Source of the DNA: Flavonifractor porci
Lineage (GTDB): Bacteria > Bacillota > Clostridia > Oscillospirales > Oscillospiraceae
Direction of reading: 5' to 3'
Length of the DNA stretch: 64,000 nt
NCBI RefSeq assembly: GCF_037572415.1
Contig: NZ_JBBHLB010000005.1
Coordinates: forward strand, 150,050 to 214,049
Shown: positions 1 through 64,000 of the stretch, one piece after another
Layout: each line of letters opens with the position of its first letter
How positions within the stretch are numbered: position 1 is the first letter of the stretch
Translations under genes and position numbers: made by a program
The notes under the pieces: generated by a model
Seen by the model: only the letters and a program-made list of their open reading frames with translations
Database searches by the model: none
Told to the model about the DNA's origin: nothing

Positions 1-110
1 AACAGGAACCAGCCGGAGATCCCGATGGCCGCAATACAGAGAGCCAGGACGATGTAAAATCCCTTTCCCTCGATAAAGTCGCTGAAATGGTGGTAGAATG
101 ATTTTTTCAT
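1..110 (-). CDS. hypothetical membrane-anchored protein, N-terminal fragment (gene runs off window start)
   Basis: ATG at 110-108 with GGAGGT RBS (revcomp of 121-126). Translation MKKSFYHHFSDFIEGKGFYIVLALCIAAIGISGWFL contains one hydrophobic segment and stays open to the window edge. Confidence 0.5.
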   Translation of the reverse strand, partial: MKKSFYHHFSDFIEGKGFYIVLALCIAAIGISGWFL

Positions 111-197
111 ACGCTTCAGCACCTCCGATCCTTATTTTGGACAGGCCGGAGAGGGCTTATACACATTGCTCGGAAATTTCTGTATTCTAAATGATAA

Positions 198-238
198 CCC
201 CCGCCCCGCAGAGTATATCTGACTCTGCGGGGCGGGGG
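198..238 (-). terminator. terminator hairpin after SLH-protein gene
   Basis: Perfect 17-bp inverted repeat CCCCCGCCCCGCAGAGT / ACTCTGCGGGGCGGGGG located 16 nt downstream of the stop at 254. Confidence 0.6.
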
Positions 239-253
239 TATTTCTTCTGAGGC

Positions 254-2143
254 TTACCGGGCCACGATCACGCGGATCCGGCCGCCGGCGCTCTCGCTCT
301 TGTCGCACCAGCCGGTGAGGGTATAGTCTCCTTCCGTCACCTTGGACAGGCTGGAGAGCAGATACTCGCCCTTATCATAGACGTAAACCACCACCTGCTC
401 GGAAAGAGCATACTGTCTCCGGTCGGTGCCCACGGCAAAGTTCCCGCTGACACTGACGCTGTCCAGCTTCTGCTCATTCAGGCTGTACAGGCGCTCCACA
501 TTGGTATCACTGTCCATCTTGACCTGGCAGGGGCCGGTCTTCAGATTGTAGATTTTGGAGTCGGAGCCAAACACCAGCTCCTTACCGCCCACATCATAAG
601 TATAGGCGGAGGAGATCTGGAAGCCGCCGGTGGGCAGGCTCACATTGACCTCATTCACATCGGTAATGATGCCATACTGGTGCAGATCGCCGGTCACATC
701 GTTGAGGATCAGATGGCTGATCTCCCCGTCGCTGTTGAGGGCATAGTAGCGCACCATGCTGCCGGTCAGTTCCACCCCCGCCAACCGGCTGGGATAGACC
801 CGCACCGGTGTACGGGATTCATAGGTATCAATGATCTGCACATCGTCTGCCAGCACATAGCCGCCCAGCTTGCTGCCGTCGGAACCGACCTTGCCGGTCA
901 GCTTGACGGTGCTCAGCCGCTTCACCTGGACGCTGCTGTCGCCGGTGATGACCTGGACCAGGTCCCCCTCCTCCAGGCTCTTTTCGCTGCACTGGTAGCG
1001 GTAGCTGCTGCCGTCGGTGGCTGCCACCGTCACCGTGCGGGCGGTATAGGAACCGTTATTTCCGTCATCATAGGGCAGGTTTTCCACTTTGGTGATCACA
1101 CCGTAAATCAGCGTGCCTTCGCCGGGCCCCTCACCCAGGGCGGCCACGCCGCCGTTGCGGCCCAGCAGCAAGGTGACCTGATCGCCCACCGCATAGCTGC
1201 CCAGGTCGGACAGCGCATAGGCGGCGGAGGTGGTCTCAATGGCATAGGTTTTGCCCGCCACTGTCACCGAAGTGGGCGCGGAAGCGGAGGGGCTGAGGGC
1301 CTCCAGGGTACCGGTGGCCTTATCTGAGTAAGCCCACACCGTCCGCATGGATTTGGACCAGTAGAGCACGTCCTGGGCCTGTATGCTGCCCAGTGTGGCC
1401 GCCTTGCTGTTGCGGTATACCGTGGCAGCGGAGGCATTAAAGGGCAGGGCACCCTGCCAGTTGGCGGAGGCCACCACCGGCCCCTCCATGGCAGAGTTGA
1501 TGAGAGCCACCCGGTCCAGTTCGCCGGCCGCATTCACCAGATTCAAGGTGGGTTCCAGCACATTCAGGTGGTAGACCCCCTCCTTGTTCTTGGTAATCAT
1601 CAGATTGTAAAACAGGTACAGGGCGTCCCGCCGGGTCATGTTCTCACTCTGAGCGCAATTTACGCCCTCGTCCAGATCCAGGGCCCGGTACTGAGCCATC
1701 TGACCGGCGGGCCAAACCCCGGTAAAGTCGCTGTCGGTATAGCCCAGCAGCCGCAGTACCATAGTGACCCCTTCCGCCAGGGTGATCTTCCGGTCTGGGT
1801 TGAAGTTGCCATACAGATCTCCCTGAACCAGGCCCAGGTCCACAGCGGCTTTCACATAGGGAGCCGCCCAGTGGGTCTGGGGCACGTCCGGATAGGGCTT
1901 GACAGCCACCGTATCCCCTACCGTATCCCGGCTGGTGGAGGCAGCCACTGTCATTTTGGTGAATTCCGCCCGGGTGATGGTGCGGTCCAGAGCCAGATCA
2001 CCATTTTCGTCTCCTACCATAATGTCCAGCGCGGCCAGTACCTGGGCAGCCTCCTCCTCGGCCGGAGGGGCCGCCAGCGCCGCAGGAGCCAGTCCCAATA
2101 CCAAAACCAGGGCCAGCAGTCCGGATAACAGTCTATGTTTCAT
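254..2143 (-). CDS. SLH-domain cell-surface protein
   Basis: 629-aa ORF with AAGGAG RBS. Signal peptide MKHRLLSGLLALVLVLGLAPAALA. N-terminal SLH-like repeats (ITRAEFTKMTVAA, HWAAPYVKAAVDLGLVQGD, ITLAEGVTMVLRLLGY). The remainder is uncharacterised. Confidence 0.8.
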   Translation of the reverse strand: MKHRLLSGLLALVLVLGLAPAALAAPPAEEEAAQVLAALDIMVGDENGDLALDRTITRAEFTKMTVAASTSRDTVGDTVAVKPYPDVPQTHWAAPYVKAAVDLGLVQGDLYGNFNPDRKITLAEGVTMVLRLLGYTDSDFTGVWPAGQMAQYRALDLDEGVNCAQSENMTRRDALYLFYNLMITKNKEGVYHLNVLEPTLNLVNAAGELDRVALINSAMEGPVVASANWQGALPFNASAATVYRNSKAATLGSIQAQDVLYWSKSMRTVWAYSDKATGTLEALSPSASAPTSVTVAGKTYAIETTSAAYALSDLGSYAVGDQVTLLLGRNGGVAALGEGPGEGTLIYGVITKVENLPYDDGNNGSYTARTVTVAATDGSSYRYQCSEKSLEEGDLVQVITGDSSVQVKRLSTVKLTGKVGSDGSKLGGYVLADDVQIIDTYESRTPVRVYPSRLAGVELTGSMVRYYALNSDGEISHLILNDVTGDLHQYGIITDVNEVNVSLPTGGFQISSAYTYDVGGKELVFGSDSKIYNLKTGPCQVKMDSDTNVERLYSLNEQKLDSVSVSGNFAVGTDRRQYALSEQVVVYVYDKGEYLLSSLSKVTEGDYTLTGWCDKSESAGGRIRVIVAR

Positions 2144-2231
2144 CTTTTTTCTCCTTCCTACGGAAACGGGCCTTCGTTACCGTAAGTATATACCCCCTGA
2201 AGGCAGGAGGCAAGAGGTTCATCCCCAAGCG

Positions 2232-3458
2232 TCAATCGTATCGCAGCGCATCGATGGGGTTCAGTTTGGCCGCCTTGTTGGCAGGCAGGTAGCCGAACAG
2301 GACGCCGATGCCCACCGATACGCCAAAAGATACCAGGATGCCGCTGAGATTGGGAATGGCGGCAAAGCCCTCGGCGTCGCTCATCACCGCCCCCACTATC
2401 ACAGTAAACAGATTGGCCAGCAGGATACCCAATAGGATGCCGATTACGCCGCCGATGGCGGAGGTGGTACCTGCCTCAATGATAAACTGGCTGCGGATGT
2501 CCCGGCCCTTGGCACCCAGAGATTTTCGAATGCCGATCTCCCGGGTGCGCTCGGTCACCGATACCAGCATAATATTCATAATGCCGATGCCGCCTACCAC
2601 CAGGGAAATCGCGGCGATGACCACCAGAATGGTCATGAGCACGCCCAGCATGGAGTCCATCATTTCCATCATTTCCGCCGAGGTCATAACGAGATAGGCG
2701 CTGCTGTCCCCATAGATCCGAAAGAGCATATTCTCAATAACGCCCTTGGCGGCGGAGGAGGTATCCTTGCTGGTGCTGGTGACCAGATAAGAATTCATTC
2801 CAATGCCGCCGCTGGCGGCATTGATTTGCTCCACCAGCCCGTAAGGCAGATAGATCTGATCATCGCCGCTGCCCTCGGTGGAATCCGCCTTCTGGGCCAG
2901 CGTACCAATGACAGTATAGGGTACGCCCCCTATGGTCAGTGTCTGTCCCAGGCCCTGACCTCCAAACATATCCTCATTGAGGTAGCTGCCGATCACACAC
3001 ACCTTTTGATTCTTTTCCACATCCACATAGCTGAGAAAGCGCCCCTCCTTCAGCTTGTCACCGGTGGCCGTCTGACCCTTCTGGCTGTTGTACATGGTTT
3101 CACTGACGCCGTAGACTTTGGTGCGCTCATACTCCTGTGCGCCCTGCCGGACAATGGTGGTGGCGCTGAGATAGGGGCTCACCGAATCGATGTACTGTGG
3201 GTATTTCTCTGCCAGTGTGTAAAAATCATCCGGCCCGGCTTCCCGGTTTCCACCGTAGGAATAGATCCCCACCTGGATCATATTGACGCCGACCTGCTCA
3301 AACTGGCTGTTCATGTACTGCTGCATCCCATTGCCCAGGGAGACAATGACGATGACTGCCGCCACGCCGATGATGATACCCAGCATGGTAAGCAGCGCCC
3401 GCACCTTACTGGTCATTAGGCTTTTGATGGCCAACCGGAAGGATTGCCCTATCTTCAT
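2232..3458 (-). CDS. ABC transporter permease, MacB/FtsX family
   Basis: 408 aa with an N-terminal TM, a large extracytoplasmic loop and a C-terminal FtsX-like 3-TM bundle (SLGAKGRDIRSQFIIEA motif). The 4-nt overlap with the upstream ATPase gene is typical of an operon. Confidence 0.9.
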   Translation of the reverse strand: MKIGQSFRLAIKSLMTSKVRALLTMLGIIIGVAAVIVIVSLGNGMQQYMNSQFEQVGVNMIQVGIYSYGGNREAGPDDFYTLAEKYPQYIDSVSPYLSATTIVRQGAQEYERTKVYGVSETMYNSQKGQTATGDKLKEGRFLSYVDVEKNQKVCVIGSYLNEDMFGGQGLGQTLTIGGVPYTVIGTLAQKADSTEGSGDDQIYLPYGLVEQINAASGGIGMNSYLVTSTSKDTSSAAKGVIENMLFRIYGDSSAYLVMTSAEMMEMMDSMLGVLMTILVVIAAISLVVGGIGIMNIMLVSVTERTREIGIRKSLGAKGRDIRSQFIIEAGTTSAIGGVIGILLGILLANLFTVIVGAVMSDAEGFAAIPNLSGILVSFGVSVGIGVLFGYLPANKAAKLNPIDALRYD

Positions 3459-4210
3459 AGATTCAGCACCTCCCTGGCTCCGCCGAGCTCCTCCTCCAGC
3501 TCGGGCTGGACCACGGCTTTAGGATCACGAGCGTCTCCGTCATAGATGATCCGGCCGTCCTGAAGGCGGACAATACGTTTGGCCCTTACTGCAATAGAGT
3601 TATCATGGGTGATGAGGACCACGGTATCTCCCTCGGCGTTCAGTTTCTGAAGGAAGCCCAACACCTCCCGGCCGGTACGGGAATCCAGCGCGCCGGTGGG
3701 CTCGTCGGCCAGGATCACCGAGGGATTTCCCGCCAGAGCACGGGCAATGGAGACCCGCTGCTGCTGACCGCCGGAGAGCTGGCTGGGCAGGTTTTTCCGT
3801 TTATCCACCAGCCCTACCCGCTCCAGAGCCTGGAGGGCCCGCTCCCGGCGCTCGCTGCCAGGTACGCCGGCATACAGCAGAGGCAGCTCCACATTTTCCA
3901 GTACATTGAGCTTGGGTATGAGGTTATACTGCTGGAAGATAAAGCCCAGCATCTTGTTGCGGATCTCGGCCTGCTGGTCATCGTCCATGGTGGACACATC
4001 CACCCCGCCCAAATGATAGGTGCCGGAGGTGGGCACATCCAGGCAGCCGATGATATTCATAGCGGTAGACTTGCCGGAGCCGGACTGACCCACGATGGCC
4101 ACAAATTCCCCCTGATCCACCGTCAGGGAGACGCCGTCCAGGGCGTGGACGGTCTCCTCCCCCATCTGGTAGATTTTATAGACGTCTTTGAGTTCAATGA
4201 GGTGTTCCAT
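3455..4210 (-). CDS. ABC transporter ATP-binding protein (MacB-type ATPase)
   Basis: Walker [10 protein letters not shown], signature [15 protein letters not shown] and Walker [12 protein letters not shown]. Confidence 0.95.
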
Positions 4211-4213
4211 GGC

Positions 4214-5878
4214 TTAACCCATCCCCATCATAGCTTCCATCATATTGGACCCCTGGGGACTGGGGGCCAGGATCACTTCCCCCGCCTCCAGACCGTCCAC
4301 GATCTCGATGTAGCTGTCGTCGTTGCGGCCCAGGGTGACCTGCCGTGCCTCCGCGGCGGTGATGTCCACCACGTTTCCTTTTTCATCCAGGCACTCAGGG
4401 GTAGCCACCAAAACAGTGTTCCCCCGCTCCACAGCTTCCACCGGAAGGACAAGCACATTGCCCACCTCTTCCACAATGATCTTGGCGGAGACGTTCATAC
4501 CGGGATACAGCTCTTCAGGGGAGCCGTCCACCAGAACCGTGACCGGATAGCTGGTGTGTCCGCTGGCGGTGGTGCCGTTGATGTTGATCTTATCCACCAC
4601 GCCGGTGAAGCTCTGCCCATCCAGGGCGTCGGCGGTGATCTCCACCTTCTGACCCACCTGGATCTGGCTGATATCCTGCTCGTCGATATCCATCTCAAAG
4701 GTGAGCTGGGAACGGTCATAGATCACGGCGGGATAGGTCACGGTCGTACCGGAGTTTGACATTCCGCTGATGTTATCTCCCACATCCAGATTCTTTTCAA
4801 TGACCTGGCCGTCAATGGTAGAAGTAATAGTATAGTCATCCAGCTTCTCCTGGGCATTTTTCAGGGAGAGCTGAGCATTTTCCAGAGCGATCCTGGCATT
4901 CTCGATCTGGGTGTCCAGATCCGCTTCGGCAATCACGCCGATGACCTGCCCCGCACTGACACGGTCCCCCTCTTTCACATGGAGCACATCCAGGTCGCCG
5001 GAGGCCTTGGCCGTGATCTGAGCGGAGGCGGCATAGGTAAAGTTGGAACTGGCCGCGCAGGCTGCGCCGCCAATGGAGGCGGTACCCTGGCTGGTCTCAG
5101 ACAGCACACCCGGGTTGTTGACCTGAATGGTTACCTGGCGCACCAAAGTGCCGCCCGCTCCCACCTCATCGGTGGCGGCGATCTCAGCCACTGTACCGGT
5201 CAGGGTGGAACCGGTGCCGTTCACTGTCACCGTGGCGGTCTGTCCCACATAGAAGCCGGCGGCGTCCGCCCCATGGAAGGGTACCTTCAGCTTCATGTGA
5301 TCCCGGTCCAACACATCGGCGATCACAGTGCCCGCCGTAACAGTGTCCCCCTGCTCCACGTGCAGCTCGGTGATGACTCCGGCGTCCTTGGCGGTGATGT
5401 TCCGATCCTTCTGGTTGTCGCTCCGGGTCTTGAGCAAATCATCCAGGGCCAGCTGGGCCGAACGGACATTGAGGTGGAGCTGCTCAATGTTGTTTTCCAC
5501 ATCCTTGGCGTCGATGCGGAAAAGTACGGCGCCCTTATGTACCGTCTGACCTTCCTCAAAGGGAGCCTCCAGGATCTCGCCGCTGACCAGGGTAGTTACC
5601 TTGTAGGACTGGATGGGCTCAATGGTGCCGGTACCCGACACGGACACCGTCATATTCTGCATGGAGGCCGTGTAAGGCAGATAGGCGCTGCTGATGATCT
5701 GTTTGCCCGCACCCATACAGCGGGAGAGCATAAAGACAATGATCGCCGCGATCACCGCCAGAACGATCACCCGCTTGACCCACTTGCGCTTCTTTTTGGG
5801 CGCCTTGAACTCCGGGAGCTTCTTCTGCTCCTCCTTCGGCGCCACTGTGGTTTCCGATTTTACTTGGGTTGCTTCCAT
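4214..5878 (-). CDS. efflux transporter periplasmic adaptor (HlyD/MacA family)
   Basis: 554 aa with an N-terminal TM anchor and coiled-coil plus barrel-sandwich pattern. It sits directly upstream of the MacB-type ATPase/permease pair. Confidence 0.85.
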   Translation of the reverse strand: MEATQVKSETTVAPKEEQKKLPEFKAPKKKRKWVKRVIVLAVIAAIIVFMLSRCMGAGKQIISSAYLPYTASMQNMTVSVSGTGTIEPIQSYKVTTLVSGEILEAPFEEGQTVHKGAVLFRIDAKDVENNIEQLHLNVRSAQLALDDLLKTRSDNQKDRNITAKDAGVITELHVEQGDTVTAGTVIADVLDRDHMKLKVPFHGADAAGFYVGQTATVTVNGTGSTLTGTVAEIAATDEVGAGGTLVRQVTIQVNNPGVLSETSQGTASIGGAACAASSNFTYAASAQITAKASGDLDVLHVKEGDRVSAGQVIGVIAEADLDTQIENARIALENAQLSLKNAQEKLDDYTITSTIDGQVIEKNLDVGDNISGMSNSGTTVTYPAVIYDRSQLTFEMDIDEQDISQIQVGQKVEITADALDGQSFTGVVDKININGTTASGHTSYPVTVLVDGSPEELYPGMNVSAKIIVEEVGNVLVLPVEAVERGNTVLVATPECLDEKGNVVDITAAEARQVTLGRNDDSYIEIVDGLEAGEVILAPSPQGSNMMEAMMGMG

Positions 5879-5893
5879 GGTCGTTTCTCCTTT

Positions 5894-6511
5894 TCATTGC
5901 TGTCCCCAGCCGGGCGCGGCCTCTTTGGCCGCCACACCTCGCTGTAAGATCCCCAGAATACGGATCAGCCTGGCTCTGGCCTGCTCCACACCACCATCCT
6001 GCGCTGCTGTCAGCATGGTCCCCGCTACCGCGGAGATCAGCAGATGAAACAGATCTGGCAGATCGGTCTCGCTGCGCAGATCCAGCCGGGACAGCTCGAT
6101 CTTGTCCCGCAGGCGGTCCACAATGGCGCAGGGCCCCTGTCGACTGAGGATGAGTCCCGGCTGGAGCCGCTGATTACGGCGGAGTATCCCCGCCATCTCC
6201 CGGAAGTTGTCGCTGTTCCGGTTGGCCTGCAAATAGTCAAACAGGTCCAGAAAGGCCTGAAACAAATCGCCCCCATCCCGGTCCAGCCATTCCTCCACCT
6301 GTTCCACCAACTGCTGGCCATAGGACTCCATGAGATAGTGGAACAGGTCCTCCTTATCGGTAAAGTACATATAGAAGCTGCCCCTTGGAATACCCGCATC
6401 CCGGATTATCCGGTTGATGGAGGCATCCTCATAGGGCACCCGAACAAATTCCGCCCGGGCCGCCGCCAGCAGCCGCTCCCGTTTTTCTGCCGGCAGATGG
6501 AAAAAAGTCAT
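5894..6511 (-). CDS. TetR/AcrR family transcriptional regulator
   Basis: N-terminal HTH region AEKRERLLAAARAEFVRVPYEDASINRIIRDAGIPRGSFYMYF. The ATG at 6511 is preferred over the track TTG at 6544. First gene of the efflux operon. Confidence 0.85.
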   Translation of the reverse strand: MTFFHLPAEKRERLLAAARAEFVRVPYEDASINRIIRDAGIPRGSFYMYFTDKEDLFHYLMESYGQQLVEQVEEWLDRDGGDLFQAFLDLFDYLQANRNSDNFREMAGILRRNQRLQPGLILSRQGPCAIVDRLRDKIELSRLDLRSETDLPDLFHLLISAVAGTMLTAAQDGGVEQARARLIRILGILQRGVAAKEAAPGWGQQ

Positions 6512-6538
6512 ACTTGGCACAGTGGTTCCCTCCAGACC

Positions 6539-6585
6539 TGACAACCTGTCGCATTATCTTAATCCGACAACCTGTCATATGTCAA
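6539..6585 (-). promoter_or_regulatory. candidate promoter with two TetR-type operator repeats
   Basis: Minus strand reads TTGACA (6585-6580), 18 nt, TAAGAT (6561-6556). The motif GACAACCTGTC (GACA/TGTC arms) occurs twice on the plus strand, at 6539-6549 and 6566-6576. One copy lies between -35 and -10 and the other just downstream of -10. Confidence 0.55.
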
Positions 6586-6724
6586 CAGGGCGGGAACAGA
6601 ATTCACAATTTGTTCCCAACCACTTCGCTGGATAGCATAACAGACCCGTCTCAAATCTTCCATAAAAAAAGGATGAAATTTTTCTAAAAAATCACAACCG
6701 ATGGCAGCCCTTCCATTTTTCATG

Positions 6725-6757
6725 CAAAAGGGGCGCTGCACAGCAGCGCCCCTTTGA
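6725..6757 (-). terminator. intrinsic terminator after ackA
   Basis: GGGGCGCTG / CAGCGCCCC stem flanked by A/T runs, about 20 nt after the ackA stop. Confidence 0.75.
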
Positions 6758-6775
6758 AAAGATGCTTTGTTTTTC

Positions 6776-7972
6776 TTACTTGCCCACGATGGCGGCAGTA
6801 TCCATGGCGATCATAAGCTCCTCATCGGTGGGGATGAGCAGGACCTTTACCTTGGAATCGGCGGCGGAAATAACCTTCTCCTTGCCCCGGACATTGTTGG
6901 CCTCGGCGTCCATCTTTACGCCCATGAACTCCAGACCGGAAGCAGCAGCCATACGGGTGTTGGCATCGTTCTCGCCCACGCCGGCGGTGAACACGATGGC
7001 GTCCACACCGCCCATAGCGGCGGCATAGGCGCCGATGAGCTTCTTCACGCCGTACTGGAAGGCCTCCAGAGCCAGAGCAGCCTGCTGGTTTCCGTCATTG
7101 GCAGCATTTTCAACATCGCGGAAGTCGGAGGACACGCCAGAGATACCCAGCACGCCGGACTTCTTGTTGAGGACATTCATCATTTCCTTCATGTCCCAGC
7201 CATATTTGTTCATCAGGTACTCCATGATGCCGGCGTCCAGATCACCGGAGCGGGTGCCCATGGGCAGACCGGCCAGGGGGGTGAAGCCCATGGAGGTGTC
7301 CACGCTCTTGCCACAGTCCACAGCGGCCACGGAAGAGCCGTTGCCCAGGTGGCAGGTGATGATCTTCAGCTCCTCAATGGGCTTGCCCAGCATAGCGGCG
7401 GCACGCTGAGACACATAGCGGTGAGAGGTGCCGTGGAAACCATAGCGGCGGACCTTGTCTTTCTCATAGTACTCGTAGGGCAGAGCATAGATGTAGCTCT
7501 TGGCGGGCATGGTCTGATGGAAAGCGGTGTCAAACACGCCCACCATGGGCACGCCGGGCATGACCTGCTCACAGGCCTTGATACCGGTGATGTTGGCGGG
7601 GTTGTGGAGCGGGGCCAGGGGGATGCACTCCTCCAGAGCGGCCATGACCTCATCGGTGATGCGCACGGAGCCGGCGAACTTCTCGCCGCCGTGGACCACG
7701 CGGTGACCCACAGCATCGATCTCAGAGGCGCTCTTGATCACACCGTGCTCGCTGGAGAGCAGAGCGTCCAGCACAGCCTGAATGGCCTCGGCATGGGTGG
7801 GCATGGGGATCTCAAACTCATACTTGGCGTCCTTGGCGGGGACCTTGTGGGTCAGGCGGCCGTCGATGCCGATGCGCTCACACAGACCTTTGGCCAGCAC
7901 CTCTCGGGTGCCGGGGTCCATGAGCTGATACTTGAGGGAAGAGCTGCCAGCGTTGATGACCAGAACTTTCAT
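6776..7972 (-). CDS. ackA: acetate kinase
   Basis: [18 protein letters not shown]-terminus. The internal ATG at 7972 has a GGAG RBS, and the track extension to 8050 is non-homologous. Full-length AckA motifs are present, including HLGNGSS. Confidence 0.95.
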
Positions 7973-8143
7973 CGTTCCATCTCTCCTTACTTTTCCTGAT
8001 AAACTATGGCTTGAGAGCCAGGCGTTCCCGTAGTACAATAACAGAAACATATCGGTTTTATTTTATCCCTTTTTGACACAAAGAACAACCCACATTTTTA
8101 CTGAAAGGGAGAAAAATTTTACTCTTGTTCTGGAGGAAAAGCC

Positions 8144-9310
8144 ATGAGGGCCGTCGGCATCGTTGCGGAATACAATCCATTCCATCTGGGTCACGCCTGG
8201 CACATCGCCCACACTCGCCGCCTGTTGGGGGAGGACCGTCCCGTGGTGTGCGTTATGAGTGGCCACTGGGTCCAGGGGGCGGACTGCGCCGTTACGGACA
8301 AGTGGACCCGGGCGGAGTTTGCCCTGAAGGGGGGCGCCGATCTGATTTTGGAACTTCCCACCCCCTGGGCCATGTCTTCGGCTGAGACCTTTGCCCGTGG
8401 GGCGGTATCTATTCTTGCCGCTACCGGGGTGGTGGATACTCTCTCCTTCGGCAGCGAGTGCGGCAGCACTGATGAACTGCGCCATGCGGCGGAGGCTCTG
8501 GATTCCCCAGACTATCCGGCCAGACTGCGGGCTGCTCTGGACAGAGGGTTGTCCTTTCCAGCCGCCCGGCAGGAGGCTGCAAATTGTTCCTGCCTGTCCA
8601 CCCCCAACAACAACCTGGGGGTGGAGTACCTGCGGGCGCTCCGCCATCTGAACGCCTCCATGGAGGTGGTGACGATATCCCGCCGGGGGGCGGAGCACAA
8701 CGGAAGCCAGACGGTGGAGGGTTTTGCTTCCGCCACCCAGATCCGCCGGCTGCTGCGGGCGGGGCGGTACCAAGACGCCGCCCCGCTGGTCCCCGCAGGC
8801 ACCCTGGAGCAGCTTGGGGCAGCCTCCTCCCTGTCCCATATCGAGCGGGCCATTTTGGCCAAACTGCGCACCATGGATGCTGAACAGTGGCGCATCCTAC
8901 CTGACAGCGGCGCGGCGGAGGGCCTTCCGGAACGGCTGATCCACGCCGCCCGACAGGCTTTCTCCCTGGATGAATTCTATTCCCTGGCCAAGACCAAACG
9001 GTACACCCATGCCCGGCTGCGGCGGCTGGCTCTGTCCGCCTTTTTGGATCTAACGACAGACCGCCCTGTCCTCCCCCCTTACGTCCGGGTGCTGGGGTTC
9101 AATGGCCAGGGGCAGGTGTTGCTGAAGGACATGAAAAAACGCTGCACTCTGCCCATGCTCACCAAGCCCGCCCATGCCAAAATCCTTACCGGCCCCGCCC
9201 GGCAGCTCTTTGAGGCGGAGGTCCGGTACACTGACCTATATGGGCTGTGCTTCTCCACCCCAAAGCCCTGTGGGCTGGAATGGACCTCCACCCCAGTCAT
9301 CATGAAATAA
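8144..9310 (+). CDS. tmcAL: tRNA(Met) cytidine acetate ligase (YlbM/TmcAL family nucleotidyltransferase)
   Basis: N-terminus GIVAEYNPFHLGHAWHI (HxGH nucleotidyltransferase motif); 388 aa, the size typical of the family. Confidence 0.85.
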   Translation: MRAVGIVAEYNPFHLGHAWHIAHTRRLLGEDRPVVCVMSGHWVQGADCAVTDKWTRAEFALKGGADLILELPTPWAMSSAETFARGAVSILAATGVVDTLSFGSECGSTDELRHAAEALDSPDYPARLRAALDRGLSFPAARQEAANCSCLSTPNNNLGVEYLRALRHLNASMEVVTISRRGAEHNGSQTVEGFASATQIRRLLRAGRYQDAAPLVPAGTLEQLGAASSLSHIERAILAKLRTMDAEQWRILPDSGAAEGLPERLIHAARQAFSLDEFYSLAKTKRYTHARLRRLALSAFLDLTTDRPVLPPYVRVLGFNGQGQVLLKDMKKRCTLPMLTKPAHAKILTGPARQLFEAEVRYTDLYGLCFSTPKPCGLEWTSTPVIMK

Positions 9311-9345
9311 AAAAGTGTCGCGGGAATTCCCGCGACACTTTTTTA
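9310..9345. terminator. bidirectional intrinsic terminator (tmcAL / rsfS convergent)
   Basis: AAAAAGTGTCGCGGG-AATT-CCCGCGACACTTTTT. Confidence 0.85.
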
Positions 9346-9350
9346 TTGCT

Positions 9351-9713
9351 TTAGTTTTCAGTGAGCACACCGGACAGATCCACGGGGGTAGCATCGCTCC
9401 ACAGGCGCTCCAGATCGTAGAACTCTCTGGCCTCCTCATTGAAGATGTGGACCACCACGGAGGAGAAATCCAGCAGGATCCAGATGCCGCCCCGGTGGCC
9501 CTCCACATGGTGGGGGGGCTCGCCGGCATCCTTCAGCTCCTTCTCACAGACATCGGCCAGGGCCTTGATCTGAGTGGTGGAGGTAGCGGAACACAGCACA
9601 AAATAGTCGGCCAGAGTGGTCAGATGACCGGTCTCCAGTACCTTGATATCCAGGCCCTTCTTGCTGTCCAGAGCTTTGGCGGCCAGCAGGGCAATTTCCT
9701 TGGGTGTTAACAT
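9351..9713 (-). CDS. rsfS: ribosome silencing factor
   Basis: 120 aa with motifs LADYFVLCSATSTTQIKALAD and WILLDFSSVVVHIF, in the conserved nadD-yqeK-rsfS neighbourhood. Confidence 0.9.
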   Translation of the reverse strand: MLTPKEIALLAAKALDSKKGLDIKVLETGHLTTLADYFVLCSATSTTQIKALADVCEKELKDAGEPPHHVEGHRGGIWILLDFSSVVVHIFNEEAREFYDLERLWSDATPVDLSGVLTEN

Positions 9714-9725
9714 AAAATCTCTCCT

Positions 9726-11237
9726 TTATTCCACAGGCGGCATTCCCGGGCCAATCTCCGGGGTCGGTTCCGGAGCGGGTGTGGCTGCCGGCGTAGGCGC
9801 TGGCGTAGGGGTGGGCACCGGGGTCGCAGACGGCTGAGCGCTTGCCACCGGGGTAGATGTGGGCACCGGGGTTGCCGAGGGCTGAGCACTGGCCGCCGGG
9901 CTGTTACTGGGCTTGGGGGTAGCAGTTACCTCCGGCTTGGGGGTACTGCTGGGCTTGGGGGTGGAGGTGCCGGAACCGCTGGAACTGCTCGAACCAGAGG
10001 AACCGGACGAACTGCCGCCCTGAGGCTTGGCAGCGTAGCTATCCTCCACATATCCTCTGGTGGAGGACAGGGACCCATCATCGTTCACACTCATCAGGTC
10101 CAGCTGATCCAGCCGGATGTCTTCCAAATAGGGATTAAAGTAGGTGTTGATCATCTCCAGGGTCTGATTCTGGATGGGGGTCACATAGGACTGCTTGTTG
10201 CCTACCGTCCGGCTGTATACCCAGGCGCCCTCACAAGGCAGAGTCATGAAGTTGACGTTCTCCATGCTCAGCCCGCCCAGAATGGCCTCCTGGGCAAACC
10301 AGGCCAGGTTATTCACGGTAAGGGTACCGCGGGTATCCACATTGTTAAAAAAGATCTGGGCCAGGGCGGGGATCTTGTCCACAGTCAGGTTGTTCAGACA
10401 GGTCTCGATGACCGCTTTCAGGAAATCCTGCTGGGTCTGAATGCGGCCCAGATCGCCGGAGGGATAGCCGCCGTAGACGATCAGCTTGCCGTTTTCAATC
10501 TTGTTGTTCTTCCGCCAGCGCAGCAGCTGCATGGCCTCGTCACCGTCGATCTCCTGGGGACCGGCTTTCAGATGGATGTAGAGATCCTGAGTGCCGTCAT
10601 CATAATTCATATCATAGGGCACGTCAAACCACACCGGCCCGATGGCGTCCACCAACTCGCCCACAGCCTCCCATTCCACCACCATGGTGAAGTCGGGCTG
10701 GAATCCGATGAGGTAGGAGATCTCCTCCTTCAAATAGTCGATGCCGTCCTTGTCATACTTGGGAGCCCAGTTGTAGACGGAATTGATCTTCTTCACGTCC
10801 CAGGGCACATTGACCATGGTATCACGGGGAATATTCAGCACATTGAGCTGCTGGTTGGGAATGTCGTAGGACATGACCATAATGGTGTCGGTGTTGCCGC
10901 CGCCGCCGGTATCCCGTCCCACCACCAGGAAGGTGTAGAACTCCTCCTTCCGGTCGCCGGACAGTTTGGGTCCCGTCATCTCCATTCCGGCAGAGGCCTG
11001 AGCGTCGGGCGGGGTCACACTGGGAATCTGCGGCTTGACCACCAGGAGTTTATAAGCGACGAACAAAACCACAATCAGTGCAGCGATGACCGTCAATACA
11101 ATAAAGAAAATGCGCAGCGCCTTTTCCTTTGGGGAGCGCTGGGGCTTCGGCTTTTTCTGCTTGGGGGCTTTGGGCGGCTTTTGCTCTTTCGCGAGCCGGG
11201 CGCCGCCGCGGCTGTTCTTTTTCTCTTCCGGGTTCAT
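9726..11237 (-). CDS. LCP (LytR-CpsA-Psr) family cell-envelope phosphotransferase with Pro/Thr/Ser-rich tail
   Basis: N-terminal TM followed by FLVVGRDTGGGGNTDTIMVMSYD...LNIPRDT, the LCP core. The C-terminus carries a PT-rich tandem repeat (ASAQPSATPVPT, two copies). Confidence 0.85.
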   Translation of the reverse strand: MNPEEKKNSRGGARLAKEQKPPKAPKQKKPKPQRSPKEKALRIFFIVLTVIAALIVVLFVAYKLLVVKPQIPSVTPPDAQASAGMEMTGPKLSGDRKEEFYTFLVVGRDTGGGGNTDTIMVMSYDIPNQQLNVLNIPRDTMVNVPWDVKKINSVYNWAPKYDKDGIDYLKEEISYLIGFQPDFTMVVEWEAVGELVDAIGPVWFDVPYDMNYDDGTQDLYIHLKAGPQEIDGDEAMQLLRWRKNNKIENGKLIVYGGYPSGDLGRIQTQQDFLKAVIETCLNNLTVDKIPALAQIFFNNVDTRGTLTVNNLAWFAQEAILGGLSMENVNFMTLPCEGAWVYSRTVGNKQSYVTPIQNQTLEMINTYFNPYLEDIRLDQLDLMSVNDDGSLSSTRGYVEDSYAAKPQGGSSSGSSGSSSSSGSGTSTPKPSSTPKPEVTATPKPSNSPAASAQPSATPVPTSTPVASAQPSATPVPTPTPAPTPAATPAPEPTPEIGPGMPPVE

Positions 11238-11238
11238 C

Positions 11239-12447
11239 TCAAGGTTCCTTTCTGCTGGATTTGCTCCTCAGCCAGTCCCTGGCCTGCAGCGTGTTGCCGT
11301 GGACCGGCAGGCCCCGGTCCTTCATCTCCTGAATACTCATCTCGCAGCCCAGCAGCACGGCCTGGTCCAGATCCTCATAGGCCAGCTTCCGCAGCTTATC
11401 CACACCGGGGAAATCCCGGTTGGGCTCCATGTAGTCGGCAATGTACAGAATCTTCTCCAGCAGCGTCATATCCGCTTTGCCGGTGGTATGCCAGAAAATC
11501 GCATTGTAAATATCGTCGCTCACTCCATACACATCCCGGGCCACACACGCCCCGGTTTTGGAATGGAGCAGCTTGACAGCACGCTGTTCCAAATCATCCA
11601 GTACGATACCATATTTATGGCATAATTGCAACTGCTCGTCCATCTCCAGATATTTTGTAATATCATGGAGGATACCCGCCCGGCGGGCCTTTTCTTCGTC
11701 GGCGCCCCAGCGGCGGGCCAGACGCACCGCCTCTTCTTCGGTGCCCCGAATGTGGGCGATCCGCTTGGCCCGGATCATGGAGCAGGCGCAGGCCCGCAGT
11801 TCCCGGTCAGGCAGCTGCTTGAGGTCATAGTGAACACCGTAGAGTCCGTGACGGATGATATATCCATATACCGCCGGAGACAGATACTCCTGTCCCTCTC
11901 CCCGGGCCAACAGTTCCCGCAGCTGGGTGGAGGATACGTCTACAATATGGGGCAGCTGGAGCACACAGGTCTTGGCTCCAAGGGTCTTTTGCAGATACTC
12001 CGCCTGGATGTTCAGTGCCTCGCCACTGTCGCTCTGGGTACGGGCAAAGGTACATACCCCCGCCAGGCGGGTGATCCGCTCCGGCTCCCGCCAGTTCTGC
12101 AGGGTAAGAAACATATCGGTACCCATCATCAACCACAGTTCCGCGTCGGGATGCTGTGCGTGGAGCTGCTCCAGGGTATCGGCCGTATAACTCTTCCCGG
12201 GCCGGGTCAACTCCAGATCACTCACCCCGATCTGGTCAGGCAGCAGCAGGCTGTCTGCTGCCAACTCCACCATAGCCAGCCGTTCCCGGGGGCCGGGGCT
12301 GCCCTCAGGCAGTTGCTTGTGGGGCGGCAGCGCCGCTGGAACAAACTGTAAACGGTCCAGTCCCAGCACGTCCATTGCCGCCTGAGCCGAGGTCAAATGC
12401 CCCAAATGGGGTGGATTGAAGGTCCCGCCATAGATGCCCAGCTTCAT
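11239..12447 (-). CDS. nadD: fused nicotinate-nucleotide adenylyltransferase (NadD) and HD-domain Ap4A hydrolase (YqeK)
   Basis: N-terminal half has GIYGGTFNPPHLGHL (NadD). C-terminal half has the HD-domain pattern (ILHDITK, HSKTGA, FWHTTG) of YqeK. One uninterrupted ORF. Spacing from the GAGGGGGG RBS favours the ATG at 12447. Confidence 0.85.
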   Translation of the reverse strand: MKLGIYGGTFNPPHLGHLTSAQAAMDVLGLDRLQFVPAALPPHKQLPEGSPGPRERLAMVELAADSLLLPDQIGVSDLELTRPGKSYTADTLEQLHAQHPDAELWLMMGTDMFLTLQNWREPERITRLAGVCTFARTQSDSGEALNIQAEYLQKTLGAKTCVLQLPHIVDVSSTQLRELLARGEGQEYLSPAVYGYIIRHGLYGVHYDLKQLPDRELRACACSMIRAKRIAHIRGTEEEAVRLARRWGADEEKARRAGILHDITKYLEMDEQLQLCHKYGIVLDDLEQRAVKLLHSKTGACVARDVYGVSDDIYNAIFWHTTGKADMTLLEKILYIADYMEPNRDFPGVDKLRKLAYEDLDQAVLLGCEMSIQEMKDRGLPVHGNTLQARDWLRSKSSRKEP

Positions 12448-12467
12448 GACCATGCCCCCCTCGTTTA

Positions 12468-12791
12468 TTATGCTTTGCGCTTTTTGTCCGATACCAGAAT
12501 GATCTTGTCTTTCTTATCCTTTTTGTGGGTTGGACGATACAGAACAAATTTTGTTCCGATCACCTGCACCACATCGCTGCGGGTAACAGCGGCCAGTTCC
12601 TCCGCCGCCTCCCGGCTGGTGAGCATACAATTCTCCAGCACTTTGCCCTTGATGAGTTCCCGGGCCTCCAGCGCGTCGTCAGCCTGCTTCACCAGGTTGT
12701 CGCCGATGCCGTCCTTGCCTATGTGCAGGATGGTGTCAATGCTGTTGGCCAGGCCCCGCAGCTGGGCCCGCTGTTTACTTGTCAATTCCAT
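12468..12791 (-). CDS. yhbY: YhbY/CRM-domain RNA-binding protein (ribosome assembly)
   Basis: LTSKQRAQLRGLANSIDTILHIGKDGI...GKVLENC matches the CRS1/YhbY family pattern. Confidence 0.85.
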   Translation of the reverse strand: MELTSKQRAQLRGLANSIDTILHIGKDGIGDNLVKQADDALEARELIKGKVLENCMLTSREAAEELAAVTRSDVVQVIGTKFVLYRPTHKKDKKDKIILVSDKKRKA

Positions 12792-13374
12792 TCAGATAAT
12801 TCTCCAATTCTGTTTTAAATTTATTCAGTGCATTTCCCCGGTGGGAAATGGCATTCTTCTCTTCTGCGGTCAGTTCCGCAAAGGTCTTTTTCAGTCCCGG
12901 GATAAAGAACACCGGGTCGTAGCCGAAACCGCCCTCGCCCTTGGGGGCGTAGGCGATGGTGCCGGTGCACTCTCCTCTGGCCTCCACCTTGTCCCCATTG
13001 GGGAAGCAGCAGCAGATGGCGGAGACAAATTTGCCCCGCCGGTCCAGCTGGCCCCGCAGATTCTCCAGCAGCAGCTTGTACCGCCCCACGTCGTCCAGCT
13101 CGGGACCGCCGTAGCGGGCGGAGTACACGCCGGGGGCACCACCCAGAGCGTCCACACACAGGCCGGAGTCGTCGGCAATGGCGGGCAGGCCGGAGGCCTC
13201 ACATACCGCATGGGCCTTCAGCCAGGCATTCTCCTCAAAGGTAGTGCCCGTCTCCTCCACATCCACGTCCACGCCCACTTCGGACTCCAGCACCACGTCC
13301 ACCCCCAGCTGGGAGAGGATGGTCTTCATTTCCACCAGCTTGTGGGCGTTCTTGCTGGCCAATACCATTTTCAT
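12775..13374 (-). CDS. rdgB: dITP/XTP pyrophosphatase (RdgB/HAM1)
   Basis: ASKNAHKLVEMKTIL, ETGTTFEENA, ADDSGLCVDALGGAPGVYSARY and GFGYDPVF motifs. Confidence 0.9.
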   Translation of the reverse strand: MKMVLASKNAHKLVEMKTILSQLGVDVVLESEVGVDVDVEETGTTFEENAWLKAHAVCEASGLPAIADDSGLCVDALGGAPGVYSARYGGPELDDVGRYKLLLENLRGQLDRRGKFVSAICCCFPNGDKVEARGECTGTIAYAPKGEGGFGYDPVFFIPGLKKTFAELTAEEKNAISHRGNALNKFKTELENYLNGIDK

Positions 13375-13377
13375 GTC

Positions 13378-14079
13378 TCAGCCCTCCAGTACGTTTTTCT
13401 GGATGGTCTGGAGCTGGGCGATGCCCTTGGCGCACAGATCCACCAGAGCCCGCTGCTCCTCCAGCGTGAAGGCCCGGCCCTCGCCGGTCCCCTGGAGCTC
13501 CACCAGTCTGCCGTCCCCAGTCATCACGCAGTTCAGATCCACCTGAGCGGAGGAGTCCTCCTCATAGCACAGGTCCAGCAGCAGCTGGTCATCCACAATG
13601 CCGGCGGACACCGCAGCCACCTGATCCACCAGAGCGTCAGCAGCACCCACCTTCTTCAGTGCCAGGGCCAGGGCCACATAGCCGCCGGTGACGCTGGCGG
13701 TACGGGTGCCGCCATCCCCCTGGAGCACGTCGCAGTCGATGGTTACAGAGCGCTCACCCAGCTTTTTCATATCCACGCAGGCACGGAGGGACCGGCCCAC
13801 CAGCCGCTGGATCTCCGCCGAGCGGGGAGACAGCTTCAGCTTGGACACGTCCCGCTTGGACCGCTCCCGGTTAGCCCGGGGCAGCATGGAGTACTCGGCG
13901 GTGACCCAGCCCTCCCCCTCGGGAACGTGGGGCGGAGTGCGCTCCTCCACGCTGGCGCAGCACAGCACCTGGGTGTTGCCGCAGCGAATGAGGCAGGAAC
14001 CCTCGGCAAATCTGTTGAAATTAGGAATGATCTCTACAGGCCGCAGCTGGTCCGCCGCCCGTCCGTCAATTCTGGCCAT
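13378..14079 (-). CDS. rph: ribonuclease PH
   Basis: RIDGRAADQLRPV...AEGSCLIRCGNTQVLC...LQGDGGTR motifs; 233 aa. Confidence 0.95.
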   Translation of the reverse strand: MARIDGRAADQLRPVEIIPNFNRFAEGSCLIRCGNTQVLCCASVEERTPPHVPEGEGWVTAEYSMLPRANRERSKRDVSKLKLSPRSAEIQRLVGRSLRACVDMKKLGERSVTIDCDVLQGDGGTRTASVTGGYVALALALKKVGAADALVDQVAAVSAGIVDDQLLLDLCYEEDSSAQVDLNCVMTGDGRLVELQGTGEGRAFTLEEQRALVDLCAKGIAQLQTIQKNVLEG

Positions 14080-14094
14080 ATCAGATAACCTCCC

Positions 14095-14994
14095 TTAAAT
14101 CAGCGCTTCCACAAAGGCCTCCGCTTCAAAGGGCATCAGATCGTCAATGCCCTCGCCTACGCCGATGTACTTCACCGGCACCTGGAGCTCCTGAGCGATG
14201 GCGATGACGATGCCGCCCTTGGCGGAGCCGTCCAGCTTGGTGAGGACGATACCGGTGATACCGGCAGCCTCCTTGAACTGCTTGGCCTGGATCAGGCCGT
14301 TCTGGCCGGTGGTGGCGTCCAGCACCAGCAGAGTCTCCCGGTCGCAGCCGGGCAGCTCCCGGTCCACCACCCGGGAGATCTTGTTGAGCTCGTTCATCAG
14401 GTTCTGCTTGTTGTGCAGCCGGCCGGCGGTGTCGATGAGGATGACATTGGTGCCTCTGGCCTTGGCGGCGGTGAGCGCGTCAAAGACCACGGCGGCGGGG
14501 TCGGCCCCCTCATGCTGGCGGACGATCTCCACCCCGGAGCGCTGGCTCCAGATCTCCAGCTGGTCGGCGGCGGCGGCCCGGAAGGTGTCGGCAGCAGCCA
14601 TCAGCACCCGCCTGCCCTCCCCCTTCATTTTGGCGGCCAGCTTGCCGATGGTGGTGGTCTTGCCCACGCCGTTCACACCGATGAACAGGGCCACCGAGGG
14701 GGTGGTGGTGAGGTGGAGCTCCGGCTCGCCCACCTGGAGCATCTCGGTGAGCACCCGCCGCAGGCAGGCCCGGGCGGAGTCCATATCCTTGATTTTCTCC
14801 TCCTTCACCCGGCGGCGCAGCTCTTCCACCGCCTTCAGGGTGGTGTCCACGCCCATGTCGCCCAGGATCAGGGTCTCCTCCAGCTCGTCGTAGAAGTCGT
14901 CGTTGAGCTCACCGGCAAACAGCTGGTCGATGGAGTGCCCGATGTTCTCCTTGGTGCGGGTCAAACCCGCCTTGATCTTTGCAAAAAAGCCCAT
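14095..14994 (-). CDS. ftsY: signal recognition particle receptor
   Basis: Internal ATG at 14994 (MGFFAKIKAGLTRTKE). SRP GTPase motifs GVNGVGKTTT, DTAGR and TKLDG. The upstream part of the track ORF covers repeat DNA. Confidence 0.95.
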   Translation of the reverse strand: MGFFAKIKAGLTRTKENIGHSIDQLFAGELNDDFYDELEETLILGDMGVDTTLKAVEELRRRVKEEKIKDMDSARACLRRVLTEMLQVGEPELHLTTTPSVALFIGVNGVGKTTTIGKLAAKMKGEGRRVLMAAADTFRAAAADQLEIWSQRSGVEIVRQHEGADPAAVVFDALTAAKARGTNVILIDTAGRLHNKQNLMNELNKISRVVDRELPGCDRETLLVLDATTGQNGLIQAKQFKEAAGITGIVLTKLDGSAKGGIVIAIAQELQVPVKYIGVGEGIDDLMPFEAEAFVEALI

Positions 14995-15035
14995 ATTGAT
15001 TTTGGTTCCTTTCGGTTGTTGATAAAACTGCCGCC

Positions 15036-15095
15036 TTATTTGATATGCAGTTCTTTTTCCACATCGTTCAGGTTGATGGTGAGCATCCGGCTGAT
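15036..15095 (-). pseudogene. orphan second copy of the smc 3' terminus (19 codons plus stop)
   Basis: Encodes ISRMLTINLNDVEKELHIK* against VSRMLTINLNDVEKELHIK* for the functional end at 15258-15317. There are 8 nt differences: 6 synonymous, 1 Val/Ile and 1 TGA/TAA. Confidence 0.85.
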
Positions 15096-15257
15096 CCCCC
15101 GCCCAGCCAAGGCTGGGCGGGGACCCCTTGATTTTACTCAAATCGCCGGAAATGAATCCCGGCGATTTCAAGGTTTTTCCCCAGGGCAAAACACTTGACG
15201 GCGCAAGCGCCGCCCCGCCTTCGGCGGGTGGGCGTCAGCCACCAACCCGTAAAGATA
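15096..15257 (-). repeat. multi-hairpin repeat element, copy 1 (3' of smc)
   Basis: Shares the conserved core with copies at 21858-22005, 42821-42940 and 47183-47332 (GGGGTCCCC, a TTCAT-loop hairpin, a GTTTT/AAAAC hairpin). It contains GGGCGTCAGCC (15230-15240), the reverse complement of smc 15311-15321. Confidence 0.85.
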
Positions 15258-18200
15258 TCACTTAATGTGCAGTTCTTTCTCCACATCGTTCAGGTTGATA
15301 GTCAGCATCCGGCTGACGCCCTGCTCCTGCATGGTGACGCCATAGAGGACATCCGCTTCCTCCATGGTACCGCGGCGGTGGGTGATGACGATAAACTGAG
15401 TCTTGTCCGCCATCTGCCGCATATAGTGGGCAAAGCGCACCACGTTGGCGTCGTCCAGGGCGGCCTCGATCTCGTCCATCACTACAAAGGGAGTGGGCCG
15501 CACCTTCAGAATGGCAAAATAGAGGGCGATGGCCACGAAGGCCTTCTCGCCGCCGGACAGCAGGGAGAGCACCTTCAGCGCCTTGCCGGGGGGCTGCACC
15601 TTGATCTCGATGCCGCAGTTGAGGATATCATTGGGGTCCTCCAGCTCCAGAGTGGCCTTACCGCCCTGGAACAGCTCCGTAAAGGTCTGCTGGAAAGACT
15701 CGTTGAGCACGGCAAACTGCTTGGCAAAGATAGCGCGCATCTCCTCCGTGATATCGGCGATGATGCCCTCCAGCTCCTTTTTGGACTTCTGCACATCGTC
15801 CCGCTGGTCGGTGAGGTAGGTATAGCGCTCGTTGATACGCTGGAACTCGTCGATGGCGTCCAGGTTGATGTTGCCCAGAGAGGAAATGGACTTTTTCAGC
15901 TCTCCCACCCGGCGCTGGGCCTTGGGGACGCTCTCCAGCTCCACCCGCTGGGCCATGGCCGCCTGGTGGGACAGCTCGTAGGTCTCCCACAGCTTCTCCA
16001 GCAGGTTCTTCTCCTCCATGGCGGCGGCAGCCTTCTTCTGCTCCAGCACCGACACCTCCCGCTCCAGGTTGAGCAGGGCGCTGTTCTTGTCCCGGGCATC
16101 CTTGTCTGCCTGGTTGCGCTGGGCCTCCAGGGCCAGTTTCTCGTCGTTGATGCGGCTGATGGCGGCCTGGCGGTCCTGGTTTTCCAGTCGGATGTCCTGG
16201 AGCTGACGCTCCTTCTCCGCAATCTCCCGCTCCAGATCGGCGTTCTTCTCCTGGAACTGGGTAAGCATCCGCTCTCGCTCGGCCTTGTCGCCGGTCAGAT
16301 CCCGGCGCAGCTCTTCCAGTTCGGTCATGGACTTCCGGGCGGCCTGGGCCTCCGCCTCCAGGGCGGCCAGACGCATATTCAGTTCGGCAATGGCCTCGCC
16401 CAAAGCCGTAGCCTTCTCCTGGGCTTCGCTCTGGCCTCTGGCCTTACCCTCCGCCTCGGCCCGCAGGGCGGCGGCGGCTCCCTCCAGGGACTCCACCCGG
16501 GCGCGGGCGGCACGGGTATCCGCCTCGATCTGGGCAGAACGTGCCTGGAGCTGTTCCAGCTCACTCTTCTGGTCGGCACGCTGCTTCTTCAAATCGGCCA
16601 GCTGGGTATCCAAATGGCCCAGGCGCTCCTCCAGCTTAAGGATGTCGTCCTCATGGCGGCGCTGCTGGGCCTGAGCCGTCTCCATCTCGTAGGCGGCGGC
16701 GGTAGCCTCCCGCTTGGCCTCCTCCATGACGTGGGCCGCGTCGGCCAGCTGCTGGGCCACGCCGGTGCGCTGCTGAGCCAGCCGCTCCAACTCGTTGGCC
16801 CGGCTCAGAATGCCCGCGCTGCGGGACGCCGAACCGCCGGTCATGGAACCGCCGGGGTTGAGCACCTGGCCGTCCAGAGTGACGATCTTAAAGCGGTAGT
16901 TGTATTTGCGGGCCATGGCAATGGCCTTGTCCATATCCTCGGCCACCACGGTGCGGCCCAGCAGGTTGGAAAAGATCTTCTCATACCGGGGATCGAACTG
17001 GATGAGTTCGTTGCCCAGGCCTACAAAGCCGGGTTCCCTGCGCACGCCCTGATCCCGGAAGTCGGAGGGCCGCATGGAGGTCACGGGCAGGAAGGTGCTC
17101 CGGCCGCCGTCCCGGCGCTTCAGGTACTGAATGGCGGCCTTGCCGTCCTCCTCCCGCTCCACCACAATATGCTGCATGGCGCCCCCCAGGGCGATCTCGA
17201 TGGCTACCGTACAGGCGTCAGGCACATGGATGAGTCCGGCTACCGGGCCGTGGATGCCCCGAAGCTGGCCCTTCTTGGCCTCCCCCATCACCAGCTTTAC
17301 CGCTTTGGAGTAGCCCTCATACATCTTTTCCATCTCGGAGAGCATATGGATGCGGGAGTTCAGGGCGTTGTCCTCCATCTGGAGTTTGACGTGGCGCTCC
17401 TCCGCTTCCCTGGCCTTCCGCTGCCGGGTCTCCAGCCGCAGGGCGTAACCGCTGATGATGTTCTGTAAGCTGTCCCGGTCCTCCCTGGCCTGGTCCAGCT
17501 CCTGGGCGGCCTGACGGCGGGTCTCCTCCGCCTCATGGAGCCGCTCCTCACCGGAAGCCAGCTCCTGACGCATGGCCTCGTCCCGGTCCAACACCTCCTG
17601 GGCGGCAGCGGCCAGGGCGGAAATGAGGGCCTTGGCGTCGGCGGCGGAGGCGTTCTCCACCGCCTCCTTCCGGCGCAGGTCCTCCAGCTCCTGGGCAATG
17701 GCCCCGGCGGAGCGGCTGGCGGAGGCAGCCTCATTCTGGCGGTCAGCCAGCTGCTGCCGCAGGCCGGCGGTCTGGCCTTCCAGCTCCTCCAGCCGGGTCT
17801 TGCGCTCCCCGATCTGGGCGGCGATGGAGTCAGCCCGGCCCTCCTGCTGCTCCAGCTCCCGCTGGATGCGGTCCCGGTTCTCCAGGTTGTTCTGAATATT
17901 GGTTTTGAGGACGGCGATAGCGTTTTCCAGGCTGTTGGCATCGGCCTCCCGCTGCATCATTTGGAAGCGGACGCCCTCGGTCTCCACGTCCTTGTCCCGC
18001 ATCTGAGCGGAGAATGCCTCAGCGGCGGCGTACAGGTCCTCCACCTGCTGCTGGACCTCCCCCTTCTGACGGAGGGCATTCTCGTAGTCGGACAGGGTCT
18101 TGCGGGACCCGGAACGAATCTTCTCCAGCTGGTCCAGCCACAGGGAAATCTCCAGCCCACGCAGCTCGTCCCGCAGGATGAGGAACTTCCTGGCCTTCTC

Positions 18201-18827
18201 GCTCTGCTGGCGGAGAGGTTCTACCTGGAACTCCAGCTCATCGATCTTGTCGGTGATACGCACCAGGTTCTCCTGCGTGCGCTCCAGCTTGCGCTCGGCC
18301 TCCTCCTTCCGGTGGCGGAAGCGGGAGATACCGGCGGCCTCCTCAAAAATCTCCCGGCGATCGCCGCTCTTCACCGACAGGATCTCGTCGATACGGCCCT
18401 GACCGATGATGGAATAGCCCTCCCGGCCCAGGCCGGTGTCCATGAACAGCTCGTTCACGTCCTTCAGGCGGACGGAACGGCGGTTGATGTAGTACTCACT
18501 CTCGCCGGAGCGGTAGTACCGGCGGGTGACCATGACCTCGCTCTCCTCCAGCGGGAAGATGTGGTCGGTATTGTCCAGCACCAGGGACACCTCGGCAAAG
18601 CCCTGCTGCTTGCGCAGGGCGGTACCGCCGAAGATCACATCCTCCATCTTACCGCCACGGAGGGCCTTGGTGGACTGCTCCCCCATGACCCAGCGGATGG
18701 CGTCGGAGATATTCGATTTTCCGCTGCCGTTGGGACCAACGATAGCGGTGATGTCCTCCCCGAAGGAGAGGACCGTTTTATCCGGGAATGATTTGAATCC
18801 CTGGATCTCCAGCGCTTTTAAATACAA
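15258..18827 (-). CDS. smc: chromosome segregation protein SMC
   Basis: N-terminal LKALEIQGFKSF...GPNGSGKSN, a long coiled coil, a hinge, and C-terminal LSGGEKA...DEIEAALD. The TTG at 18827 with a GAGGTG RBS is favoured; the track start at 18845 is the alternative. Confidence 0.95.
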   Translation of the reverse strand: MYLKALEIQGFKSFPDKTVLSFGEDITAIVGPNGSGKSNISDAIRWVMGEQSTKALRGGKMEDVIFGGTALRKQQGFAEVSLVLDNTDHIFPLEESEVMVTRRYYRSGESEYYINRRSVRLKDVNELFMDTGLGREGYSIIGQGRIDEILSVKSGDRREIFEEAAGISRFRHRKEEAERKLERTQENLVRITDKIDELEFQVEPLRQQSEKARKFLILRDELRGLEISLWLDQLEKIRSGSRKTLSDYENALRQKGEVQQQVEDLYAAAEAFSAQMRDKDVETEGVRFQMMQREADANSLENAIAVLKTNIQNNLENRDRIQRELEQQEGRADSIAAQIGERKTRLEELEGQTAGLRQQLADRQNEAASASRSAGAIAQELEDLRRKEAVENASAADAKALISALAAAAQEVLDRDEAMRQELASGEERLHEAEETRRQAAQELDQAREDRDSLQNIISGYALRLETRQRKAREAEERHVKLQMEDNALNSRIHMLSEMEKMYEGYSKAVKLVMGEAKKGQLRGIHGPVAGLIHVPDACTVAIEIALGGAMQHIVVEREEDGKAAIQYLKRRDGGRSTFLPVTSMRPSDFRDQGVRREPGFVGLGNELIQFDPRYEKIFSNLLGRTVVAEDMDKAIAMARKYNYRFKIVTLDGQVLNPGGSMTGGSASRSAGILSRANELERLAQQRTGVAQQLADAAHVMEEAKREATAAAYEMETAQAQQRRHEDDILKLEERLGHLDTQLADLKKQRADQKSELEQLQARSAQIEADTRAARARVESLEGAAAALRAEAEGKARGQSEAQEKATALGEAIAELNMRLAALEAEAQAARKSMTELEELRRDLTGDKAERERMLTQFQEKNADLEREIAEKERQLQDIRLENQDRQAAISRINDEKLALEAQRNQADKDARDKNSALLNLEREVSVLEQKKAAAAMEEKNLLEKLWETYELSHQAAMAQRVELESVPKAQRRVGELKKSISSLGNINLDAIDEFQRINERYTYLTDQRDDVQKSKKELEGIIADITEEMRAIFAKQFAVLNESFQQTFTELFQGGKATLELEDPNDILNCGIEIKVQPPGKALKVLSLLSGGEKAFVAIALYFAILKVRPTPFVVMDEIEAALDDANVVRFAHYMRQMADKTQFIVITHRRGTMEEADVLYGVTMQEQGVSRMLTINLNDVEKELHIK

Positions 18828-18967
18828 GGCGGCACCTCGCAACACATATACTTCTGAATAAAGTATTATATCAAGGAATGGAGGCTATTGCAAATCCTTT
18901 TGCCCCCGAAACACATAAAACAGGACTGCGGATGATCCGCAGTCCTGTTTCTTTCCAGTTGATGCCC

Positions 18968-19639
18968 TCAGCCCTTCAGCTTCTCGATGGCGGCCTTGGC
19001 TGCTGCCTGCTCTGCCTCTTTTTTGCTGCGGCCCTTGCCCTGGCCGATTGGGGTACCGTTCAGGTCCACCTCCACCGAGAAGATCTTGGCGTGATCGGGG
19101 CCCTCGGCGCCGATGAGCTGATAGCCCAGCACCTGGCCACTCTCCCGCTGGACCAGCTCCTGCAGGGCAGTTTTGTAGTCCCGGCTGGCGCTCTTCTCCT
19201 CTTCCCGGTCCAGGATAAATTTCTGGATGATCTTACGGGCGGAGCCGATGCCGCCATCCAGGTAGACAGCAGCGATCACCGCCTCCACCGCGTCGGCCAC
19301 GATGGAGGGCCGCTCCCGGCCGCCGCCAGCATCCTCACCCTTGCCCAGTTTCAGGTAGGCCCCCAGGTCCAGCTGCTGGGCCACCTCCACCAGGCTGCCC
19401 TCGCACACCAGAGCTGCCCGGGTGCGGGTCAGATCCCCCTCGGGCAGATCGGGATGGGTGCGGAACAGGTAGTCCGCCGTCACCATACCCAGCACGGAGT
19501 CTCCCAGAAACTCCAACCGCTCATTGCTCTGGCACCCTCTCGCTTTATTCTCGTTGGCATAGGAGCTGTGGGTCAGAGCATTTTCCAACAGGGCCCGCTG
19601 GTTGAAGCGGTAACCCAGCTTTTCTTCCAAGGCTTCCAT
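18968..19639 (-). CDS. rnc: ribonuclease III
   Basis: ERLEFLGDSVL signature plus a C-terminal dsRBD (GPDHAKIFSVEV...GKGRSKKEAEQAAA). Confidence 0.95.
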   Translation of the reverse strand: MEALEEKLGYRFNQRALLENALTHSSYANENKARGCQSNERLEFLGDSVLGMVTADYLFRTHPDLPEGDLTRTRAALVCEGSLVEVAQQLDLGAYLKLGKGEDAGGGRERPSIVADAVEAVIAAVYLDGGIGSARKIIQKFILDREEEKSASRDYKTALQELVQRESGQVLGYQLIGAEGPDHAKIFSVEVDLNGTPIGQGKGRSKKEAEQAAAKAAIEKLKG

Positions 19640-19703
19640 GGCCGTCCCTCCCTTTCATGACAGGAGCCCCGCCGTCGGCGGGGCTCCCCAGTCTGATCCT
19701 GTG

Positions 19704-19943
19704 TCAGTCTTCCAGTTTGGACTTCAGATAGCGGACCAGGTCGGCCACGGTGGCAACGCCGGACAGGTCATCCTCGTCCATATTCTCCAGGCCGAACTCC
19801 TCTTCCACCGCCATGGTCAGTTCCACGATGTCCAGAGAGTCGGCGCCCAGGTCCTCGAAGGAGGTGTCCATGGTAATGCTGTCGGTTTCCACACCAAACT
19901 GCTCGGACAGCAGACCGGCAATCTTCTCAAAAATCATGTTCAT
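19704..19943 (-). CDS. acpP: acyl carrier protein
   Basis: 79 aa with the DLGADSLDIVEL phosphopantetheine attachment motif. Confidence 0.95.
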   Translation of the reverse strand: MNMIFEKIAGLLSEQFGVETDSITMDTSFEDLGADSLDIVELTMAVEEEFGLENMDEDDLSGVATVADLVRYLKSKLED

Positions 19944-19983
19944 CTACTCCTGTCGCATCCGTCGTCCGACGGCGTCTTTGCAT

Positions 19984-20005
19984 TTGCACTATGATAATAG
20001 TGCAA
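19984..20005 (-). promoter_or_regulatory. perfect 22-bp palindrome overlapping a candidate acpP promoter
   Basis: TTGCACTAT-GATA-ATAGTGCAA. The minus strand reads TTGACA, 18 nt, TATTAT, and the palindrome covers the -10 element. Confidence 0.5.
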
Positions 20006-20031
20006 GTCTTGAGGGCCTGTCAATAGGTAAC

Positions 20032-21069
20032 TCAAATTTTTTCCTCTGCGTTGGTAGGCAGGCGCATATATTCGATATTGTCCACCAGATCGTCGATCAT
20101 GCCGGAGGACGCAAAATCCCGGGCCTGACGGATGGCGTTCTTGATGGCGTAGTCATTAGAGGAACCATGAGCCTTGATCACCGGCTTGGAAATGCCGATG
20201 AGAGCGGTACCGCCCACCTCGCTGGAGTCCATCTTCTTTTTAAACTGCTTCAGTCCGCCGGACACCAGCACCGCAGCCAGCTTGGTCAGGAAGCTTTTCT
20301 TGAACATGGCCTTCAGTTCCTTGGCCATATACCCAGCGGTGCCCTCCATGGTCTTGAGGAAGATATTGCCCGAGTAGCCGTCGGACACAATGACATCTAC
20401 CTGGCCAAACACCGCCTCACGGGCCTCCACGTTGCCCACGAAGTGGATGCGCCCGGCCTTGTCGGCGGCGGTGAGCAGGGCGTGGGCCTCCCGCTGCAGG
20501 TCGGTGCCCTTGGAGGGTTCAGCGCCAATGTTCAACAAGCCCACCTTGGGCTCGGGGCGCTTGAGCACCCGCTCGGCGTAGTAGGAGCCCATAAAGGCGA
20601 ACTGGAGCAGGTACTCCGGAGTGCCCTCAGCGGTAGCGCCGCAGTCGATGAGCACCGCCCCGCCGGCACCGGTGGGCACCACAGGAGCCAGGGCGGCCCG
20701 GCGGATGCCGCGCACCCGCTTGATCATCAGGGTGGCGGCGGAGAGCAGGGCGCCGGTGCTGCCGGCGGACACGAAGGCATCGCCGTCCCCGTTTTTCAGC
20801 AGGTTGAGGCCCACGGTGAGGGAGGAGTCCTTCTTCTCCCGGAAGGCGGTGGCAGGGTTGCCGCACATCTCCACCACCTGGCTGGCGTGGGCGATCTCCA
20901 GGCCGGGAGGCAGCTCGTTGATACCGTCGTCCTTCAGGACCTTGAGGATATCCTCTCCCCGGCCCACCAGAATGACCTCCACCCCCAGCTCACGGACCGC
21001 GGCCAGTGCGCCCCGCACATTGGAAGCCGGCGCGTTGTCGCCCCCCATGGCGTCTACGATGATCTTCAT
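20032..21069 (-). CDS. plsX: phosphate acyltransferase
   Basis: MKIIVDAMGGDNAP N-terminus; 345 aa; adjacent to acpP. Confidence 0.95.
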   Translation of the reverse strand: MKIIVDAMGGDNAPASNVRGALAAVRELGVEVILVGRGEDILKVLKDDGINELPPGLEIAHASQVVEMCGNPATAFREKKDSSLTVGLNLLKNGDGDAFVSAGSTGALLSAATLMIKRVRGIRRAALAPVVPTGAGGAVLIDCGATAEGTPEYLLQFAFMGSYYAERVLKRPEPKVGLLNIGAEPSKGTDLQREAHALLTAADKAGRIHFVGNVEAREAVFGQVDVIVSDGYSGNIFLKTMEGTAGYMAKELKAMFKKSFLTKLAAVLVSGGLKQFKKKMDSSEVGGTALIGISKPVIKAHGSSNDYAIKNAIRQARDFASSGMIDDLVDNIEYMRLPTNAEEKI

Positions 21070-21125
21070 ATGGTTCTCCTCTTCTTTCTATGTTCTTTCC
21101 GTATCTGGTATGGGGCAAATCCGGG

Positions 21126-21203
21126 ACGGGCGACCATAAAGGTCGCTCCTACGGGGAAGTTCCGTGCCTCTGCTCGTAGGGGCGACCCTTGTGGTCGCCC
21201 GCG
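21126..21203. repeat. REPIN-like doublet of GGGGCGACC-type palindromic units
   Basis: Unit at 21175-21203 is CGTAGGGGCGACCCTTGTGGTCGCCCGCG. An inverted, slightly diverged copy lies at 21126-21156. The same unit recurs at 23329-23359. Confidence 0.75.
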
Positions 21204-21209
21204 TTCCCC

Positions 21210-21461
21210 TTACCGCCCCTGCTGCCCGTCTGTCAGGGGACGGGGTTCGTCAATCAGGCCCAGCAGATAATCCGCCGACACATTGTAATGCTCACACAGC
21301 TGGGCCAGTTTGGCAAAGGTTGACGCTTTCCGTCCATTTTCCATTTCACCGATCTGATTTGGTTTGATCCCCAGCAATTCTGCCAGCTCCTGCTGAGTCT
21401 CGCCCCGCAGTTTTCGCAGTTCCTTCAACCGTATGCCAAATAACTCGTTGGAGTACACCAA
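21210..21461 (-). CDS. XRE-family helix-turn-helix transcriptional regulator
   Basis: 83 aa. IRLKELRKLRGETQQELAELLGIKPNQIGEMENGRK is the HTH_3 pattern. Confidence 0.85.
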   Translation of the reverse strand: MVYSNELFGIRLKELRKLRGETQQELAELLGIKPNQIGEMENGRKASTFAKLAQLCEHYNVSADYLLGLIDEPRPLTDGQQGR

Positions 21462-21469
21462 ATCCCCCC

Positions 21470-21518
21470 TTGACGACCCCCACTAATAGCGTGTATAATA
21501 AATACACGCTATTAGTGG
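21470..21518 (+). promoter_or_regulatory. promoter plus perfect 18-bp inverted-repeat operator in a divergent intergenic region
   Basis: TTGACG (21470-21475), 18 nt, TATAAT (21494-21499). The inverted repeat CCCCACTAATAGCGTGTA-TAATAAA-TACACGCTATTAGTGGGG overlaps the spacer and -10. Confidence 0.65.
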
Positions 21519-21527
21519 GGTTGTGAT

Positions 21528-21767
21528 ATGAACCTTTTGATTTCCGACCTGTTCTCCCTGTCTCAGGAGCATTTCCCCGCCGTCCCCGACGCTGAGGACT
21601 CCTCCCGCCAGCGGCTGCTGTCCCGGCATCTGGATGCCGTCAGGGGCAGTCTGGGGGAGGATTTTGTGGACAAGCTACGGGACCTCACGGATGAGCAGGG
21701 CCTGCGGGATCAGGAGGCCGCCTTTCTCCAGGGCCTGAGGCTGGGCCTCTCCCTCCACCGTCTGTAG
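21528..21767 (+). CDS. small helical hypothetical protein paired with the XRE regulator
   Basis: 79-aa ORF directly downstream of the promoter/operator. The C-terminal EAAFLQGLRLGLSL resembles, from memory only, the F-x-x-G-[FL]-R-L-G tail of small proteins often encoded next to XRE genes in Clostridia (possibly DUF6809-like). Confidence 0.5.
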   Translation: MNLLISDLFSLSQEHFPAVPDAEDSSRQRLLSRHLDAVRGSLGEDFVDKLRDLTDEQGLRDQEAAFLQGLRLGLSLHRL

Positions 21768-21788
21768 GGGCCGATGCCCTCATCGGCC

Positions 21789-21860
21789 CTCCACATCCAG
21801 TCCCGCCAGCGCTTCCAAGGCTCGCTTACTCAATTCAGCGTTCTTGTTCCGCTTGTTCCC
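21789..21860 (-). pseudogene. orphan diverged copy of the trmFO 3' terminus
   Basis: Encodes GNKRNKNAELSKRALEALAGLDVEGR* against GKRNKNAELSKRALEMLAGLDVE* for the functional end at 22006-22080. Most differences are synonymous. Confidence 0.8.
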
Positions 21861-22005
21861 CACGGAAATCATATTTCCGTGGGAGCCCCGATCCTTAAAT
21901 CTGCTCGGGCGAAGTGAATTCGCCCGGCATCAAGATTTTGCTTCGCAAAATACTTGGCGCCGCACGGCGGCGGGTCGCTTTCGCTCCCGGGCAAGCGGAC
22001 GCGCC
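21858..22005 (-). repeat. multi-hairpin repeat element, copy 2 (3' of trmFO)
   Basis: Core matches the other copies, with compensatory stem changes. GGGCAAGCGGA (21989-21999) is the reverse complement of trmFO 22068-22078. Confidence 0.85.
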
Positions 22006-23310
22006 TTATTCTACATCCAGTCCCGCCAGCATTTCCAGAGCCCGCTTACTCAATTCGGCATTCTTATTCCGCTTGCCCTTGACCTTATAGCCCAGAGGCG
22101 GGATGATGCCGAAATTCACGTTCATGGGCTGGAAATCGGTAACGCTCTCATTGCTGATATACAGAGCCAGCGCGCCGGTGGCGGTCTCCTGAGGGAAATC
22201 CACCGGCGGCTTGCCGGTGAGCCGCCGGGCCAGCTCCACCGCCGCCAGGAAGCCGGAGGCGGTGGACTCCACATAGCCCTCCACGCCGGTGATCTGCCCG
22301 GCAAAGCAGATACGCGGGTCCTTCTTCACCCGGTAATACCGGTCCAGCAGCCGGGGAGAATCCAGATAGGTGTTGCGGTGCATGACGCCGTAGCGGACAA
22401 ACTCCGCGTTTTTCAGGGCGGGGATCATGGAAAACACCCGCTTCTGCTCCGGCCACTTCAGGTGGGTCTGGAAGCCCACCAGATTGTAGATGGTGCCGTC
22501 AGCGTTATCCCGCCGCAGCTGCACCACAGCGAAGGGCTCCTTGCCGGTCTTGGGGTCCCGCAGACCACGGGGCTTCAGTGGCCCGTAGCACAGGGTCTGC
22601 TTGCCCCGGCGGGCCATGACCTCCACCGGCATACAGCCCTCAAACACATTCTTGTCCTCAAAACCGTGGACCTCCGCCTCCTGGGCGGCACACAGCTCGG
22701 TCCAGAATGCGTCGTACTCCTCCTCGGTCATGGGGCAGTTGATGTAGTCCGGAGTGCCCTTGTCGTAGCGGGAGGCAAAGAAGGCGCTCTCCATGTCCAC
22801 GCTCTCAAAGGTGACCAGAGGGGCGGCGGCGTCAAAGAAGTTGAGGTAGTGGCTCTCCGGGAAGAAATCCTTAATGGCATCCGCCAGCACGTCGGAGGTC
22901 AGGGGCCCGGAGGCCACAATCACGTTGCCCTCTTCGGGAATCCGGGTGACTTCCTCCTCCACCACTGTGATGAGGGGATGATTGCGGATCTTCTCGGTGA
23001 TGGCCTGAGCAAAGCCGTGGCGGTCCACCGCCAGGGCGCCGCCGGCCTCCACCCTGTGCTCGTCGGCGCAGGACAGGATGAGGGAACCCATCCGCCGCAG
23101 CTCCTCCTTCAGCAGGCCCACCGCGTTCTCCAGCTGGTCGGAGCGCAGGGAGTTGGAGCACACCAGCTCGCCGAACCACTGGGTGTGGTGGGCGGGGGTC
23201 ATTTTGTGGGGCTTCATTTCCTTCAGGATCACGGGGATGCCCCGCCGGGCCAGCTGCCACGCAGCCTCACACCCGGCCAGACCCGCGCCGATCACGCGTA
23301 CAGGTTCCAT
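22006..23310 (-). CDS. trmFO: methylenetetrahydrofolate--tRNA-(uracil-5-)-methyltransferase
   Basis: VIGAGLAGCEAAWQLA FAD-binding N-terminus; 434 aa; conserved topA-trmFO synteny. Confidence 0.95.
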   Translation of the reverse strand: MEPVRVIGAGLAGCEAAWQLARRGIPVILKEMKPHKMTPAHHTQWFGELVCSNSLRSDQLENAVGLLKEELRRMGSLILSCADEHRVEAGGALAVDRHGFAQAITEKIRNHPLITVVEEEVTRIPEEGNVIVASGPLTSDVLADAIKDFFPESHYLNFFDAAAPLVTFESVDMESAFFASRYDKGTPDYINCPMTEEEYDAFWTELCAAQEAEVHGFEDKNVFEGCMPVEVMARRGKQTLCYGPLKPRGLRDPKTGKEPFAVVQLRRDNADGTIYNLVGFQTHLKWPEQKRVFSMIPALKNAEFVRYGVMHRNTYLDSPRLLDRYYRVKKDPRICFAGQITGVEGYVESTASGFLAAVELARRLTGKPPVDFPQETATGALALYISNESVTDFQPMNVNFGIIPPLGYKVKGKRNKNAELSKRALEMLAGLDVE

Positions 23311-23328
23311 AGGTTCTCCTTTTCAGCC

Positions 23329-23359
23329 CGTAGGGGCGACCCTTGCGGCCGCCCCTACG
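23329..23359. repeat. single GGGGCGACC-type REP-like hairpin overlapping the topA stop codon
   Basis: CGTAGGGGCG-ACCCTTGCGGC-CGCCCCTACG. The topA TAG (23357-23355) lies in the right arm. Confidence 0.75.
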
Positions 23360-25676
23360 ATTCCGCTTTCTGTTTGGCGGCAGGCTTCCTGGCCGCCGTC
23401 TTTTTTGTTGTGGTCTTTTTGGCGGCGGCAGTCTTTTTGGCGGCCGTCGTCTTCTTGGTGGCGGTCTTTTTCGCCGCCGTCTTCTTGGCGGGCTTCTTCT
23501 CCTCCTCGGGGGGAGCGCCCTCCGCAGGAGTCTCCGTGGCGGCGGTGGTCTTTTTCTTATAGCCCCGCTGGTCCTCGGGCAGGAAGTTGGGGCACTCGGG
23601 GTTGATGCAGAAGGGCTTCTTGAACCCACGGCCCGACTTCTTAAACAGGGTATGGCCGCACTCGGGACAGTTGTCCTTCACAGGTACATCCCAGGTCATA
23701 AAGTCGCAGCGGCGGGCCTCATCCTTATTGGAGTTGTTCTCGCAGCCATAATAGGCATAGCCCCGCTTGGAGGTCTTTTTCAGAATCTTGCCGCCGCACT
23801 TGGGGCACTTGCCCGGCATCTCGATGACGATGGGCTGGGTGTGGTCGCACTCCGGCCAGCCGGGACAGGCCAGGAACCTGCCAAACCTGCCGGATTTATA
23901 TACCAGATTGCGGCCGCACTTGGGACAGATCACGTCGGACACCTCGTCGGGCACCTTGATGCGCTCGCCGTCCAGGTCCTGCTCTGCCTGCTTCAGTTCC
24001 TTCTCAAAGCCGCCGTAGAACTGGCTCAGCAGACTCTTCCAGTCCACCTTGCCGGTCTCCACCTCGTCCAGCTGCTCCTCCATGTTGGCGGTGAAGGCGG
24101 TATCCACAATATCGGTGAATTTGTCCTTCATCAGGCCGGTGACCACCTCGCCCAGAGGGGTGGGCCGCAGGTTTTTGCCCTCCTTCACCACATACTCCCG
24201 GTCCAGGATGGTGGAGATGGTGGGGGCGTAGGTGGAGGGGCGTCCGATGCCCTTCTCCTCCAGGGCCTTGATGAGGGTGGCCTCGGTGTAGCGGCTGGGG
24301 GGCTGGGTGAAGTGCTGGTCAGGGGTTAACCCCTTCAGCTCCAGGGGCTCCCCCTCCTTCAGGTCAGGCAGGGGGGACTGGAAAGTCTCGTCCTCCTCGT
24401 CCTTGCCCTCCACGTACACGGCAGTGTAGCCGGAGAACTTGAGGGAGGAGTGGGTGGCCCGGAAGGTATAGCCGGCGGACTCCACCTCGATGGACACGCT
24501 GTCATAGATGGCGGAAGCCATCTGGCAGGCCAGAAAGCGGCTCCAAATCAATTTATAGAGCTTGTACTGCTCGGCGGTGAGGGACTTTTTGATGTCCTCC
24601 GGAGTGAGGGCCACGTTGGAGGGCCGGATGGCCTCGTGGGCGTCCTGGGCCCCCGACTTGGTCTTGTACACCCGGGGCTTGCCGGGGTAGTACTGCTCCC
24701 CGTAACGGGACAGGATGAAATCCCGGGCGGCGGCGGTAGCCTCGTCGGACAGACGGAGGGAATCGGTACGCATATAGGTGATGAGACCCACGGTACCCTC
24801 GCCCTCAATGTCCACGCCTTCATAGAGCTGCTGGGCGATGGACATGGTGCGCCGGGGGGTCATGTTCAGCTTGCGGCTGGCCTCCTGCTGGAGGGTAGAG
24901 GTGATGAAGGGGGGCGCCGGGTTGCGCTGCTTGTCCTGGCGCTTGACGCTCTTCACAGAGAAGGGGGCAGCCTGGACGGCCAGGGCCACTTCCTGAACGG
25001 CCTGTTCGCTGTTCAGTTCCATCTTCTTCTCTCTGCCGTAGAAGCTGGCCTTGAACTGCCCCAGATTGGGGGAGATACGGGCCAGATCGGCCTCCAGGGA
25101 CCAGTATTCCTGAGGCACGAAGGCCTTGATGTCTGCCTCCCGCTCACACACCAGCCTGGTGGCCACCGACTGTACCCGGCCGGCGGACAGGCCCCGGCGG
25201 ATCTTTTTCCACAGCAGGGGGGAGATCTGATAGCCCACGATGCGGTCCAGCACCCTTCTCGCCTGCTGGGCATTGACCAGGTCCATGTCGATGGCACGGG
25301 GGTGGGCGATGGAGTCATTGACCACCTTCTTGGTGATCTCGTTGAAGGTCACCCGGTAGGTCTTGTCGTCAGGAATCCCCAGCATCTCCTTCAGATGCCA
25401 GGAGATGGCCTCTCCTTCCCGGTCAGGGTCGGTGGCCAGAAATACTTTATCGCTCTTCTTGGCGGCCTTGGTCAGGTCGTCGATGACCTCTTCCTTGCCC
25501 TTGATGGGCTGATAGTCCACCGTGAAGTCGTTGTCCACATCCACGCCCAGCTTGCTTTTGGGCAGGTCCCGGACATGGCCCATGGAGGCCTTCACCTGAT
25601 AGCCGGGCCCCAGATATTTGCCAATGGTCTTGGCCTTCGCCGGGGACTCGACGATCACCAGATTCGATTTCGCCAC
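23355..25676 (-). CDS. topA: DNA topoisomerase I with zinc ribbons and a Lys/Thr/Ala-rich tail
   Basis: TOPRIM N-terminus (LVIVESPAKAKTIGKYLG), the active-site region, several C4 zinc ribbons, and a C-terminal KKTAAKKTATKKTTAAKK low-complexity tail. Confidence 0.95.
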   Translation of the reverse strand: MAKSNLVIVESPAKAKTIGKYLGPGYQVKASMGHVRDLPKSKLGVDVDNDFTVDYQPIKGKEEVIDDLTKAAKKSDKVFLATDPDREGEAISWHLKEMLGIPDDKTYRVTFNEITKKVVNDSIAHPRAIDMDLVNAQQARRVLDRIVGYQISPLLWKKIRRGLSAGRVQSVATRLVCEREADIKAFVPQEYWSLEADLARISPNLGQFKASFYGREKKMELNSEQAVQEVALAVQAAPFSVKSVKRQDKQRNPAPPFITSTLQQEASRKLNMTPRRTMSIAQQLYEGVDIEGEGTVGLITYMRTDSLRLSDEATAAARDFILSRYGEQYYPGKPRVYKTKSGAQDAHEAIRPSNVALTPEDIKKSLTAEQYKLYKLIWSRFLACQMASAIYDSVSIEVESAGYTFRATHSSLKFSGYTAVYVEGKDEEDETFQSPLPDLKEGEPLELKGLTPDQHFTQPPSRYTEATLIKALEEKGIGRPSTYAPTISTILDREYVVKEGKNLRPTPLGEVVTGLMKDKFTDIVDTAFTANMEEQLDEVETGKVDWKSLLSQFYGGFEKELKQAEQDLDGERIKVPDEVSDVICPKCGRNLVYKSGRFGRFLACPGWPECDHTQPIVIEMPGKCPKCGGKILKKTSKRGYAYYGCENNSNKDEARRCDFMTWDVPVKDNCPECGHTLFKKSGRGFKKPFCINPECPNFLPEDQRGYKKKTTAATETPAEGAPPEEEKKPAKKTAAKKTATKKTTAAKKTAAAKKTTTKKTAARKPAAKQKAES

Positions 25677-25691
25677 AGTACGATACTCCTT

Positions 25692-26915
25692 TTATTCTTG
25701 TTCCTCGAAACGGACGGCGGCGGCAAACCGCCGGCCCGGTAATTCCTTCAGATAGCCCCCAGCCTGCAGCAGGGTGAGGGCGGTATTGACCCGGCGGGCG
25801 GGGATCTCCGTCTGCCCTACGATCTCATCGGCGGTGAGGGGCTTTTCACTGAGCAGGAAGAAAATCTCCCGCTGCTCCTCCCCCATCTGCTCCAGACCGC
25901 TGCGGGGGACCACAGGCAGCCCCTCCTCCTGGGCGGGCTTTGCGGGTTTTGGCTCAGGCTCCGGCGGCGGGGTTGGCATAACCTCCAGCCGCTGGTCCGC
26001 CTCCTCGGCGGTCATAGGCTGGGGCCGGCACAGTTTGTAGGCATATCGCCCCACATACTCACACAGGATATCCCCGGCGGTACGCACCAGTTTGGCCTCG
26101 CCCTGAGCGATGAGCCGGTTGGTCCCGGCGCTGGTGGCGGCATCCACCGGCCCCGGGACCGCAAACACGTCCCGGCCCTGATCCAGGGCGTCATGGGCGG
26201 TGATAAGGGCGCCGCTGCGCTCTCCCGCCTCCACGGCCACCACACCCAGGCACAGACCGCTGAGGATACGGTTACGCAGAGGGAACCGCCAACCGTCCGG
26301 CCGGGTGCCCGGCGGATTCTCCGACAGGATGGCGCCTCGGGCCGCCACATCCTCGTAGAGCCAGCTGTTGCAGGCGGGATAGACCACATCCACACCGCCG
26401 GCCAGCACCGAGACCACAGGTCCACCGCCCTGGAGCGCTCCCTTCAGGGACGCGGCGTCGATCCCCTGAGCCAGCCCGGATACCACCAGCGCACCCGCCC
26501 GGGCCAGGCCCATGGCGATCCGCCCGGCGGTCCGCACACCGTAGGCGGAGCACTGGCGGGAGCCCACCATTGCAATGGCGACTTCTTCATCAAAGCGGAA
26601 CAGCCTTCCCTTGCCGTAGAGCACCAGGGGATAATCGCTCAGCTGGAGCAGCCGCTCCGGGTAGGCTCCATCCTGACAACTGAGCAGAAACAGCCCCAGC
26701 CGGTCGCAGTTCTCCAGAATCCGATTGGTCTGATCCAGAGATTTGTCACACAGGGATCGCCTGGCCTCCTGGGTCAGGCGCAAAGGCTCATAGGCCTCCC
26801 GGTCGGCAAAGTACACCCGCTCGGCACCGCCGAAATAGTCCAGCAGCTCCACCTGGTGCTGCTGAGACAGGCCCCGCCGGGTGGAGAGCCAAAGCAGATA
26901 TTGAATGCCCGCCAC
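25692..26915 (-). CDS. dprA: DNA-processing protein DprA (Smf)
   Basis: Rossmann-like core (AMVGSRQCSAYG...VVSGLAQGIDA...GERSGALITA) plus a C-terminal winged-helix-like extension. Confidence 0.9.
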   Translation of the reverse strand: MAGIQYLLWLSTRRGLSQQHQVELLDYFGGAERVYFADREAYEPLRLTQEARRSLCDKSLDQTNRILENCDRLGLFLLSCQDGAYPERLLQLSDYPLVLYGKGRLFRFDEEVAIAMVGSRQCSAYGVRTAGRIAMGLARAGALVVSGLAQGIDAASLKGALQGGGPVVSVLAGGVDVVYPACNSWLYEDVAARGAILSENPPGTRPDGWRFPLRNRILSGLCLGVVAVEAGERSGALITAHDALDQGRDVFAVPGPVDAATSAGTNRLIAQGEAKLVRTAGDILCEYVGRYAYKLCRPQPMTAEEADQRLEVMPTPPPEPEPKPAKPAQEEGLPVVPRSGLEQMGEEQREIFFLLSEKPLTADEIVGQTEIPARRVNTALTLLQAGGYLKELPGRRFAAAVRFEEQE

Positions 26916-26939
26916 GGCGGAGCCTCCTCTCTTGTTGGC

Positions 26940-27710
26940 TCAGCGGTTTCGCCAGCCCTCCCACAGCACCACGGACGCCGCCACGGCGGCGTTGAGGGAC
27001 TCGCAGCGGTCCCGCATGGGGATCTTCAAGGTCAGGGCGCAGGCGTCCAGCACAGCCTGGGACACTCCTCTGCCCTCGCTTCCAATCACGACCGCGGCAC
27101 GGCTCAGATCAGCCGAGCGCAGATCGGCAGTATCCTCCCGCAGCGCGGTGGCATACAGCGGCAACTCCGCCGTTTTCAAGCGTGCGGTAAGTCCGTCCAG
27201 TCCCGTCTCCCACACCGGCAAACGGAAGCAGGCGCCCATGGTGGAGCGCACCGTCTTGGGGGAAAAGGGTTCGGCACAGCCGGGGAGCAGGAATACGCCC
27301 TCCGCGCCAAAGGCGTCGGCAGTACGCCATACAGTACCCACGTTGCCCGGGTCCTGCACTCCATCCAGCACCAGATAGAGTCCTGGGGACAGCCTCTTTG
27401 GCGGCATCAGGTCGGGAGTACGGCACACTGCCAGCATTCCCTGGGGGGTATCCACGGTGGACATGGACTTGAGCACGTCGGCGGGTACCTCCACCAGGCG
27501 CACACTCTCGGGCAAATTCCCGGGGGGCTCAATGCCTTCGGCCACCACCAGAGTTTCCACCCCGGCGTTCCAGCGCAGGGCCTCCTCCACCAGCTTATGT
27601 CCCTCACAAAGGTAGGCGCCCTCCTTCCGGCGGGTTTTCTTGTCATTTCCCAGCTTCCGCAGCCGGGCCACCAGAGGGTTCTGGCGGCTGGTGATCCGTT
27701 CCATACGCAT
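26940..27710 (-). CDS. TrmH/SpoU-family RNA 2'-O-methyltransferase
   Basis: SPOUT motifs (LVLDGVQDPGNVGTVWRTADAFG, VVIGSEGRGVS, ESLNAAVAASVVLWE). The start at 27710 or 27704 abuts the trkA stop. Confidence 0.85.
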   Translation of the reverse strand: MRMERITSRQNPLVARLRKLGNDKKTRRKEGAYLCEGHKLVEEALRWNAGVETLVVAEGIEPPGNLPESVRLVEVPADVLKSMSTVDTPQGMLAVCRTPDLMPPKRLSPGLYLVLDGVQDPGNVGTVWRTADAFGAEGVFLLPGCAEPFSPKTVRSTMGACFRLPVWETGLDGLTARLKTAELPLYATALREDTADLRSADLSRAAVVIGSEGRGVSQAVLDACALTLKIPMRDRCESLNAAVAASVVLWEGWRNR

Positions 27711-27711
27711 C

Positions 27712-28365
27712 TTACAGATCCTGCAGGCGGTTGATGTCCTCAGTACGGCCCAGGGCCACCACCGCATCACCCGTCTCCATGAGGGTATTGGGGCCGGGAG
27801 TCACATTAAAAGCCTCCTGACCCTTTTTCCGCACGGCAATGATGTTGACCTTATACCTGGCTCGGACATTCAGTTCCATCAGGTTCTTGCCCAGCCAGTC
27901 CCGGGGCACGGTGGTCTCCACGATGCCGAAATCTTCACTGAGTTCGATAAAATTGAGCACATTGGAACTGGACAGGCCCTGGGCCAGCTTGACACCCATC
28001 TCGTGCTCAGGGAATACCACCCGGTCGGCGCCGATCTTTTCCAGTACTTTGCGGTGGACATGGCTCTGGGCCTTACAGATCACCTGACGCACACCCAGCT
28101 CCTTCAGATTCAGGGTGATGAGTGCTGAAGTGCCCACGTCCACACCTACCGCCACCACGGCACAGTCATAGTTGCGCACACCCAGGGCACGGAGCACCGC
28201 CGGGTCCCGGGCGTCGCCGCTAACGGCGTGGGTGACCTTATCGGCCACTTTCTGTACATTCTCCTCGGAGTCGTCCAGAGCCAGCACCTCATGTCCCAGG
28301 GAGCTGAGCTCGGCGGCCACGGCGCTGCCAAAGCGTCCCAGGCCGATGACAACGAAAGTCTTCAT
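27712..28365 (-). CDS. trkA: potassium uptake protein, NAD-binding subunit TrkA/KtrA
   Basis: VIGLGRFGSAVA Rossmann motif plus an RCK_C domain; 217 aa. Confidence 0.9.
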   Translation of the reverse strand: MKTFVVIGLGRFGSAVAAELSSLGHEVLALDDSEENVQKVADKVTHAVSGDARDPAVLRALGVRNYDCAVVAVGVDVGTSALITLNLKELGVRQVICKAQSHVHRKVLEKIGADRVVFPEHEMGVKLAQGLSSSNVLNFIELSEDFGIVETTVPRDWLGKNLMELNVRARYKVNIIAVRKKGQEAFNVTPGPNTLMETGDAVVALGRTEDINRLQDL

Positions 28366-28393
28366 ATGGTTACACGTCCTTCCGACCGGGCCG

Positions 28394-29776
28394 TTACCCG
28401 ATCATGACATTCATTTCCGGATATTTGATTTTCGCCGTCCGGCGGCTGCGGGTAATAAAGGCGATGGAGAAGGAGAGCACGCCCACCCGGCCCATATACA
28501 TCAGCAGGATGATCAGGGACTGGGAAAACACACTCAACCCTGGGGTAATACCAGTGGTCAGGCCCACCGTACCCATGGCGGAAGCAACCTCAAATGCGCA
28601 GTCCAGATAGGGCAGGTTTTCCACCGTGGAGATCATCATGGACCCCACCAGGAACAGAAACAGCATTACCAGCGCCAGCGTCATAGCGTTGAGCACCCGG
28701 CGGTATGGAATGGTGCGCCCCCGGAAGGTGACCTGCTCCCGTCCCGCCAGTCCGGAACGGAGGGCCAGCAGCAGCACCGCCACCGTGGCGGTCTTCAGAC
28801 CGCCGGCAGTGGAGCCGGAGGAACCGCCGATGAGCATCAAAACAGAAGAAAACGCTTTACTGGTATCGCTGAGTCCCCCCTGCCCAATCGAGTCAAAGCC
28901 GGCGGTACGCAGGGTAATGGACTGAAAGACAGAGTTCATGATTTTCTCCCACAGTGTCATATCCCCCAGCGTGGCGGGATTGGAGTATTCCTCCACCAGG
29001 AAGAACAGAGCGCCACCGATAATCAGCACCCCGGTAACAATAAGCACCATCTTACTGTACACCGACAGTCTGTGCCAGCAGCGCTTGTCCAAAATGTCCT
29101 CCCACACAAAAAAGCCCAGGCCACCCACCACAATGAGAGCCCCGATGGTACCCAGCACCAGGGGATTGTCCTGCAGGCCGGCCAGACTGCTGAAGGCGCC
29201 GAACTTTCCGCCCAGCAGGTCGAAGCCGGCGTTGCAGAAGGCGGAAATGGAATGGAATATCCCCCGCCAGATCCCACCCAGGATTCCAAAATGCGGAATC
29301 ATGGCAATACTCAGCAGCACCGCCCCTGTTCCTTCGATCAGGAAAGTGCCCATCAGGGCATGGCGCACCATACGCACCACACCGTCCAGGTCGTTCAGAT
29401 TCAAGGTGGACACCATAATGAGCCGCTCAGACAAACCGATGCGGCGGTGCAGGGCAAAGGACACCAGGGTGAGCACCGTCATAAAACCCAAGCCGCCCAA
29501 CTGGATCATCAGAATAATCACCAGTTGTCCAAAAACAGACCACTGGACCCAGGTATCCACCAGGATCAGTCCCGTAACACAGGTAGACGAGGTAGCAGTG
29601 AACAGCGCCGTAAAAAAACCTGCGCTCTGGCCGTCTCTGGACGCGATGGGCAGGGTGAGCAGCAGCGCGCCCACCAGAATGATAATGGCAAAAGAGGCCG
29701 CCACGATCCGCGTGGCATTCAGGCTTCGGTTGCGAATAAACATATCCCGCAGCCAAAGGGCGAATCGTTTGATCAC
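28394..29776 (-). CDS. trkH: potassium transporter TrkH/KtrB
   Basis: 460-aa polytopic membrane protein with repeated selectivity-filter-like GFxxxG segments (TGL, AGFD, RTAGF, TVGLTTG). Confidence 0.9.
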   Translation of the reverse strand: MIKRFALWLRDMFIRNRSLNATRIVAASFAIIILVGALLLTLPIASRDGQSAGFFTALFTATSSTCVTGLILVDTWVQWSVFGQLVIILMIQLGGLGFMTVLTLVSFALHRRIGLSERLIMVSTLNLNDLDGVVRMVRHALMGTFLIEGTGAVLLSIAMIPHFGILGGIWRGIFHSISAFCNAGFDLLGGKFGAFSSLAGLQDNPLVLGTIGALIVVGGLGFFVWEDILDKRCWHRLSVYSKMVLIVTGVLIIGGALFFLVEEYSNPATLGDMTLWEKIMNSVFQSITLRTAGFDSIGQGGLSDTSKAFSSVLMLIGGSSGSTAGGLKTATVAVLLLALRSGLAGREQVTFRGRTIPYRRVLNAMTLALVMLFLFLVGSMMISTVENLPYLDCAFEVASAMGTVGLTTGITPGLSVFSQSLIILLMYMGRVGVLSFSIAFITRSRRTAKIKYPEMNVMIG

Positions 29777-29827
29777 TGCCAGGACCTCCCGGAAGAAACT
29801 TGATTACCCAAGCCGCCTGCGGAACGC

Positions 29828-29866
29828 AGAAAAGCATACTGAAGGAAGTCCATCCCTTCAGTATGC
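29828..29866 (-). terminator. intrinsic terminator inside the trkH 5' leader (attenuator candidate)
   Basis: Minus strand reads GCATACTGAAGG-GATGGACTT-CCTTCAGTATGC followed by TTTTCT, 52-90 nt upstream of the trkH start. Confidence 0.65.
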
Positions 29867-30187
29867 CCATACGCTCTCCCACCGGAGCCTGCCGCTCCGC
29901 AGGTTCCCAGACTAAACCTGTCTATCATAAAGCACACCTGATCCTCTGCACAAAGGTACATAGATCGTTCCTCATCTCTCCACATTTTCCCGGAGAATAC
30001 CCCGTGGAATCATACAAAGGTAACTATAGCATACCCTCCAAAGATATTCAAGTCAACGATTATTATACGCCTGTCCGTAATTTCTTACCTTATATATAAA
30101 AAGGCAGCGGGTCCTCCCTTCTCCTCTCCTGCATATTTAACAGTTTTCGCCAGCTGTCCATCTGCCCGGCATCCGGTCACGAAAGAG

Positions 30188-30217
30188 TTGAAATTGAAGT
30201 CAGGTACAGGGTATAAT
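30188..30217 (+). promoter_or_regulatory. candidate sigma-A promoter of the zinc-ribbon/SPFH operon
   Basis: TTGAAA (30188-30193), 18 nt, TATAAT (30212-30217). Confidence 0.55.
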
Positions 30218-30277
30218 CAGTTATATGCCTTATCCAGGCGCCCTATCCGGCATTCGGTTACGAAAGAGGGTCACGGT

Positions 30278-31450
30278 ATGTACACAGAGCATCAGGAAAA
30301 GGTGGACCGCCAGGTATGCGCCAATTGCGGCGGGACCATCAAATGGAACATCACCAAGCAGCGTCTGGAGTGTTCCGCCTGTCGAACGTCCCATATAGCA
30401 AAGACCACTGTTGAGCGGGTGGAAGAGCATGATTTTGAGGGATATATCCAGCGGGAGGGCCAGAGGGTCTCCTTTCCAGACACCGCTATCATTGTCTGCG
30501 GCACCTGCGGCGCACAGATCGCTGTGGACGAGCACTGTACTGCTACGGTCTGTCCCATGTGCGGCTCCACCCAGCTGCTGGAAAGCCGCCAGGAGGCCGG
30601 TGTTCCCCCCGACGGCGTGATCCCCTTTCGGGTGGATCAGGAAACTGCTCAACAAAACTTCGCCAAGTGGGTCAAAAGCCGCTGGTTTGCCCCAAATCGT
30701 CTGAAACAGGCCTACCAGGCGGGCAAGCTCCAGGGCATCTACCTGCCTTTCTGGACCTTTGATGCCCAGGTAAGCAGTACATACTGGGGACAAGGCGGTA
30801 ACACCCATACCGTTCGGGACAGCAAGGGCAACACCCGCACGGAGATCCACTGGCGGCCGGTGAGCGGTACCATAGGCGGCTTTTATGACGATTTGCAGGT
30901 GTGTGCAACCTTAAATTCTGTCAGTCAGGTAGTGGAAAAGATCCTTCCTTATAATACCTGCGACAACACACTCCCCTTCTCATCCAGCTATCTGTCCGGT
31001 TTTCTTGCGGAGCACTATGCTATTCCCGCTACCCAGGCGGTTGATACCGCCAAAGAGCAGGTCCGTACCGACCAGATCAATCAGGCAGAAAGCGATATTC
31101 TGTCCCGGGGCTTTGACCATGCCCGGGTCAGTGACATTCACATTGAATACCATAAAATCACCTATAAACACGTACTGCTGCCCGCCTGGTCCTCCGCCTT
31201 TGCCTACAATGGCAAGCAGTATATGTACATTATCAATGGCGAGAGCGGCAAAGTGGGCGGTCAGCGGCCCTACAGCATACCCAAGATCGTGGCGGCAGTG
31301 GCCGCTGCCGCAGCAGCCATCACAGCTGCCGTGATCCTGCTCACCGGCGCATCCGCCCCGCCCACGCTCCAGGCGGAGGAAAGCACACAGCCTCAGGGCA
31401 TCGTAATTCAGGAGGATACTCCCTGGATGACCTGGGCGTATGATCTCTGA
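30278..31450 (+). CDS. double zinc-ribbon membrane-anchored protein (YdjG-like)
   Basis: ATG at 30278 with an AAGAGGG RBS. Two CxxC...CxxC ribbons (CANCGG..CSAC and CGTCG..CPMCG). C-terminal TM (IVAAVAAAAAAITAAVILL). Sits upstream of a YdjI-like SPFH gene, as in the B. subtilis ydjGHI arrangement (recalled, not searched). Confidence 0.6.
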   Translation: MYTEHQEKVDRQVCANCGGTIKWNITKQRLECSACRTSHIAKTTVERVEEHDFEGYIQREGQRVSFPDTAIIVCGTCGAQIAVDEHCTATVCPMCGSTQLLESRQEAGVPPDGVIPFRVDQETAQQNFAKWVKSRWFAPNRLKQAYQAGKLQGIYLPFWTFDAQVSSTYWGQGGNTHTVRDSKGNTRTEIHWRPVSGTIGGFYDDLQVCATLNSVSQVVEKILPYNTCDNTLPFSSSYLSGFLAEHYAIPATQAVDTAKEQVRTDQINQAESDILSRGFDHARVSDIHIEYHKITYKHVLLPAWSSAFAYNGKQYMYIINGESGKVGGQRPYSIPKIVAAVAAAAAAITAAVILLTGASAPPTLQAEESTQPQGIVIQEDTPWMTWAYDL

Positions 31451-31474
31451 GACATAGAAAGGACGGGAAAAGCC

Positions 31475-32527
31475 ATGGCATGGTTTGGTCAGGGAAAGGA
31501 CACCATTGAATGGGACGAATTCCGAGACGACGTACTCTTTTACAAATGGCCCGCCAAGGAGATCAAGCGGGGCTCCCATCTGATCGTGCGCCCGGGGCAG
31601 AAGGCCATCTTCTATTCCGACGGTATTGTAGGCGCGGTCTTTGAAAATCAGGGTAATTTTGATATCTACACCGATATCGTTCCCTTTTTCTCGACGCTGA
31701 AGGGCTGGCTGTCCCTGCGGGGGGACTCCGGCCTGCGTGCGGAGGTCTACTTTGTCAACGCCAAGGAGTTGACCCTGCCCTGGGGCACCCGTCAGCGGAT
31801 CATGATCCCCACTCCAGAAGTGCCCAGCGGCATCCCTGTAGGGTGCAACGGCAATCTGGTCATTGAGTTCCGGGACTACCAGACCTTTATCAACAAGGTG
31901 GCCGGAGTCAAAGCCACCTATTCTCTGGAGGATGTGGCCGACCGGATCATGGGTGAACTCAACCCAGTGGTAGCCGAAGCCATTCTGGGCGGACAGCAGC
32001 AGATGGGACTCAACGCACTGGTGGGTCTTCAGCAGAACAGCCGCAAACTTGGGAGGGCTATTCAGGAGGAGCTGGACAAGGAGCTCAGTGACTTCGGTCT
32101 GGGCGTGGCGGATGTCAATATCCTGGCCTTCAACTATCCCCCCGAAGTCCAGAAGATGGCGGAGAAGGTGGCCGCCCAGTCCTTTATCACCGACATGGGC
32201 AAGTATACCTCCGTCAGTATGGCTGACAGTATGTCCACTCCCGGCAGCGCCGGTTCGGCTGCTGCCTCGGGCATGGGAATGGCCATGGGAATGCAGATGG
32301 CAGCCCAGATGATGGGTCAGATGGCGCAGCCCCAGGCCGCCCAGCCTCAACAGGCCGCCTGTATCTGTGGCTTCTGCGGCTATTCCAGCCCCACCCAGGT
32401 CAAATTCTGCCCTCAGTGCGGCAAGCCTATAGGCCAGCCTCAGCCGGCAGGGGACCGTTTCTGTCCCAACTGCCGCAAAATGGTGGCCGGTAAATTCTGT
32501 CCCGACTGCGGCACACCGACTGTATAA
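31475..32527 (+). CDS. SPFH-domain protein with C-terminal zinc ribbons (YdjI-like, COG4260-type)
   Basis: N-terminus IEWDEFRDDVLFYKWPAKEIKRGSHLIVRPGQKAIF matches my recollection of the YdjI family. The C-terminus carries CGFCG..CPQCG and CPNC..CPDCG ribbons. Confidence 0.7.
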   Translation: MAWFGQGKDTIEWDEFRDDVLFYKWPAKEIKRGSHLIVRPGQKAIFYSDGIVGAVFENQGNFDIYTDIVPFFSTLKGWLSLRGDSGLRAEVYFVNAKELTLPWGTRQRIMIPTPEVPSGIPVGCNGNLVIEFRDYQTFINKVAGVKATYSLEDVADRIMGELNPVVAEAILGGQQQMGLNALVGLQQNSRKLGRAIQEELDKELSDFGLGVADVNILAFNYPPEVQKMAEKVAAQSFITDMGKYTSVSMADSMSTPGSAGSAAASGMGMAMGMQMAAQMMGQMAQPQAAQPQQAACICGFCGYSSPTQVKFCPQCGKPIGQPQPAGDRFCPNCRKMVAGKFCPDCGTPTV

Positions 32528-32608
32528 TACTCATTTAGCCTTTAAATATGATAAAAGGTGGCAGACACAAAAGTGCCTGCCACCTTTTTACGTTGCAGAA
32601 AGTTTGGA

Positions 32609-35600
32609 TTACTCCGCTTTGCTATCCGCAAAGCGCATGAGGATGGTAGCGACCTCAACGCGGGTGGCGGTGCCGGTGGGATCCAGCTTGCCGCCGTCCT
32701 TGCCGGACAGCAGGCCGGAGCCTACCGCCCACTCCATGGCCTCAGCGGCCCAGGAGGAGGTGTTGGCGCCGTCGGCGAAGGTGGTCAGATCGCCCTTGGC
32801 GGACACATCGTAGCCCTTGCTCTCAGCGTAGCGGTACAGGATGGTGGCCAGCTGCTCCCGGGTCACGGTGTCGTTGGGGGCAAACACGGTGTCGCTGTAG
32901 CCCTTGACGATACCCTTGGAGGCGGCCCAGTTCACAGCGTCGGTGTACCACACACCGCTCTCCACATCGGTGAAGGACAAGGTGGCCTCAGCCTTGGGCT
33001 GGCCCTCCAGCCGCCACAGGATGGTGACGATCATGGCACGGTTGGTGATCATGAGGGGAGCGAAGGTAGTGGAGGATGTGCCGTCCATCAGCTTATTATC
33101 GCAGACGTACTTCACGGCCTCATAGAACCACTCGTCGGCCTTCACGTCGGTGAAGGGCGTGTCGGTATCCACGGGGGTATCGTCCTTGACAAATGCTGCT
33201 TTCACGGTGACGGCGGAAGCAGGCATGGCGAAGGTGTACTTTCCGTCGCCCTTGTCGGTGAGCTTGACCTCGCTGCCGTTCTTGTCGGTGACGGTGATGG
33301 TATCCAGCTTGTAGCCCTCGTCAGACTTCACAGTCAAGGTGATGGTGAGACCCTTGGAGGCGCGGGTGCGGCTGGACGTCACAGTGCCATTGTCCGTCTC
33401 GTCCACGGTGATGGCGTAGGAGGTAGAGGGAACACCACCGGAACCATTATCCTCCCACTTGGCGTACAGGGTCATGCTCTCGTTTACAGGATCGCTGAAA
33501 TTCCACTGGGTGGTATATATATTGTCGGTATACCAGCCTGCAAACACATAGCCCTCGCGAACAGGTGCCTCAGGTTCGGCCACAGTGCTGCCGACCTCGA
33601 CCGTCTGTTCAGGTACACTGCTTCCGCCGTTGCTTTCAAAGGTCACCGTAACCGTCTTGGGCGCATTGGGGTCGATGGCATCGGCCCGGATCAGCACCTC
33701 CGCATTGATGTTGGAGATGGTGACATTACCAGTGACAGCGTCGTAAGTATACCCCTTGCCCTGTTCAAGGGCAGTGCCGCCCATGGTCACGGAAATGGTC
33801 TCAGGCAGGATATAGCCCTCGGCGGGAACCAACTTGAAGGTAAGGTCGGTCCCATCCATCACACTGTCTGTCTTGGGGTCCACACTGGCATTGTACAGGA
33901 TGTATTCGATATGGTGCATCACAGCAGTCTCAGTCTTAAAGGTGCAGGATGCGGGCTGCGACTCGTTGCCGCTTCTGTCGTAGGCGGTAACCGTTACCGT
34001 ATACTCTGCGTTGGGAGTCAGGCCGGAGAAGGCGTAGGTGCTGGCCGTGATATCGGCCACCGGGTCAGACGCTCCGTTCAGATAGACACGATAACCGGCC
34101 AGGTCGGCCTCCGCGGAGGGCGTCCAGGTGACCGTGGCGCCGGTCTGCGTGACTCCGGAAGCGGCCAGTCCGGCGGGCGCCGCAGGAGCCGTGGTATCGG
34201 GCCGCTCCACAGTGATGGTCACACCAAGGTCATTCACTGCGTCCAGGGTGCCGTGAATGGTCTGGGCAGCTTCGCTCTCGGCGGCATAATCGCTTTCCGT
34301 CCAGGCCACATTGCATACCACAAAGGTACTGTCGCTCATCTCGACCACAGCCCGAGTGGGCAGACCGAGCTCGGCAAAAGCGGTGCCCTGCTGTGCCGTG
34401 ACAGAAGCCGGGTTCACGGCTGCGGAGACAGCCTTGGGTTCTTCCGTCAGCGTAAGGTGCAGTTCTGCCTTCACACCATCCGTGTTGGTCACGGGGTCCT
34501 GACACTGAAGCGTACCGGTCAGAGTCTGCTCCGCGCTGTTGGAATTATATCCCTCGTCGCTCCAGGTCACATTCAGGGTGATCGAAGTGCCGTCAGCCAG
34601 AGTTGCGGCTACCGTCTCAGGCAGATTCAGATCGCCAAAGGCTGTTCCAAGAACGCCTGTGGCAGTGGCAGGTTTGACCGATTCCACGTTAGGCTCCGCA
34701 GGCGCCACAAACCGGGTACCGGTAACGGTAACTTCTTTCAGGCCGATGCAGGTACTTTCTCTAGGTATAACACTATTGCCCTTCTCAAAATAGAGCCGGA
34801 GATAACGGGTGCCCGCAGGAATGGGCTTTGTAAAGTCCGCCTTGGCCACGCTGTGGGTAGCGCCAGATTCCGTTCCCGACTGCGTCACAGTGGCAATGGT
34901 AGTCCAGGCATTGGCATCCTTTGCGTTTTGGCCGGTGAGAGCCTCTTTATTATTCATAGTCTGATAGAGGTTCTCTTTGCTGTAGTCCTGGGGCGTATAG
35001 TCGCTGCCCGCAACCTGAATCCAATATTCATCGGACCAGGTCTTATTAAAGTAGGACATGGAGATCCCGGTGACATCAGCCACATCTTCCCCAAGATCGA
35101 TCACGATCCAGGCGCCGTTGGAATCTGTCGCCACTTCGGGACCCACCCAGTTGCTGCTCCACCGAGTGCCGGTATCGCCGTCCACACTCTTGCTGGGTTC
35201 AAATCCAGAACTCAGTTCCATACCGGAGGCATAGACGGGGTGCTCCAGAGAAAGATTCTCTTCCGCTCCAACGCCGGCCGAATAAGTCTTGGTACCATTG
35301 ATTTTCAGTTCAGCCACACTGATGCCAGTGGCGCCGGTGGCATACTTGTTGATCTCATTAAACACTACGCACACATACCGACCACTGGTGCCCTCAGGCA
35401 GTACAGTTACCTGATCGTCGTGACCTTTTTGATCGGTAGGATCATAGGACGCGCTGGCAGCCTTTGTACCGCCGCTTACCTTGCCGTCTTGTACCGTAAA
35501 GGGCTCGTCGGAGACGTAGATATCATATTTGGTGGGCCAGGATTTATCTGTGTAGCATTTCAGCGTAATATCGGTAAGCTCATTGGTGCCGCTCAGATCT

Positions 35601-38600
35601 TCTCCGTCTTTGCCGGTGTTCAGATCCACGATGATCCACTCCACGCCCGGAGTCTGAGGCGCATCCACGCTGCCGGTCTCCTTGATGGCAGGACCCGCGC
35701 ACCACCGGTTGCTGGGATCGCCGTCCAGGGCCTTCCAGGACTGAGGATCGTCCGAAGATCCGGAAACACCAGATGCCTGATGGGCCTTATTCAGCGCCAG
35801 ATTACCGGCAAAAGGCTCCTGAGGGGTGGAACTGTCCCGCCGCACAGCGACCACGGCAGTCAGAGCAAAGCCACCGGGATTGGTGATGGTATCGCCCAGG
35901 ACATAGTTGCCCGTTACGGTGTATTCCTTGGCAGCGGTAGGATCATAATCTTCCCCGGACCAGACAACAGGAAGGGTAACCTCTTTGCCGTTGCTCAGGG
36001 TCACAGTACCCTGCGCAGGCAAGCCGGCCCGATCCAATTCGGTGCCAAAGGCCACTTCCACTTCGATTTCCGGATTGGGAGCGGTGTAAATGCTGGGCAG
36101 CGGGAGGGGTGCCTTACCGGCTTCGCCCTCGTCCAGACGTCCGTTGAGCAGGATCTCCGCAATGCTGACATTGCTGCCGGCCGCCCAGGCCACTTTAATC
36201 GCGGAGATATCGCCCAGCTGGGAAGTATCGCCTACCCAGACGGTATTGTCTGCCGTTCCAACAGTCTCCCAGTTATCGCCCACCTTCACGGTCACGCTGG
36301 CATTGGAGACAGAATTCTGAATCACACTGACCGAATCCAGATGGACCGGCTTCTTCAGAGTATAGACCAGCTCGCCGGCAGCACTGCTGTTAAAAGCGGT
36401 CAGCAGATTGCCGTCCATTGCGTTTTGTTCATTTGCGGCGCCGCTGGTAAAGGTTCCGGCAGAGGTGTCTACGGTAAATTCCCGAACGTTGAGCTTGCTG
36501 CTGGAATCTTCTGTCTGGCGCAGCCGCAGGTAGCGGGCACGAATGGCAAGATCAGACAGGGTGATATGAGTGGAATCTACCTCAGGAACCAGGGTAATCC
36601 ACTGGATTCCATCCTGAGAATACTCCAGAGTGGCGTTATGATAATAGTTGCTGTCCTCATCCTTTTCGCCCTGAAGGATAGAAACGCCGCGCACGGTCTT
36701 TTCGATGCCCAAATCCACGCCGTAATAGTCATTGGCCTGCTGCGCAACATCGTACTTGGCGGCGCTGCCGGCATTTCCATCCAGCATTGCGTTGGAAGCG
36801 GTGGCCTCCTGGCGGACCCCGCCGATCACCGCATAGAGGGTGGGCTCGGTATGAGATACCTGCGGGCTCAGCTCTTCAAAAATGCGGGTGGATACACCTT
36901 CCATCAGATCCGTAATGAACGGCTGCAGCCGCTTGGAGCCGCCATAAGTGTTAAGGCTCTTCTTTTCGGTATTGGCAGCATTGTACTGGGCCCAGGCCTC
37001 AGCCAGATTGTCGCTGTTGACCGCAACAGCCGCCTGAAGAGCGGGCTGGATCGCCTGAGCGACTTTTTCCAGATTGCTGAGCCAGGGATTCAATTCACCG
37101 ATCAGTTGAGCGCTGGTGCAGTGTTCCTTAAAATATGCGATCGCTTCCACAATGTGCTGGCATTCATCCCGCAGCTTCACAAAGTCCGGATCCTCAGCGG
37201 TCAGGGTCCCGTTTTTCGTCTTTTCCAGAACTGCCGCCATGGTGTCCTTCAGATAATCAGACTCAGGGAAGGGATTTCTGCCAGGGAAACGGCTGGGCAC
37301 GTTGGAACCAACTGCTGCGCCCACATTCCGGGCAATGGTGAGATAGGCGTCATACACCTCGGGCTGGAGGTACTTGAAGCAATCTTCCCAGATGTCCAGA
37401 TAATTCTCGTCATAGCTTTCATTGTTCCAGTTCCAGCACATCAGCTGGTAGATACCCACCTTACTGACCTGGGGCTTATTGCAGGGGTTTGAGATAATGC
37501 CCAGGTGATGTTTCAGTCCTTTTGCCCATTGCAGATAGGCCTGGCTGTCACCCAGGAAAATGCCCCGGCCACCGGTATGTTCGTTACAGGGATAGTTCAG
37601 CCAGGTTACGATGTCATGTCCGCTGCGATCATACGCATAGTCGTAATTCTTCTGCTCCACGGGAGAATTTACCGTAGCGCCCGTCCAGTAGATTGGAATA
37701 CGGGAGTCCAGATTTTTAAACGATGCCAGCTCCTCGCCGTTGTCTGTCTCCGCACGACCGACATTATAATGCTGCGGGCAGTACACAATGGTTGCACAAT
37801 CACCCTTTTTATCCACATAATCGGTCATGATCCGGTTCAGCAGATTTACCGCATCGGCATGGGTGCCGGAACCGAAATCGTCGTTCAGGATGTGGAATTG
37901 GCGCACACCAATCGCATAGAACTGGTCAAGCTTTTTGGTGAGCAGATCAAAGCGTCTGTTATACTCCGCATAGCCCGCTTCATTACTGGGATCGGTGCTT
38001 ACGCCGCCTTTAAAAAAGCTGCCCAGATGAACAGACCAGACAAATTCCACTTTGGTTTCTTTTCCGACTTCGACAAGCCGTTTAAAGTCCTTCATCTGAT
38101 CCTCTGGATAGAGTTTGTCCCAATCAGAAGTATGATACTTGTCCGTTTTGGACGCATAGACAAAGATGTTCATTTTGACATCCCGCCCCATGCGCATCAC
38201 GCTTTCCCGGTTTTCAACATCCCAGCCGCCATAGAAGCCTTCTATCACACCGCGGTACAGGTTGTTGGAATAGTCCTCGATCTCCACCGGCAGGAACTTC
38301 TGACCGGCAAAGGAGCTGAACATCATCTGCAGGGTGGCCAGACCGTAGTAAACACAGTCTGTATCCTTACCCACGATGGTAACCACTCCGTTGGCGTTGT
38401 TGGTGGTATCTGCCACCAACATATAGGGATCATACTTCCCCATACCGGTACTGTCGCTGTCGTCGAACAGGTCCGTACGAGCGGTGGGAACAGGGTCTGC
38501 AACAGTCTTGTCCTCGTCCCCGTAGACGCCCAACAGGATGTTGGTCTTCCCGGCCACCACCGCACTGGAGGTAGTCATGGTCATGTCATAATCGGCCAGG

Positions 38601-38893
38601 ATTTCTTCCAGAAAATCTTTGGTGTAGCTGTCGATGCCGCTCTCCACCACAACGTTGACTTCTTTGGTCATGGTGAAGGGTACTGCTCCGTCAGGATAGA
38701 CGACCGAATGGGGCACCGGATAAATTTCATAACGACCTTGGTCCTCTGAAAATCCGTTGACAAGACTATCTTCCACCATGCCCTCTTTGGGCGGCTGCAG
38801 CGCAAACGCAGGCGACACGGTGGTAGACAGCATGGTACCGGCCAACAGCAAGGCCAGTACCTGTTTGTTGCCTCTTGACTTCATCCTCTTCAC
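32609..38893 (-). CDS. giant SLH-anchored GH84 beta-N-acetylglucosaminidase with multiple carbohydrate-binding/Ig-like modules
   Basis: 2094 aa with a signal peptide (..TTVSPAFA). GH84 core: YRGVIEGFYGGW...KMNIFVYASKTDKYH and a catalytic-type FHILNDDFG. At least four F5/8-type-C/CBM32-like modules (DGN.., DGDPSNRW, DGDTGTRWSS). Also Big-like repeats, an FN3 (LAASGVTQTGATVTWTPS), a Listeria-Bacteroides repeat (YVFAGWYTD) and three C-terminal SLH repeats. The exact start is ambiguous: GTG at 38893 or ATG at 38884. Confidence 0.85.
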   Translation of the reverse strand: MKRMKSRGNKQVLALLLAGTMLSTTVSPAFALQPPKEGMVEDSLVNGFSEDQGRYEIYPVPHSVVYPDGAVPFTMTKEVNVVVESGIDSYTKDFLEEILADYDMTMTTSSAVVAGKTNILLGVYGDEDKTVADPVPTARTDLFDDSDSTGMGKYDPYMLVADTTNNANGVVTIVGKDTDCVYYGLATLQMMFSSFAGQKFLPVEIEDYSNNLYRGVIEGFYGGWDVENRESVMRMGRDVKMNIFVYASKTDKYHTSDWDKLYPEDQMKDFKRLVEVGKETKVEFVWSVHLGSFFKGGVSTDPSNEAGYAEYNRRFDLLTKKLDQFYAIGVRQFHILNDDFGSGTHADAVNLLNRIMTDYVDKKGDCATIVYCPQHYNVGRAETDNGEELASFKNLDSRIPIYWTGATVNSPVEQKNYDYAYDRSGHDIVTWLNYPCNEHTGGRGIFLGDSQAYLQWAKGLKHHLGIISNPCNKPQVSKVGIYQLMCWNWNNESYDENYLDIWEDCFKYLQPEVYDAYLTIARNVGAAVGSNVPSRFPGRNPFPESDYLKDTMAAVLEKTKNGTLTAEDPDFVKLRDECQHIVEAIAYFKEHCTSAQLIGELNPWLSNLEKVAQAIQPALQAAVAVNSDNLAEAWAQYNAANTEKKSLNTYGGSKRLQPFITDLMEGVSTRIFEELSPQVSHTEPTLYAVIGGVRQEATASNAMLDGNAGSAAKYDVAQQANDYYGVDLGIEKTVRGVSILQGEKDEDSNYYHNATLEYSQDGIQWITLVPEVDSTHITLSDLAIRARYLRLRQTEDSSSKLNVREFTVDTSAGTFTSGAANEQNAMDGNLLTAFNSSAAGELVYTLKKPVHLDSVSVIQNSVSNASVTVKVGDNWETVGTADNTVWVGDTSQLGDISAIKVAWAAGSNVSIAEILLNGRLDEGEAGKAPLPLPSIYTAPNPEIEVEVAFGTELDRAGLPAQGTVTLSNGKEVTLPVVWSGEDYDPTAAKEYTVTGNYVLGDTITNPGGFALTAVVAVRRDSSTPQEPFAGNLALNKAHQASGVSGSSDDPQSWKALDGDPSNRWCAGPAIKETGSVDAPQTPGVEWIIVDLNTGKDGEDLSGTNELTDITLKCYTDKSWPTKYDIYVSDEPFTVQDGKVSGGTKAASASYDPTDQKGHDDQVTVLPEGTSGRYVCVVFNEINKYATGATGISVAELKINGTKTYSAGVGAEENLSLEHPVYASGMELSSGFEPSKSVDGDTGTRWSSNWVGPEVATDSNGAWIVIDLGEDVADVTGISMSYFNKTWSDEYWIQVAGSDYTPQDYSKENLYQTMNNKEALTGQNAKDANAWTTIATVTQSGTESGATHSVAKADFTKPIPAGTRYLRLYFEKGNSVIPRESTCIGLKEVTVTGTRFVAPAEPNVESVKPATATGVLGTAFGDLNLPETVAATLADGTSITLNVTWSDEGYNSNSAEQTLTGTLQCQDPVTNTDGVKAELHLTLTEEPKAVSAAVNPASVTAQQGTAFAELGLPTRAVVEMSDSTFVVCNVAWTESDYAAESEAAQTIHGTLDAVNDLGVTITVERPDTTAPAAPAGLAASGVTQTGATVTWTPSAEADLAGYRVYLNGASDPVADITASTYAFSGLTPNAEYTVTVTAYDRSGNESQPASCTFKTETAVMHHIEYILYNASVDPKTDSVMDGTDLTFKLVPAEGYILPETISVTMGGTALEQGKGYTYDAVTGNVTISNINAEVLIRADAIDPNAPKTVTVTFESNGGSSVPEQTVEVGSTVAEPEAPVREGYVFAGWYTDNIYTTQWNFSDPVNESMTLYAKWEDNGSGGVPSTSYAITVDETDNGTVTSSRTRASKGLTITLTVKSDEGYKLDTITVTDKNGSEVKLTDKGDGKYTFAMPASAVTVKAAFVKDDTPVDTDTPFTDVKADEWFYEAVKYVCDNKLMDGTSSTTFAPLMITNRAMIVTILWRLEGQPKAEATLSFTDVESGVWYTDAVNWAASKGIVKGYSDTVFAPNDTVTREQLATILYRYAESKGYDVSAKGDLTTFADGANTSSWAAEAMEWAVGSGLLSGKDGGKLDPTGTATRVEVATILMRFADSKAE

Positions 38894-39307
38894 ATCTCCT
38901 TTTTAAAAATCGGACCTACTTCCGGCAGGATTGCGTTTACGCCTGCGGATTGGTATCATATCCACCCCTTATTTCTCCCGCCTTTGGCACTCCGGGTCTT
39001 AAAATCTTCGTTCATAACCTCCTTCTTATTTTTCGACACAATAGTCTATATTTAGTTTATCACGGTACCCTACAGCCGCAAGTATGATTTTTTATCATAC
39101 TTTTACTCAGTACAGAACTTTTTTTCAAGGGTATCAAAACTTTAAAACTATTTTAATGAAATTGCTTTCCCATAGTTTTATAGTCGGCATCCATATTCTT
39201 ACCTTAATTGGCCAACCTCTCCCTTGCTTTATACAGCCAGCCTGCGCCTTTCCTTCTTTTCACGCATATCATGTTGCGGGAGCATCTCCCAGAAGGGGGT
39301 AACACGC

Positions 39308-40681
39308 ATGGGTGTTACAAATTCCAACAAACTCACCAATACCGACCACATTGCCTGCGGCGATTCACTGCGTGTAAGCCTGTCCCTGACAGCTGCACCA
39401 GATATTATTTCCAATCCCACTGATATTGTGCTGATTCTGGATCGCTCAGGCAGTATGGCCGGCACACCACTGACCAACATGAAACTGGGTGCAAAAACAT
39501 TTATTGATATCATCGATGAGGCCACCGATAATATGAACGATGGTCAAATCGGTTCCGGCAGCCGCATCGGCATTGTCAGCTTTTCCAGTACCGCTGTGGC
39601 GAACACCCAGCTCATCACCTCAGTGAACACGCTGAAAGACGCTGTGGACAGTCTGAGCGCCTCAGGCCTGACCAACCACGCAGACGCCTTTTCCAAGGCC
39701 ATCCAGCTTTTTGATCCTACCTCCGGCAATGCAAAGGTGATGATCATATTTACCGATGGCAATACTACGGCCGGTGCGCCTCCGGCACCTGTGGCCGCCG
39801 CCGCCCGGGCTGCGGGTATCACCATCTATTGCATCGGCCTGATAGGCTCCGGCGGTCTGGATATTGACGCATTAAACAACTGGGCCACCGACCCGGACGC
39901 TGCACATGTGGCGGTAACGCCCGATGCCGCCGATTTGGAAGACCTTTTCAAAGAACTGGCAGCCAACCTGACCAAGGCAGGCGCAACCAACATTGTAATC
40001 GACGAAATCGTCAACTCCGATTTTATGATCACAAGTATTCTATCTCCCACAAAGGGCTCCGCCGCCATGTTGGACGCACACACTCTGCGGTGGACCATTC
40101 CCGCATTGGGGGTGGATGCCAGCGAGAGCGCTGTGCTTGATTTTTTCATCCGGCATATCGGCCGGGAGCCGGGAACCAAACTGGTCAATCAGTCCATCAC
40201 TTATTCTGATACCGAGGGGAATGTGGTGTCTTTTCCCGCCCCCATGGTAACTGTGGAATGCGACATCGTGGTAACGCCGGAAGCTTGCCCCACGCCAGTA
40301 GATTTTACCGTGGAAGGTTGCACCGACTCGGTCCTGGTCGACCTGGGAGACACCTATTTGGAGTCTCAGGGCCGCATCATACAAACAGACGTCACCATCA
40401 AAAATGTATGTCCCGGAAAACGGATCGCGCTGGCCGCCATTCTCTCGGAAGTGGACGCCAACGGAACAGAATATCCACGGGGCATGAAGGCAATGACCAT
40501 CCCGGCCCACAACTTTCCCACTTGCCGGGACATACAGGTCCGGTGCATCAAATTTGTTGTACCCGAAGACTTGAATGTTTCCGGAACCTCATTTTGCAGT
40601 CCCCGCAGCTTCAAGGCTCGCTTTATCGCCAACAGCATTGATACGGATTACCACTGCTGCGAATCTACGATCACATTATGA
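39308..40681 (+). CDS. von Willebrand factor A domain protein with Cys-rich C-terminal region, no signal peptide seen
   Basis: ATG at 39308 with an AAGGGGG RBS. MIDAS-type motif DIVLILDRSGSMAG plus IIFTDGNT. The C-terminal 150 aa carry about 9 Cys and end in ..YHCCESTITL. Confidence 0.75.
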   Translation: MGVTNSNKLTNTDHIACGDSLRVSLSLTAAPDIISNPTDIVLILDRSGSMAGTPLTNMKLGAKTFIDIIDEATDNMNDGQIGSGSRIGIVSFSSTAVANTQLITSVNTLKDAVDSLSASGLTNHADAFSKAIQLFDPTSGNAKVMIIFTDGNTTAGAPPAPVAAAARAAGITIYCIGLIGSGGLDIDALNNWATDPDAAHVAVTPDAADLEDLFKELAANLTKAGATNIVIDEIVNSDFMITSILSPTKGSAAMLDAHTLRWTIPALGVDASESAVLDFFIRHIGREPGTKLVNQSITYSDTEGNVVSFPAPMVTVECDIVVTPEACPTPVDFTVEGCTDSVLVDLGDTYLESQGRIIQTDVTIKNVCPGKRIALAAILSEVDANGTEYPRGMKAMTIPAHNFPTCRDIQVRCIKFVVPEDLNVSGTSFCSPRSFKARFIANSIDTDYHCCESTITL

Positions 40682-40785
40682 CCCAACTCCCACTGTTTTG
40701 TTTTCACAGCACAGGATCTCTGCTGCAAAACGTTGATCTGCTCTCTTCGCAGGCAATGTCCCCAGTGCAGCATACAAAATAAACA

Positions 40786-40840
40786 AAACGCAGCTACCGC
40801 AAACAGGCAAGCGCCTGATTTCGCGGTAGCTGCTGTTTTT
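40786..40840. terminator. terminator after the vWA gene
   Basis: GCAGCTACCGC ... GCGGTAGCTGC stem (with a nested CAGGC/GCCTG helix) followed by GTTTTT and preceded by AAAA. Confidence 0.7.
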
Positions 40841-41044
40841 GCCCGATAAAGGCGGCTGTAACGGCATGAGATAGGAGCTTCTCAAACGTGTGCGGCGGAC
40901 ACGTAAGGTACAGCGTACAAAGCAAATTTTCACGATACCCTATGCAGCCAGGATATTGTATTGACCGCAGGGCGCTATTAAGATTATTGTGTTGGATTAG
41001 CTTCCTAATTGCAGCAAAAACGGGCGGGTTTCCCCGCCCTTCAA

Positions 41045-41254
41045 TTAGCTTTCATCGTCTTTGATATATTTCATAATATCGCCCACTTCGCAGTCCAGAA
41101 TACGACAAAACACCTCTATGGTATGGGTACTGACACTTTCGTTGCGCTTCAACCTTGTAATCTGTGCCGGGCTGATATTGTATTTCTTTATGAGGGCATA
41201 TTGGGAAATCCCTTTTTCCCGCATGACATTCCATAAGTTGTCGTAAGAAATCAT
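41045..41254 (-). CDS. XRE/Cro-type HTH regulator
   Basis: MISYDNLWNVMREKGISQYALIKKYNISPAQITRLKRNESVSTHTIEVFCRILDC is the HTH_26/Cro-like pattern. A GGGCGGG/CCCGCCC terminator lies at 41018-41045. Confidence 0.8.
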   Translation of the reverse strand: MISYDNLWNVMREKGISQYALIKKYNISPAQITRLKRNESVSTHTIEVFCRILDCEVGDIMKYIKDDES

Positions 41255-41310
41255 AACATTCAAGCCTCGCTCTCTACTTGAATGTTAACCGAAAACGATG
41301 TACAATTAGA

Positions 41311-41328
41311 TTAACCAATATCGGTTAA
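41311..41328. promoter_or_regulatory. inverted repeat operator candidate in the XRE/lipoprotein divergent region
   Basis: TTAACC-AATATC-GGTTAA, with a third TTAACC half-site at 41285-41290. Confidence 0.45.
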
Positions 41329-41353
41329 TATATTTATGTAGGAGGAGACGGAA

Positions 41354-42352
41354 ATGAAAAAAATATTGTTGTTTGTTCTATCAGCGGCTCTCATATTATC
41401 TTTGGCAGCTTGCGGCGGGGACACAACCAGTGACTCCAACGTATCAGGCAGCAATGAAACCAATACGCCAAACAACAGTGGAACACCCGGCAATGATGCT
41501 GATAGCGTTCAAGAAGCAGAGGTACCCAACAACGGGGAGTGGGACGAAATCCTTTGCTCCGGGGACGGCTATCACTTGGTAAAAAAAGAGGTTGATTCCT
41601 ACGATGGCTACAAATTCACACTTGGTGTAGTGGATGATGAGGGCCAGTGGGTACAGGAAATGACCGACACCGGAACTTTTGTAGACGAAGTACGCTTCCG
41701 CGCCGAAGGCAGCAGTGAAACCCTGCGAGACAGTTCCTGCTATATGTATCTGGGAGAAGGCGTGTTTCTTGCTTCTCCAGGTGTGTCCGTATACACAAAG
41801 GACGAAGAACACCGGGTCGGTCCTTGGGAGAACAGCGTATCTTACAGCCCTACTGGACGGGCTGAGGTTGCAATCTGGGAATGCCTTCTTTGGAATGTAA
41901 AAACTAATATGCAGACAGAGATTGACGCATCCAAGATGTCCATGTTCCAGGACGGATACTTGCTGTTCTGCAAAGAGGACGAGTCCGGCAGCGGTACACT
42001 CAGTGCCATGAATACTAACGGCGAAATCACTGAATTCACCTGTAAGTTCTTGCCCAATAAGCCCGGCCACAATTTCCCCGTCTATTCAGAGGGATTGTTC
42101 TATGCCTGCACTGACAAGGGGTCTCGTCCCGGTTTTTTTGACATCTCGGGTAATATGGTCATTGACTTATCGTCGTATGATGTAGGCAGGATACCCTATT
42201 CCAATGAAATGGGAGTAAACGCCCCGTACTTTGAGAATGGGCAGGCTACTATTTTATTCGCCAACAATGCCGGGAGCGTGTTCCAGGCAACTATTGATAA
42301 AACAGGGGCTTTCGTGGGAGAACCTGAAAAAGTAGATGTTTCTGTTTATTAA
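41354..42352 (+). CDS. hypothetical lipoprotein
   Basis: AGGAGG RBS. Signal peptide with lipobox (ILSLAAC-GG). 332 aa with AT-richer codon usage than the flanks. No family recognised. Confidence 0.7.
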   Translation: MKKILLFVLSAALILSLAACGGDTTSDSNVSGSNETNTPNNSGTPGNDADSVQEAEVPNNGEWDEILCSGDGYHLVKKEVDSYDGYKFTLGVVDDEGQWVQEMTDTGTFVDEVRFRAEGSSETLRDSSCYMYLGEGVFLASPGVSVYTKDEEHRVGPWENSVSYSPTGRAEVAIWECLLWNVKTNMQTEIDASKMSMFQDGYLLFCKEDESGSGTLSAMNTNGEITEFTCKFLPNKPGHNFPVYSEGLFYACTDKGSRPGFFDISGNMVIDLSSYDVGRIPYSNEMGVNAPYFENGQATILFANNAGSVFQATIDKTGAFVGEPEKVDVSVY

Positions 42353-42409
42353 GCACAAAAAGAGAGGGCGGTACACCATCAGTGCCGTCCTCTCTCATTT
42401 TGTATTCCA

Positions 42410-42826
42410 TTGTTATCAAGCGCTCTCCTGCTCCTTCTTCTCTTCCTGCTTCTTCTGGAAGCCAGCAAGATCAATCACCTTGGAAGCATTGGAACTAAAA
42501 TCGGGCTGCTCCTTGTACTTTGGGAACTGGGTCTCAAACCAATTCCGCACAAACTTGTAGGGGATGGGCTGCTCCAGGGAGCAGGTCTTGACCACCTCAG
42601 ACTGGGCCAACAGCTCACCAGCATTCTGAAACACGCCCATATACTTCTCCATGTTTGCGCAAGTCAGGTTCTTGTAGGTGCGTTTGCTGGCATTTTTCTT
42701 GATGGTCTTGGTCGCTATCTGAGTACTGGGGAAGTCCTGGCGGTAAGCTCTCCACTCTCTGTATTCAGGAGGGCCGAAGATACGGGTCTGCTTCTTGAAA
42801 GCCTTGCCGTGGTGGGCAATCCCCAT
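42410..42826 (-). CDS. hypothetical ORF whose 5' end is a relic rubrerythrin C-terminus (status uncertain)
   Basis: The first codons, IAHHGKAFKKQTRIFG, parallel the [16 protein letters not shown] end of the neighbouring rubrerythrin. The rest is Lys-rich with no family recognised. An internal ATG (MEKYMGV..) is an alternative start. Confidence 0.35.
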
Positions 42827-42940
42827 GGGACAAATCCCATGGGGACCCCAATGATTTCATCTGCTCGGGCGGAGTGAATCCGCCCGGCTTCGAGGTTTCA
42901 GCTTCGCCAAAACCCTCGGTGACGAGGCCCGCCACGGCAA
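42821..42940 (-). repeat. multi-hairpin repeat element, copy 3 (3' of reverse rubrerythrin)
   Basis: CCCCATGGGA-CAAA-TCCCATGGGG hairpin, GGGGACCCC, a TTCAC-loop hairpin and a GGTTTC..AAACC hairpin. 42921-42940 is the exact reverse complement of rubrerythrin 43022-43041. Confidence 0.85.
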
Positions 42941-42974
42941 AAAAGATCCCGGTCCGTTGGACCGGGATCTTTTA
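42939..42974 (-). terminator. intrinsic terminator of reverse rubrerythrin
   Basis: Minus strand reads AAAAGATCCCGGTCC-AACG-GACCGGGATCTTTTTT, 11 nt after the stop. Confidence 0.85.
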
Positions 42975-42984
42975 GGTATTCAGA

Positions 42985-43527
42985 TTAGCCGAAGTAACGC
43001 TTCAGCAGGCCCTCGAAAGCCTTGCCGTGGCGGGCCTCGTCGCGAGCCATCTCGTGGACGGTGTCGTGGATGGCGTCCAGGTTGTGCTCCTTGGCCAGCT
43101 TGGCCAGCTCGAACTTGCCGGCGGTAGCGCCGTTCTCGGCGTCCACACGCATCTCCAGGTTCTTCTTGGTGGAATCGGTCAGAACCTCACCCAGCAGCTC
43201 GGCAAACTTGGCGGCGTGCTCGGCCTCCTCCAGAGCGGCCTTCTCCCAGTACAGGCCGATCTCGGGGTAGCCCTCACGATGAGCCACACGGCTCATGGCC
43301 AGATACATACCGACCTCGGAGCACTCGCCCTCAAAGTTCATGCGCAGGCCCTGGATGATCTCCTCGGGAGCGCCCTTGGCAACACCGACAACGTGCTCAG
43401 CAGCCCAGGTACGATCGCCACCCTGGAGCACGAACTTCTCCTTGGGAGCCTTACAGATGGGGCAGAAATCAGGGGCGGAATCCCCCTCGTGAACATAACC
43501 GCAAACAGAGCAGACCCACTTTTTCAT
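42985..43527 (-). CDS. reverse rubrerythrin (N-terminal rubredoxin-like domain plus ferritin-like diiron domain)
   Basis: N-terminal [12 protein letters not shown]...CPICKAPK rubredoxin fold, followed by E..EXXH diiron motifs ([32 protein letters not shown]). Confidence 0.9.
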
Positions 43528-43604
43528 GTGATTTTCCTCCTAATTTAATGATTTATTTTATTCAATTTCGGGTTAGCTGGAAGTGCTAATCAGTAATGAT
43601 TATC

Positions 43605-43617
43605 ATTTCTGATATTA
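43605..43617. promoter_or_regulatory. Fur-family (PerR-like) box candidate upstream of reverse rubrerythrin
   Basis: AATGAT-T-ATCATT, a perfect 6-1-6 palindrome about 80 nt upstream of the start. It resembles Fur/PerR-type AT-rich boxes. Confidence 0.45.
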
Positions 43618-43683
43618 AGATAGCACAACTTAACTCTGCCGTCAAGTGTTTTTTTCAAATTCCGAAAACTTTTTTATTTCACC

Positions 43684-43842
43684 TTACTTTTCATGTTTGC
43701 GGCGGTAACGGCGGTGTCCCAGCACCAGAATAAAAACGCCTGCCGCTGCCAGGATTCCGCCCAATACAATCTGGGCGATGATGGGACCATACATGATAGA
43801 TATCACACGATCTATACTACTACTATAAAAGCCGAGATCCAT
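43684..43842 (-). CDS. small membrane protein (52 aa), below the track threshold
   Basis: ATG at 43842 with a GGGGGATAAGGAA RBS, 12 nt after the upstream XRE-TM gene stop. MDLGFYSSSIDRVISIMYGPIIAQIVLGGILAAAGVFILVLGHRRYRRKHEK has one TM and a basic tail. Confidence 0.5.
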   Translation of the reverse strand: MDLGFYSSSIDRVISIMYGPIIAQIVLGGILAAAGVFILVLGHRRYRRKHEK

Positions 43843-43854
43843 TTCCTTATCCCC

Positions 43855-44226
43855 CTATGGCAGACATTCGGGCAACTTCATAAACTCCCACAGGCCATTT
43901 ATGGTCAAAAGCTGCAGCAGCCCCCGTATCAACAGATAGCTCCCCACTGCCAGCGGTAAAATCCCCAGCAGATACCATCTGGGTTCTCTCCTCTCAGGTG
44001 CCGCCTCTGTGGGCAGGCCCGGATCAGGCCTCTCCCCTAACAGCAGCTGGTCTGTTGTGATCCCAAATAGTTTGGCCAAGGCCACGATCTTATCCAATTC
44101 CGGCTGGGCAGCGTCACCCTCCCACTTGCTCACCGCCTGGCGGGACACTCCCAGCAGTTCGGCCAACCCTTCCTGAGACAGGCCCGCGCGTTTGCGGTAA
44201 TTCAGAATCCGCTCTCCCAAGGTCAT
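43855..44226 (-). CDS. XRE-family HTH protein with C-terminal transmembrane segment
   Basis: LGERILNYRKRAGLSQEGLAELLGVSRQAVSKWE HTH motif, followed by WYLLGILPLAVGSYLLIRGLL as a TM. Confidence 0.8.
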   Translation of the reverse strand: MTLGERILNYRKRAGLSQEGLAELLGVSRQAVSKWEGDAAQPELDKIVALAKLFGITTDQLLLGERPDPGLPTEAAPERREPRWYLLGILPLAVGSYLLIRGLLQLLTINGLWEFMKLPECLP

Positions 44227-44416
44227 CCTTGCTCGCCATCCTTTCTCCCGGCGTCACCGGACAGTTCCAGACTATCAAACGATCCGGTTTCATACCATAA
44301 AGTTTGGCTTGAACTTCCACAACCGCTGGTTGTCAAAAGGGTTTTCAAGCAAAATCATCATAACATAGCCTGCCCAGCGTATTCAAGCATCCCTTGGTAA
44401 AGATCCGGCATAACAG

Positions 44417-44453
44417 AAAACGGGCGCGCTGGGATATACAGCGCGCCCGTTTT
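44417..44453. terminator. bidirectional intrinsic terminator
   Basis: AAAACGGGCGCGCTG-GGATATA-CAGCGCGCCCGTTTT. Confidence 0.85.
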
Positions 44454-44474
44454 GAGCGGTTTTTATCAGGCAAT

Positions 44475-45068
44475 TTATGTGTCCGCAAGTGCCTGGGCGG
44501 CAGCCTTGATTACAGCCACGCAGGCATCGATACCGATACGGCTGTTGACGCACAGATCATACTCCCGGCTCTGTCCCCAACGGCCGGTGGCAAAATAATT
44601 ATAATAGGAGGCTCTTGCCTTGTCCTGGCGGATAACATAGCTCTCCAGATTGTTCTCCTGTACACCGTACTCCTCCCGAGCCCGGCGGATCCGCTGATCC
44701 AGAGGTGCATTGACAAATACCTTCAGGCAGCGGGGGTGATCCCGAAGGATATAGTCGGCGCAGCGGCCCACAATGACACAGGATTCCCTGTCAGCGGCCT
44801 CCTTGATAACTTTAGCCTGCGCGATAAACACCTGATCGGGAACCGATGGCGTCTGTACGCTGGTATAGAGATCATAGAGAAAACTATTGGTGGGGCGCTG
44901 ATGCTCGGCATTGCGGATAAAGTGCTCGGAGAAGCCTGTCTTTTTTGCCACATCGGAGATCAGCTGTTTGTCGTAAAATGTGATGCCCATCTCTTCGGAC
45001 AACTGCTTGGCAATAAGCCGTCCGCCGGAACCGTACTCACGACCGATGGTAATGACGATGTGTTTCAT
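44475..45068 (-). CDS. cytidylate kinase-like family protein (P-loop)
   Basis: ITIGREYGSGGRLIAKQLSEEMGITFYDKQLI N-terminus; 197 aa. Confidence 0.75.
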   Translation of the reverse strand: MKHIVITIGREYGSGGRLIAKQLSEEMGITFYDKQLISDVAKKTGFSEHFIRNAEHQRPTNSFLYDLYTSVQTPSVPDQVFIAQAKVIKEAADRESCVIVGRCADYILRDHPRCLKVFVNAPLDQRIRRAREEYGVQENNLESYVIRQDKARASYYNYFATGRWGQSREYDLCVNSRIGIDACVAVIKAAAQALADT

Positions 45069-45305
45069 AAGAACACCTCCTATCCTAATTTAAGTATAAT
45101 GCTTTTTTCTCCTTCCGTCAAAGAGTTTTCATTTTCATATCTTATATTTATTATCCTATGTTAATATGCAAAATTTATTACGGATTTCGATTGACTTTCC
45201 GCCAAACCTGAGTATAATAGTTGCCATCTGGCCCATATGTCCAAAGGGTCTTTTCCCTCCGCAAGGAAACTGAAAAAGAGAGCACAAAAAGAAAGGAGTA
45301 TCCAT

Positions 45306-45509
45306 ATGTTTATTCTGGGTATCATTCTGATCATCGCCGGTATTGGCTGTGCCGGTTACGGTTTTATGCAGAACAACAGCTTGGAGGCCCAGTTCACCAG
45401 CATCATGAGCAGCGGTACCGCTAACCCCGGCACCATGTTTATCGTCATTGGCGTGATCCTGCTGGTAGTCGGTATCATCCTCTGTGTGGTCGGCAAAAAG
45501 AAGAATTAA
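45306..45509 (+). CDS. small two-TM membrane protein (DUF3185-like)
   Basis: AAAGGAG RBS. MFILGIILIIAGIGCAGYGF...MFIVIGVILLVVGIILCVVGKKKN. The track start at 45237 lacks an RBS. Confidence 0.6.
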   Translation: MFILGIILIIAGIGCAGYGFMQNNSLEAQFTSIMSSGTANPGTMFIVIGVILLVVGIILCVVGKKKN

Positions 45510-47120
<1,611 letters not shown>

Positions 47121-47146
47121 GCAACGCCCCCTTATGCTGACTTTCC

Positions 47147-47182
47147 AAGGAGGGACGCGGCAGCGCCGCGTCCCTCCTTTTT
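47147..47182 (+). terminator. intrinsic terminator immediately after gdhA (inside the inserted segment)
   Basis: AAGGAGGGACGCGG-CAGCG-CCGCGTCCCTCCTTTTT. Confidence 0.85.
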
Positions 47183-47332
47183 CGTCGGCCACCGGGGCCC
47201 CATCAAAGATGGGGCGGCGCGCAAGCGCCGTACAAGCGTTTTACCGGCAGGCAAAACCTTAATGCCGGGCGGATTCATTCCGCCCGAGCAGCTCCAATCA
47301 TGGGGTCCCCAACCTGCCCCGCAGGTTGGGGC
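47183..47332 (+). repeat. multi-hairpin repeat element, copy 4 (3' of gdhA)
   Basis: It starts with CGTCGGCCACC, the reverse complement of gdhA 47081-47091. Then come hairpins GCCCCATC/GATGGGGC, GGCGC/GCGCC, GTTTT/AAAAC and CGGGCGGA-TTCAT-TCCGCCCG, followed by GGGGTCCCC and CCCCAACCTGC/GCAGGTTGGGG. Confidence 0.9.
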
Positions 47333-47370
47333 TGGCCGACGCTATGATCTGGCAGGGCGTGTCCTACTAA
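47333..47370 (+). repeat. perfect 38-nt second copy of the gdhA 3' end including the stop
   Basis: 47333-47370 is identical to 47083-47120 (TGGCCGACGCTATGATCTGGCAGGGCGTGTCCTACTAA). Confidence 0.95.
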
Positions 47371-47382
47371 ACTTGAAACAAA

Positions 47383-47420
47383 AATGGCACCCATCCTTTA
47401 CAACGGATGGATGCCATTTT
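47383..47420 (+). terminator. second (presumably ancestral) gdhA terminator
   Basis: ATGGCACCCATCC-TTTACAAC-GGATGGATGCCAT followed by TTTTTC, 13 nt after the duplicated stop. Confidence 0.7.
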
Positions 47421-47471
47421 TCTTTATTTATGATATAATACCAGCATTCTGAGAAATACGAGGACTACTCT

Positions 47472-49055
47472 ATGCTCCGCATCCAAAATATCTCCCTGCC
47501 CCTTGACGGCAGCCAAGGCCAGCTGAAAAAAAAGGCCGCCCGCATTCTTGGCGTTAAACCAGAGGTCATCACCGGGCTGTCTTTGGCCCGGCAGTCCATT
47601 GACGCCCGGAAAAAGAGCGACGTCCACTACGTCTGCACGGTGGATGCAACCGTGGCCGACGAAGGCAAGGTCATGGCCCGGTGCCGGGACAAAAACGTCT
47701 CTCTCCACCAGAGCGCCCCCTATGTTTTCCCAACCGTGCGGCGGACCTCTTCCCTGCCGCCGGTGGTGGTAGGCATGGGCCCCGCCGGGCTTTTTGCCGC
47801 CCTCTTCCTTGCCCGGAACGGCCTGGCTCCCATTGTGCTGGAGCGGGGCCGCCCGGTGGAGGAGCGCACTGACGACGTAGAGCGGTTCTGGTCCACCGGC
47901 TTATTGGACCCCTCCTCCAACGTTCAGTTCGGCGAGGGAGGGGCAGGCACCTTTTCCGACGGCAAGCTGACCACCGGCACCCATGATCCCCGCATCTCCA
48001 CAGTATTCCGCACCCTGGTGGGCGCAGGGGCTCCCGAGGATATTCTGTACCAGCACAAACCCCACATCGGCACCGACGTGCTGCGGGACGTGGTGAAAAA
48101 CATACGACAGGAACTGATCCGCCTGGGCTGCGACGTGCGCTTTGGCCATCAGCTCACCGGCCTTATCCTCCGGGATGTGGCAGTGGCCGGGCTGACGGTG
48201 GAAGGCCCTCAGGGAAGCTACGACCTGTCCTGTGACGCACTTGTCCTCTCCCCCGGCCACTCTGCCCGTGACACTTTCCAGATGCTGCTGGAGGCGGGTG
48301 TCCCCATGGAGCAGAAACCCTTTGCCATCGGGGTACGCATTGAGCATCCCCAGAGCGCTGTCTCTCTGGCCCAGTTTGGTCCGGTTTGGGAGAAACTGCC
48401 CGCTGCCGACTATAAGCTGGCCTGCCACCTTCCTAACGGCCGCTCCGCTTTTACCTTCTGTGTCTGTCCCGGCGGCCAGGTGGTGGCTGCCGCCTCGGAA
48501 AAGGGGCGGTTGGTGACCAACGGTATGAGCCATCGGGCCAGAGATGGAAAAAACATCAACGGCGGTTTTCTGGTGGGAGTGGGTCCAGCCGACTTCGGCT
48601 CCGACCATCCCCTGGCCGGAGTTGCCTTCCAGCAACACTGGGAGGAGGCCGCCTTCCAGTTGGGCGGCGGGACTTACCACGCCCCTGCCCAGACCGTGAA
48701 GGACTTCCTGTCCCGGCAGACCTCCAAAACCCTGGGCACTGTGGAACCGACCTACCGTCCCGGCGTCACCCCCACTGAACTGGACCGCTGCCTGCCCGAT
48801 TACGTCACCGACACCCTGCGGGGGGCGCTGCCCATCTTTGACCGCAAGCTGCACGGCTTCGCCGCGCCGGACAGCCTGCTCACCGGCGTGGAGACCCGTT
48901 CCTCCTCCCCCGTCCGCATCCTCCGGGGGGAAGACTGCCAATCCGCCATCCGGGGGCTCTACCCCTGCGGCGAGGGGGCTGGTTACGCCGGCGGCATCAC
49001 CTCCGCTGCTGTGGACGGCATCCGGGTTGCCGAGGCGGTCGCTTCACAGCCTTAA
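47472..49055 (+). CDS. FAD-dependent protein (COG2509-type uncharacterised dehydrogenase)
   Basis: VVVGMGPAGLFAALFLARNG dinucleotide-binding motif, GGAGTFSDGKL, and C-terminal CGEGAGYAGGI; 527 aa. Confidence 0.75.
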   Translation: MLRIQNISLPLDGSQGQLKKKAARILGVKPEVITGLSLARQSIDARKKSDVHYVCTVDATVADEGKVMARCRDKNVSLHQSAPYVFPTVRRTSSLPPVVVGMGPAGLFAALFLARNGLAPIVLERGRPVEERTDDVERFWSTGLLDPSSNVQFGEGGAGTFSDGKLTTGTHDPRISTVFRTLVGAGAPEDILYQHKPHIGTDVLRDVVKNIRQELIRLGCDVRFGHQLTGLILRDVAVAGLTVEGPQGSYDLSCDALVLSPGHSARDTFQMLLEAGVPMEQKPFAIGVRIEHPQSAVSLAQFGPVWEKLPAADYKLACHLPNGRSAFTFCVCPGGQVVAAASEKGRLVTNGMSHRARDGKNINGGFLVGVGPADFGSDHPLAGVAFQQHWEEAAFQLGGGTYHAPAQTVKDFLSRQTSKTLGTVEPTYRPGVTPTELDRCLPDYVTDTLRGALPIFDRKLHGFAAPDSLLTGVETRSSSPVRILRGEDCQSAIRGLYPCGEGAGYAGGITSAAVDGIRVAEAVASQP

Positions 49056-49070
49056 GTGAATTTTACCCAT

Positions 49071-49104
49071 AAAAAAGTGCCGTCCTTCAGGACGGCACTT
49101 TTTC
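49071..49104. terminator. bidirectional intrinsic terminator
   Basis: AAAAAAGTGCCGTCC-TTCAG-GACGGCACTTTTT between convergent genes. Confidence 0.9.
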
Positions 49105-49110
49105 TATCAT

Positions 49111-50475
49111 TCAGCGCTGATCCATGGGCACATAATCCGTATGGCTGCCCACATACTTATAGGCAGGACGGATGATCTTACCCATATTGATAAGCTCCTC
49201 AATGCGGTGGGCGGACCAGCCAGCCACACGGGCCATGGCAAAGATAGGCGTATACAGCTCCAGAGGCAGATCCAGCATATGGTACACAAAGCCGGAATAG
49301 AAGTCCACATTGGCGGATACGCCCTTGTACATCTTCCGCTCTCCGGAGATGACCTCGGGACCCAGCCGGGCCACCAGGGAATAGAGCTCATATTCCTCAT
49401 TGCGGCCCTTCTCACGGGACAGCTTCTCCACAAAGGAGTGGAGCAGGTTGGCACGGGGATCGGACAGAGAGTAAACCGCATGCCCCATGCCGTAGATCAG
49501 GCCCGCCTTGTCGAAGGCCTGCTTGTTGAGCAGAGCCTGCAGGTAATGACGTACTTCGTCCTCATCTTTCCAGTCCCGCACGGTCTCTTTCATGTCATCA
49601 AACATCTGCACCACCTTGATGTTGGCGCCGCCGTGCTTGGGACCCTTCAGAGAGGCCAGAGCCGCCGCCATACAGGAATAGGTATCGGTACCGGAGGAGG
49701 TGACCACATGGGTAGTGAAGGTGGAGTTGTTGCCGCCGCCGTGCTCGGCATGGAGTGTCAGACAAATATCCAACACATGGGCCTCCCAGAAGGAGTAGGA
49801 AGAATCCGCCCGCAGCAGGGAGAGGATGTTCTCCGCCGCCGACAGTTCCGGCCGGGGGGCGTGGATGTACAGGCTGCTGCCGCTCTTATAGTTCCAGGCT
49901 TGATAGCCATAGACACTGAGCATGGGGAACAGGGCAATAAGCTGGACACACTGGCGCATGACATTGGGCAGGGAGATGTCATCCGCCCGGTCATCATAGG
50001 AGGCCAGATTGAGCACACTCCGGGCCAGGGAATTCATGATATCATGGCTGGGCGCCTTCAGGATCACATCCCGCACAAAGTTGTTGGGCAGGGAACGATA
50101 ATAGGACAGCTGCTTGGAAAAGCCATCCAGCTCCTCCTTGGTGGGCAGCTTGCCCAGCAAAAGCAGATAGGCTGTCTCCTCAAAGCCGAAGCGGCCCTCC
50201 TTCAGAGCGCCTGCCACCAACTGCTCCACGTCCACACCGCGGTAATACAGCTTGCCTTCGCAGGGAATCTCCTGTCCATCCACAACCTTTTTGGCTACAA
50301 TATCAGAGACTTCAGTCAGTCCGGCAAGCACGCCCTTGCCGTTCAGGTCACGCAGGCCCCGCTTCACATCATATTTGACAAAATCGCCCGGATCAATGCA
50401 GCTGTTTTCCTGTGCCAAAGCCGCCAGGCGCTCAAGTTCAGGCGTAGTATTGCAGTAATTCGGATTGCTTGCCAT
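49111..50475 (-). CDS. citrate synthase (citrate/2-methylcitrate synthase family)
   Basis: 454 aa. LHAEHGGGNNSTF and GMGHAVY catalytic His motifs, plus the GPRLARV-like region MARVAGWSAHRIEE. Confidence 0.9.
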   Translation of the reverse strand: MASNPNYCNTTPELERLAALAQENSCIDPGDFVKYDVKRGLRDLNGKGVLAGLTEVSDIVAKKVVDGQEIPCEGKLYYRGVDVEQLVAGALKEGRFGFEETAYLLLLGKLPTKEELDGFSKQLSYYRSLPNNFVRDVILKAPSHDIMNSLARSVLNLASYDDRADDISLPNVMRQCVQLIALFPMLSVYGYQAWNYKSGSSLYIHAPRPELSAAENILSLLRADSSYSFWEAHVLDICLTLHAEHGGGNNSTFTTHVVTSSGTDTYSCMAAALASLKGPKHGGANIKVVQMFDDMKETVRDWKDEDEVRHYLQALLNKQAFDKAGLIYGMGHAVYSLSDPRANLLHSFVEKLSREKGRNEEYELYSLVARLGPEVISGERKMYKGVSANVDFYSGFVYHMLDLPLELYTPIFAMARVAGWSAHRIEELINMGKIIRPAYKYVGSHTDYVPMDQR

Positions 50476-50653
50476 GAAAAACCTCCATTCTCTTCACATA
50501 CCCAGGGGACAACCCCTTTGCCAATCAGTTCATTGCTAACTATTATGGCATAAAAATGTTACCACAATATGAATCGCTCTCGATTTTTTCATTGAAATTT
50601 TTCTTCTATAATGGACCGACCCGCTGCGGCAAGGCCGGACAGCGGGTCGGAAT

Positions 50654-51577
50654 TTAGAACAGGTCTTTCTTCTTCAGGATGATGCCAGTCACCAGAATCA
50701 CGCCCAGAGACAGCACCAGCGGGAACCACCAGAACTGATCCAGGGGCAGATTGGCTACATTCATACCGTAGAAGCTGAAGAAAATATTGGGGATGGTCAG
50801 CAGGATCGTGATGGAGGTCAGCACCTTCATGATCACGTTCAGGTTGTTGGAGATCACGGAGGCAAAGGCGTCCATCATGCCGGAAATAATGGAGGAATAA
50901 ATATTGGCCATCTCAATAGCCTGGCGTACCTCGATAAGCACGTCCTCCAGCAGGTCATGGTCCTCTTCGTAGAGGGTAATGATGCGGCCGCGGAGGATCT
51001 TCTCCAGGGTGACCTCATTGGCTTTCAGTGAGGTATTAAAGTAAACCAGTGACTTTTCCAGGTCCAGCAGCTGGATCAGTTCCTTGTTCCGCTGGGACTT
51101 GTAAAGCTGACGCTCCATGTAGTTGTAGATCTTGTCGATCTGCTTCAGGTATTGCAGGAAGCGTTTAGCCACCTGAAGCAGCATATAGAGGATGAACTGG
51201 GTCCGCTTCTGGGTATCCGCATTGCGTACCAGCCCGTCCTGGAAATCCTTCAGAATAGAGGTCTCTTTCAGGCAAACGGTAATGATGTGCTTCTCAGTGA
51301 CGATGATGCCCAAAGGCAGGGTGGAATACACCACCGCGTCGTCCTTCTCCACCGAGGGAGCGTCAATGATAATGAGGGTCTGCCCCTCTTCGGTATCAAT
51401 ACGGGAGGTCTCTTCTTCGTCCAGCGCGGCCCGCAGGAAAGAGGGCTCCACGCCCAGGGTTACCGCTACCGTATTCAGCTCATCCTCGCTGGGATAGGTC
51501 AGGTTGACCCAGCAGCCGTCCTGCACGGCATCCAGCTTGGTCATTTTCCCATTGATGGTCTTGTGAATGGAAAGCAA
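50654..51577 (-). CDS. corA: CorA-family magnesium/cobalt transporter
   Basis: C-terminal two TMs with the FYGMNV (GMN) motif. A TTG start gives the family-typical MLSIHKTINGK... N-terminus. Confidence 0.9.
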   Translation of the reverse strand: MLSIHKTINGKMTKLDAVQDGCWVNLTYPSEDELNTVAVTLGVEPSFLRAALDEEETSRIDTEEGQTLIIIDAPSVEKDDAVVYSTLPLGIIVTEKHIITVCLKETSILKDFQDGLVRNADTQKRTQFILYMLLQVAKRFLQYLKQIDKIYNYMERQLYKSQRNKELIQLLDLEKSLVYFNTSLKANEVTLEKILRGRIITLYEEDHDLLEDVLIEVRQAIEMANIYSSIISGMMDAFASVISNNLNVIMKVLTSITILLTIPNIFFSFYGMNVANLPLDQFWWFPLVLSLGVILVTGIILKKKDLF

Positions 51578-51860
51578 TTAACTCACGCCTTTCTGGGCGC
51601 AGGGACCAAAAAGGCATAAAAATCCCCGCACACCTATTGTCTCGCCGATCCGCTCCACTTATACCAACGGACCGAAAAAGGGCACAGGCGTGCGGGCGCT
51701 CCCGGTCATGCCGGTCAAACGCCGATCCAATACGCCGTGCCAGTTGTGTTGCATTCTCGACTCAGAGGGTCACCGCTCACGGCGCATATCACTCCCTTAT
51801 GACATAATCTGTCTTTCCAAAACCAGCCGACCAATGTCGCTGGTCCTTGAATCGGTCTTT

Positions 51861-51889
51861 ATTATATGCTACTTTCAGCTGAATTGCAA
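51861..51889 (-). promoter_or_regulatory. strong sigma-A-type promoter about 275 nt upstream of corA
   Basis: Minus strand reads TTGCAA (51889-51884), 17 nt, TATAAT (51866-51861). Confidence 0.65.
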
Positions 51890-52020
51890 GCCTGCACTCT
51901 TGCCGCCTCTCCTTTTCTTCCACAATAACGCCCAGCTCCAGACAAATTCCTTCCTCCAAAATACATTGCTGGACGTCCCGTCCATTCAGCACAGATGGCC
52001 AGCTTATATGATTCTGTCCT

Positions 52021-52707
52021 TTATGGAACTACAAAGCGGTAGCCCAGTCCACGGACCGTCTGGATATATTGGGGCTTGGATGGGTTTTCTTCGATCTTTG
52101 CGCGGATTCGGTTGATATAAACCATAATGGCATTTTCGTCAATGATAGCCGACCCCCATACCAGGTCGTAGATCATATCCTTGGAAAAAATATGATTCAC
52201 ATTGTCCATAAACAGCTTGATCATGGCGTTTTCCTTGGAGGAGAGAACCACCTCTTCTCCGTTTTTATAGAAACGGAGCGTGCTGGTATTATACTGAAAG
52301 GGGCCGGCGGTAATGATCTGATCCGCTCCGGGCAGATTCCCCCGGCTGCGGCGGATCAGCGCTTTTACCTTTGCTGCAAGGGTAACCGGATTGAGGGGTT
52401 TTGTGATATAGTCGTCTGCACCAATATCCAGACCATAGAGGGTATCATAATCCTCTTTGCGTCCGCTGACGATCATAATGGGGATCTTGCCTCCGTTGCG
52501 CCGGATATGCTGGATCACCTGAAACCCATCCATACCGGACAGATTGATATCCAGCAAAAGCAGGTCGTACTTTTTCTTTGCCAGCATCTCAAGGCACTGT
52601 TCCCCGGAATCGGCGGTATCCGCCTGAATGCCGTTGCTGCTGATCACTTTATACAGCATGGTAAGAACAGCTCTGTCGTCATCAACAATGAGTACAAGAT
52701 CCGCCAA
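52021..52707 (-). CDS. OmpR-family response regulator
   Basis: TTG start at 52707 with an AGGGGGA RBS. Receiver domain (VLIVDDD...LLLLDINLSGMDG) plus a winged-helix output (YIQTVRGLGYRFV). The track N-terminal extension is non-homologous. Confidence 0.9.
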   Translation of the reverse strand: MADLVLIVDDDRAVLTMLYKVISSNGIQADTADSGEQCLEMLAKKKYDLLLLDINLSGMDGFQVIQHIRRNGGKIPIMIVSGRKEDYDTLYGLDIGADDYITKPLNPVTLAAKVKALIRRSRGNLPGADQIITAGPFQYNTSTLRFYKNGEEVVLSSKENAMIKLFMDNVNHIFSKDMIYDLVWGSAIIDENAIMVYINRIRAKIEENPSKPQYIQTVRGLGYRFVVP

Positions 52708-52770
52708 GGTGCATCCCCCTTTACACAGCTTGCTTCTTCCAGTATGATATCCAGTATAAAAGACGAGTAT

Positions 52771-54552
52771 ATGTTTGGCAAGGGGAGAATTTACTTGAAA
52801 CCGCCCATCAAACTGGAGCGCAAATTCCTGATGATTATATTGCTGGCTTTCGCCCTCATATTTGCCGGAATTTTTATGGTATTTCGTGTTTTCCACCAAT
52901 ACGAAAATATGATGATCCAAAACGAAGACCGGCAGCTTTTGGGGTTGTCCCGCTCGGTGGACCGCAGTATCACCAGCTATATTCAGCAATTTTCCCGGGA
53001 TCTGAAGCACACGCTGCAGCGCGACGGACTGGAAGAGGCGGAGACTGCTTATCGGAACACTGGAAGCATGGAAGAAATTGCTTTGCAAATCGAGGCAACC
53101 ATCCTTTCAGAGCATCCCTTGACATACGACATCCTGTGTATCGACAACGGAACCATTCTTTACTCCTCCCGCGGAAAAACAGACTATGTGTTTCCGCCAA
53201 ATGCCGGTCTGGAGGGAGACGTCGATATCCGCCCCTGCGTCGATGCGTCAGGAACGATCTACCTCTCCTTCCAGAAAAGCATCCAAAGCGATCTGCGATA
53301 CGCCGTACTGATCGAGCTTACGGAATTTTATCAGGCTGTGGCGGGAAATCTGATCGTCGGTACCCAAGACCGTATTCTGCTTCTGGACGCAGGGGGACAC
53401 ACACTCTTATATCAAACGGAAGAAGGCCCCGCGGCCTCACTTGTCCAGAATGATCGGGAGGGCGTGATCGATCAGGACGAGTTAAATGCGCTTCTGAACT
53501 GCCAAAGCCGCGGGGAAGATGTATCTCTTTTCTACCAGGCTCAGACCAGCAAAGATGCAAAAGCTTATACGGCGCGCATGGCAGCCATTCCGGCCGCCGG
53601 AAACAATGGTGTGTTTGCAGTGGGGGCCTCCCTCAATTATGAAACCATCAAACGTCCCATCCATATGTCCGCCATACGGCTTGCCGCCTACAGCAGCATG
53701 ATCATACTCGGAATTTTACTGTTGGCTGGCTCCATCCTGCTGGTAGCCCGGCGCAATGCGCGGACCCAGCAGGAAGTGATCATGCTGCGGGAACAAAATC
53801 TCGCCCTGGAGGCGGTCACAAAAAAGTCCCAGGCTCTGGCCCACCATCAGCGGCTGGAGATCATTGGCACCCTGACCTCCAGCATTGCCCATGAATTCAA
53901 CAACCTTCTGACCCCCATTATGGGTTACTCCATTCTGGTTCTGGAAAAACTGCCGCCTGACGCCGAAGAGACCTATGACAATGTACTGGAAATTTACGAG
54001 GCTTCCAGAAAGGCAAAGACCATTATCTCCCGCCTCTCAGACCTCTCCCGCAAAAATACCCCCCTCACTTTTCAGTATGTCTCGCCGGATGATCTGGTGC
54101 TGCGTGTTCTGGAGATCGCCGCGCCGGCGAAACCGCCCAAGGTACAGGTCAGCAGCAAGCTTCAGTGCCGGCACCTCTGGGTGCACGGCAATGAGATCCA
54201 GCTGTCCCAAATGCTGCTCAACCTGATTTTGAACGCTTACCAGGCCATGGAGACAGACGGCGGGACCCTTACCGCCACAACTGAACAGGAGGATGACTGG
54301 ATCTGCTTCCATGTGGCCGATACAGGCCCGGGAATCGCCCCCTCGCTGCTGGAAACGATCTTTGAGCCCTTCTTTACCACCAAGGAACGAGGAAAAGGAA
54401 CCGGGCTGGGTCTGGCCATTGTGCAGCAGGTCGTAGAGGAACACCACGGTACTGTCTGCGTCCACAGCGAATTGGGACAGGGAACCACATTCACCGTTCG
54501 TCTGCCCCTCCCCGCCCAGGAGGATGGACACAGCCATAACAGCATATCATAA
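52771..54552 (+). CDS. sensor histidine kinase with a large extracytoplasmic sensor domain
   Basis: TM1 (FLMIILLAFALIFAGIFMVF), an approx. 250-aa loop and TM2. H-box SSIAHEFNNLLTPI. HATPase N/G boxes (LNLILNAYQAM, DTGPGI, GTGLGL). The start is ATG 52771 or TTG 52795. Confidence 0.9.
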   Translation: MFGKGRIYLKPPIKLERKFLMIILLAFALIFAGIFMVFRVFHQYENMMIQNEDRQLLGLSRSVDRSITSYIQQFSRDLKHTLQRDGLEEAETAYRNTGSMEEIALQIEATILSEHPLTYDILCIDNGTILYSSRGKTDYVFPPNAGLEGDVDIRPCVDASGTIYLSFQKSIQSDLRYAVLIELTEFYQAVAGNLIVGTQDRILLLDAGGHTLLYQTEEGPAASLVQNDREGVIDQDELNALLNCQSRGEDVSLFYQAQTSKDAKAYTARMAAIPAAGNNGVFAVGASLNYETIKRPIHMSAIRLAAYSSMIILGILLLAGSILLVARRNARTQQEVIMLREQNLALEAVTKKSQALAHHQRLEIIGTLTSSIAHEFNNLLTPIMGYSILVLEKLPPDAEETYDNVLEIYEASRKAKTIISRLSDLSRKNTPLTFQYVSPDDLVLRVLEIAAPAKPPKVQVSSKLQCRHLWVHGNEIQLSQMLLNLILNAYQAMETDGGTLTATTEQEDDWICFHVADTGPGIAPSLLETIFEPFFTTKERGKGTGLGLAIVQQVVEEHHGTVCVHSELGQGTTFTVRLPLPAQEDGHSHNSIS

Positions 54553-54554
54553 GC

Positions 54555-54597
54555 AAGAGGATGGATGTTTTTCCGTTGGGAAGCATCCATCCTCTTT
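54555..54597 (+). terminator. terminator hairpin after the histidine kinase gene
   Basis: AAGAGGATGGATG ... CATCCATCCTCTT, a 13-bp stem followed by a short T run. Confidence 0.65.
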
Positions 54598-54691
54598 CCT
54601 TAACAAATATTAAGGGTACAGTAATTCCCCATTAAGCAGGGATTGTTATAATTTTGACAAACTCATTCTTGTCACGAAGTGGAGCAGTCAG

Positions 54692-55177
54692 ATGATTATA
54701 ACGATCGCACGAAAGTACGGCAGCGGCGGCCGGGAGATCGGCCAGCGGCTGGCCAAACATCTGGATATTCCCTACTACAACGTGGACGCCCTGCCCCACA
54801 CACAAACCGGGGACTGGCGGGAAGAGATCCTTCTGCTGGCCGATACCGGTCCATGCGTCATGGTGGGTTTTTGCGCCGACCATGCACTGGCTGGGCGGGA
54901 AGGCCTCATGCGTATCTTTATCCACTGTGACATGGAGCATCGCCTCCAGCGGATCATGGCGGAGCATCACCTCTCCAGAGAACAGGCCCAGCGCGAGGCC
55001 CTCTATCAGGACCGGGAGCGGTCCCGGCTGTACGGATTCTACACCGGAGAAAAATGGGCCAATCTGGACCGGTACGATCTGACGGTCAACAGCAGCCTTT
55101 TGGGGACAGCCGGTACCGTGGAATTGCTGGGCCAGTTTGTGGCGCTGAATGTCATGCGTAAACGCAGAGGCCAGTGA
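54692..55177 (+). CDS. cytidylate kinase-like family protein (second, shorter paralog)
   Basis: ITIARKYGSGGREIGQRLAKHLDIPYYN N-terminus, similar to the protein at 44475-45068. Confidence 0.7.
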   Translation: MIITIARKYGSGGREIGQRLAKHLDIPYYNVDALPHTQTGDWREEILLLADTGPCVMVGFCADHALAGREGLMRIFIHCDMEHRLQRIMAEHHLSREQAQREALYQDRERSRLYGFYTGEKWANLDRYDLTVNSSLLGTAGTVELLGQFVALNVMRKRRGQ

Positions 55178-55326
55178 AATGAGAGAAACACGCAAAACAG
55201 TTCGACCGGCTCTGTGCCGGGATGATGTTCCGGCCGTATGCCTGGTTCCCATCGCCGCGGCCCACCAGACCGGTCAGGACCTGATCGCGGCGCAGCTGCC
55301 CTTGGTATCAAACATGGAGGTTTCCT

Positions 55327-55656
55327 ATGCTGGAGAATTTGATTGAAACCGCACTGCCCACCATCATCGCAATTCTGGAGATCATGGGCATCTTCGTAGT
55401 GGTCGTCTCGGCCACCGGCGCGTTTATCCGTTACCTGAAAGGGCTTATCACCCACTCCGGGTCAGACGTCAAGTTTGCCCTGGCCAACGGGCTGGCCATC
55501 AGTCTGGAATTCAAAATGGCCGCCGAGATCTTGAAAACCGTCCTGGTGCATGAGCTCAATGAGCTGATGGTATTGGGGGCGGTCATCCTTTTGCGTGCGC
55601 TGTTATCATTTCTCATTCACTTTGAAATGAAGCAGATACATCACACCGAATCATAA
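55327..55656 (+). CDS. DUF1622-like small membrane protein
   Basis: GGAGG RBS. 109 aa with 2-3 TMs. The ALANGLAISLEFKMAAEILKTV motif matches my recollection of DUF1622. Confidence 0.65.
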   Translation: MLENLIETALPTIIAILEIMGIFVVVVSATGAFIRYLKGLITHSGSDVKFALANGLAISLEFKMAAEILKTVLVHELNELMVLGAVILLRALLSFLIHFEMKQIHHTES

Positions 55657-55673
55657 TTCAGGAGGTACCACAA

Positions 55674-56747
55674 ATGAAGAAACTGCTTGCACTGATCCTG
55701 TCCGGTACGCTGACCATGGGCGCACTGTCCGCCTGCGGCAGCACGGCGGTGGTGGCTGTCCCCCAGCCTGAGGAATCTGCGCCCGCCGTCACCGAACCGG
55801 TTCCGGAACACACGCAAGGTACATCGGATGCCGCGGTCAAAACCGGCCTCTATCTGGGCACCAGCTTGTCCAGCAGCAAAAATGCCGCCGACGGCGAGGA
55901 TGGATACAGCCAGGCCAACGTCGAACTGGTGGCGGTCACTGTGACCGACGAAGGGGTCATCGACTCCTGCGTGATCGACTCCATCCAGGCAAAGGCCTCC
56001 TTTGACGCCACCGGAACCCTGACTGCCGACCTGACCGCCCAGGTGCCCTCCAAAAACGAGCTGGGCAGCAATTACGGTATGGGCCAGGTCAGTTCCATCG
56101 GCAAGGAGTGGAACGAACAGGTTCAGGCTCTGGCCGATTACGTAGAGGGCAAGACGGTGGAGGAGATCAAGGGCATCGCCGTGACCGAGGAGGGCAAGGC
56201 CTCCGACGCGGATCTGGCCGCCTCCGTTACCGTCTCCATCGCCGGCTATCTGGACGCCATTGAGCAGGCGGTTTCCAACGCCACTCATCTTGGCGCCATG
56301 CAGGGAGATCGTCTGGTTCTGACCACCTCCACCAACATTGCCAACAGCAAGAGCGCCACCGCTGAGGAGCCCGGCCAGGTCCAGACCTCCGCCACTGTGG
56401 CCGCCGTTACCCTGAGCGGCGACGTGATCACCAGCTGCTACATCGACGCTGTCCAGGCCAATGTGGACTTTGATGCTGCCGGCGTGATCACCACCGACCT
56501 GACCGCGGCGCCGCCCACCAAAAATGAGCTGGGCGACAACTACGGCATGGGCCAGATCAGCCCCATCGGCAAGGAATGGAATGAGCAGGTGGCTGCCTTC
56601 TGCGCGTATGTGACCGGCAAGACCCTGAACCAGGTGGCGGGGATCGCCGTGACCGAAAAGGGCGCTGCCGCCGACGCAGACCTGGCCGCCTCGGTCACCA
56701 TCGCCATCGGGGAGTTCCAGGCCCTGATTGCAAAAGCCGCCGCCTGA
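55674..56747 (+). CDS. lipoprotein with two tandem FMN_bind-like domains
   Basis: AGGAGG RBS. Lipobox (MGALSAC-GS). There is an internal duplication: aa approx. 80-205 and 225-357 both contain V.VT...G.I.SC.ID..QA...FDA.G....DLTA..P.KNELG.NYGMGQ.S.IGKEWNEQV...V.GKT......GIAVTE.G...DADLAASVT..I. Confidence 0.7.
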   Translation: MKKLLALILSGTLTMGALSACGSTAVVAVPQPEESAPAVTEPVPEHTQGTSDAAVKTGLYLGTSLSSSKNAADGEDGYSQANVELVAVTVTDEGVIDSCVIDSIQAKASFDATGTLTADLTAQVPSKNELGSNYGMGQVSSIGKEWNEQVQALADYVEGKTVEEIKGIAVTEEGKASDADLAASVTVSIAGYLDAIEQAVSNATHLGAMQGDRLVLTTSTNIANSKSATAEEPGQVQTSATVAAVTLSGDVITSCYIDAVQANVDFDAAGVITTDLTAAPPTKNELGDNYGMGQISPIGKEWNEQVAAFCAYVTGKTLNQVAGIAVTEKGAAADADLAASVTIAIGEFQALIAKAAA

Positions 56748-56801
56748 GTTTTTCTTCAGGCAGCAGCTTGATACCCCTGTCATTTGGAAAGTAGAGGTTA
56801 T

Positions 56802-57836
56802 ATGAAGCGAACGGCCACTTTGATCCTCCTGCTGGTTCTGCTCTGCGGGTGCGCAGCAGCCCCCGCAAAGTCTGACGACACTGGACTGAACCGCTATGAG
56901 GCCACATTTCTGACCCTGTTTGATACCGTCACCACCATCGTGGGATATGCCGAAACCGAGGAGGCCTTTACCGACACGGCCCAGGCCTTCCATGATGAAC
57001 TGCTGGAATATCATCAGCTCTATGACATTTACAACGAGTACGAGGGAATCAACAACATCAAGACCATCAACGATCACGGCTGGGAACACCCCATCAAGGT
57101 GGATCAGCGGATCATTGACCTGCTGTTGTTCAGCAAGGAGCTGTATACCCAGACAGAAGGCAGGGTCAACATCGCCATGGGCAGCGTACTCCGCCTGTGG
57201 CATGATGCCCGGGAAACCGGCATAGCCGACCCCAGCCGGGCGGCACTGCCGGACCAGGCTGCCCTGGAACAGGCCGCAGCCCACACGGATCTCGACAGCA
57301 TCCAGATCGACGTGGAAAAACGCACCGTTTTCCTGTCTGACCCGGAGGTCAAACTGGATGTTGGCGCCATTGCCAAAGGCTATGCGGTGGAGCAGGTCTG
57401 CCGGAACACCCCCTCTGGATTGCTCATCAGCGTGGGCGGAAATGTCTGTCCCACCGGCCCAAAGCCGGAAAGCGGCCATCCGTGGGTGGTGGGCATTCAG
57501 GCCCCGGAAGATCCGGATCAATATCTCCATACCATCTATGTGGAAGATGTCTCTGTGGTCACCAGCGGAGATTATCAGCGGTATTTTACCGTGGACGGCG
57601 TTCCATACCACCATATCATAGATCCTGACACCAACTATCCTGCCGGTCACTGGCGCTCGGTCACCATTCTGTGTCGGGATTCCGGTGTGGCGGACGCCCT
57701 CTCCACCGCCCTTTTTACCCTGCCCCAGAAGGCGGGACAGGCCCTGCTGGACGCCTTCCAGGCAGAGGCCATGTGGGTGCGTCAGGACGGAACCATCCTG
57801 TACAGCCCCGGATTTCAGGCGTATATCCGCGTATAG
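56802..57836 (+). CDS. apbE: FAD:protein FMN transferase (ApbE), lipoprotein
   Basis: MKRTATLILLLVLLCGC lipobox. ApbE motifs are present, including DVGAIAKGYA, SGDYQRYF and HHIIDPDTNYPA. Confidence 0.9.
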   Translation: MKRTATLILLLVLLCGCAAAPAKSDDTGLNRYEATFLTLFDTVTTIVGYAETEEAFTDTAQAFHDELLEYHQLYDIYNEYEGINNIKTINDHGWEHPIKVDQRIIDLLLFSKELYTQTEGRVNIAMGSVLRLWHDARETGIADPSRAALPDQAALEQAAAHTDLDSIQIDVEKRTVFLSDPEVKLDVGAIAKGYAVEQVCRNTPSGLLISVGGNVCPTGPKPESGHPWVVGIQAPEDPDQYLHTIYVEDVSVVTSGDYQRYFTVDGVPYHHIIDPDTNYPAGHWRSVTILCRDSGVADALSTALFTLPQKAGQALLDAFQAEAMWVRQDGTILYSPGFQAYIRV

Positions 57837-57867
57837 CCAAAGCGCTCATATCATCGAGGTGGAAAGA

Positions 57868-59175
57868 ATGAGAAAATTGTTTTGGGGTGGTATCCACCCA
57901 GAGGGACATAAAGCTCTCTCCCGGGGTGCATCCCCCATTCCCGCACCCCTGCCGGCGCAGGTCGTCCTGCCCATGGTCCAGCATATCGGCGCAGCCTGCA
58001 CCCCTGTGGTCAAAGTCGGCGATCAGGTCAAAATGGGACAAAAGATCGGCGACGGGGAAGGGATCTGCGCCCCCATCCATGCCTCTGTCTCAGGCAAAGT
58101 GGTGGCTGTGGAGCCCCGTCCCCACCCCGGCGGCAGCGAAGCGCTGTCCGTGGTGATCGAAAATGACTACACAGATACACCGGACGACACCTTAAAGCCC
58201 CATCTGGCCCACCATGACCTCTCCGGAGAAGAGATCCTCCGCATCATCCGGGATGCAGGCATCGTGGGCATGGGCGGCGCCGCATTCCCCACAGACGTGA
58301 AGGCCTTCTCCGCACTGGGCCAGGTGGACTATGTGATCATCAATGCCTGTGAGTGCGAGCCGTATATTACGGCGGACGATACCCTCATCTGTACTTATCC
58401 CGAGCAGGTGATCCGGGGAACGGAGACCCTGATTCATACCCTCACACCCAAGCATACGGTGATCGCCATTGAGGACAACAAGCAGGAGGCCATCCGCATT
58501 CTGAGGGACGCCCTGCCCAAGGACTCATCCATCGAATTGCGGGTACTGCCCACCCGCTACCCCCAGGGCGCCGAGAAGCAGCTGATCCAGGCCGTAACCA
58601 GCCGGCAGGTCCCTCCGGGCAAGCTGCCCGCCGCCGTGGGCTGCGCCGTGTTCAACGCAGCCACCGCTGCCGCCGTCTATCAGGCGGTATACGAGGGCAA
58701 GCCGGTCACCCGCCGCATTGTGACGGTCACCGGCGACGGAGCTGTGGCGCCCAAGAATATGATTTTCCGCATTGGTGCCACCTTCGGTCAGGCCATTGAC
58801 GCTGCCGGCGGCATGGCGGAGGACACCCAAAAAGTGCTGTCCGGCGGTCCTATGATGGGCCTTGCCCAAAAGGACCTGGCCGTGCCGGTTCTGAAGGGCA
58901 CCAACGCCATTCTGTGCCTGAAAGCCACAGTTCCCCAGACCAAAACCCAGACCTGCATCCGCTGCGCCAAGTGCGTGTCCGTTTGCCCCATGCACCTGCA
59001 GCCGCTGTACCTGTACCGCTTTGAACAGGCCGGGAACTGGAAGGAACTTGAGAAGCTGCATTTGACGGACTGTATCGAGTGCGGAAGCTGCAGCTACACC
59101 TGCCCGGCACAGCTCCCGCTGGTGGAGCGGTTCCGTGCGGGCAAACAGCAGCTGAAGGAGGCAAAGAAAGCATGA
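57868..59175 (+). CDS. rnfC: RnfC-like subunit (NADH/FMN-binding, 2x[4Fe-4S])
   Basis: GAGGTGG RBS. GGIHPEGHK...LPMVQHIGAACTPVVKVGDQV N-terminus, GMGGAAFPT, and two CxxCxxCxxxCP clusters (CIRCAKCVSVCP, CIECGSCSYTCP). Confidence 0.9.
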   Translation: MRKLFWGGIHPEGHKALSRGASPIPAPLPAQVVLPMVQHIGAACTPVVKVGDQVKMGQKIGDGEGICAPIHASVSGKVVAVEPRPHPGGSEALSVVIENDYTDTPDDTLKPHLAHHDLSGEEILRIIRDAGIVGMGGAAFPTDVKAFSALGQVDYVIINACECEPYITADDTLICTYPEQVIRGTETLIHTLTPKHTVIAIEDNKQEAIRILRDALPKDSSIELRVLPTRYPQGAEKQLIQAVTSRQVPPGKLPAAVGCAVFNAATAAAVYQAVYEGKPVTRRIVTVTGDGAVAPKNMIFRIGATFGQAIDAAGGMAEDTQKVLSGGPMMGLAQKDLAVPVLKGTNAILCLKATVPQTKTQTCIRCAKCVSVCPMHLQPLYLYRFEQAGNWKELEKLHLTDCIECGSCSYTCPAQLPLVERFRAGKQQLKEAKKA

Positions 59176-60146
59176 AACTGCTTGTAACATCCTCTCCCCA
59201 CATTCACAGCGGGTCCCGTACCAGCCGTCTGATGGGCGCGGTGCTGATCGCGCTGATTCCCGCCCTTGTGGCCGGTGTGTGGTTCTTTGGTATCAGAGCC
59301 CTGGTCCTTACCGCGGTCACTGTGCTGGCCTGCCTGCTCTCCGAGTGGCTCTACCGCATGGTCACCCGGCAGAGCAACACCCTGCCGGACCTGTCCGCAG
59401 CGGTGACCGGCGTTCTGCTGGCTATGACCCTCCCCGCCTCCGCCCCCTACTGGCTGGCGGCTCTGGGCGGTGTCTTTGCCATTGTGGTGGTCAAGGGGCT
59501 GATCGGCGGTCTGGGACAGAACATCTTTAACCCTGCCCTGGCTGCCCGGGCTTTCCTGGTCCTGTTCTGGCCCAGCTGGATGGTCCGCTATGCGGCGCCT
59601 GGTACCGCCCTGGACCCGCTGTCGGTCTCAGTGGACATCGTATCCTCCGCCACTCCTCTGCACCATATGCAGATGCCCGCGCTGCCTACGGAGTCCCTGC
59701 TGGATGTATTTCTGGGAAATATGGGCGGCTGTATCGGCGAGGTGTCCGCCCTGGCCCTGCTGCTGGGCGGCGGATACCTGCTGCTCCGTAAGGTGATCTC
59801 CTGGCGCATTCCGGCGGCCTACCTGGGCGCTGTGGCACTGCTTACCCTGATCTTCTCCAAAGGCCAGGATCCCGTCCTGTGGATGCTCTACAGCCTGATG
59901 GGCGGCGGCGTGCTGCTGGGCGCCTTCTTTATGGCCACGGACTATGCCACCTCCCCTGTTACCCCCAAGGGCCAGCTGATCTACGGCGTGGGATGCGGCG
60001 TACTCACCGTCTGCTTCCGCTGCTACGGACTTTTCCCGGAAGGGGTCACCTATGCCATCCTGCTGATGAACGCCTGTGCCTGGAGCCTGGACCGGCTCAC
60101 ACCCCCCAAGCGCTTTGGCACTGTGAAAGGAGGCGGCGTACAGTGA
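59172..60146 (+). CDS. rnfD: RnfD-like membrane subunit
   Basis: ATGA overlap with rnfC. SSPHIHS N-terminus. A flavinylation-type site DIVSSATPL. Polytopic, 324 aa. Confidence 0.9.
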   Translation: MKLLVTSSPHIHSGSRTSRLMGAVLIALIPALVAGVWFFGIRALVLTAVTVLACLLSEWLYRMVTRQSNTLPDLSAAVTGVLLAMTLPASAPYWLAALGGVFAIVVVKGLIGGLGQNIFNPALAARAFLVLFWPSWMVRYAAPGTALDPLSVSVDIVSSATPLHHMQMPALPTESLLDVFLGNMGGCIGEVSALALLLGGGYLLLRKVISWRIPAAYLGAVALLTLIFSKGQDPVLWMLYSLMGGGVLLGAFFMATDYATSPVTPKGQLIYGVGCGVLTVCFRCYGLFPEGVTYAILLMNACAWSLDRLTPPKRFGTVKGGGVQ

Positions 60147-60682
60147 ACATAAAACAGTTGATCCAGCCTGTGGCTGCCCTTCTCATCGCCGCCCTGGTTT
60201 TGTTCCTGGGCACCACCGTGCTCTCCCCCATTGCTCAGGAAAACAAGGAGCAGGAGCTGCAGTCCATCCTCTCCACCCTTCTGCCCGGCGCAGAGTCCTT
60301 TGTCCAGGAAGAGTACACCGGCGAGGACGAGGCTATCTCCGCGGTCTACAAGGCGGATAACGGCTATGTGATCGAAACGGTCACCGCCGGATATGCCGGC
60401 GATATCACCATGCTGGTAGGCGTCAATCTGGACGGCACCATTGCCGGTCTGGTGGTGCGGGATATGCAGGAGACCTACGGGCTTGGCATGGAGGCCCTCT
60501 CCGACGTATCCTTCCTGTCTCAGTTCCTCTGGAATGGCACCACCTTTACCGTAGGCGAAAATGTGGACGCCCTCACCGGCGCCACCGTTACCTCCAAGGG
60601 GGTGGCCAAGGCTGTTACCTCAGCCAGTGCCTTTGTAACCGGCGCGGATATTGGCTCCAGCGCCACCGAATGGGGAGGTTGA
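60143..60682 (+). CDS. rnfG: RnfG-like FMN-binding subunit
   Basis: GTGA overlap with rnfD and an AAGGAGG RBS. N-terminal TM. Canonical flavinylation motif VDALTGATVTSKGV. Confidence 0.9.
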   Translation: MNIKQLIQPVAALLIAALVLFLGTTVLSPIAQENKEQELQSILSTLLPGAESFVQEEYTGEDEAISAVYKADNGYVIETVTAGYAGDITMLVGVNLDGTIAGLVVRDMQETYGLGMEALSDVSFLSQFLWNGTTFTVGENVDALTGATVTSKGVAKAVTSASAFVTGADIGSSATEWGG

Positions 60683-60686
60683 TGTG

Positions 60687-61124
60687 ATGAAAAATACCTA
60701 TCGTCTGAATACCTTCCTGGCTTTGGTGGCAGGCCTGGTATTTCTGGGCTACCTGGCAGTGCAGGCCTATTCTCCCGCCGCCATTCTTCCTCAGCTGGAT
60801 CTGATGCTGGTCAGCGGGATCTCCCTGGTGGCCCTGATCCTGGAGTATTATTCCGGGAAGCCGGTGGAGCGTCGCAGCTGGCCTGTGACAGCGCTGCTCA
60901 GCGCACTGACGTTCGTTCTGCTGCCTCTGGCGGCGGGTCTGATGTCCGGTCAGGAGCTGCTCCGGTTTGCCCTGGTAAGCTGGGCTGCGTTTATGGTGCT
61001 GACCTTCCTGTTTACCGCCATCTGTCAGCGTCTGGCCTCCGGACCAGCAAGCAAGATCGCTCCCCTGCTCTCTGCCGGAGTCCTGTTCCTGGCGGTTCAG
61101 GGCTGCAGCAGCCTGTTCCTGTGA
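60687..61124 (+). CDS. hypothetical 4-TM membrane protein (last gene of the Rnf-like operon)
   Basis: ATG 4 nt after the rnfG stop. 145 aa with four hydrophobic segments. I see no resemblance to RnfA/RnfE (which have about 6 TMs and about 190 aa). Confidence 0.6.
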   Translation: MKNTYRLNTFLALVAGLVFLGYLAVQAYSPAAILPQLDLMLVSGISLVALILEYYSGKPVERRSWPVTALLSALTFVLLPLAAGLMSGQELLRFALVSWAAFMVLTFLFTAICQRLASGPASKIAPLLSAGVLFLAVQGCSSLFL

Positions 61125-61152
61125 CCCCGCAAGCTTCCTTGCCTTCACGTTT

Positions 61153-61196
61153 AAAAAGAGAAAGCCTTGAAACTGTAGTTTCAAGGCTTTCTCTTT
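61153..61196. terminator. strong bidirectional terminator ending the Rnf-like operon
   Basis: AAAAAGAGAAAGCCTTGAAACT-GT-AGTTTCAAGGCTTTCTCTTT. Confidence 0.9.
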
Positions 61197-61201
61197 CCGT
61201 T

Positions 61202-61615
61202 TTAATAAAACTTCTGCTCCGCTTGTCCGCCATTCCCTTTCTCTGCGGCCATTTGGTTGATTTCCTGCAGCGTATACTCCTTGCCAACACATTCCGTCAT
61301 CCCGCTGCTGCCGGCATCCTGCACCTTTATGTAAATGACTCCGTTTTTCTTGCCAGAAAGCTTTTTCAGCAGTCCGGTCGTCGTAAGCATCGTCTTGTTA
61401 AAGCCGGTTACATCAGGAACAGGGGAGCTGAGGATGCAGCCACACTGTTCACATTTGAACAGGTATAGATTCCCTTCCAACTTCATCTGCATTTTCTGAT
61501 CAATGCTCCAGTGGGGAACCGACGTTCCACACAGGGGACAAGTCTGAACATTGCGGTCAATAAATCCCTGAGGAACACTTCCCGCAAAGCCTTCCATCCT
61601 CTTAAACGCCATCAT
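61202..61615 (-). CDS. hypothetical zinc-ribbon protein
   Basis: 137 aa with CPLCG...CEQCGC (CxxC..CxxC) and then an unassigned C-terminal domain. Confidence 0.55.
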   Translation of the reverse strand: MMAFKRMEGFAGSVPQGFIDRNVQTCPLCGTSVPHWSIDQKMQMKLEGNLYLFKCEQCGCILSSPVPDVTGFNKTMLTTTGLLKKLSGKKNGVIYIKVQDAGSSGMTECVGKEYTLQEINQMAAEKGNGGQAEQKFY

Positions 61616-61629
61616 GAGTCCCCCTTATC

Positions 61630-62004
61630 TTATAGTCCAACCATCATGGAAATGATAAAATACAGCAAGGCTCCCCCTGCAATCGTAAAAATGGTAATAG
61701 CCAGATAGTTGAGCCCGAACTCCTTCGCCCTCGCTTTGTTGGCTTTAACTGCCACAGTGGATGCTTTTACGACAGGGAATCCATTTTCGATCACGACATC
61801 GGCGGTAAAGTCATTTCTGATCATAGCCCCATAACTATTCTGGGAGTCTACAAAACCGGCTATATGGTATCCTCTTGTCTCATCTCCCACGATGGATATC
61901 ATATCAACTGGGAACTGCGCCGATGCCGGGCTTTTGAGTTGGGCACAAATTGCCGGTTTTACAACCTTCATAATTTCTTCGTTGGTCACTTCGATTCCTC
62001 CCAT
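61630..62004 (-). CDS. hypothetical tail-anchored membrane protein
   Basis: 124 aa. The LKSPASAQFP motif is common in small extracytoplasmic domains. A single C-terminal TM (LAITIFTIAGGALLYFIISMMVGL). Confidence 0.5.
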   Translation of the reverse strand: MGGIEVTNEEIMKVVKPAICAQLKSPASAQFPVDMISIVGDETRGYHIAGFVDSQNSYGAMIRNDFTADVVIENGFPVVKASTVAVKANKARAKEFGLNYLAITIFTIAGGALLYFIISMMVGL

Positions 62005-62308
62005 GTTGAACGGATTCCGACAGATGCTTTAAGCCTTCCCGACCGCTCAGGCAAGTATGCCGAAACCTCCTTTGCTGCTCCAAATCCATACAGCTTTTAC
62101 GGATCCATTTCTATTTTATGCCGTTTTTAATAGAAAACAATATTCCAGCTGCATAGTTTTTGCATCTTATGGCATCTATCCCATTTTTGTGTGCCAGCCA
62201 TGGCTTATCCACTGGGAGGGCCGACCGCAGCGAGGAGCACAATCTCCGCACTTATCGTGATTGACAGCGTAATCTGCAACCACATACATACACGGGCAAG
62301 CCTTCTGC

Positions 62309-62683
62309 TCAGATATGGATTTTTCTCAGCAGGTTTTCCACCTCATTTGCTTTCAGAACCTTGCCCATCGTGACCACCCTCTCATTGACCACCAGAGCGG
62401 GAACGCTCATGACTCCATAGCCGACAATCTTGGCCATGTCGGTCACATACTCCACTTCTACATCAAGGCCCATACCCCTCACAGCTTCTTTTGTATTTTC
62501 CAGCAGGGTATGGCAGGAGGCACAGCCTGCACCCAATACCTTGATGGAGCGCACGTCATTGGCAGTGCTGTCCCCTCCTTTCACAACTTTGGAAACATCC
62601 ACCTCGGCGGTGGGGCAGCCGCACTGACAAGCACAGGCAGGCACTTTTTCTTCTTTCTTCTTGCTAAAACCAAACAGACTCAT
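62309..62683 (-). CDS. thioredoxin-fold small redox-active disulfide protein with Cys-rich N-terminal extension
   Basis: ATG at 62683 with a GGAGGT RBS. IKVLGAGCASCHTL is a CxxC motif. The N-terminus carries ACACQCGC. Confidence 0.7.
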   Translation of the reverse strand: MSLFGFSKKKEEKVPACACQCGCPTAEVDVSKVVKGGDSTANDVRSIKVLGAGCASCHTLLENTKEAVRGMGLDVEVEYVTDMAKIVGYGVMSVPALVVNERVVTMGKVLKANEVENLLRKIHI

Positions 62684-62778
62684 TGCAAATACCTCCAAAT
62701 CAAATAAATGTGAAGCAGACTGGTTCACATCCAATCCGCAACATCCAAATCCACATGGCGCTGGATCCTTCTTGTTTC

Positions 62779-63792
62779 CTAAACCAGCAGGAACTGGATC
62801 GCATTGAAAAAATAGCCCACGATGATGATGCCCGCGGTGCAAATGGCGATAAAGGTAGCCAGCAGTTTAGGCTTTACCGCCTTTTTCAGCATGATCATGG
62901 ACGGAATACTCAAAGTGGTAACAGCCATCATAAACGACAGGATCGTACCCAGGCCGGCACCCTTGAACAGCAGGCTCTCCGCCACAGGGATCGTCCCAAA
63001 GATATCAGCATACATAGGAACGCCCACCAGAGTGGCCAGGATAACGGCAACAGGATTGTCGCTGCCCAGAACCATCTCCACCCACTCCTGGGGAACCACA
63101 TTGTGGATAAAGGCGCCGATACCTACACCGATAAAGATATAAGGGGCAACCTTCTTGATGGTTCCCAGCAGCTGTTCTTTGGCAAACCAGACCCGATCGC
63201 GGCAGGTCAACTCCTGACCATCTGCGTCCATGTGCGGGGCGTTTTTGATAAAATCCTCCACATAACGCTCCATCCTGAATCTTTCCAACAAGGTGCCGCC
63301 AACAACAGCGATCACCAGACCGAGGACCACATAGATGACCGCAACTTTGGTGCCGAAAATGCTCATCAAAAGCACCAGAGAACCCAGATCAACCATGGGG
63401 GAAGAAATCAGGAAGGAAAAGGTCACGCCCACCGGCAGCCCCGCGCTGGTAAAACCCATAAAGATGGGAATAGAGGAGCAGGAGCAAAAAGGCGTCACTG
63501 TACCCAGCAGGGCCGCAGCTGAGTTTGCGCCGATACCGTGAAACCGCCCCAGAATCTTCTTGGTGCGCTCCGGCGGAAAATAACTCTGAATGTAAGAAAT
63601 GCCAAAGATCAGTACCGAGAGCAAAATAAAGATTTTAATGGTGTCATAGATAAAAAATTGCAGCCCCCCGCCGATGACGCTGTCAAGGGATAGACCTATG
63701 GCAGTCAGAGCATCACCGATCAGGGCATTCAGCCATTTCATTCCAAGGATCTGATCCTGGAAGAACAGCCAAATTGTATGAATCACTTCCAT
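62779..63792 (-). CDS. permease (ArsP/DUF318-type, conserved CSC motif)
   Basis: 337-aa polytopic protein. TVTPFCSCSSIPIF is a motif typical of this permease family, which usually pairs with the small thioredoxin-like protein and an ArsR regulator. Confidence 0.75.
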   Translation of the reverse strand: MEVIHTIWLFFQDQILGMKWLNALIGDALTAIGLSLDSVIGGGLQFFIYDTIKIFILLSVLIFGISYIQSYFPPERTKKILGRFHGIGANSAAALLGTVTPFCSCSSIPIFMGFTSAGLPVGVTFSFLISSPMVDLGSLVLLMSIFGTKVAVIYVVLGLVIAVVGGTLLERFRMERYVEDFIKNAPHMDADGQELTCRDRVWFAKEQLLGTIKKVAPYIFIGVGIGAFIHNVVPQEWVEMVLGSDNPVAVILATLVGVPMYADIFGTIPVAESLLFKGAGLGTILSFMMAVTTLSIPSMIMLKKAVKPKLLATFIAICTAGIIIVGYFFNAIQFLLV

Positions 63793-63852
63793 AAAGCGTT
63801 CTCCTTTCTCCGGACAAACAGTTCTAATTTTTTCGATTTAATCTTTTGAATA

Positions 63853-63877
63853 AAAGCCATCGTCCCACCGATGGCTT
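63853..63877 (-). terminator. hairpin between the arsR-like gene and the permease
   Basis: AAAGCCATCG-GTGGGA-CGATGGCTTT followed on the minus strand by TTATTC. Confidence 0.5.
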
Positions 63878-64000
63878 TTATGTCCGGCAGACGCAGTCAC
63901 TGCTGCCGCAAGTATTCCTTCTGGTCAGCATCTGCAACAGTTCTTTAGCGTATGCGCTGCCTTCATCACTGATCCCGTAGTATGTCCATTTGCCTTCCGC
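63878..64000 (-). CDS. ArsR/SmtB-family regulator, C-terminal fragment (gene runs off window end)
   Basis: The last 40 codons, ..AEGKWTYYGISDEGSAYAKELLQMLTRRNTCGSSDCVCRT*, show the KWxYY wing motif of ArsR-family proteins and a Cys-rich tail. Confidence 0.55.
   Translation of the reverse strand, partial: AEGKWTYYGISDEGSAYAKELLQMLTRRNTCGSSDCVCRT

Follow-up and report, generated by a model that had tools for sequence, protein, structure and literature searches.

A small non-coding element of Oscillospiraceae with a carried gene end and a candidate guide, seen at trmFO of Flavonifractor porci

Positions 21856-22075 of the window (the whole stretch of 64,000 nucleotides that was analyzed) are probably one copy of a family of small (~220 nt), non-coding insertion elements that move horizontally among the Oscillospiraceae, and whose integration would be directed by a guide. 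The family is large in gut Oscillospiraceae and apparently undescribed; a search of full-text literature found no description of such an element. Its anatomy and membership, the boundaries of the inserted unit, the empty and occupied sites, the foreign origin of the carried end, and the way in which the guide complements its target and covaries with it all come directly from the comparison of loci. Two features go beyond the preliminary description of this DNA. The element carries a replacement gene end, and the family is found at the 5' ends of genes as well as at their 3' ends.

The unit at trmFO

The 3' end of trmFO occurs twice, as a direct repeat of 66 nt (21790-21855 and 22010-22075; 86% identity, spacing 220). 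Between the two gene ends lies a scaffold of hairpins (21858-21972). The parts of the locus are these.

22006..23310, minus strand: host gene trmFO, 434 amino acids; homologs named TrmFO, Pfam GIDA
22006..22075, minus strand: copy A, the trmFO end now in use (...KRNKNAELSKRALEMLAGLDVE, stop), which travels with the element
21780..21855, minus strand: copy B, the orphan trmFO end (...KRNKNAELSKRALEALAGLDVEGR, stop at 21780-21782)
21768..21789, no strand assigned: hairpin GGGCCGATG-ccct-CATCGGCCC, terminator-like, of the resident trmFO end
21856..22075, plus strand (element orientation): inserted unit, 220 nt, delimited by the empty locus L197 against the occupied window and L196
21858..21885, plus strand: hairpin H1, CCCCACGGAAAT-cat-ATTTCCGTGGG; variable in sequence, its stem covarying across the family
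21903..21928, plus strand: hairpin H2, GCTCGGGCG-aagtgaat-CGCCCGGC; conserved RTGAAT loop
21931..21956, plus strand: hairpin H3, CAAGATTTTGC-ttc-GCAAAATACTTG; TTTTG/CAAAA stem conserved in sequence
21958..21972, plus strand: hairpin H4, CGCCGC-acg-GCGGCG; optional in the family, and missing from the rubrerythrin copy
21989..21999, plus strand: guide GGGCAAGCGGA, exact reverse complement of trmFO 22068-22078
22068..22078, plus strand: intact target site TCCGCTTG/CCC, the slash marking where copy A joins the gene body

The unit consists of two junction nucleotides, the scaffold, a tail in which the guide lies, then a spacer, and last a trmFO end of its own. The match between guide and target spans the insertion point, with 8 nt inside the repeat and 3 nt beyond it, and the target site persists after insertion. 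In the 64-kb window, GGGCAAGCGGA occurs exactly twice, at 21989 on the plus strand and as its reverse complement at 22068; by chance, any one 11-mer would be expected about 0.015 times in 64 kb.

The functional end translates as KGKRNKNAELSKRALEMLAGLDVE and the orphan end as GNKRNKNAELSKRALEALAGLDVEGR, each followed by a stop, that of the orphan at 21780-21782. Compared codon by codon, the two show eight synonymous differences and one that is non-synonymous (ATG to GCG, M to A), and the orphan is two codons longer. This agrees with the preliminary count of about 8 synonymous and 2 non-synonymous differences; the coordinates given there for the repeat, the core, the 11-nt match and the hairpin were re-checked, and every one is correct. 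The hairpin at 21768-21789 overlaps the stop codon of the orphan and is common to a convergent ORF of 79 amino acids (21528-21767, plus strand).

REP-like palindromes also occur in the neighborhood of the element.

The window holds four copies of the element, at smc, trmFO, rubrerythrin and gdhA, and within the window the scaffold-position pattern matches only these. Thus, the view that the trmFO element belongs to the same family as those at gdhA and smc, placed in a different gene, holds. The three sister copies are laid out as follows.

15037..15324, plus strand: copy at the 3' end of smc (host with SMC_N and SMC_hinge); orphan 15037-15102, scaffold 15096-15216, guide 15230-15240, functional end 15258-15324, target 15311-15321
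42760..43041, plus strand: copy at the 3' end of the rubrerythrin gene; diverged orphan about 42760-42818, scaffold 42820-42937 (which includes the guide), 20-nt guide 42921-42940, host terminator, functional end 42985-43035, target 43022-43041
47081..47370, minus strand: copy at the 3' end of gdhA; functional end to 47120, then terminator, guide complement 47183-47193, scaffold 47213-47331, orphan 47330-47370

Each has its own pair of guide and target, starting at 15230 and 15311 in smc, at 47183 and 47081 in gdhA, and, over 20 nt, at 42921 and 43022 in the rubrerythrin copy.

Empty and occupied sites

A relative with an empty site is P0011/L197, whose TrmFO is 92% identical. Here, the gene has a single end, of the orphan type (...LDVEGR, stop), which runs into an identical hairpin and the same convergent 79-aa ORF. 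Because L197 has only the orphan-type end, the piece inserted in the window comprises the new gene end, the guide and the scaffold (21856-22075). Because the LDVEGR tail is the functional TrmFO end in this relative, orphan copy B is, as judged from the sequences, the resident trmFO end, displaced by the insertion. The proposal that the hairpin beside the orphan was the original trmFO terminator is borne out by L197, and the comparison with related genomes that had been suggested for this locus finds there a single gene end and not both copies.

Other loci place the boundaries in the same way. The LDVE tail, together with GGCGCG and the guide, is found only in occupied loci (the window, L196 and L198), and the same unit boundaries appear within one lineage when the empty loci L116, L118 and L122 are set against the occupied L120. 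The window unit is about 98% identical to that of L196, whose resident end is quite different. The right-hand junction is fixed at the point defined by the guide, though the resident ends of these two loci differ within ~20 nt.

The gene end carried by the element is, to judge by its alleles, foreign in origin. Over 40 copies, 116 synonymous and 24 non-synonymous codons distinguish the two gene ends, and 118 of the 152 mismatches between ends fall at codon position 3. Because the differences are mostly synonymous, the ends would be functional alleles from different lineages, not a duplication that has drifted. The middle repeats of tandem arrays likewise differ only synonymously; in L126, two stacked units with LDWQ tails precede a resident LDVAGR tail. 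The scaffolds of L018 and L085 are 98% identical, and their flanking genes about 86-88% identical. The preliminary description had called the trmFO insertion older. That is unsupported, since ends that are alleles from different lineages diverge (here, by 14%) in a way that does not measure the time since insertion.

The family in Oscillospiraceae

Beyond the copies in the window, the conserved-scaffold pattern finds more than 115 loci in Oscillospiraceae, and a covariance model collects 123 copies. The trmFO copy scores 114.9 bits with covariance model R1, and has what defines the family: the H1-H3 scaffold, a guide that spans the boundary (exact over its 11 nt), and a flanking duplication of the gene end (66 nt). 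In 86 of 100 copies such a duplication, 26-193 nt long, ends at H1; in most copies the repeat holds the last codons and stop of an antisense ORF. The junction between orphan and H1 has 0-3 variable nucleotides. At least 38 distinct targets share the one scaffold.

The antisense match is reproduced across the family, as the preliminary description had supposed it should be. In 46 of 73 copies, the boundary of the repeat is matched exactly, in reverse complement, over 10 nt or more; of 290 shifted controls, 2 show such a match. The guides are 10-17 nt long, their match extending about 8-9 nt inside the boundary and 3-6 nt beyond, and in the target logo, position +2 is C at 38 of the 47 sites. 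The guides covary with synonymous changes in their targets, as with the trmFO lysine codon (AAG/AAA) in L043 and L138, and again in L026 versus L072 and in L030 versus L040. They stay perfect while the adjoining tail and spacer diverge. H1 was considered as a second guide and rejected; its matches to the target region are not enriched.

The stems are maintained as stems. Across the family, 93% of stem cells are paired (74.6% in shuffles), and cells with double changes number 645, where shuffles give 205±10 and slid registers no more than 143; double changes are seen in 9 of the 9 pairs of H1, and 97% of the cells of helix 3 are paired. G·U pairs make up 0.7% of stem pairs on one strand and 2.5% on the other. 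Whichever strand is folded, the prediction places the carried gene end within the loop that the guide helix closes (z = -3.2 and -4.7).

The outer limit of the carried end was examined as the 3' end of the host mRNA, an idea rejected as a general rule. At about 8 of the 38 targets, the carried end does stop directly after the T-run of a host terminator. At most targets, as in the trmFO copy of L120, it stops a few nucleotides past the stop codon, and at the three targets that are 5' ends its limit lies ~20 nt before the start codon.

Copies lie antisense at the 3' ends of genes and sense at the 5' ends, the 5'-end hosts being real genes (an HMA ATPase, HisS and a radical SAM protein). This geometry argues for a mechanism at the level of DNA. 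Tandem arrays occur in L007, L015, L018, L042, L101 and L126, the last at the trmFO target site. A search for recent retargeting found no pair of scaffolds at different genes that is at least 90% identical; such pairs are at most about 81-86% identical, and documented spread is to the same site only. Viral contigs searched for copies gave none, with one partial match in an unannotated 5-kb "Bacteriophage sp." record; one chromid-like plasmid, in Pusillibacter, bears a copy.

A partner enzyme was sought in several ways. Pfam found no transposase, reverse transcriptase or recombinase in the 40 major ORFs of the window, and clustering of the ORFs around copies at 115 loci gave housekeeping families only, plus one integrase, a tyrosine integrase that adjoins the rubrerythrin-end copies of L013 and L074. 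A Y1 HUH transposase (TnpA) was found nowhere in the window, and none recurs in the 115 loci. Rfam 15 gave no match in the whole window at gathering score, and at E≤10 gave only weak matches in 21700-22150 (E 0.07-8), far below gathering scores. No conserved promoter was found in the family.

Proposed guided insertion and its rivals

Read along the plus strand, the element comprises three or four covarying hairpins that form the scaffold, a short variable tail, the guide, and a carried gene segment, which begins at the insertion point and reaches slightly beyond the end of the ORF. The guide complements the target in its uninterrupted form, on both sides of the insertion point. If insertion is guided, the unit at trmFO would enter at a precise point 23 codons before the stop, push the resident end and its terminator hairpin downstream as an orphan, and complete the gene with the end that it bears. 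Because the gene is so completed, the insertion should be phenotypically silent; because the junction regenerates an intact target, further copies could stack as tandem arrays. A putative trans-acting enzyme would use the pairing of guide and target, at the DNA level, to find both the element's own end and its target, with either single-stranded DNA or RNA copied from the scaffold as the pairing partner. Spread between lineages is probably helped as well by homologous recombination through the carried gene end.

A larger proposal is offered tentatively, with something less than even confidence. Here, the elements would be the cargo and guide part of a programmable DNA-insertion system. A putative enzyme would read the guide within the 120-nt scaffold and insert the unit at the complementary site, with its replacement end; the guide and carried end would be rewritten together at a new gene in a templated step for which no precedent is known. 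Several facts stand against guided insertion. The 40 window ORFs and the 115 loci yielded no enzyme, no recent jump to a new target is seen, and ordinary homologous recombination could, of course, yield same-site spread, loss and the formation of tandems. The joint arising of a new guide and a new carried end at a new target is left unexplained. Signals as to which strand folds conflict: counts of A·C versus G·T in stems, with A·C recurrent in H1, favor folding of the gene-sense strand, while G·T at the flanks of the guide favors the other. Further, because the target remains intact in occupied loci, there is no target immunity, which is awkward for a guide of the nuclease type.

Recombination by itself is the first rival to be weighed. 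A rare rearrangement would have made each duplication once per gene; this would then have moved between lineages by way of the conserved gene, and been lost by deletion between repeats. The "guide" would be a structural helix, closing (for example) the loop of the carried end, and would target nothing. Insertions at a given gene are indeed orthologous across genera, and for most pairs at the same site, conservation is lower in the scaffold than in the host gene, as vertical descent predicts. Mosaic repeats (L063), alleles shuffled between A and B in a population (L120) and decayed copies (L198, L121) are also what such a history would leave, and the failure of the window ORFs and the 115 loci to deliver an enzyme favors it too. 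Against it, the same architecture stands at no fewer than 38 targets, each with an exact 10-17-nt match of its own, and accidental template switching in four steps would not recur so often. Nor does it account for guides that remain perfect and covary beside a diverging tail and spacer, or for a fixed junction where the resident ends, differing as closely as they do, offer too little homology. Long residence, finally, predicts a build-up of non-synonymous changes in the orphans, which is not observed. On balance, recombination as the whole account is unlikely.

A retroelement would keep the guide, and is a quite unlikely reading. The RNA of the scaffold would pair through the guide, the displaced strand would be nicked, and a reverse transcriptase acting in trans would copy the RNA from the target as primer, with the duplication arising from a distant second nick or from copied host transcript. 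Target-primed reverse transcription occurs in non-LTR elements, and prime editing is similar. The variable length of the flanking duplications, the few variable nucleotides at the junction of orphan and H1, and the possible transcript ends at the T-run targets and at the three 5'-end targets suit this mechanism; the rarity of G·U in the stems is unusual for a functional RNA, the outer end mostly lies just past a stop codon and not at a transcript end, and neither a conserved promoter, an Rfam match, nor a reverse transcriptase nearby (window ORFs, 115 loci) was found. Plain target-site duplication, moreover, gives identical copies, so foreign carried ends require an extra step. It is very improbable that the structure acts in cis in the host transcript, as a 3' UTR structure, an attenuator or terminator, an antisense RNA, or an intron-like segment spliced from one gene-end copy (the first) onto the other. 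Both end copies look to be under coding selection, which splicing to the orphan would account for, and the guide helix does enclose the carried end in the folds, but no single RNA fits a scaffold that is antisense at 3' ends and sense at 5' ends, the middle repeats of arrays differ only synonymously as well, close relatives with empty sites indicate that the gene works without the element, and no Rfam family matches. Scarcely credible is a set of leftover attachment sites, from an integrase-driven island with a replacement 3' end that has been mostly deleted. Tyrosine-integrase islands make just this layout of duplicated gene end and displaced orphan, and such an integrase adjoins the two rubrerythrin-end copies; yet one and the same 120-nt scaffold, with equally sharp boundaries, recurs in more than 120 copies, their host genes being unrelated and numbering dozens, an integrase adjoins only two loci at one gene, and a protein integrase leaves the target-specific complementary 10-17-mer unexplained. 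The template and variable repeats of a diversity-generating retroelement were rejected, and their probability is negligible. Two near-identical repeats of about 70 nt at the 3' end of an ORF, ~220 nt apart, recall that system, but the differences are third-position transitions and not adenine-specific, no reverse transcriptase was found among the window ORFs, and the targets are housekeeping enzymes.

What the elements could mean

If the guide directs insertion, nature would have a very compact, programmable way to place DNA at a chosen site of 10-17 nt, and the carried replacement end would make insertion into essential genes harmless. This would be of interest both to the biology of mobile elements and to genome engineering. 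Even if the process is mostly recombination, the elements explain the mosaic, hypervariable C-terminal tails that housekeeping proteins (TrmFO, for example) show among close relatives, and provide dense presence/absence markers and orphan "fossil" alleles by which to follow gene flow in gut Oscillospiraceae. In these genomes, many core genes will present annotation pipelines with tandem arrays and short orphan ends on their downstream side.

Comparison with known systems

Guided insertion resembles several known systems in part. MITEs have terminal inverted repeats and duplications of 2-10 bp. Here, the duplications are 26-193 nt, and the element ends in H1 (CCCC...) on one side and in host-derived sequence on the other, with no terminal inverted repeat. 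Non-LTR retrotransposons and SINE-like elements are also non-coding, depend on functions supplied in trans, and have duplications of variable length with a few untemplated bases at the junction; in the elements described here the duplications are much longer, their two copies differ in lineage of origin, and there is a guide, with no poly-A, tRNA-like part or reverse transcriptase.

Group II introns (EBS/IBS) and group I introns (internal guide) likewise pair over 10-14 nt across the insertion point. Each lineage is specialized to a gene, homes into empty alleles, and transfers flanking donor sequence with it. They escape harm by splicing, however, while these elements do so through the carried gene end. 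The scaffold cannot splice, because it occurs in both orientations relative to the host transcript; ribozyme domains, the fixed orientation of introns and an Rfam match are not seen here. Islands with a replacement 3' end (specific for tRNA or other gene ends, and CIMEs) also complete the gene with element sequence and leave the resident end as an orphan on the far side. In contrast, the present unit is 220 nt and not kilobases, has no integrase, and occurs at 5' ends too; a tyrosine or serine integrase forms attL and attR from one attB, whereas dozens of targets here (at least 38 on one scaffold) each have a matching guide.

IS200/IS605 transposases recognize the element's own end and the target through 4-nt DNA guides, and IS110 recombinases do so through bridge RNAs. 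In IS608, the guide inside the element pairs with the cleavage sites at both the element end and the target, and a change in the guide retargets insertion. IS200/IS605 elements and the ORF-less PATEs are, like these, small and rich in hairpins, and react at the level of DNA independently of host transcription. They differ in having a 4-nt guide (here 10-17 nt, Watson-Crick), a Y1 transposase that recognizes subterminal hairpins (here found neither in the window nor as a recurrent neighbor in the 115 loci), and a fixed target of 4-5 nt without duplication; here, each target is a gene-specific 10-17-mer, not a fixed tetranucleotide, and the long flanking duplication includes a carried host gene end.

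The bridge and seek RNAs of IS110/IS1111 have a structured non-coding part, a programmable complement of ~11-14 nt that spans the crossover, and a conserved core nucleotide in the target (here, the C at +2). They belong, however, to a DEDD/serine recombinase ORF, and no ORF lies inside or adjoins the copies described here. The present elements have one contiguous guide where the two-loop RNA splits its guides between donor and target loops, and they add a long flanking duplication and very few G·U pairs. These elements may represent a novel type of DNA insertion, guided by nucleic acid and leaving no scar.

The end of trmFO in the window

In the window, trmFO has two ends, one now in use (copy A) and one displaced and orphaned (copy B).

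22006..23310, minus strand: trmFO ORF (homologs named TrmFO by their sources; Pfam GIDA)
21768-21789: hairpin GGGCCGATG/CATCGGCCC

The terminal 66 nt of trmFO (22010-22075) have a counterpart spaced 220 nt away, at 21790-21855, that is 86% identical. The functional end translates as ...KRNKNAELSKRALEMLAGLDVE, and the orphan, whose stop is at 21780-21782, as ...KRNKNAELSKRALEALAGLDVEGR. Every coordinate that the preliminary description gave for this locus was borne out. Its tally of about 8 synonymous and 2 non-synonymous differences agrees with a recount of 8 synonymous codons, 1 non-synonymous codon (M to A), and 2 extra codons in the orphan. The segment GGGCAAGCGGA lies at 21989-21999; its single other occurrence in the 64-kb window is the reverse complement at 22068-22078.

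Comparison with the trmFO loci of relatives (L-numbers) shows what was inserted. A scaffold stands at the gene end in just 3 of 80 metagenomic trmFO loci. One lineage displays both states, being empty in L116, L117, L118, L119, and L122, and occupied in L120. Relative to its empty relatives, L120 has a clean insertion of ~220 nt with a 79-nt duplication, and the native terminator follows the downstream copy. Nearer the window, L197 (TrmFO 92% identical) is empty. It has a single gene end, of the orphan type (...LDVEGR*), an intact target GGGCAAGCGGA, and the hairpin and convergent 79-aa ORF seen in the window. Conversely, L196 (96% identical) carries the unit of the window at ~98% identity, with the tail LDVE*, then GGCGCG, guide, and scaffold. 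Behind it, the resident end is very different (GAG CTT TCC, versus GAA TTG AGT in the window), reading ...LDVEG* and followed directly by plsX. L198 holds a decayed copy with an internal deletion. These comparisons define the inserted unit as 21856-22075, comprising scaffold, guide, and copy A; unit, boundaries, and empty/occupied polymorphism are established. The orphan and hairpin had been proposed to be the original trmFO end and terminator, to be checked by a search for empty sites. L197, empty, with the same hairpin and one gene end rather than both, upholds that proposal.

The trmFO-plsX spacer (21210-21767) holds the 79-aa ORF, which has no Pfam match and in relatives adjoins a small HTH_3 ORF (window counterpart 21210-21461). 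The pair, which may be toxin-antitoxin-like, is present in L197, L198, and, by synteny, the window, and absent from L196; it is an indel polymorphism. REP-like palindromes GTAGGGGCGACCCTTGTGGTCGCCC and GTAGGGGCGGATGCCCACATCCGCCC, a second family unrelated to the scaffold, flank the trmFO region at 21169-21200 and 23323-23354. They also lie 3' of trmFO in relatives L116-L119 and L130, with several tandem copies.

A family of similar units

The stretch between the trmFO end copies aligns with three more sites in the window, whose host genes were confirmed by Pfam.

15037-15324: sister copy, smc 3' end
42760-43041: sister copy, rubrerythrin 3' end
47081-47370, opposite strand: sister copy, gdhA 3' end

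Thus, the trmFO insertion does belong with the gdhA and smc copies, as had been claimed, and with the rubrerythrin copy as well. Every window copy is flanked by a functional gene end on one side and its orphan on the other. Each also has, at the repeat boundary, a segment complementary to the gene; this measures 20 nt at rubrerythrin and 11 nt at each of the other three genes.

A search pattern based on conserved positions of the scaffold matched exactly these four copies in the window. Across the genome collection, the matches listed come from more than 115 loci, nearly all in Oscillospiraceae (Flavonifractor, Pseudoflavonifractor, Oscillibacter, Dysosmobacter, Intestinimonas, Lawsonibacter, and relatives). 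A covariance model trained on the four window copies found 123 copies in 98 sources and no further copy in the window. No Rfam family matched the whole window or the trmFO region, and viral contigs held zero scaffold copies. The full-text literature searched yielded no description of such an element, although one may exist in a journal beyond those searched. The trmFO finding is real, and the unit is a member of a large, apparently undescribed family.

Among phage records, the single match is a partial scaffold at the extreme end of MT838705.1, a human faecal record of 5 kb that lacks annotation and is labelled "Bacteriophage sp." A 504-kb replicon of Pusillibacter faecalis, a large plasmid or chromid, also carries one scaffold copy (NZ_AP023421.1 5043-5128). 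Two other features of the window deserve mention. A 136-aa ORF without a Pfam match (42416-42826, minus strand) starts within the orphan rubrerythrin end and continues into unrelated sequence; it is either a chance ORF or a remnant of another insertion. Within an ORF region lacking a Pfam match is a 468-nt tandem duplication (55956-56709, 73-77% identity) that probably represents a repeated protein domain.

55641-57650, minus strand, or 55674-56747, plus strand: ORF region around the 468-nt duplication

Shared anatomy

Element orientation is defined by reading the scaffold hairpins from H1 to H4. In this orientation, copy B of the duplicated host segment S is followed by 0-3 variable nt, H1, a conserved ACCCC..TGATTT, H2, H3, and usually H4. 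Then come a variable tail, the guide G, a spacer of 0-70 nt, and copy A, which is continuous with the remaining host gene.

H1: CCCC...GGGG, stem variable and covarying
H2: loop RTGAAT
H3: AAGGTTTTGCC..GGCAAAAC

Covariation strongly backs three hairpins, with 93% of cells paired versus 74.6% in shuffles, and 645 double-change cells versus 205±10 in shuffles and at most 143 in slid registers. Of the 100 copies not situated at contig ends, 86 have the flanking repeat (26-193 nt, 82-100% identity). For most copies, the end of a long antisense ORF falls within a few nt of the outer end of copy A.

Variant copies in L057, L091, and L092 lie directly 3' of tRNA terminators, next to tRNA genes. Here, either H1 reads GGGT...ACCC or the tRNA terminator takes its place, and a long duplication was not detected; a 17-nt stretch of L057 is nearly complementary to its upstream flank. 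In L114 (~6600-7900, element orientation), three scaffold copies form an odd nested or tandem layout unlike the usual arrays; the repeated unit seemingly breaks within H2, and the final copy is truncated.

Guide and target

The preliminary description had asked whether the 11-nt antisense match would recur at further copies. It does, family-wide: in 46 of 73 copies, the tail contains 10 nt or more (10-16 nt) in exact reverse complement to the inner boundary of the repeat. Of the 290 control windows, which were shifted into the gene body, only 2 contain such a match. Complementarity stops sharply at both ends, spanning ~8-9 nt within the repeat and 3-6 nt outside it. Because it crosses the repeat boundary, the match either derives from the uninterrupted gene or is under selection to fit it.

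A target motif, weak but established, has C or G at position -1 and C at +2, the latter in 38 of 47 sites. Where copy A meets the gene body, the target remains intact; repeated insertion at that point should yield tandem arrays, and these are established in several loci. Three scaffold-free loci (L121, L125, L129) retain, immediately 3' of the trmFO stop, CCGCTTGCCC in intact or decayed form; these guide-like sequences look like remnants of lost elements.

An allele carried from elsewhere

Drift after insertion would give more non-synonymous than synonymous differences between copies A and B, at an estimated ratio of ~1.6 to 1. The reverse is observed. Across 40 ungapped 3'-end pairs, 116 codon differences are synonymous and 24 non-synonymous, and mismatches at codon positions 1, 2, and 3 number 19, 15, and 118. 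Very deep synonymous divergence (Ser TCC or TCT versus AGC) stands beside identical stretches in L063, among the three copies of S in the L126 tandem, and between window and L196. In L126, two stacked units with LDWQ* tails precede the resident LDVAGR* tail; LDWQ* closely resembles LDWR*, the native tail in the L116-L120 lineage. L018 and L085 have scaffolds 98% identical and flanking genes ~86-88% identical. C-terminal tails of TrmFO are mosaic among orthologs 90-96% identical.

The mostly synonymous differences, together with the mosaic and stacked tails, imply that the unit moves between lineages carrying the gene end of its former host; that the end is foreign is established. The A/B divergence gauges how far apart donor and recipient are, rather than age, which leaves the earlier view of the trmFO insertion as "older" unsupported; the two ends are alleles from different lineages. 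Both S copies contain native flank in L120, L054, and L015, so a true local duplication arises at the first insertion.

Among TrmFO homologs (P0002-P0060), the last ~12 residues are hypervariable at 88-96% identity (LDVE*, LDVEGR*, LDWR*, LDLS*, LEV*, and others), which fits repeated tail replacement by the element.

How the unit might move

Most copies are antisense at the 3' ends of genes. Several are sense at 5' ends, where S is the 5' UTR and first codons.

L018, L085, L100: HMA P-type ATPase
L055 and relatives: HisS
L101: radical-SAM enzyme

What stays constant is the geometry: viewed from the scaffold, S is invariably on one side of the insertion point. Viability then dictates gene orientation, since the ORF end has to fall within S. 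A single cis-acting RNA (intron, 3' UTR element, or antisense RNA) is ruled out by the occurrence of antisense copies at 3' ends and sense copies at 5' ends. A route through RNA or reverse transcription is improbable; the stems contain very few pairs of the G·U type (0.7% on one strand, 2.5% on the other), a scarcity that fits DNA better than RNA. Spread by recombination alone, with the "guide" merely structural, is somewhat less improbable, though still unlikely. Homologous recombination through the gene and S probably contributes to spread and loss; the guide, for its part, is conserved, covaries, and spans the insertion point.

The structural reading in the preliminary description was right, and the anatomy is well supported. 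For the mechanism, we infer guide-directed insertion by a trans-acting enzyme. This is the main explanation, favored with no more than moderate confidence: recent retargeting was not seen when scaffolds were compared across different genes, no partner enzyme was found among the 40 major window ORFs scanned with Pfam, and none recurred among ORFs next to copies in 115 loci. Pairing of guide and target would let such an enzyme recognize the empty target as well as the end of the element itself; at that end, where copy A joins the gene body, the sequence is the same as that of the target. The same enzyme would cut and join at the guide-defined point. Excision between two such equivalent points would restore an intact gene, using the orphan end.

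Comparison with known systems

IS200/IS605 elements use 4-nt DNA guides in single-stranded DNA to recognize their own end and target, and in IS110/IS1111 bridge or seek RNAs serve end and target recognition. The family fails every testable defining feature of each known system compared. It has neither the fixed short target of IS200/IS605 nor their absence of duplication. Also missing are the recombinase ORF and split loops of IS110, the terminal inverted repeats and short duplication of a MITE, the ribozyme domains and fixed orientation of introns, the adenine mutagenesis of a DGR, and the one attB per integrase of integrase islands.

In L013 and L074, an integrase island seems to exploit the same end of rubrerythrin, bringing a 3' fragment of that gene with it. 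Here, putative tyrosine-integrase-like ORFs, judged by eye (420 and 408 aa; L013 ~4109-5370, plus strand, and L074 ORF 739, element orientation), start 120-240 nt past the rubrerythrin-end copies.

There is nonetheless some likeness. An internal guide for end and target recalls IS200/IS605 and IS110, and a carried replacement gene end recalls integrase islands. The most interesting property of the family is that a gene-specific guide and a self-carried replacement gene end are both held within a non-coding unit of 220 nt.

What the first reader, a model, noticed from the sequence alone, without database searches (positions are those of the whole stretch)
42797..43041. Reverse rubrerythrin: element copy with a 20-nt antisense match and a strongly diverged orphan C-terminus
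**Seen directly**
- In gene direction the order is: rubrerythrin stop (42985), terminator (42974-42939), then 42940-42921, which is the exact reverse complement of the coding segment GACGAGGCCCGCCACGGCAA (43041-43022, encoding DEARHGK).
- This is followed by the conserved core and the CCCCATGGGA/TCCCATGGGG hairpin.
- Next comes a second rubrerythrin-like end. GAAAGCCTTGCCGTGG is identical at 42797-42812 and 43014-43029.
- The peptide reads AHHGKAFKKQTRIFG against [16 protein letters not shown].
- In this copy the antisense segment replaces the GGCGC/GCGCC hairpin present in the other copies.
- The orphan end has no stop and reads on into ORF 42410-42826.

**Inference**
The length of the target-matching segment is variable (11 to 20 nt). 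The orphan end comes from a much more divergent rubrerythrin allele, or from a paralog.
Basis: partly seen in the sequence, partly recalled or inferred. Interest (0 to 1): 0.7.

Follow-up and report, generated by a model that had tools for sequence, protein, structure and literature searches.

The report
Gene-end mobile element with antisense guide
Behind a rubrerythrin gene sits one copy of a small structured repeat, common in gut Oscillospiraceae, that carries an antisense copy of its own insertion site and a spare copy of the gene's end; it looks like an undescribed kind of site-specific mobile element, and the "diverged orphan C-terminus" is really a 21-nt stub fused to the truncated neighbouring gene.

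Summary
The 20-nt inverted match (42921-42940 vs 43022-43041) and the 16-nt direct match are exact and not chance.

The region is one of exactly four copies in the window of a ~105-165-nt element with three covarying helices and no Rfam match. In 115 Oscillospiraceae loci the anatomy recurs: gene, carried gene end (Y), stop with or without a terminator, antisense segment, scaffold, terminal hairpin, then the displaced native gene end (Y').

- 47 of 87 elements have an exact antisense match of 9 nt or more (control 7 of 261). It is almost always centred on the duplication junction.
- Y/Y' differences are 73.5% third-codon-position. The two ends are therefore diverged functional alleles, meaning the unit moves between alleles.

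It is 21 nt of rubrerythrin end fused, through a shared 13-nt microhomology, to a 5'-truncated neighbouring gene (orfX, a real family of 146-153 aa). Related strains show empty, tandem and deleted states.

Most likely this is a non-autonomous, guide-directed homing unit. The enzyme, the intermediate (RNA or ssDNA) and the origin of new guides are unknown.

The parts
42985..43527 (-). Reverse rubrerythrin gene (host/target gene), intact, 180 aa
   Evidence: ORF list; Pfam RUBY_RBDX 1.2e-16 and Rubrerythrin 2e-11
43022..43041 (-). Target segment in the coding sequence (DEARHGK), complementary to the antisense segment. The duplication junction lies inside it, between 43036 and 43035 (gacgag|gcccgcc).
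   Evidence: junction from comparison with the right flank
42985..43035 (-). Y: the gene end now attached to the gene (GCCCGCCACGG...TTCGGCTAA). This part is duplicated in orthologous loci and probably arrived with the element.
42941..42984 (-). Spacer (I): a short 3' UTR plus an intrinsic-terminator hairpin and T-run. It differs from the native terminator seen at empty loci.
42921..42940 (-). Antisense (guide-like) segment TTGCCGTGGCGGGCCTCGTC, 20/20 complementary to 43022-43041
   Evidence: family statistics
42891..42918 (-). Core helix P1 (CGAGG-GTTTTGG / CTGAAAC-CTCG, one bulged base), covarying across the family
   Evidence: pairs 3-38, 7-35, 11-31, 12-30, 13-29 with compensatory changes
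42863..42888 (-). Core helix P2 (CCGGGCGG / CCGCCCG) with the conserved loop ATTCAYT
   Evidence: pairs 47-61, 48-60, 50-58 compensatory
42818..42862 (-). A-rich linker, GGGG-T, the variable-sequence terminal hairpin (42821-42844) and a 3-nt tail ATT. This is the constant 3' end of the element.
   Evidence: right junction always 40-56 nt after the core pattern
42797..42817 (-). Orphan stub: 21 nt of displaced rubrerythrin end (GCCCACCACGGCAAGGCTTTC). Its last 9 nt (13 nt in relatives) are shared with orfX and mark the deletion junction.
42416..42796 (-). 5'-truncated orfX (a family of 146-153-aa hypothetical proteins, lacking its first ~20 codons), fused in frame to the stub. The called ORF 42416-42826 starts at an ATG inside the element's terminal hairpin.
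21780..22078 (-). Window copy A at the end of a GIDA-family (TrmFO-like) gene. Target 22068-22078; Y 22006-22075; antisense 21989-21999; scaffold to 21858; tail 21856-21857; orphan Y' 21780-21855.
   Evidence: (D5)
15036..15321 (-). Window copy B at the end of smc, followed by ftsY. Target 15311-15321; Y 15258-15316; antisense 15230-15240; scaffold to 15096; orphan Y' 15036-15094.
   Evidence: (D7)
47081..47370 (+). Window copy C at the end of a glutamate dehydrogenase gene. Target 47081-47091; Y 47083-47120; spacer with terminator; antisense 47183-47193; scaffold 47194-47331; orphan Y' 47333-47370, followed by the native terminator.
   Evidence: (D6)

Best explanation
The region is one member of a family of small, non-autonomous, site-specific mobile units of gut Oscillospiraceae.

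**Anatomy of a unit**
- A copy of the last 25-106 nt of a gene (Y), with its stop and sometimes a terminator.
- An antisense segment complementary to the gene sequence at the exact point where Y begins.
- A ~105-150-nt scaffold of three conserved helices that ends in a hairpin plus 0-4 nt.

**What the unit does**
- It sits between the body of the gene and the gene's displaced native end (Y').
- The gene stays intact because the unit brings its own gene end.
- The antisense segment most likely serves as the guide that picks the insertion point.
- The conserved scaffold most likely binds a trans-acting enzyme that is not encoded nearby.

**Preferred route (inferred, not shown)**
- The scaffold works as RNA, read through from the host gene.
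- The guide pairs with the sense strand of an empty allele, and the opposite strand is nicked at the junction.
- The nicked end anneals to the y' sequence that follows the element in the donor transcript and primes reverse transcription of the co-transcript. This geometry resembles a prime-editing guide RNA.
- The gene-homologous 5' part of the copy resolves the left side by homology.

**The rubrerythrin copy**
- It has the longest intact guide (20 nt).
- Afterwards, a deletion between the 13-nt repeat CAAGGCTTTCGAG in the orphan and in the neighbouring gene orfX removed the rest of the orphan, the intergenic region and the first ~20 codons of orfX. That deletion created the apparent "diverged orphan".

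**Graded confidence**
- Anatomy and family membership: about 0.95.
- Chimeric orphan: about 0.9.
- Movement between diverged alleles: about 0.8.
- Antisense segment acts as an insertion guide: about 0.55.
- RNA plus reverse-transcription route: about 0.25.
For: **Family and structure**
- A degenerate core pattern hits more than 115 stretches, all but one labelled Oscillospiraceae or unclassified Clostridia (one Anaerovibrio-labelled MAG contig, L018) and none in viral contigs.
- nhmmer finds exactly 4 copies in the window.
- There is no Rfam family at gathering or E-value thresholds.
- 15 of 28 consensus pairs carry compensatory changes in three helices.
- G.U outnumbers A.C 64 to 14 on the gene-sense strand, mostly at one conserved G.U at the base of the terminal hairpin.

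**Flanks**
- 107/116 elements have the Y/Y' direct repeat, and Y' starts right after the terminal hairpin.
- About 78/87 lie at the 3' end of a co-oriented long ORF, with the junction 25-106 nt before the stop.

**Guide**
- 47/87 elements have an exact antisense match of 9 nt or more, against 7/261 in controls, and the match is centred on the junction.
- It matches the uninterrupted gene (X|Y) better than the right junction in 36 of 45 loci.
- Where Y and Y' differ, it matches Y rather than Y' 16 times to 4.
- It lies 0-4 nt upstream of the first scaffold hairpin.
- Empty rubrerythrin loci (L122, L124) have no antisense segment, so it arrived with the element.

**Movement between alleles**
- 150/204 Y/Y' differences are at third codon positions (p = 1e-17 against a pseudogene-decay expectation of 0.44).
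- 141 differing codons are synonymous and 43 non-synonymous.
- The native downstream sequence follows the second (orphan) copy.

**Target stays intact after insertion**
- Tandem arrays occur in at least 11 loci, including strain L119 at this very gene.

**Strain states with an identical rubrerythrin protein**
- Occupied (L116, L118), tandem (L119), element deleted with an antisense remnant left (L117, L120, L121) and empty (L122).

**Chimeric orphan**
-.
Against: - No enzyme was identified. There is no reverse transcriptase, HUH transposase or nuclease signature in the window, and no protein recurs next to elements except housekeeping target genes.
- 40/87 elements have less than 9 nt of exact antisense, and some (L019, L036) have none visible.
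- The antisense segment does not co-vary with the resident target in orthologous copies. There is also no G.U excess in its pairing. It is therefore not maintained as a cis RNA helix, and an RNA guide is not specifically indicated.
- In this copy and in copy C a strong terminator lies between the gene and the element, which would limit co-transcription.
- No conserved PAM/TAM-like motif flanks the targets.
- No model tried explains how a new guide plus a new gene end arise for a new target.
- Spread between alleles could in principle be done by ordinary homologous recombination alone.
Confidence: 0.5

Rival explanations
1. The anatomy is the same, but the element moves as single-stranded DNA by an IS200/IS605-like peel-and-paste reaction. 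A trans-acting Y1 (HUH) transposase recognises the strand-specific hairpins. The sequence just 5' of the first hairpin (the antisense segment) pairs with the left cleavage and target site, as the 4-nt guide sequences of IS608 do, only longer.
For: - The structured strand is always the same one.
- In the longer variants both ends carry the same module in direct orientation, GGGG-(N)-CCCC...GGGG.
- The guide lies immediately 5' of the first hairpin foot.
- Pairing is strictly Watson-Crick with no wobble excess.
- A terminator upstream of the element is no obstacle for a DNA mechanism.
- RAYT-like Y1 transposase ORFs exist in these genomes, and in L001, L053 and L057 they lie directly downstream of an smc element.
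- Elements at the 5' ends of opposite-strand genes still tend to lie on the G-rich strand, in 9 of 11 cases (5 of 7 independent target groups).
Against: - IS200/IS605 elements insert 3' of one fixed 4-5-nt motif and make no duplication. Here the targets differ and the unit contains 40-150 nt of host DNA between the cleavage site and the guide.
- The multi-helix interior with conserved loops looks more like a protein-binding RNA scaffold than transposon ends.
- The RAYT-like genes have their own GTAG-type REPs and are not flanked by elements on both sides.
- The window contains no such gene.
- The GC-skew evidence is weak and not independent.
Confidence: 0.2
2. The scaffold is a host-beneficial or neutral 3'-UTR RNA or DNA structure. 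The antisense segment is a cis-acting partner that forms a long-range helix with the end of the coding sequence, stabilising the mRNA 3' end or coupling translation to decay. Copies spread only passively, by homologous recombination and unequal crossing-over between strains.
For: - The predicted fold of the rubrerythrin 3' end pairs the 20-nt segment with the coding sequence and encloses the stop and terminator. The z-score is -11.6 against shuffles.
- Elements sit almost only at gene ends.
- Closely related elements (85% identity or more) are always at the same gene in another species, 26 of 26. Transposition between genes is therefore rare.
- The duplicated Y' gives a ready-made right homology arm for recombination.
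Against: - A cis helix under selection should show compensatory or wobble changes. It does not.
- This view does not explain why the antisense target coincides with the start of the duplication in 43 of 47 cases.
- It does not explain why the right junction is always the exact end of the terminal hairpin.
- It does not explain how 47 different genes acquired the same scaffold with a matching antisense segment.
- About 10% of copies are antisense to the adjacent gene.
Confidence: 0.2
3. One reading: the second end is an orphan C-terminus from a much more divergent rubrerythrin allele or a paralogue.
For: - A 16-nt identity exists.
- The peptides look similar: AHHGKAFKKQTRIFG against [16 protein letters not shown].
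- About 61% nucleotide identity holds over 62 nt between the orfX 5' region and the rubrerythrin 3' end.
Against: - The sequence from KAF onward is the conserved N-region of an unrelated 146-153-aa protein family with 188 members.
- It aligns base for base with intact orfX of L124, beginning at codon ~17.
- In L124-L130 orfX lies about 485 nt downstream of rubrerythrin as a separate gene with its own start.
- In other species the rubrerythrin element is followed by a normal orphan with a stop and the native terminator (L051).
Confidence: 0.03
4. A diversity-generating retroelement (template/variable repeat pair) or a simple local tandem duplication.
For: Two similar copies of a gene's 3' end lie about 220-250 nt apart.
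Against: - The differences are not adenine-specific: 194 transitions and 74 transversions of all types. Most are synonymous third-position changes.
- No reverse transcriptase lies nearby.
- A conserved foreign scaffold sits between the copies at 47 different genes.
Confidence: 0.02

Closest known systems
Integrative elements whose attachment site carries the 3' end of the target gene (phages, ICEs and genomic islands in tRNA or protein-gene 3' ends). Stated from general knowledge.
   Same: Insertion lies inside the 3' end of a gene. The element supplies a replacement end, so the gene stays intact, and the native end is left as a displaced direct repeat on the far side.
   Different: Those elements are kilobases long, encode their own integrase, and each family has one protein-recognised site. 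Here the unit is about 200-300 nt with no gene. The same scaffold is found at 47 or more different genes, each with its own matching antisense segment.
IS200/IS605 family (IS608, ISDra2) and their miniature derivatives. Stated from general knowledge; related papers listed.
   Same: The elements are strand-specific, with hairpins at both ends in direct orientation. A guide sequence just 5' of the hairpin foot base-pairs with the cleavage and target site. Excision is precise.
   Different: The guide there is 4 nt and the target is a fixed motif. There is no flanking duplication and no carried host sequence. A TnpA is needed, and none is linked here.
IS110/IS1111 elements with bridge or seek RNAs (general knowledge)
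   Same: The element encodes a structured non-coding RNA-like scaffold containing a programmable segment complementary to the target, so different copies can have different targets.
   Different: Bridge RNAs have two internal loops with split guides for target and donor, and they sit next to a DEDD recombinase gene. Here there is one contiguous antisense segment, no recombinase gene, and the target gene end is carried along.
Guide RNAs with a 5' spacer and 3' scaffold (Cas9 single guides and tracr-L, IscB omega RNA) and engineered prime-editing guide RNAs (general knowledge)
   Same: The order is a spacer-like antisense segment, then a long stem beginning GUUUUG...CAAAAC, then a nexus-like hairpin, then a terminal hairpin. 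The 3' flank (y') is the reverse complement of the 5' part of the antisense segment, as a primer-binding site is to its spacer. The junction falls inside the guide-target duplex, 3-7 nt from its scaffold-proximal end.
   Different: There is no match to tracrRNA, HEARO or other Rfam models. No effector gene lies nearby and no PAM/TAM-like motif was found. In most copies one or two extra hairpins separate the antisense segment from the first stem. Most matches are only about 11 nt.
Site-specific non-LTR retrotransposon R2 and group II intron retrohoming (general knowledge)
   Same: The element is co-transcribed with the host gene. Its 3' end is precise and the 5' side is resolved through host-gene sequence carried on the RNA. 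Base pairing occurs between the element and the target across the insertion site.
   Different: Those elements encode their own reverse transcriptase and endonuclease, or are ribozymes. They do not duplicate the gene end, and no such protein or ribozyme domain was found here.
Mitochondrial free-standing homing-endonuclease genes that insert at gene 3' ends with a foreign copy of the C-terminal coding region (for example Allomyces atp6; recalled from memory, not checked)
   Same: The mobile insert brings a replacement C-terminal coding segment from another lineage, and the original end is left downstream as a remnant.
   Different: Those carry a protein-coding endonuclease and have no antisense guide.

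Membership tests
MITE (miniature inverted-repeat transposable element) | Terminal inverted repeats and a short target-site duplication of fixed length | tested here: not met
   The ends are not inverted repeats of each other. The flanking repeat is 18-170 nt, variable, and allelic rather than identical.
REP/BIME with RAYT | 20-40-nt palindrome preceded by a conserved GTAG-like tetranucleotide, with REPs flanking the RAYT gene | tested here: not met
   The element has no GTAG. Typical GTAG-GGGCGACC palindromes occur separately (window 21176 and 23330; beside and inside the RAYT-like ORFs). RAYT-like ORFs have an element on one side only, in 3 orthologous loci.
IS200/IS605-derived element | Subterminal hairpins on one strand at both ends | tested here: met
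   The terminal hairpin is always present. The longer variants have a similar GGGG-CCCC...GGGG module at the 5' end.
IS200/IS605-derived element | Insertion 3' of one conserved tetra- or pentanucleotide, with no duplication | tested here: not met
   No conserved motif lies at or beside the junction. A long duplication is present in 107 of 116 elements.
IS200/IS605-derived element | Mobilised by a Y1 TnpA encoded by a related autonomous element | not testable with these tools
   No autonomous relative was found. This needs a whole-genome census and biochemistry.
IS110/IS1111 bridge-RNA element | Adjacent DEDD/Tnp recombinase gene, and an RNA with two bipartite guide loops | tested here: not met
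   No ORF lies inside or next to the elements other than host genes. There is a single contiguous antisense segment.
Group II intron | Six-domain ribozyme (domain V), EBS/IBS pairing, and usually an RT ORF | tested here: not met
   No Rfam intron hit. The scaffold is about 105-150 nt with three simple helices.
Diversity-generating retroelement | Template/variable repeats differing at template adenines, with an RT gene nearby | tested here: not met
   The substitution spectrum is not A-specific, 73.5% of differences are at third codon positions, and there is no RT motif.
Cas9 tracr/single-guide or IscB omega RNA | Match to known scaffold models, effector gene in cis, and a PAM/TAM next to targets | tested here: not met
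   There is no Rfam match, even at E <= 10, to such families. No effector is in the window and no flanking motif was found. A trans-encoded effector cannot be excluded.
Intrinsic terminator / ordinary 3' UTR antisense structure | Structure explained by a GC hairpin plus T-run only; no repetition elsewhere | tested here: not met
   A terminator is present, but it is separate from the element. The element recurs in more than 100 loci.
The family described here (Oscillospiraceae gene-end element) | P1 + P2 + terminal hairpin scaffold; antisense segment 0-4 nt upstream; gene end upstream and displaced copy immediately downstream | tested here: met
   For the rubrerythrin copy: nhmmer E = 1.4e-23, a 20-nt antisense segment, a 21-nt remnant of the displaced copy, and orthologous copies at rubrerythrin in 5 or more other genomes.

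The most novel reading that the evidence does not exclude
The element is a natural RNA-guided, self-copying retro-homing unit. A read-through transcript carries, in one molecule, a 5' spacer-like guide, a protein-binding scaffold and a 3' primer-binding stretch (y'). A trans-acting nickase and reverse transcriptase write the whole transcript, replacement gene end included, into empty alleles at the guided position. That would be a natural counterpart of prime editing, used by a gene-less parasite.
Probability: 0.15. Interest if true: 0.95.

Novelty: categorically new. Interest (0 to 1): 0.82.

Why it matters
If the antisense segment is a true guide, this is a gene-less, roughly 200-300-nt mobile unit with three linked properties:
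- It programs its own insertion site by base pairing.
- It avoids harming the host by bringing a spare gene end.
- It colonises dozens of housekeeping genes in abundant human and animal gut bacteria.

Consequences that would follow:
- There would be an unidentified trans-acting enzyme (recombinase, HUH transposase, or nickase plus reverse transcriptase) that accepts a compact, reprogrammable nucleic-acid guide. That is of obvious interest for genome engineering.
- The displaced gene ends are dated fossils of horizontal allele exchange among Oscillospiraceae.
- On the practical side, the elements create chimeric ORFs, such as 42416-42826, that gene callers annotate as proteins.

Tried and rejected
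- **Rfam.** Searches at gathering and permissive thresholds gave only noise.
- **Other collections.** Viral contigs had no copy. Plasmid and phage BLAST gave one unannotated Pusillibacter megaplasmid hit and one short phage-contig hit.
- **Literature.** Five searches (one further query was rejected for syntax) found no description of such an element.
- **Target-site-duplication model** (staggered cuts, both copies from the same allele). Rejected because Y/Y' differences are overwhelmingly synonymous.
- **DGR.** Rejected on the substitution spectrum.
- **PAM/TAM-like motif.** None is convincing: A/A/C at -1/-2/-3 reach only about 40-48%.
- **Associated protein.** Clustering all ORFs of 150 aa or more in 115 loci gave only housekeeping genes plus a RAYT-like Y1 transposase in 4 loci. 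Three of those are orthologous, and the gene has its own GTAG REPs.
- **HUH and RT motifs in the window.** None found.
- **GC skew as a test of replication-strand dependence.** Inconclusive.
- **Wobble excess in the antisense:target pairing, as a test for RNA.** None found.
- **Origin of the antisense segment.** Worked through by reasoning only: snap-back synthesis, hairpin opening, template switching, fold-back priming and primer remnants. None reproduces the observed order X-Y-spacer-antisense-scaffold-Y'.
Full report
**1. The observation**

The sequence is as described. The reverse rubrerythrin gene is 42985-43527 on the minus strand.

In gene direction the order is:
- stop at 42985
- a GC hairpin with a T-run at 42941-42974
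- TTGCCGTGGCGGGCCTCGTC at 42940-42921

That last segment is the exact reverse complement of the coding 20-mer at 43041-43022.

The 16-mer GAAAGCCTTGCCGTGG is exact at 42797-42812 and at 43015-43030. No shuffle of the window reproduces either match.

**2. It is one copy of a repeat family**

Direct-repeat search showed three more places where the end of a gene is duplicated 220-250 nt downstream. It also found a conserved core shared with the rubrerythrin region (families D5, D6, D7, D10).

Read in gene direction, all four copies have the same order:
- gene end
- stop, with or without a terminator
- a short segment antisense to the gene
- 0-2 small GC hairpins
- helix P1 (CAAG-N-GTTTTG...CAAAAC-CTTG)
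- helix P2 (CGGGCGG-ATTCAYT-CCGCCCG)
- an A-rich linker
- GGGG-N and a hairpin CCCC...GGGG of variable sequence
- 0-4 nt
- a second copy of the gene end

The host genes are a GIDA/TrmFO-like gene, smc, glutamate dehydrogenase and rubrerythrin. A profile HMM finds exactly these four copies in the window.

**3. The family elsewhere**

A degenerate 34-nt core pattern hit more than 115 stretches of the species-representative genome collection.

The named genera were Flavonifractor, Pseudoflavonifractor, Oscillibacter, Dysosmobacter, Intestinimonas, Lawsonibacter and relatives, plus contigs labelled only Oscillospiraceae, Clostridiales or Clostridia. One hit is an Anaerovibrio-labelled MAG contig, probably a mis-binned contig. 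Isolate genomes are included. No copy was found in viral contigs.

Rfam has no matching family. Five literature searches found no description.

**4. Structure**

On 35 diverse copies RNAalifold predicts three helices. 15 of 28 pairs show compensatory changes.

On 87 copies G.U/U.G pairs outnumber A.C/C.A 64 to 14. Most of this comes from one conserved G.U (or A-U) near the base of the terminal hairpin. The gene-sense strand is therefore the structured one.

The P2 loop and the P1 bulge are conserved in sequence. This suggests a bound partner.

**5. Flanks, quantified**

- Of 116 elements with enough flank, 107 have the upstream/downstream direct repeat (Y/Y'). Y' starts 40-56 nt after the core pattern, that is, right after the terminal hairpin.
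- About 78 of 87 lie at the 3' end of a co-oriented long ORF, with the junction 25-106 nt before the stop.
- The antisense segment starts -9 to 62 nt after the stop, often directly after it or directly after a terminator T-run.
- About 10% are instead antisense to the 5' end of a gene and duplicate its first codons and leader.

**6. The antisense segment is target-matching, not core**

- 47 of 87 elements have an exact antisense match of 9 nt or more between the spacer region and the junction region. Mismatched element/target pairs give 7 of 261.
- 43 of the 47 matches start at -7..+3 and end at +4..+16 relative to the duplication start.
- The segment lies 0-4 nt upstream of the first scaffold hairpin.
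- It matches the uninterrupted gene better than the right junction in 36 of 45 loci.
- It matches the attached copy Y rather than the orphan at 16 of 20 informative positions, with some alignment bias towards Y.
- Empty rubrerythrin loci have no such segment.

Complementarity extends weakly for 3-5 nt beyond the exact cores. The 20-nt rubrerythrin match is simply the best preserved.

There is no wobble excess. In orthologous copies the antisense segment does not follow synonymous changes of the resident gene. The pairing looks like something used at insertion and then left to decay, not a maintained cis helix.

**7. The unit moves between alleles**

- Y and Y' differ at 150 third, 35 first and 19 second codon positions: 73.5% third position, p = 1e-17 against the 44% expected if the orphan had simply decayed.
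- 141 differing codons are synonymous and 43 are not.
- The spectrum is ordinary, with 194 transitions and 74 transversions, and is not adenine-specific.

Both copies therefore evolved as working gene ends in different lineages.

At an occupied rubrerythrin locus (L051) the native downstream sequence of the empty locus (L124) follows the second copy. The unit gene end + spacer + antisense + scaffold is the insert.

Elements that are 85% or more identical are always at the same gene in another species (26 of 26), and 87 elements occupy 47 different targets. Spread is mainly along orthologous sites, and retargeting is rare.

Tandem arrays in at least 11 loci fit a target that stays intact after insertion.

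**8. The rubrerythrin locus in related strains**

Contigs encoding the identical 180-aa protein show four states:
- the window arrangement (L116, L118)
- two tandem units followed by the same odd orphan (L119)
- terminator plus a degenerate antisense remnant, with the scaffold deleted into orfX (L117, L120, L121)
- an empty allele with a rubredoxin gene 22 nt after the stop (L122)

**9. The orphan is a chimera**

- The 136-aa ORF has 188 homologues, typically 146-153 aa, in Flavonifractor, Intestinimonas and relatives.
- Their alignment shows that KAF..Q.RIFG.PEYREW is the native N-region of this family. It is preceded in intact members by about 17 residues (MKKNAIIYIDDTHAQVT) that the window copy lacks.
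- In L124-L130 the gene (orfX) lies about 485 nt downstream of a rubrerythrin gene.
- Its sequence ...CACGCCCAGGTCACCAAGGCTTTCGAGAAGCAGGCCCGTATCTTCGG... aligns base for base with the window orphan from AAGGCTTTC onward.
- The 12 nt before that in the window (GCCCACCACGGC) are rubrerythrin sequence.
- Rubrerythrin and orfX share CAAGGCTTTCGAG.

The simplest history is a normal element with a normal orphan, followed by a deletion between these 13-nt repeats. That deletion removed the rest of the orphan, the intergenic region and the start of orfX.

That is exactly why the orphan is not a rubrerythrin allele.

**10.

Folded as RNA, 43050-42815 pairs the 20-nt segment with the coding target and encloses the stop and terminator. 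P1, P2 and the terminal hairpin fold as in the family consensus (-145.5 kcal/mol, z = -11.6).

This is a prediction. The lack of covariation argues against a maintained regulatory helix.

**11. Mechanism**

Shown:
- the anatomy
- strand-specific structure
- target-matching antisense at the junction
- horizontal movement with a carried gene end
- intact target after insertion
- loss by deletion

Inferred:
- The antisense segment guides insertion.
- The scaffold binds a trans-acting enzyme.

I favour an RNA scaffold for four reasons:
- a multi-helix interior with conserved loops
- a precise 3' end with a short variable tail
- 5' variants
- a spacer/scaffold/primer-site geometry like a prime-editing guide

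In that route the co-transcript is copied into the nicked target and resolved on the left by homology. This rests on no identified enzyme.

An IS200/IS605-like single-strand DNA route is a serious rival. A cis-regulatory element spreading purely by homologous recombination is a third.

No model explains how a new guide and a new gene end arise together.

**12. Verdict**

The finding is real. It opens onto a family that fails the defining features of MITEs, REPs, IS200/IS605, IS110, group II introns, DGRs and known guide RNAs, though it borrows logic from several of them. I rate it categorically new in architecture, with the mechanism open.

Noticed in passing
window 21171-21215 and 23325-23365: Two classic REP-like units (GTAG + GGGCGACCCTTG(T/C)GG(T/C)CGCCC) unrelated to the element. 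The same type of palindrome occurs beside and even inside RAYT-like ORFs in L001, L053, L057 and L069.
   Followed up: partly
L001 7030-7731(-), L053 4098-4736(+), L057 3847-4371(-), L069 4898-5389(-): RAYT/IS200-like Y1 transposase ORFs (KRKHPRL..YDYS..G.YF.T.CT ... MPNH.H). In three species they lie between smc and ftsY, directly downstream of an smc element and its orphan. This could be coincidence or a lead to the mobilising enzyme.
   Followed up: partly
L115 ~2150, L008 ~2971(-), L040 ~5629, L018: A conserved solo copy lacks the antisense segment and the terminal hairpin. P1-P2 is followed by an intrinsic terminator and a tRNA gene, divergent from a homocysteine-methyltransferase-like gene. 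It could be a dead remnant or a stand-alone expressed copy.
   Followed up: no
all Y/Y' pairs: There is a directional bias in the differences. The attached copy Y has A/T where the orphan has G/C 123 times, against 71 for the reverse (T>C 68 vs C>T 34; A>G 55 vs G>A 37). This could reflect deamination or copying errors in a single-stranded or RNA intermediate, or simply lower-GC donors.
   Followed up: no
window 42416-42826(-) and L124 2501-2956: orfX is a conserved 146-153-aa protein family with no Pfam domain, and it repeatedly lies downstream of rubrerythrin. Its 5' region resembles the rubrerythrin 3' end plus UTR beyond the 13-nt identity (about 61% over 62 nt, including CGT-A-C-TTCGG and GAATAC), which hints at an old conversion between the neighbours.
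   Followed up: partly
L122 864-995: A strain with the identical rubrerythrin protein has a rubredoxin gene 22 nt after the stop instead of the element and orfX. The region downstream of rubrerythrin is therefore a rearrangement hot spot.
   Followed up: no
window 55956-56709: Two tandem 468-nt repeats at 73-77% identity lie inside a coding region (repeat families D1 and D3). They probably represent a duplicated protein domain.
   Followed up: no
window 9772-9897: Short 18-30-nt periodic repeats rich in GGNG(T/C)NGG lie on the + strand (family D2), probably a low-complexity coding repeat on one of the strands.
   Followed up: no
L119 3044-3560: In the tandem rubrerythrin array the copy nearest the gene keeps all helices. 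The older downstream copy has broken P1 (CCAAG opposite CCTCG) and a 1-nt deletion in the terminal hairpin. Structure therefore seems to be maintained only in the active, gene-proximal copy.
   Followed up: partly

Follow-up and report, generated by a model that had tools for sequence, protein, structure and literature searches.

Related Structured and Guide-Bearing Elements

Several described classes of mobile DNA join a small structured segment to a means of choosing or remodelling the insertion site. The integron attC site, which IntI recombines as folded single-stranded DNA, keeps its structure while its sequence varies freely, and it folds on one strand only; it forms one imperfect hairpin that has extrahelical bases and fixed R boxes (RYYYAAC/GTTRRRY). 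An integrated cassette opens with a few nucleotides, the 3′ part of R′, that can pair with the internal R″ near its 3′ structured site, and the sequence that comes next opens with the same nucleotides. IS200/IS605 elements, PATEs, and REP/REPIN sequences with RAYT are small, hairpin-structured, high-copy, strand-specific, and mobilised in trans. These elements often lie at gene ends; their cleavage and target sites are read through base pairing by a short internal guide of 4-5 nt at the hairpin foot, the target is a fixed tetra- or pentanucleotide, no target duplication is made, and no gene end is carried. Group II introns choose their target by base pairing (EBS-IBS) and home into intact alleles after horizontal transfer, some of them (class C) directly after terminator hairpins. 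The IS110 bridge RNA is a structured non-coding segment of the mobile element, in which variable loops match the target by complementarity and change along with it; two internal loops read target and donor, a DEDD recombinase is adjacent, and a 2-nt core is left (PMC11208160). DGRs (VR/TR) carry two near-identical gene 3′ ends beside a GC-rich hairpin. Lastly, in tRNA/tmRNA-targeting islands, phages, and polymorphic toxin C-terminal displacement, a new gene end is supplied and the old one is orphaned downstream, the agents being kb-scale elements, each equipped with an integrase and tied to a single fixed target, or else recombination within long conserved stretches.

A Structured Element Family in Oscillospiraceae

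The element described here is a small multi-hairpin family, common in gut Oscillospiraceae and without an Rfam counterpart. It was recognised as a repeat at 47194-47332 of the window (the whole 64-kb stretch of DNA analysed), where it is present as the initial annotation described it, and its three further copies in the window were confirmed. Covariance model R1 finds exactly these four copies in the window, with scores of 88-101 bits and a next best of 16, and gives at most 16 bits on the reverse strand of the same four loci. The pattern ATTCAY-N20-28-GGGGYYCCC also occurs four times in the window, against 0.04 occurrences expected. A pattern scan retrieved at least 126 copies in at least 115 contigs of Oscillospiraceae, representing at least nine named genera. 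The retrieval pattern fixed AAAAYCTYRA, ATTCAY, and GGGGYYCCC, positions that were excluded as covariation evidence, and placed no constraint on the terminal hairpin, on the hairpin B stems, or on the loop and upper portion of hairpin A.

A search of the whole window against Rfam 15 returned no match at the gathering threshold; in the permissive mode (E ≤ 10), the best score over 47100-47400 was 25 bits against a threshold of 79, and it fell on a terminator, not on the core. A full-text literature search found no account of such an element, and no copy matched in viral contigs.

In the order of the folded strand, a unit consists of D1 (the in-gene copy of the host gene end), U (a spacer of 0-60 nt, with a terminator in some units), AS (a guide-like segment), H-1/H0 (one or two GC hairpins), hairpins A and B, the linker GGGGYCCCC, the terminal hairpin CCCC...GGGG, and n (1-3 junction nucleotides), after which a second copy of the gene end, D2, follows. 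The complete cassette unit has a median length of 214 nt and is tandem in some cases; the scaffold measures about 105-150 nt. The four copies in the window comprise the following features.

gdhA copy
47082-47091, +: guide-matching site T′, GTGGCCGACG
47083-47120, +: D1, in-gene copy, last 38 nt including stop TAA (family D11)
47149-47182, +: U, intrinsic-terminator-like hairpin and T-run between the gdhA stop and the guide
47183-47192, +: AS CGTCGGCCAC, guide-like, reverse complement of GTGGCCGACG in gdhA
47197-47229, +: H-1 (47197-47215) and H0 (47216-47229)
47228-47331, +: core S (R1 88.5 bits), the segment initially annotated
Parts of this core, +: hairpin A, 47234-47260; hairpin B, 47263-47290; a linker containing GGGGTCCCC; terminal hairpin, 47307-47331
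47332-47370, +: n (C, 47332) and D2 (47333-47370), 100% identical to D1

smc copy (repeat 15097-15257, −)
15258-15316, −: D1, last 59 nt including stop TGA (family D12)
15199-15240, −: AS GGCTGACG (15240-15233), then H-1 and H0
15097-15202, −: core S (R1 97.1 bits), hairpin B of the AAATCG... class
15036-15096, −: n (GA, 15096-15095) and D2 (15094-15036), the displaced smc end

trmFO copy (repeat 21858-22005, −)
22006-22075, −: D1, last 70 nt of a GIDA-family gene including stop TAA (D10)
21958-21999, −: AS TCCGCTTGCC (21999-21990), then H0 (21972-21958)
21858-21961, −: core S (R1 95 bits)
21780-21857, −: n (AA) and D2, the displaced resident gene end with its own stop (21782-21780)

Rubrerythrin copy (repeat 42821-42984, −)
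42985-43035, −: D1, last 51 nt including stop TAA
42927-42970, −: terminator-like hairpin and T-run (42970-42939), then directly AS
42940-42927, −: AS TTGCCGTGGCGGGC, perfect complement of D1 GCCCGCCACGGCAA, with one mismatch to D2
42821-42923, −: core S (R1 100.6 bits)
42797-42820, −: n (ATT) and truncated D2 remnant GCCCACCACGGCAAGGCTTTC, then unrelated lower-GC sequence

The gdhA product shows GdhA domains, and the D2 of this copy is followed by an apparent resident terminator. GC skew is uniform across the window, yet copies lie on both strands, their orientation tracking the host gene and not the direction of replication.

Fold, Covariation, and Strand Specificity

The fold of the element, its covariation, and its strand specificity are well established. 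Across 110 distinct copies from other genomes, pairing is found in 97.5% of the alignment cells that make up hairpins A and B and the terminal hairpin, compared with 80.1% after shuffling, a level reached in none of 500 shuffles. Double changes number 479 against 140 in the shuffles, compensatory ones being found in 17 of the 26 pairs counted, and sliding the 3′ partners by 1-3 columns lowers the pairing to 33-52%. The view that structure is conserved while sequence is free, so that selection acts on the folding of one strand, originally proposed from the four window copies, is thus strongly upheld on about 110 aligned copies, the covariation staying significant when more copies were added and Rfam offering no known family to account for it. 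H0 covaries as well (CGCCGC/GCGGCG, CGCCGG/CCGGCG, CGCGCC/GGCGCG), and the unpaired GATTCAY loop and the linker are strongly conserved. At one pair of the terminal hairpin, G.U is found in 60 copies, A-U in 29, G-C in 15, and A.C in only two; since G.U far exceeds A.C and R1 finds no match on the reverse strand, the fold is strand-specific. The predicted fold of the gdhA copy reaches −100.3 kcal/mol against −67.6 ± 4.7 for shuffled sequences (z = −7.0), with AS CGTCGGCCAC pairing with 47333-47341 as a closing helix.

The hairpin sequences originally quoted for A, B, and the terminal hairpin were correct apart from the gdhA hairpin A, which ends in CTTA and not in CTTG, leaving a C.A mismatch at the outermost pair. 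In all four window copies, GGGG(T/C)(C/T)CCC does precede the CCCC...GGGG hairpin, as had been noted. The initial annotation held neither the displaced gene-end duplicate nor the antisense guide, the 5′ hairpins H0 and H-1, or the cassette size. Most of the information is carried by the gene-end duplicate, the antisense guide segment, and the H0/H-1 hairpins. One copy (L098) has a 70-nt insert in the loop of hairpin A, which holds no ORF.

A Guide-Like Segment Complementary to the Target

AS, a segment of 8-16 nt 5′ of the hairpins, is complementary by Watson-Crick pairing to the target as it reads when uninterrupted, spanning the insertion point. At least seven contiguous Watson-Crick pairs between AS and the in-gene site occur in 57 of 94 copies (6.9 expected), and at least nine in 36 of 94 (1.2 expected). 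In 59 copies AS pairs over a longer stretch with the uninterrupted copy in the gene than with D2, the reverse holding in nine; in about 40% of copies the guide helix spans 6 bp or fewer. AS and target covary within orthologous families, as in TGGAC/GTCCA versus CGGAC/GTCCG and in L003 versus L017 and L074. Guide-target complementarity and its covariation are thereby demonstrated. The AS:target helix displays no wobble enrichment, the gain being 0.51 for G.T and 0.47 for A.C.

Naive gdhA alleles, which are relatives of 76-88% identity and not sister strains, keep GGTGGCCGAC in the coding sequence and carry neither AS nor scaffold; the target is therefore native and AS is part of the element. 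Where the element has its terminal GGGG, the native target is rich in G, with G at position −1 in 66 of 94 copies and at position 0 in 55 of 94. AS itself starts directly past the T-run of a terminator or 0-11 nt past a stop codon. Similar scaffolds are found with many different targets, for which AS acquisition would have to be templated.

Two other readings of these segments were rejected. Natural inverted repeats might have served as targets, with the hairpin region as target-site duplication, but their chance supply is too low (an estimated 17 or so per 3-Mb genome with stems of at least 12 bp), the naive gdhA alleles lack AS, and the H0 beside AS is a conserved element module and not host sequence, which also counts against this reading. 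The interior of the terminal hairpin does not behave as a second guide (6.1 observed, 5.1 under the null), and its outliers are tandem copies.

The Duplicated Gene End

In 94 of 103 copies, D2 begins 0-4 nt past the terminal hairpin. D1 is at least 28 nt long (the measurement had a ceiling of 100 nt, and tandem arrays hold longer ones) and contains the stop codon, or the start codon and ribosome-binding site where the element lies antisense at a gene 5′ end. Mismatches between D1 and D2 fall 124 times at codon position 3, 27 times at position 1, and 17 times at position 2, and comprise 127 transitions against 41 transversions. From the third-position excess it follows that D1 and D2 evolved as coding DNA in separate lineages and that one of them was imported; a foreign origin of one gene-end copy is in this way demonstrated from the substitution pattern. 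The same concentration rules out in-situ decay of a simple target duplication. Among the window copies, trmFO D2 is 86% identical to D1 with mostly synonymous differences, and the smc pair (D12) is 87% identical over 63 nt; the smc differences are silent third-codon changes by eye, while an automated count put four at codon position 1, probably because the frame was mis-assigned.

The element lies within the host gene and directly borders the guide-matching sequence on its 5′ side, so that the resident end D2 is displaced downstream, and the host gene remains intact because the cassette brings a new end. In several near-identical D pairs (L004, L012, L047, L054, L058), the D2 side also bears U and AS, and one unit of L012 is without hairpins A, B, and the terminal hairpin; neither arrangement is predicted by a history of one cassette and one insertion.

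Recurrent Insertion and Orientation

The 94 copies fall into 49 target families. smc has been struck at three different positions in three lineages, one locus (L020) holds nested insertions, and tandem arrays occur at L013, L034, L052, L102 (three units), L108, and L139, so that insertion is plainly recurrent and at times nested. Two loci considered in the search for an autonomous copy (L028 and L105) have nothing in common beyond the element and another small repeat. Within the gdhA clade the element is distributed patchily: a relative of 81% identity is occupied and relatives of 88% and 84% are naive; in gdhA relatives, degenerate copies without D2 lie between stop codon and terminator (L117, L122).

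For orientation, only manually checked cases were used, as GC-rich DNA yields shadow ORFs. Sense orientation at 3′ ends applies to no fewer than 40 of the 94 copies, a figure that rises to as many as 77 under a looser open-frame test; the element lies antisense at gene 5′ ends at L015, L046, L075, L093, and L112, and antisense at gene 3′ ends at L027 and L048. A terminator stands upstream of AS, between gene and element, in at least 15 of 94 units. Because of these terminators and the antisense copies, a plain 3′-UTR stabiliser or an sRNA, both among the functions initially listed, is disfavoured; from the same list, a guide scaffold or a hairpin-recognised recombination substrate is favoured.

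Comparison with Described Systems

The topology of an integron cassette matches the element's T′...AS-S followed by T. The element differs in being a multi-hairpin junction, in having a target-specific pairing segment of 8-16 nt, and in carrying a gene end of 28-100 nt instead of an ORF. No GTTRRRY consensus of the attC R″/R′ boxes appears in AS or T across the 49 families, the junction being G-rich instead; neither IntI nor attI was found, the copies being dispersed in housekeeping genes with no recombinase among the window ORFs scanned. The insertion rule of IS200/IS605 elements, PATEs, and REPINs was rejected, since 94 of 103 copies are flanked by a target duplicate of 28-100 nt or more and the targets vary; no Y1 transposase was seen near the copies. 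A classical MITE, with terminal inverted repeats of fixed sequence and a short TSD of constant length, was rejected as well: the only inverted repeat is the target-specific AS/T, and the duplication is 28 to 100 nt or longer and non-identical.

Unlike group II introns, the element is about 150 nt long, has no domain V/VI and no intron-encoded protein, duplicates a gene end, and is not spliced; a group II intron, which needs about 600 nt at minimum, was rejected on the size of the scaffold and for want of any Intron_gpII or group-II-D1D4 match. It departs from the IS110 bridge RNA in its single 5′ guide, its long duplication, and the lack of an adjacent gene. A DGR was rejected because the mismatches are mostly third-position transitions and not adenine-specific (A in D2 at 43 of 245, in D1 at 52 of 245); the repeats of the present element are also much shorter than those of a DGR, and no reverse transcriptase or Avd lies nearby. 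Islands that substitute a 3′ end differ in scale, the present unit being ~214 nt with at least 49 targets. An intrinsic terminator or ordinary 3′-UTR hairpin does not fit either, as the terminal hairpin is followed by D2 and not by a T-run, with separate terminators upstream of AS.

The immediate surroundings offer no candidate enzyme. The window holds housekeeping genes only, without a recombinase or reverse transcriptase among the 14 ORFs scanned; no associated gene recurs near copies in the 8-kb loci examined, and no gene-carrying or kb-scale cassette was found within 7 kb of the copies. Among the copies of the family none was autonomous, none was seen excised or circularised, and none offered a strict before/after comparison between near-identical genomes.

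Possible Modes of Spread

Taken together, these features suggest, tentatively, that the element is the scaffold of a small, non-autonomous, guide-bearing mobile cassette of an undescribed kind. It may, at the same guarded level, belong to a previously undescribed class of programmable mobile elements in which a guide on a ~150-nt scaffold is written from, and then read against, the target. The multi-hairpin scaffold would be what an enzyme encoded at another place in the genome recognises, and the guide would set the insertion point by pairing with one strand of the target, whereupon the cassette, excised or copied, would be inserted as a folded single strand. Insertion would rewrite the gene end and keep the gene function, making this a natural guide-directed "write-in" system with a trans-acting enzyme from gut Oscillospiraceae, working through single-stranded DNA or through RNA and cDNA. 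We infer the mobility through a dedicated enzyme, the kind of intermediate, and the manner in which new guides arise. A single-stranded DNA route via a structure-specific recombinase or an HUH-type enzyme is slightly favoured, its logic resembling that of integron attC cassettes, the folded single-stranded attP of phage CTX, and IS200/IS605. This reading has to accommodate the lack of a candidate enzyme near the copies and of an excised form, as well as the short guide helix in about 40% of copies, the templated gain of AS that it would call for, and the D pairs whose D2 side also bears U and AS; the orientation of the window copies by host gene argues against a strict preference for the lagging-strand template as in IS200/IS605.

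The same cassette could instead move through RNA, which we consider rather unlikely. A transcript of guide and scaffold would direct nicking of the target, and the nicked strand would serve as primer for reverse transcription starting at the 3′ terminal hairpin; the resulting cDNA would run through scaffold and guide into the gene-end copy, and its far end would be resolved by homology with the target, in outline as in retrohoming. Stem substitutions are indeed RNA-like (G-C to G.U to A-U), with G.U dominant at one position, although the guide helix itself lacks wobble enrichment. AS is complementary to the flank just past the scaffold, as spacer and primer-binding site are mutually complementary in a prime-editing pegRNA, and the G-rich target at the GGGG end could provide priming microhomology. 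The left junction is seamless, and homology breaks off sharply at the stop codon or a little beyond the ribosome-binding site, which resolution of the 5′ junction by homology would predict, and template jumping would suit the tandem arrays; however, the n nucleotides are mostly common within target families and not random. AS begins where a terminated host mRNA would end, or shortly past the stop, a tight spacing that deletion of useless spacer would explain equally. Terminators between D1 and AS, together with the antisense copies, leave no evident sense transcript over D1-U-AS-S, and neither a reverse transcriptase nor a nuclease is encoded close to any of the copies. These transcription problems extend to a self-cleaving or self-processing RNA, cut at the unit borders beside the AS:T helix, circularised, and copied to DNA on the model of eukaryotic retrozymes and other tandem ribozyme repeats. 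The unit length of about 214 nt, the tandem arrays, the predicted helix beside the unit boundary, and the conserved GATTCAY loop and linker would be in keeping with such an RNA, but no Rfam ribozyme matches even at E ≤ 10, and we judge it very improbable.

It is also conceivable, if unlikely, that no dedicated mobility machinery exists and that the fold serves the host or its transcript, for instance by structuring the 3′ end, by regulating its own gene end in antisense, or by binding a protein as RNA. Gene-end duplicates, tandem arrays, and the spread across lineages would then go back to rare founding events, followed by nothing more than homologous recombination, gene conversion, and slippage. 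An ordinary double crossover via the coding flanks could, by reasoning, move a D-E-D block to a naive allele, and the abrupt borders at which homology drops from 100% to 0% suit gene conversion between adjacent repeats. The AS:T′ pairing is kept and covaries in orthologous families as a cis-acting RNA helix would, and the sense orientation at many 3′ ends and the degenerate copies without D2 in gdhA relatives point the same way. Such an account leaves unexplained the 49 different targets, each with a matching guide, the three independent smc positions and the nesting at L020, the start of D2 within 0-3 nt of the terminal hairpin, the antisense copies, and the terminators that separate element from mRNA; its founding events would still need some way to write a target-complementary AS.

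Implications

If the guide reading is true, insertion sites are chosen by 8-16 bp of base pairing, retargeting is frequent (the 94 copies cover 49 targets, and scaffolds that resemble one another serve different ones), and essential genes such as smc, trmFO, and gdhA survive through the spare gene end. To our knowledge, the combination of guide, retargeting, and spare gene end has not been described for MITEs, REP sequences, integron cassettes, IS200/IS605, IS110, or group II introns, and it would suggest an enzyme capable of programmable insertion that depends on structure. Were the elements spread by recombination only, they would still constitute a new, very abundant, and strongly covarying structured motif outside Rfam.

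For genome analysis, the elements could confound the annotation of gene ends, and metagenome assemblies are probably broken by them, as contigs end at them. For the bacteria themselves, the elements bring foreign gene-end alleles into host genomes: in core genes of abundant human and animal gut bacteria, the last 10-30 codons with the 3′ UTR or terminator, or alternatively the 5′ end with the ribosome-binding site, have been replaced repeatedly.

Structure and Covariation of the Element

The segment at 47194-47332 (plus strand) is the gdhA copy of a small repeat composed of hairpins H-1/H0, A, and B, a linker, and a CCCC...GGGG terminal hairpin. Its sequence is as the initial annotation described, and the stems quoted there are all correct except one, the 3′ arm of gdhA hairpin A being CTTA rather than CTTG. 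Three further copies were read in the sequence.

Further element copies in the window
~15097-15257, minus strand, element copy
~21858-22005, minus strand, element copy
~42821-42984, minus strand, element copy

The host genes agree with their earlier naming: GdhA, SMC, a 434-aa GIDA-family protein (TrmFO), and rubrerythrin (rbr). A loose element pattern occurs four times in the window versus 0.04 expected, and a covariance model trained on element copies from other genomes returned exactly four matches of 88-101 bits, the next best scoring ≤16 bits. The reverse strand of the four loci also gave ≤16 bits, and the folding energy of the gdhA copy was −100.3 kcal/mol versus −67.6 ± 4.7 for shuffles (z = −7.0).

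The selected single-strand fold proposed from four copies is supported by covariation across 110 distinct copies, with positions fixed by the retrieval pattern excluded as evidence and the covarying stems left free in that pattern. RNAalifold recovered hairpins A and B together with the terminal hairpin, and compensatory double changes occurred in 17 of 26 pairs. Paired cells (97.5% versus 80.1% in shuffles), double-change cells (479 versus 140), and the covariation score (0.46 versus 0.146) were not equaled by any of 500 shuffles, while sliding the partner columns by 1-3 left pairing at only 33-52%.

Exchanges at paired alignment columns (number of copies)
197/211: GC 71, CG 36
198/210: CG 58, GC 47
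200/208: AU 55, GC 49
248/275: GC 50, CG 43, AU 11

At pair 245/278, G.U was present in 60 copies, A-U in 29, G-C in 15, and A.C in only 2; the fold is strand-specific. H0, an extra hairpin 5′ of hairpin A found in 76/103 copies, covaries as well (CGCCGC-RAGT-GCGGCG, CGCCGG-RAGT-CCGGCG, CGCGCC-GART-GGCGCG). Among loci from other genomes (L-numbers), large insertions lie within the terminal-hairpin loop of L037 (oriented 395-520) and of L027 and L048, where the inserted stretch is the duplicated target; L098 (oriented 1215-1290) carries a ~70-nt insertion in the hairpin A loop.

Displacement of the Resident Gene End

In all four window elements, the host gene's final 24-70 nt recur as a second copy (D2) beginning 1-3 nt past the terminal hairpin, and the functional copy (D1) has its stop codon just upstream of the element. 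D2 is present in 94 of 103 family copies, the duplicated stretch D spanning 28 nt up to a measurement ceiling of 100 nt (tandem arrays exceed it) at 77-100% identity. Homology stops ≤6 nt from the stop codon in 38/77 copies and, in antisense 5′-end copies, just past the ribosome-binding site.

Among 40 sense-oriented copies with D1/D2 differences, mismatches at codon positions 3, 1, and 2 numbered 124, 27, and 17, with 127 transitions versus 41 transversions. This pattern is not what in-place decay of a dead duplicate would give. D1 and D2 each evolved under coding selection in a separate lineage, and one of them was therefore imported along with the element: the element arrives with the gene end of another lineage, and the resident end is displaced. 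Over all D1/D2 pairs, D1 T/A faces D2 C/G 113 times and the reverse 72 times, making D2 more GC-rich at differing sites.

The rubrerythrin D2 is truncated (42797-42817) and runs directly into lower-GC sequence, with a 133-codon open frame lacking rubrerythrin similarity beyond it; it may have been cut by a later insertion or rearrangement. Window GC is 0.50-0.52 at 38000-46000, 50000-54000, and 60000-64000 versus 0.58-0.63 elsewhere.

A Guide-like Segment and Its Target

Directly 5′ of H0 or H-1 lies a guide-like segment (AS) of 8-16 nt that is reverse-complementary to the first nucleotides of D.

AS and matching gene sequence of the window copies
gdhA: AS CGTCGGCCAC; gene GTGGCCGACG
trmFO: AS TCCGCTTGCC; gene GGCAAGCGGA
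rbr: AS TTGCCGTGGCGGGC; gene GCCCGCCACGGCAA
smc: AS GGCTGACG; gene CGTCAGCC

Contiguous Watson-Crick helices of ≥7 bp were found in 57/94 copies (6.9 expected from exchanging flanks among copies) and of ≥9 bp in 36/94 (1.2 expected); the helix is weak in about 40% of copies. Of the two possible partners of AS, the uninterrupted in-gene site gives the longer pairing in 59 copies and D2 in 9. Pairing with the in-gene site reaches 1-3 nt beyond the duplication on its upstream side; what AS matches is therefore the intact target spanning the insertion point. Relatives with gdhA alleles free of the element (naive) keep GGTGGCCGAC in the coding sequence and lack AS and scaffold, which identifies the target as native and AS as part of the element. 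Within orthologous families AS and target covary (TGGAC/GTCCA versus CGGAC/GTCCG; L003 versus L017/L074), and the AS:target helix has no wobble enrichment. One strand forms a multi-hairpin junction that AS closes by pairing with its native complement.

Measured from the guide-matching sequence T′ through the terminal hairpin, units have a median length of 214 nt (interquartile range 203-228). Of 42 strong-guide units, about 25 have AS beginning 0-11 nt past the stop codon and about 10 have it right after a terminator T-run, the window gdhA and rbr copies among the latter. The pile-up at 0-1 nt past the stop codon may reflect compaction between two selected features or a mechanistic signature. 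The first 1-2 nt past GGGG are mostly C or A, unlike native sequence, which is G-rich at this junction. In five loci with near-identical D pairs (L004, L012, L047, L054, L058), the D2 side also has AS with the spacer U that parts it from D1, and sometimes H0; in the second unit of L012, H0 is joined straight to a third, diverged D copy, without hairpins A and B or the terminal hairpin.

Distribution and Retargeting

A pattern scan of species-representative genomes revealed at least 115 contigs with the element, and the listed contigs and the window together hold at least 126 copies. The matches listed are Oscillospiraceae throughout (Flavonifractor, Pseudoflavonifractor, Intestinimonas, Oscillibacter, Dysosmobacter, Lawsonibacter, Flintibacter, Ca. 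Galloscillospira, Ca. Enterenecus, and unnamed MAGs); the viral contigs searched contained none. Rfam gave no match across the whole window at the gathering threshold and none at the locus in permissive mode, and full-text literature searches returned no description of such an element.

L104 (minus strand, ~oriented position 6765) holds a divergent subfamily overlooked by the retrieval pattern, in which an H0-type hairpin, CGCGCCGAGTGGCGCG, precedes a different hairpin A and a GAATTCATTT loop, so the count of 126 copies does not cover the whole family. Contigs assembled from metagenomes tend to end at the element or a little short of it, in keeping with its being a high-copy repeat, so copy numbers from assemblies would be underestimates; L118 stops 19 nt past the gdhA stop codon and L119 inside the element.

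Several observations speak for movement. Among the 94 copies, 49 target families are represented. Insertions in smc occupy a different position in each of three lineages; in L020 an older, diverged unit has a younger one inserted upstream of it at the same gene end, and whole units also form tandem arrays. Within the gdhA clade, the window and L139 carry full units, L117, L122, L119, and L129 are 3′-truncated relics that lack D2, and relatives as close or closer (88% and 84%) are naive. Similar scaffolds occur on unrelated targets (e.g., terminal hairpins of the GCRCGGCG...GCCGGGY type), so retargeting is faster than scaffold divergence. Nine loci of a different clade used as naive context (L127, L130-L134, L136, L137, L140; gdhA ~79-80% identity) have promoter-like TTGACA...TATAAT and tRNA-like sequence in the gdhA 3′ flank, and no element.

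A second, unrelated ~140-nt repeat with GTCGGGGCTSTGCCCCGAACCCC and TTTTTGAAAAAA motifs in AT-rich surroundings adjoins the element in L028 (~3979-4115, 2791-3036) and L105 (~7264-7490), where the adjacent element copies show no gene-end duplication. Elsewhere in the window, a 2094-aa ORF (32609-38893, minus strand; GH20b/NAGidase, F5/8 type C, Big_4, fn3, Listeria-Bacteroides repeat, and SLH domains) probably encodes a cell-wall-anchored beta-N-acetylglucosaminidase. Two direct repeats within coding sequence (55956-56241 and 56424-56709; spacing 468 nt, 73-77% identity over 167 and 94 nt) resemble an internal domain duplication, and short-period GC-rich imperfect tandem repeats in ORFs (23369-23501 and 9772-9897; 15-48 nt spacing) are probably low-complexity coding repeats.

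Possible Mechanisms of Movement

The element would be a non-autonomous mobile cassette whose scaffold is recognized by a trans-acting enzyme and whose guide would fix the insertion point. Topologically, the closest known system is the integron cassette, in which an internal segment of the structured site is complementary both to the start of the cassette and to the start of the DNA after it; guide/cleavage-site pairing in IS200/IS605 is also close. A single-stranded DNA route is slightly favored because terminators part D1 from the scaffold in at least 15 of 94 units, some copies are antisense to the host gene, and the guide helix is strictly Watson-Crick. Nearly as likely is an RNA/cDNA route, with target-primed reverse transcription from the 3′ hairpin and 5′ junctions resolved by homology; it better accounts for the G.U pattern of the stems, for G microhomology where element and target join, for homology that ends abruptly, and for the AS position at the mRNA 3′ end, and the AS/T complementarity is formally that between spacer and primer-binding site in a pegRNA. 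Against both routes alike, no enzyme was found near the copies or among the scanned window ORFs, and neither accounts for the writing of a new guide. A history of recombination only, with an RNA-level function of the fold, is possible; support is weakest for a self-cleaving or circular RNA.

Taken together, the covarying repeat noted at the outset is real and its content richer than that: the cassettes form an abundant family, bear guides, and duplicate gene ends. The family is placed among structured non-autonomous mobile elements, with a substantial chance that it is a class of its own.
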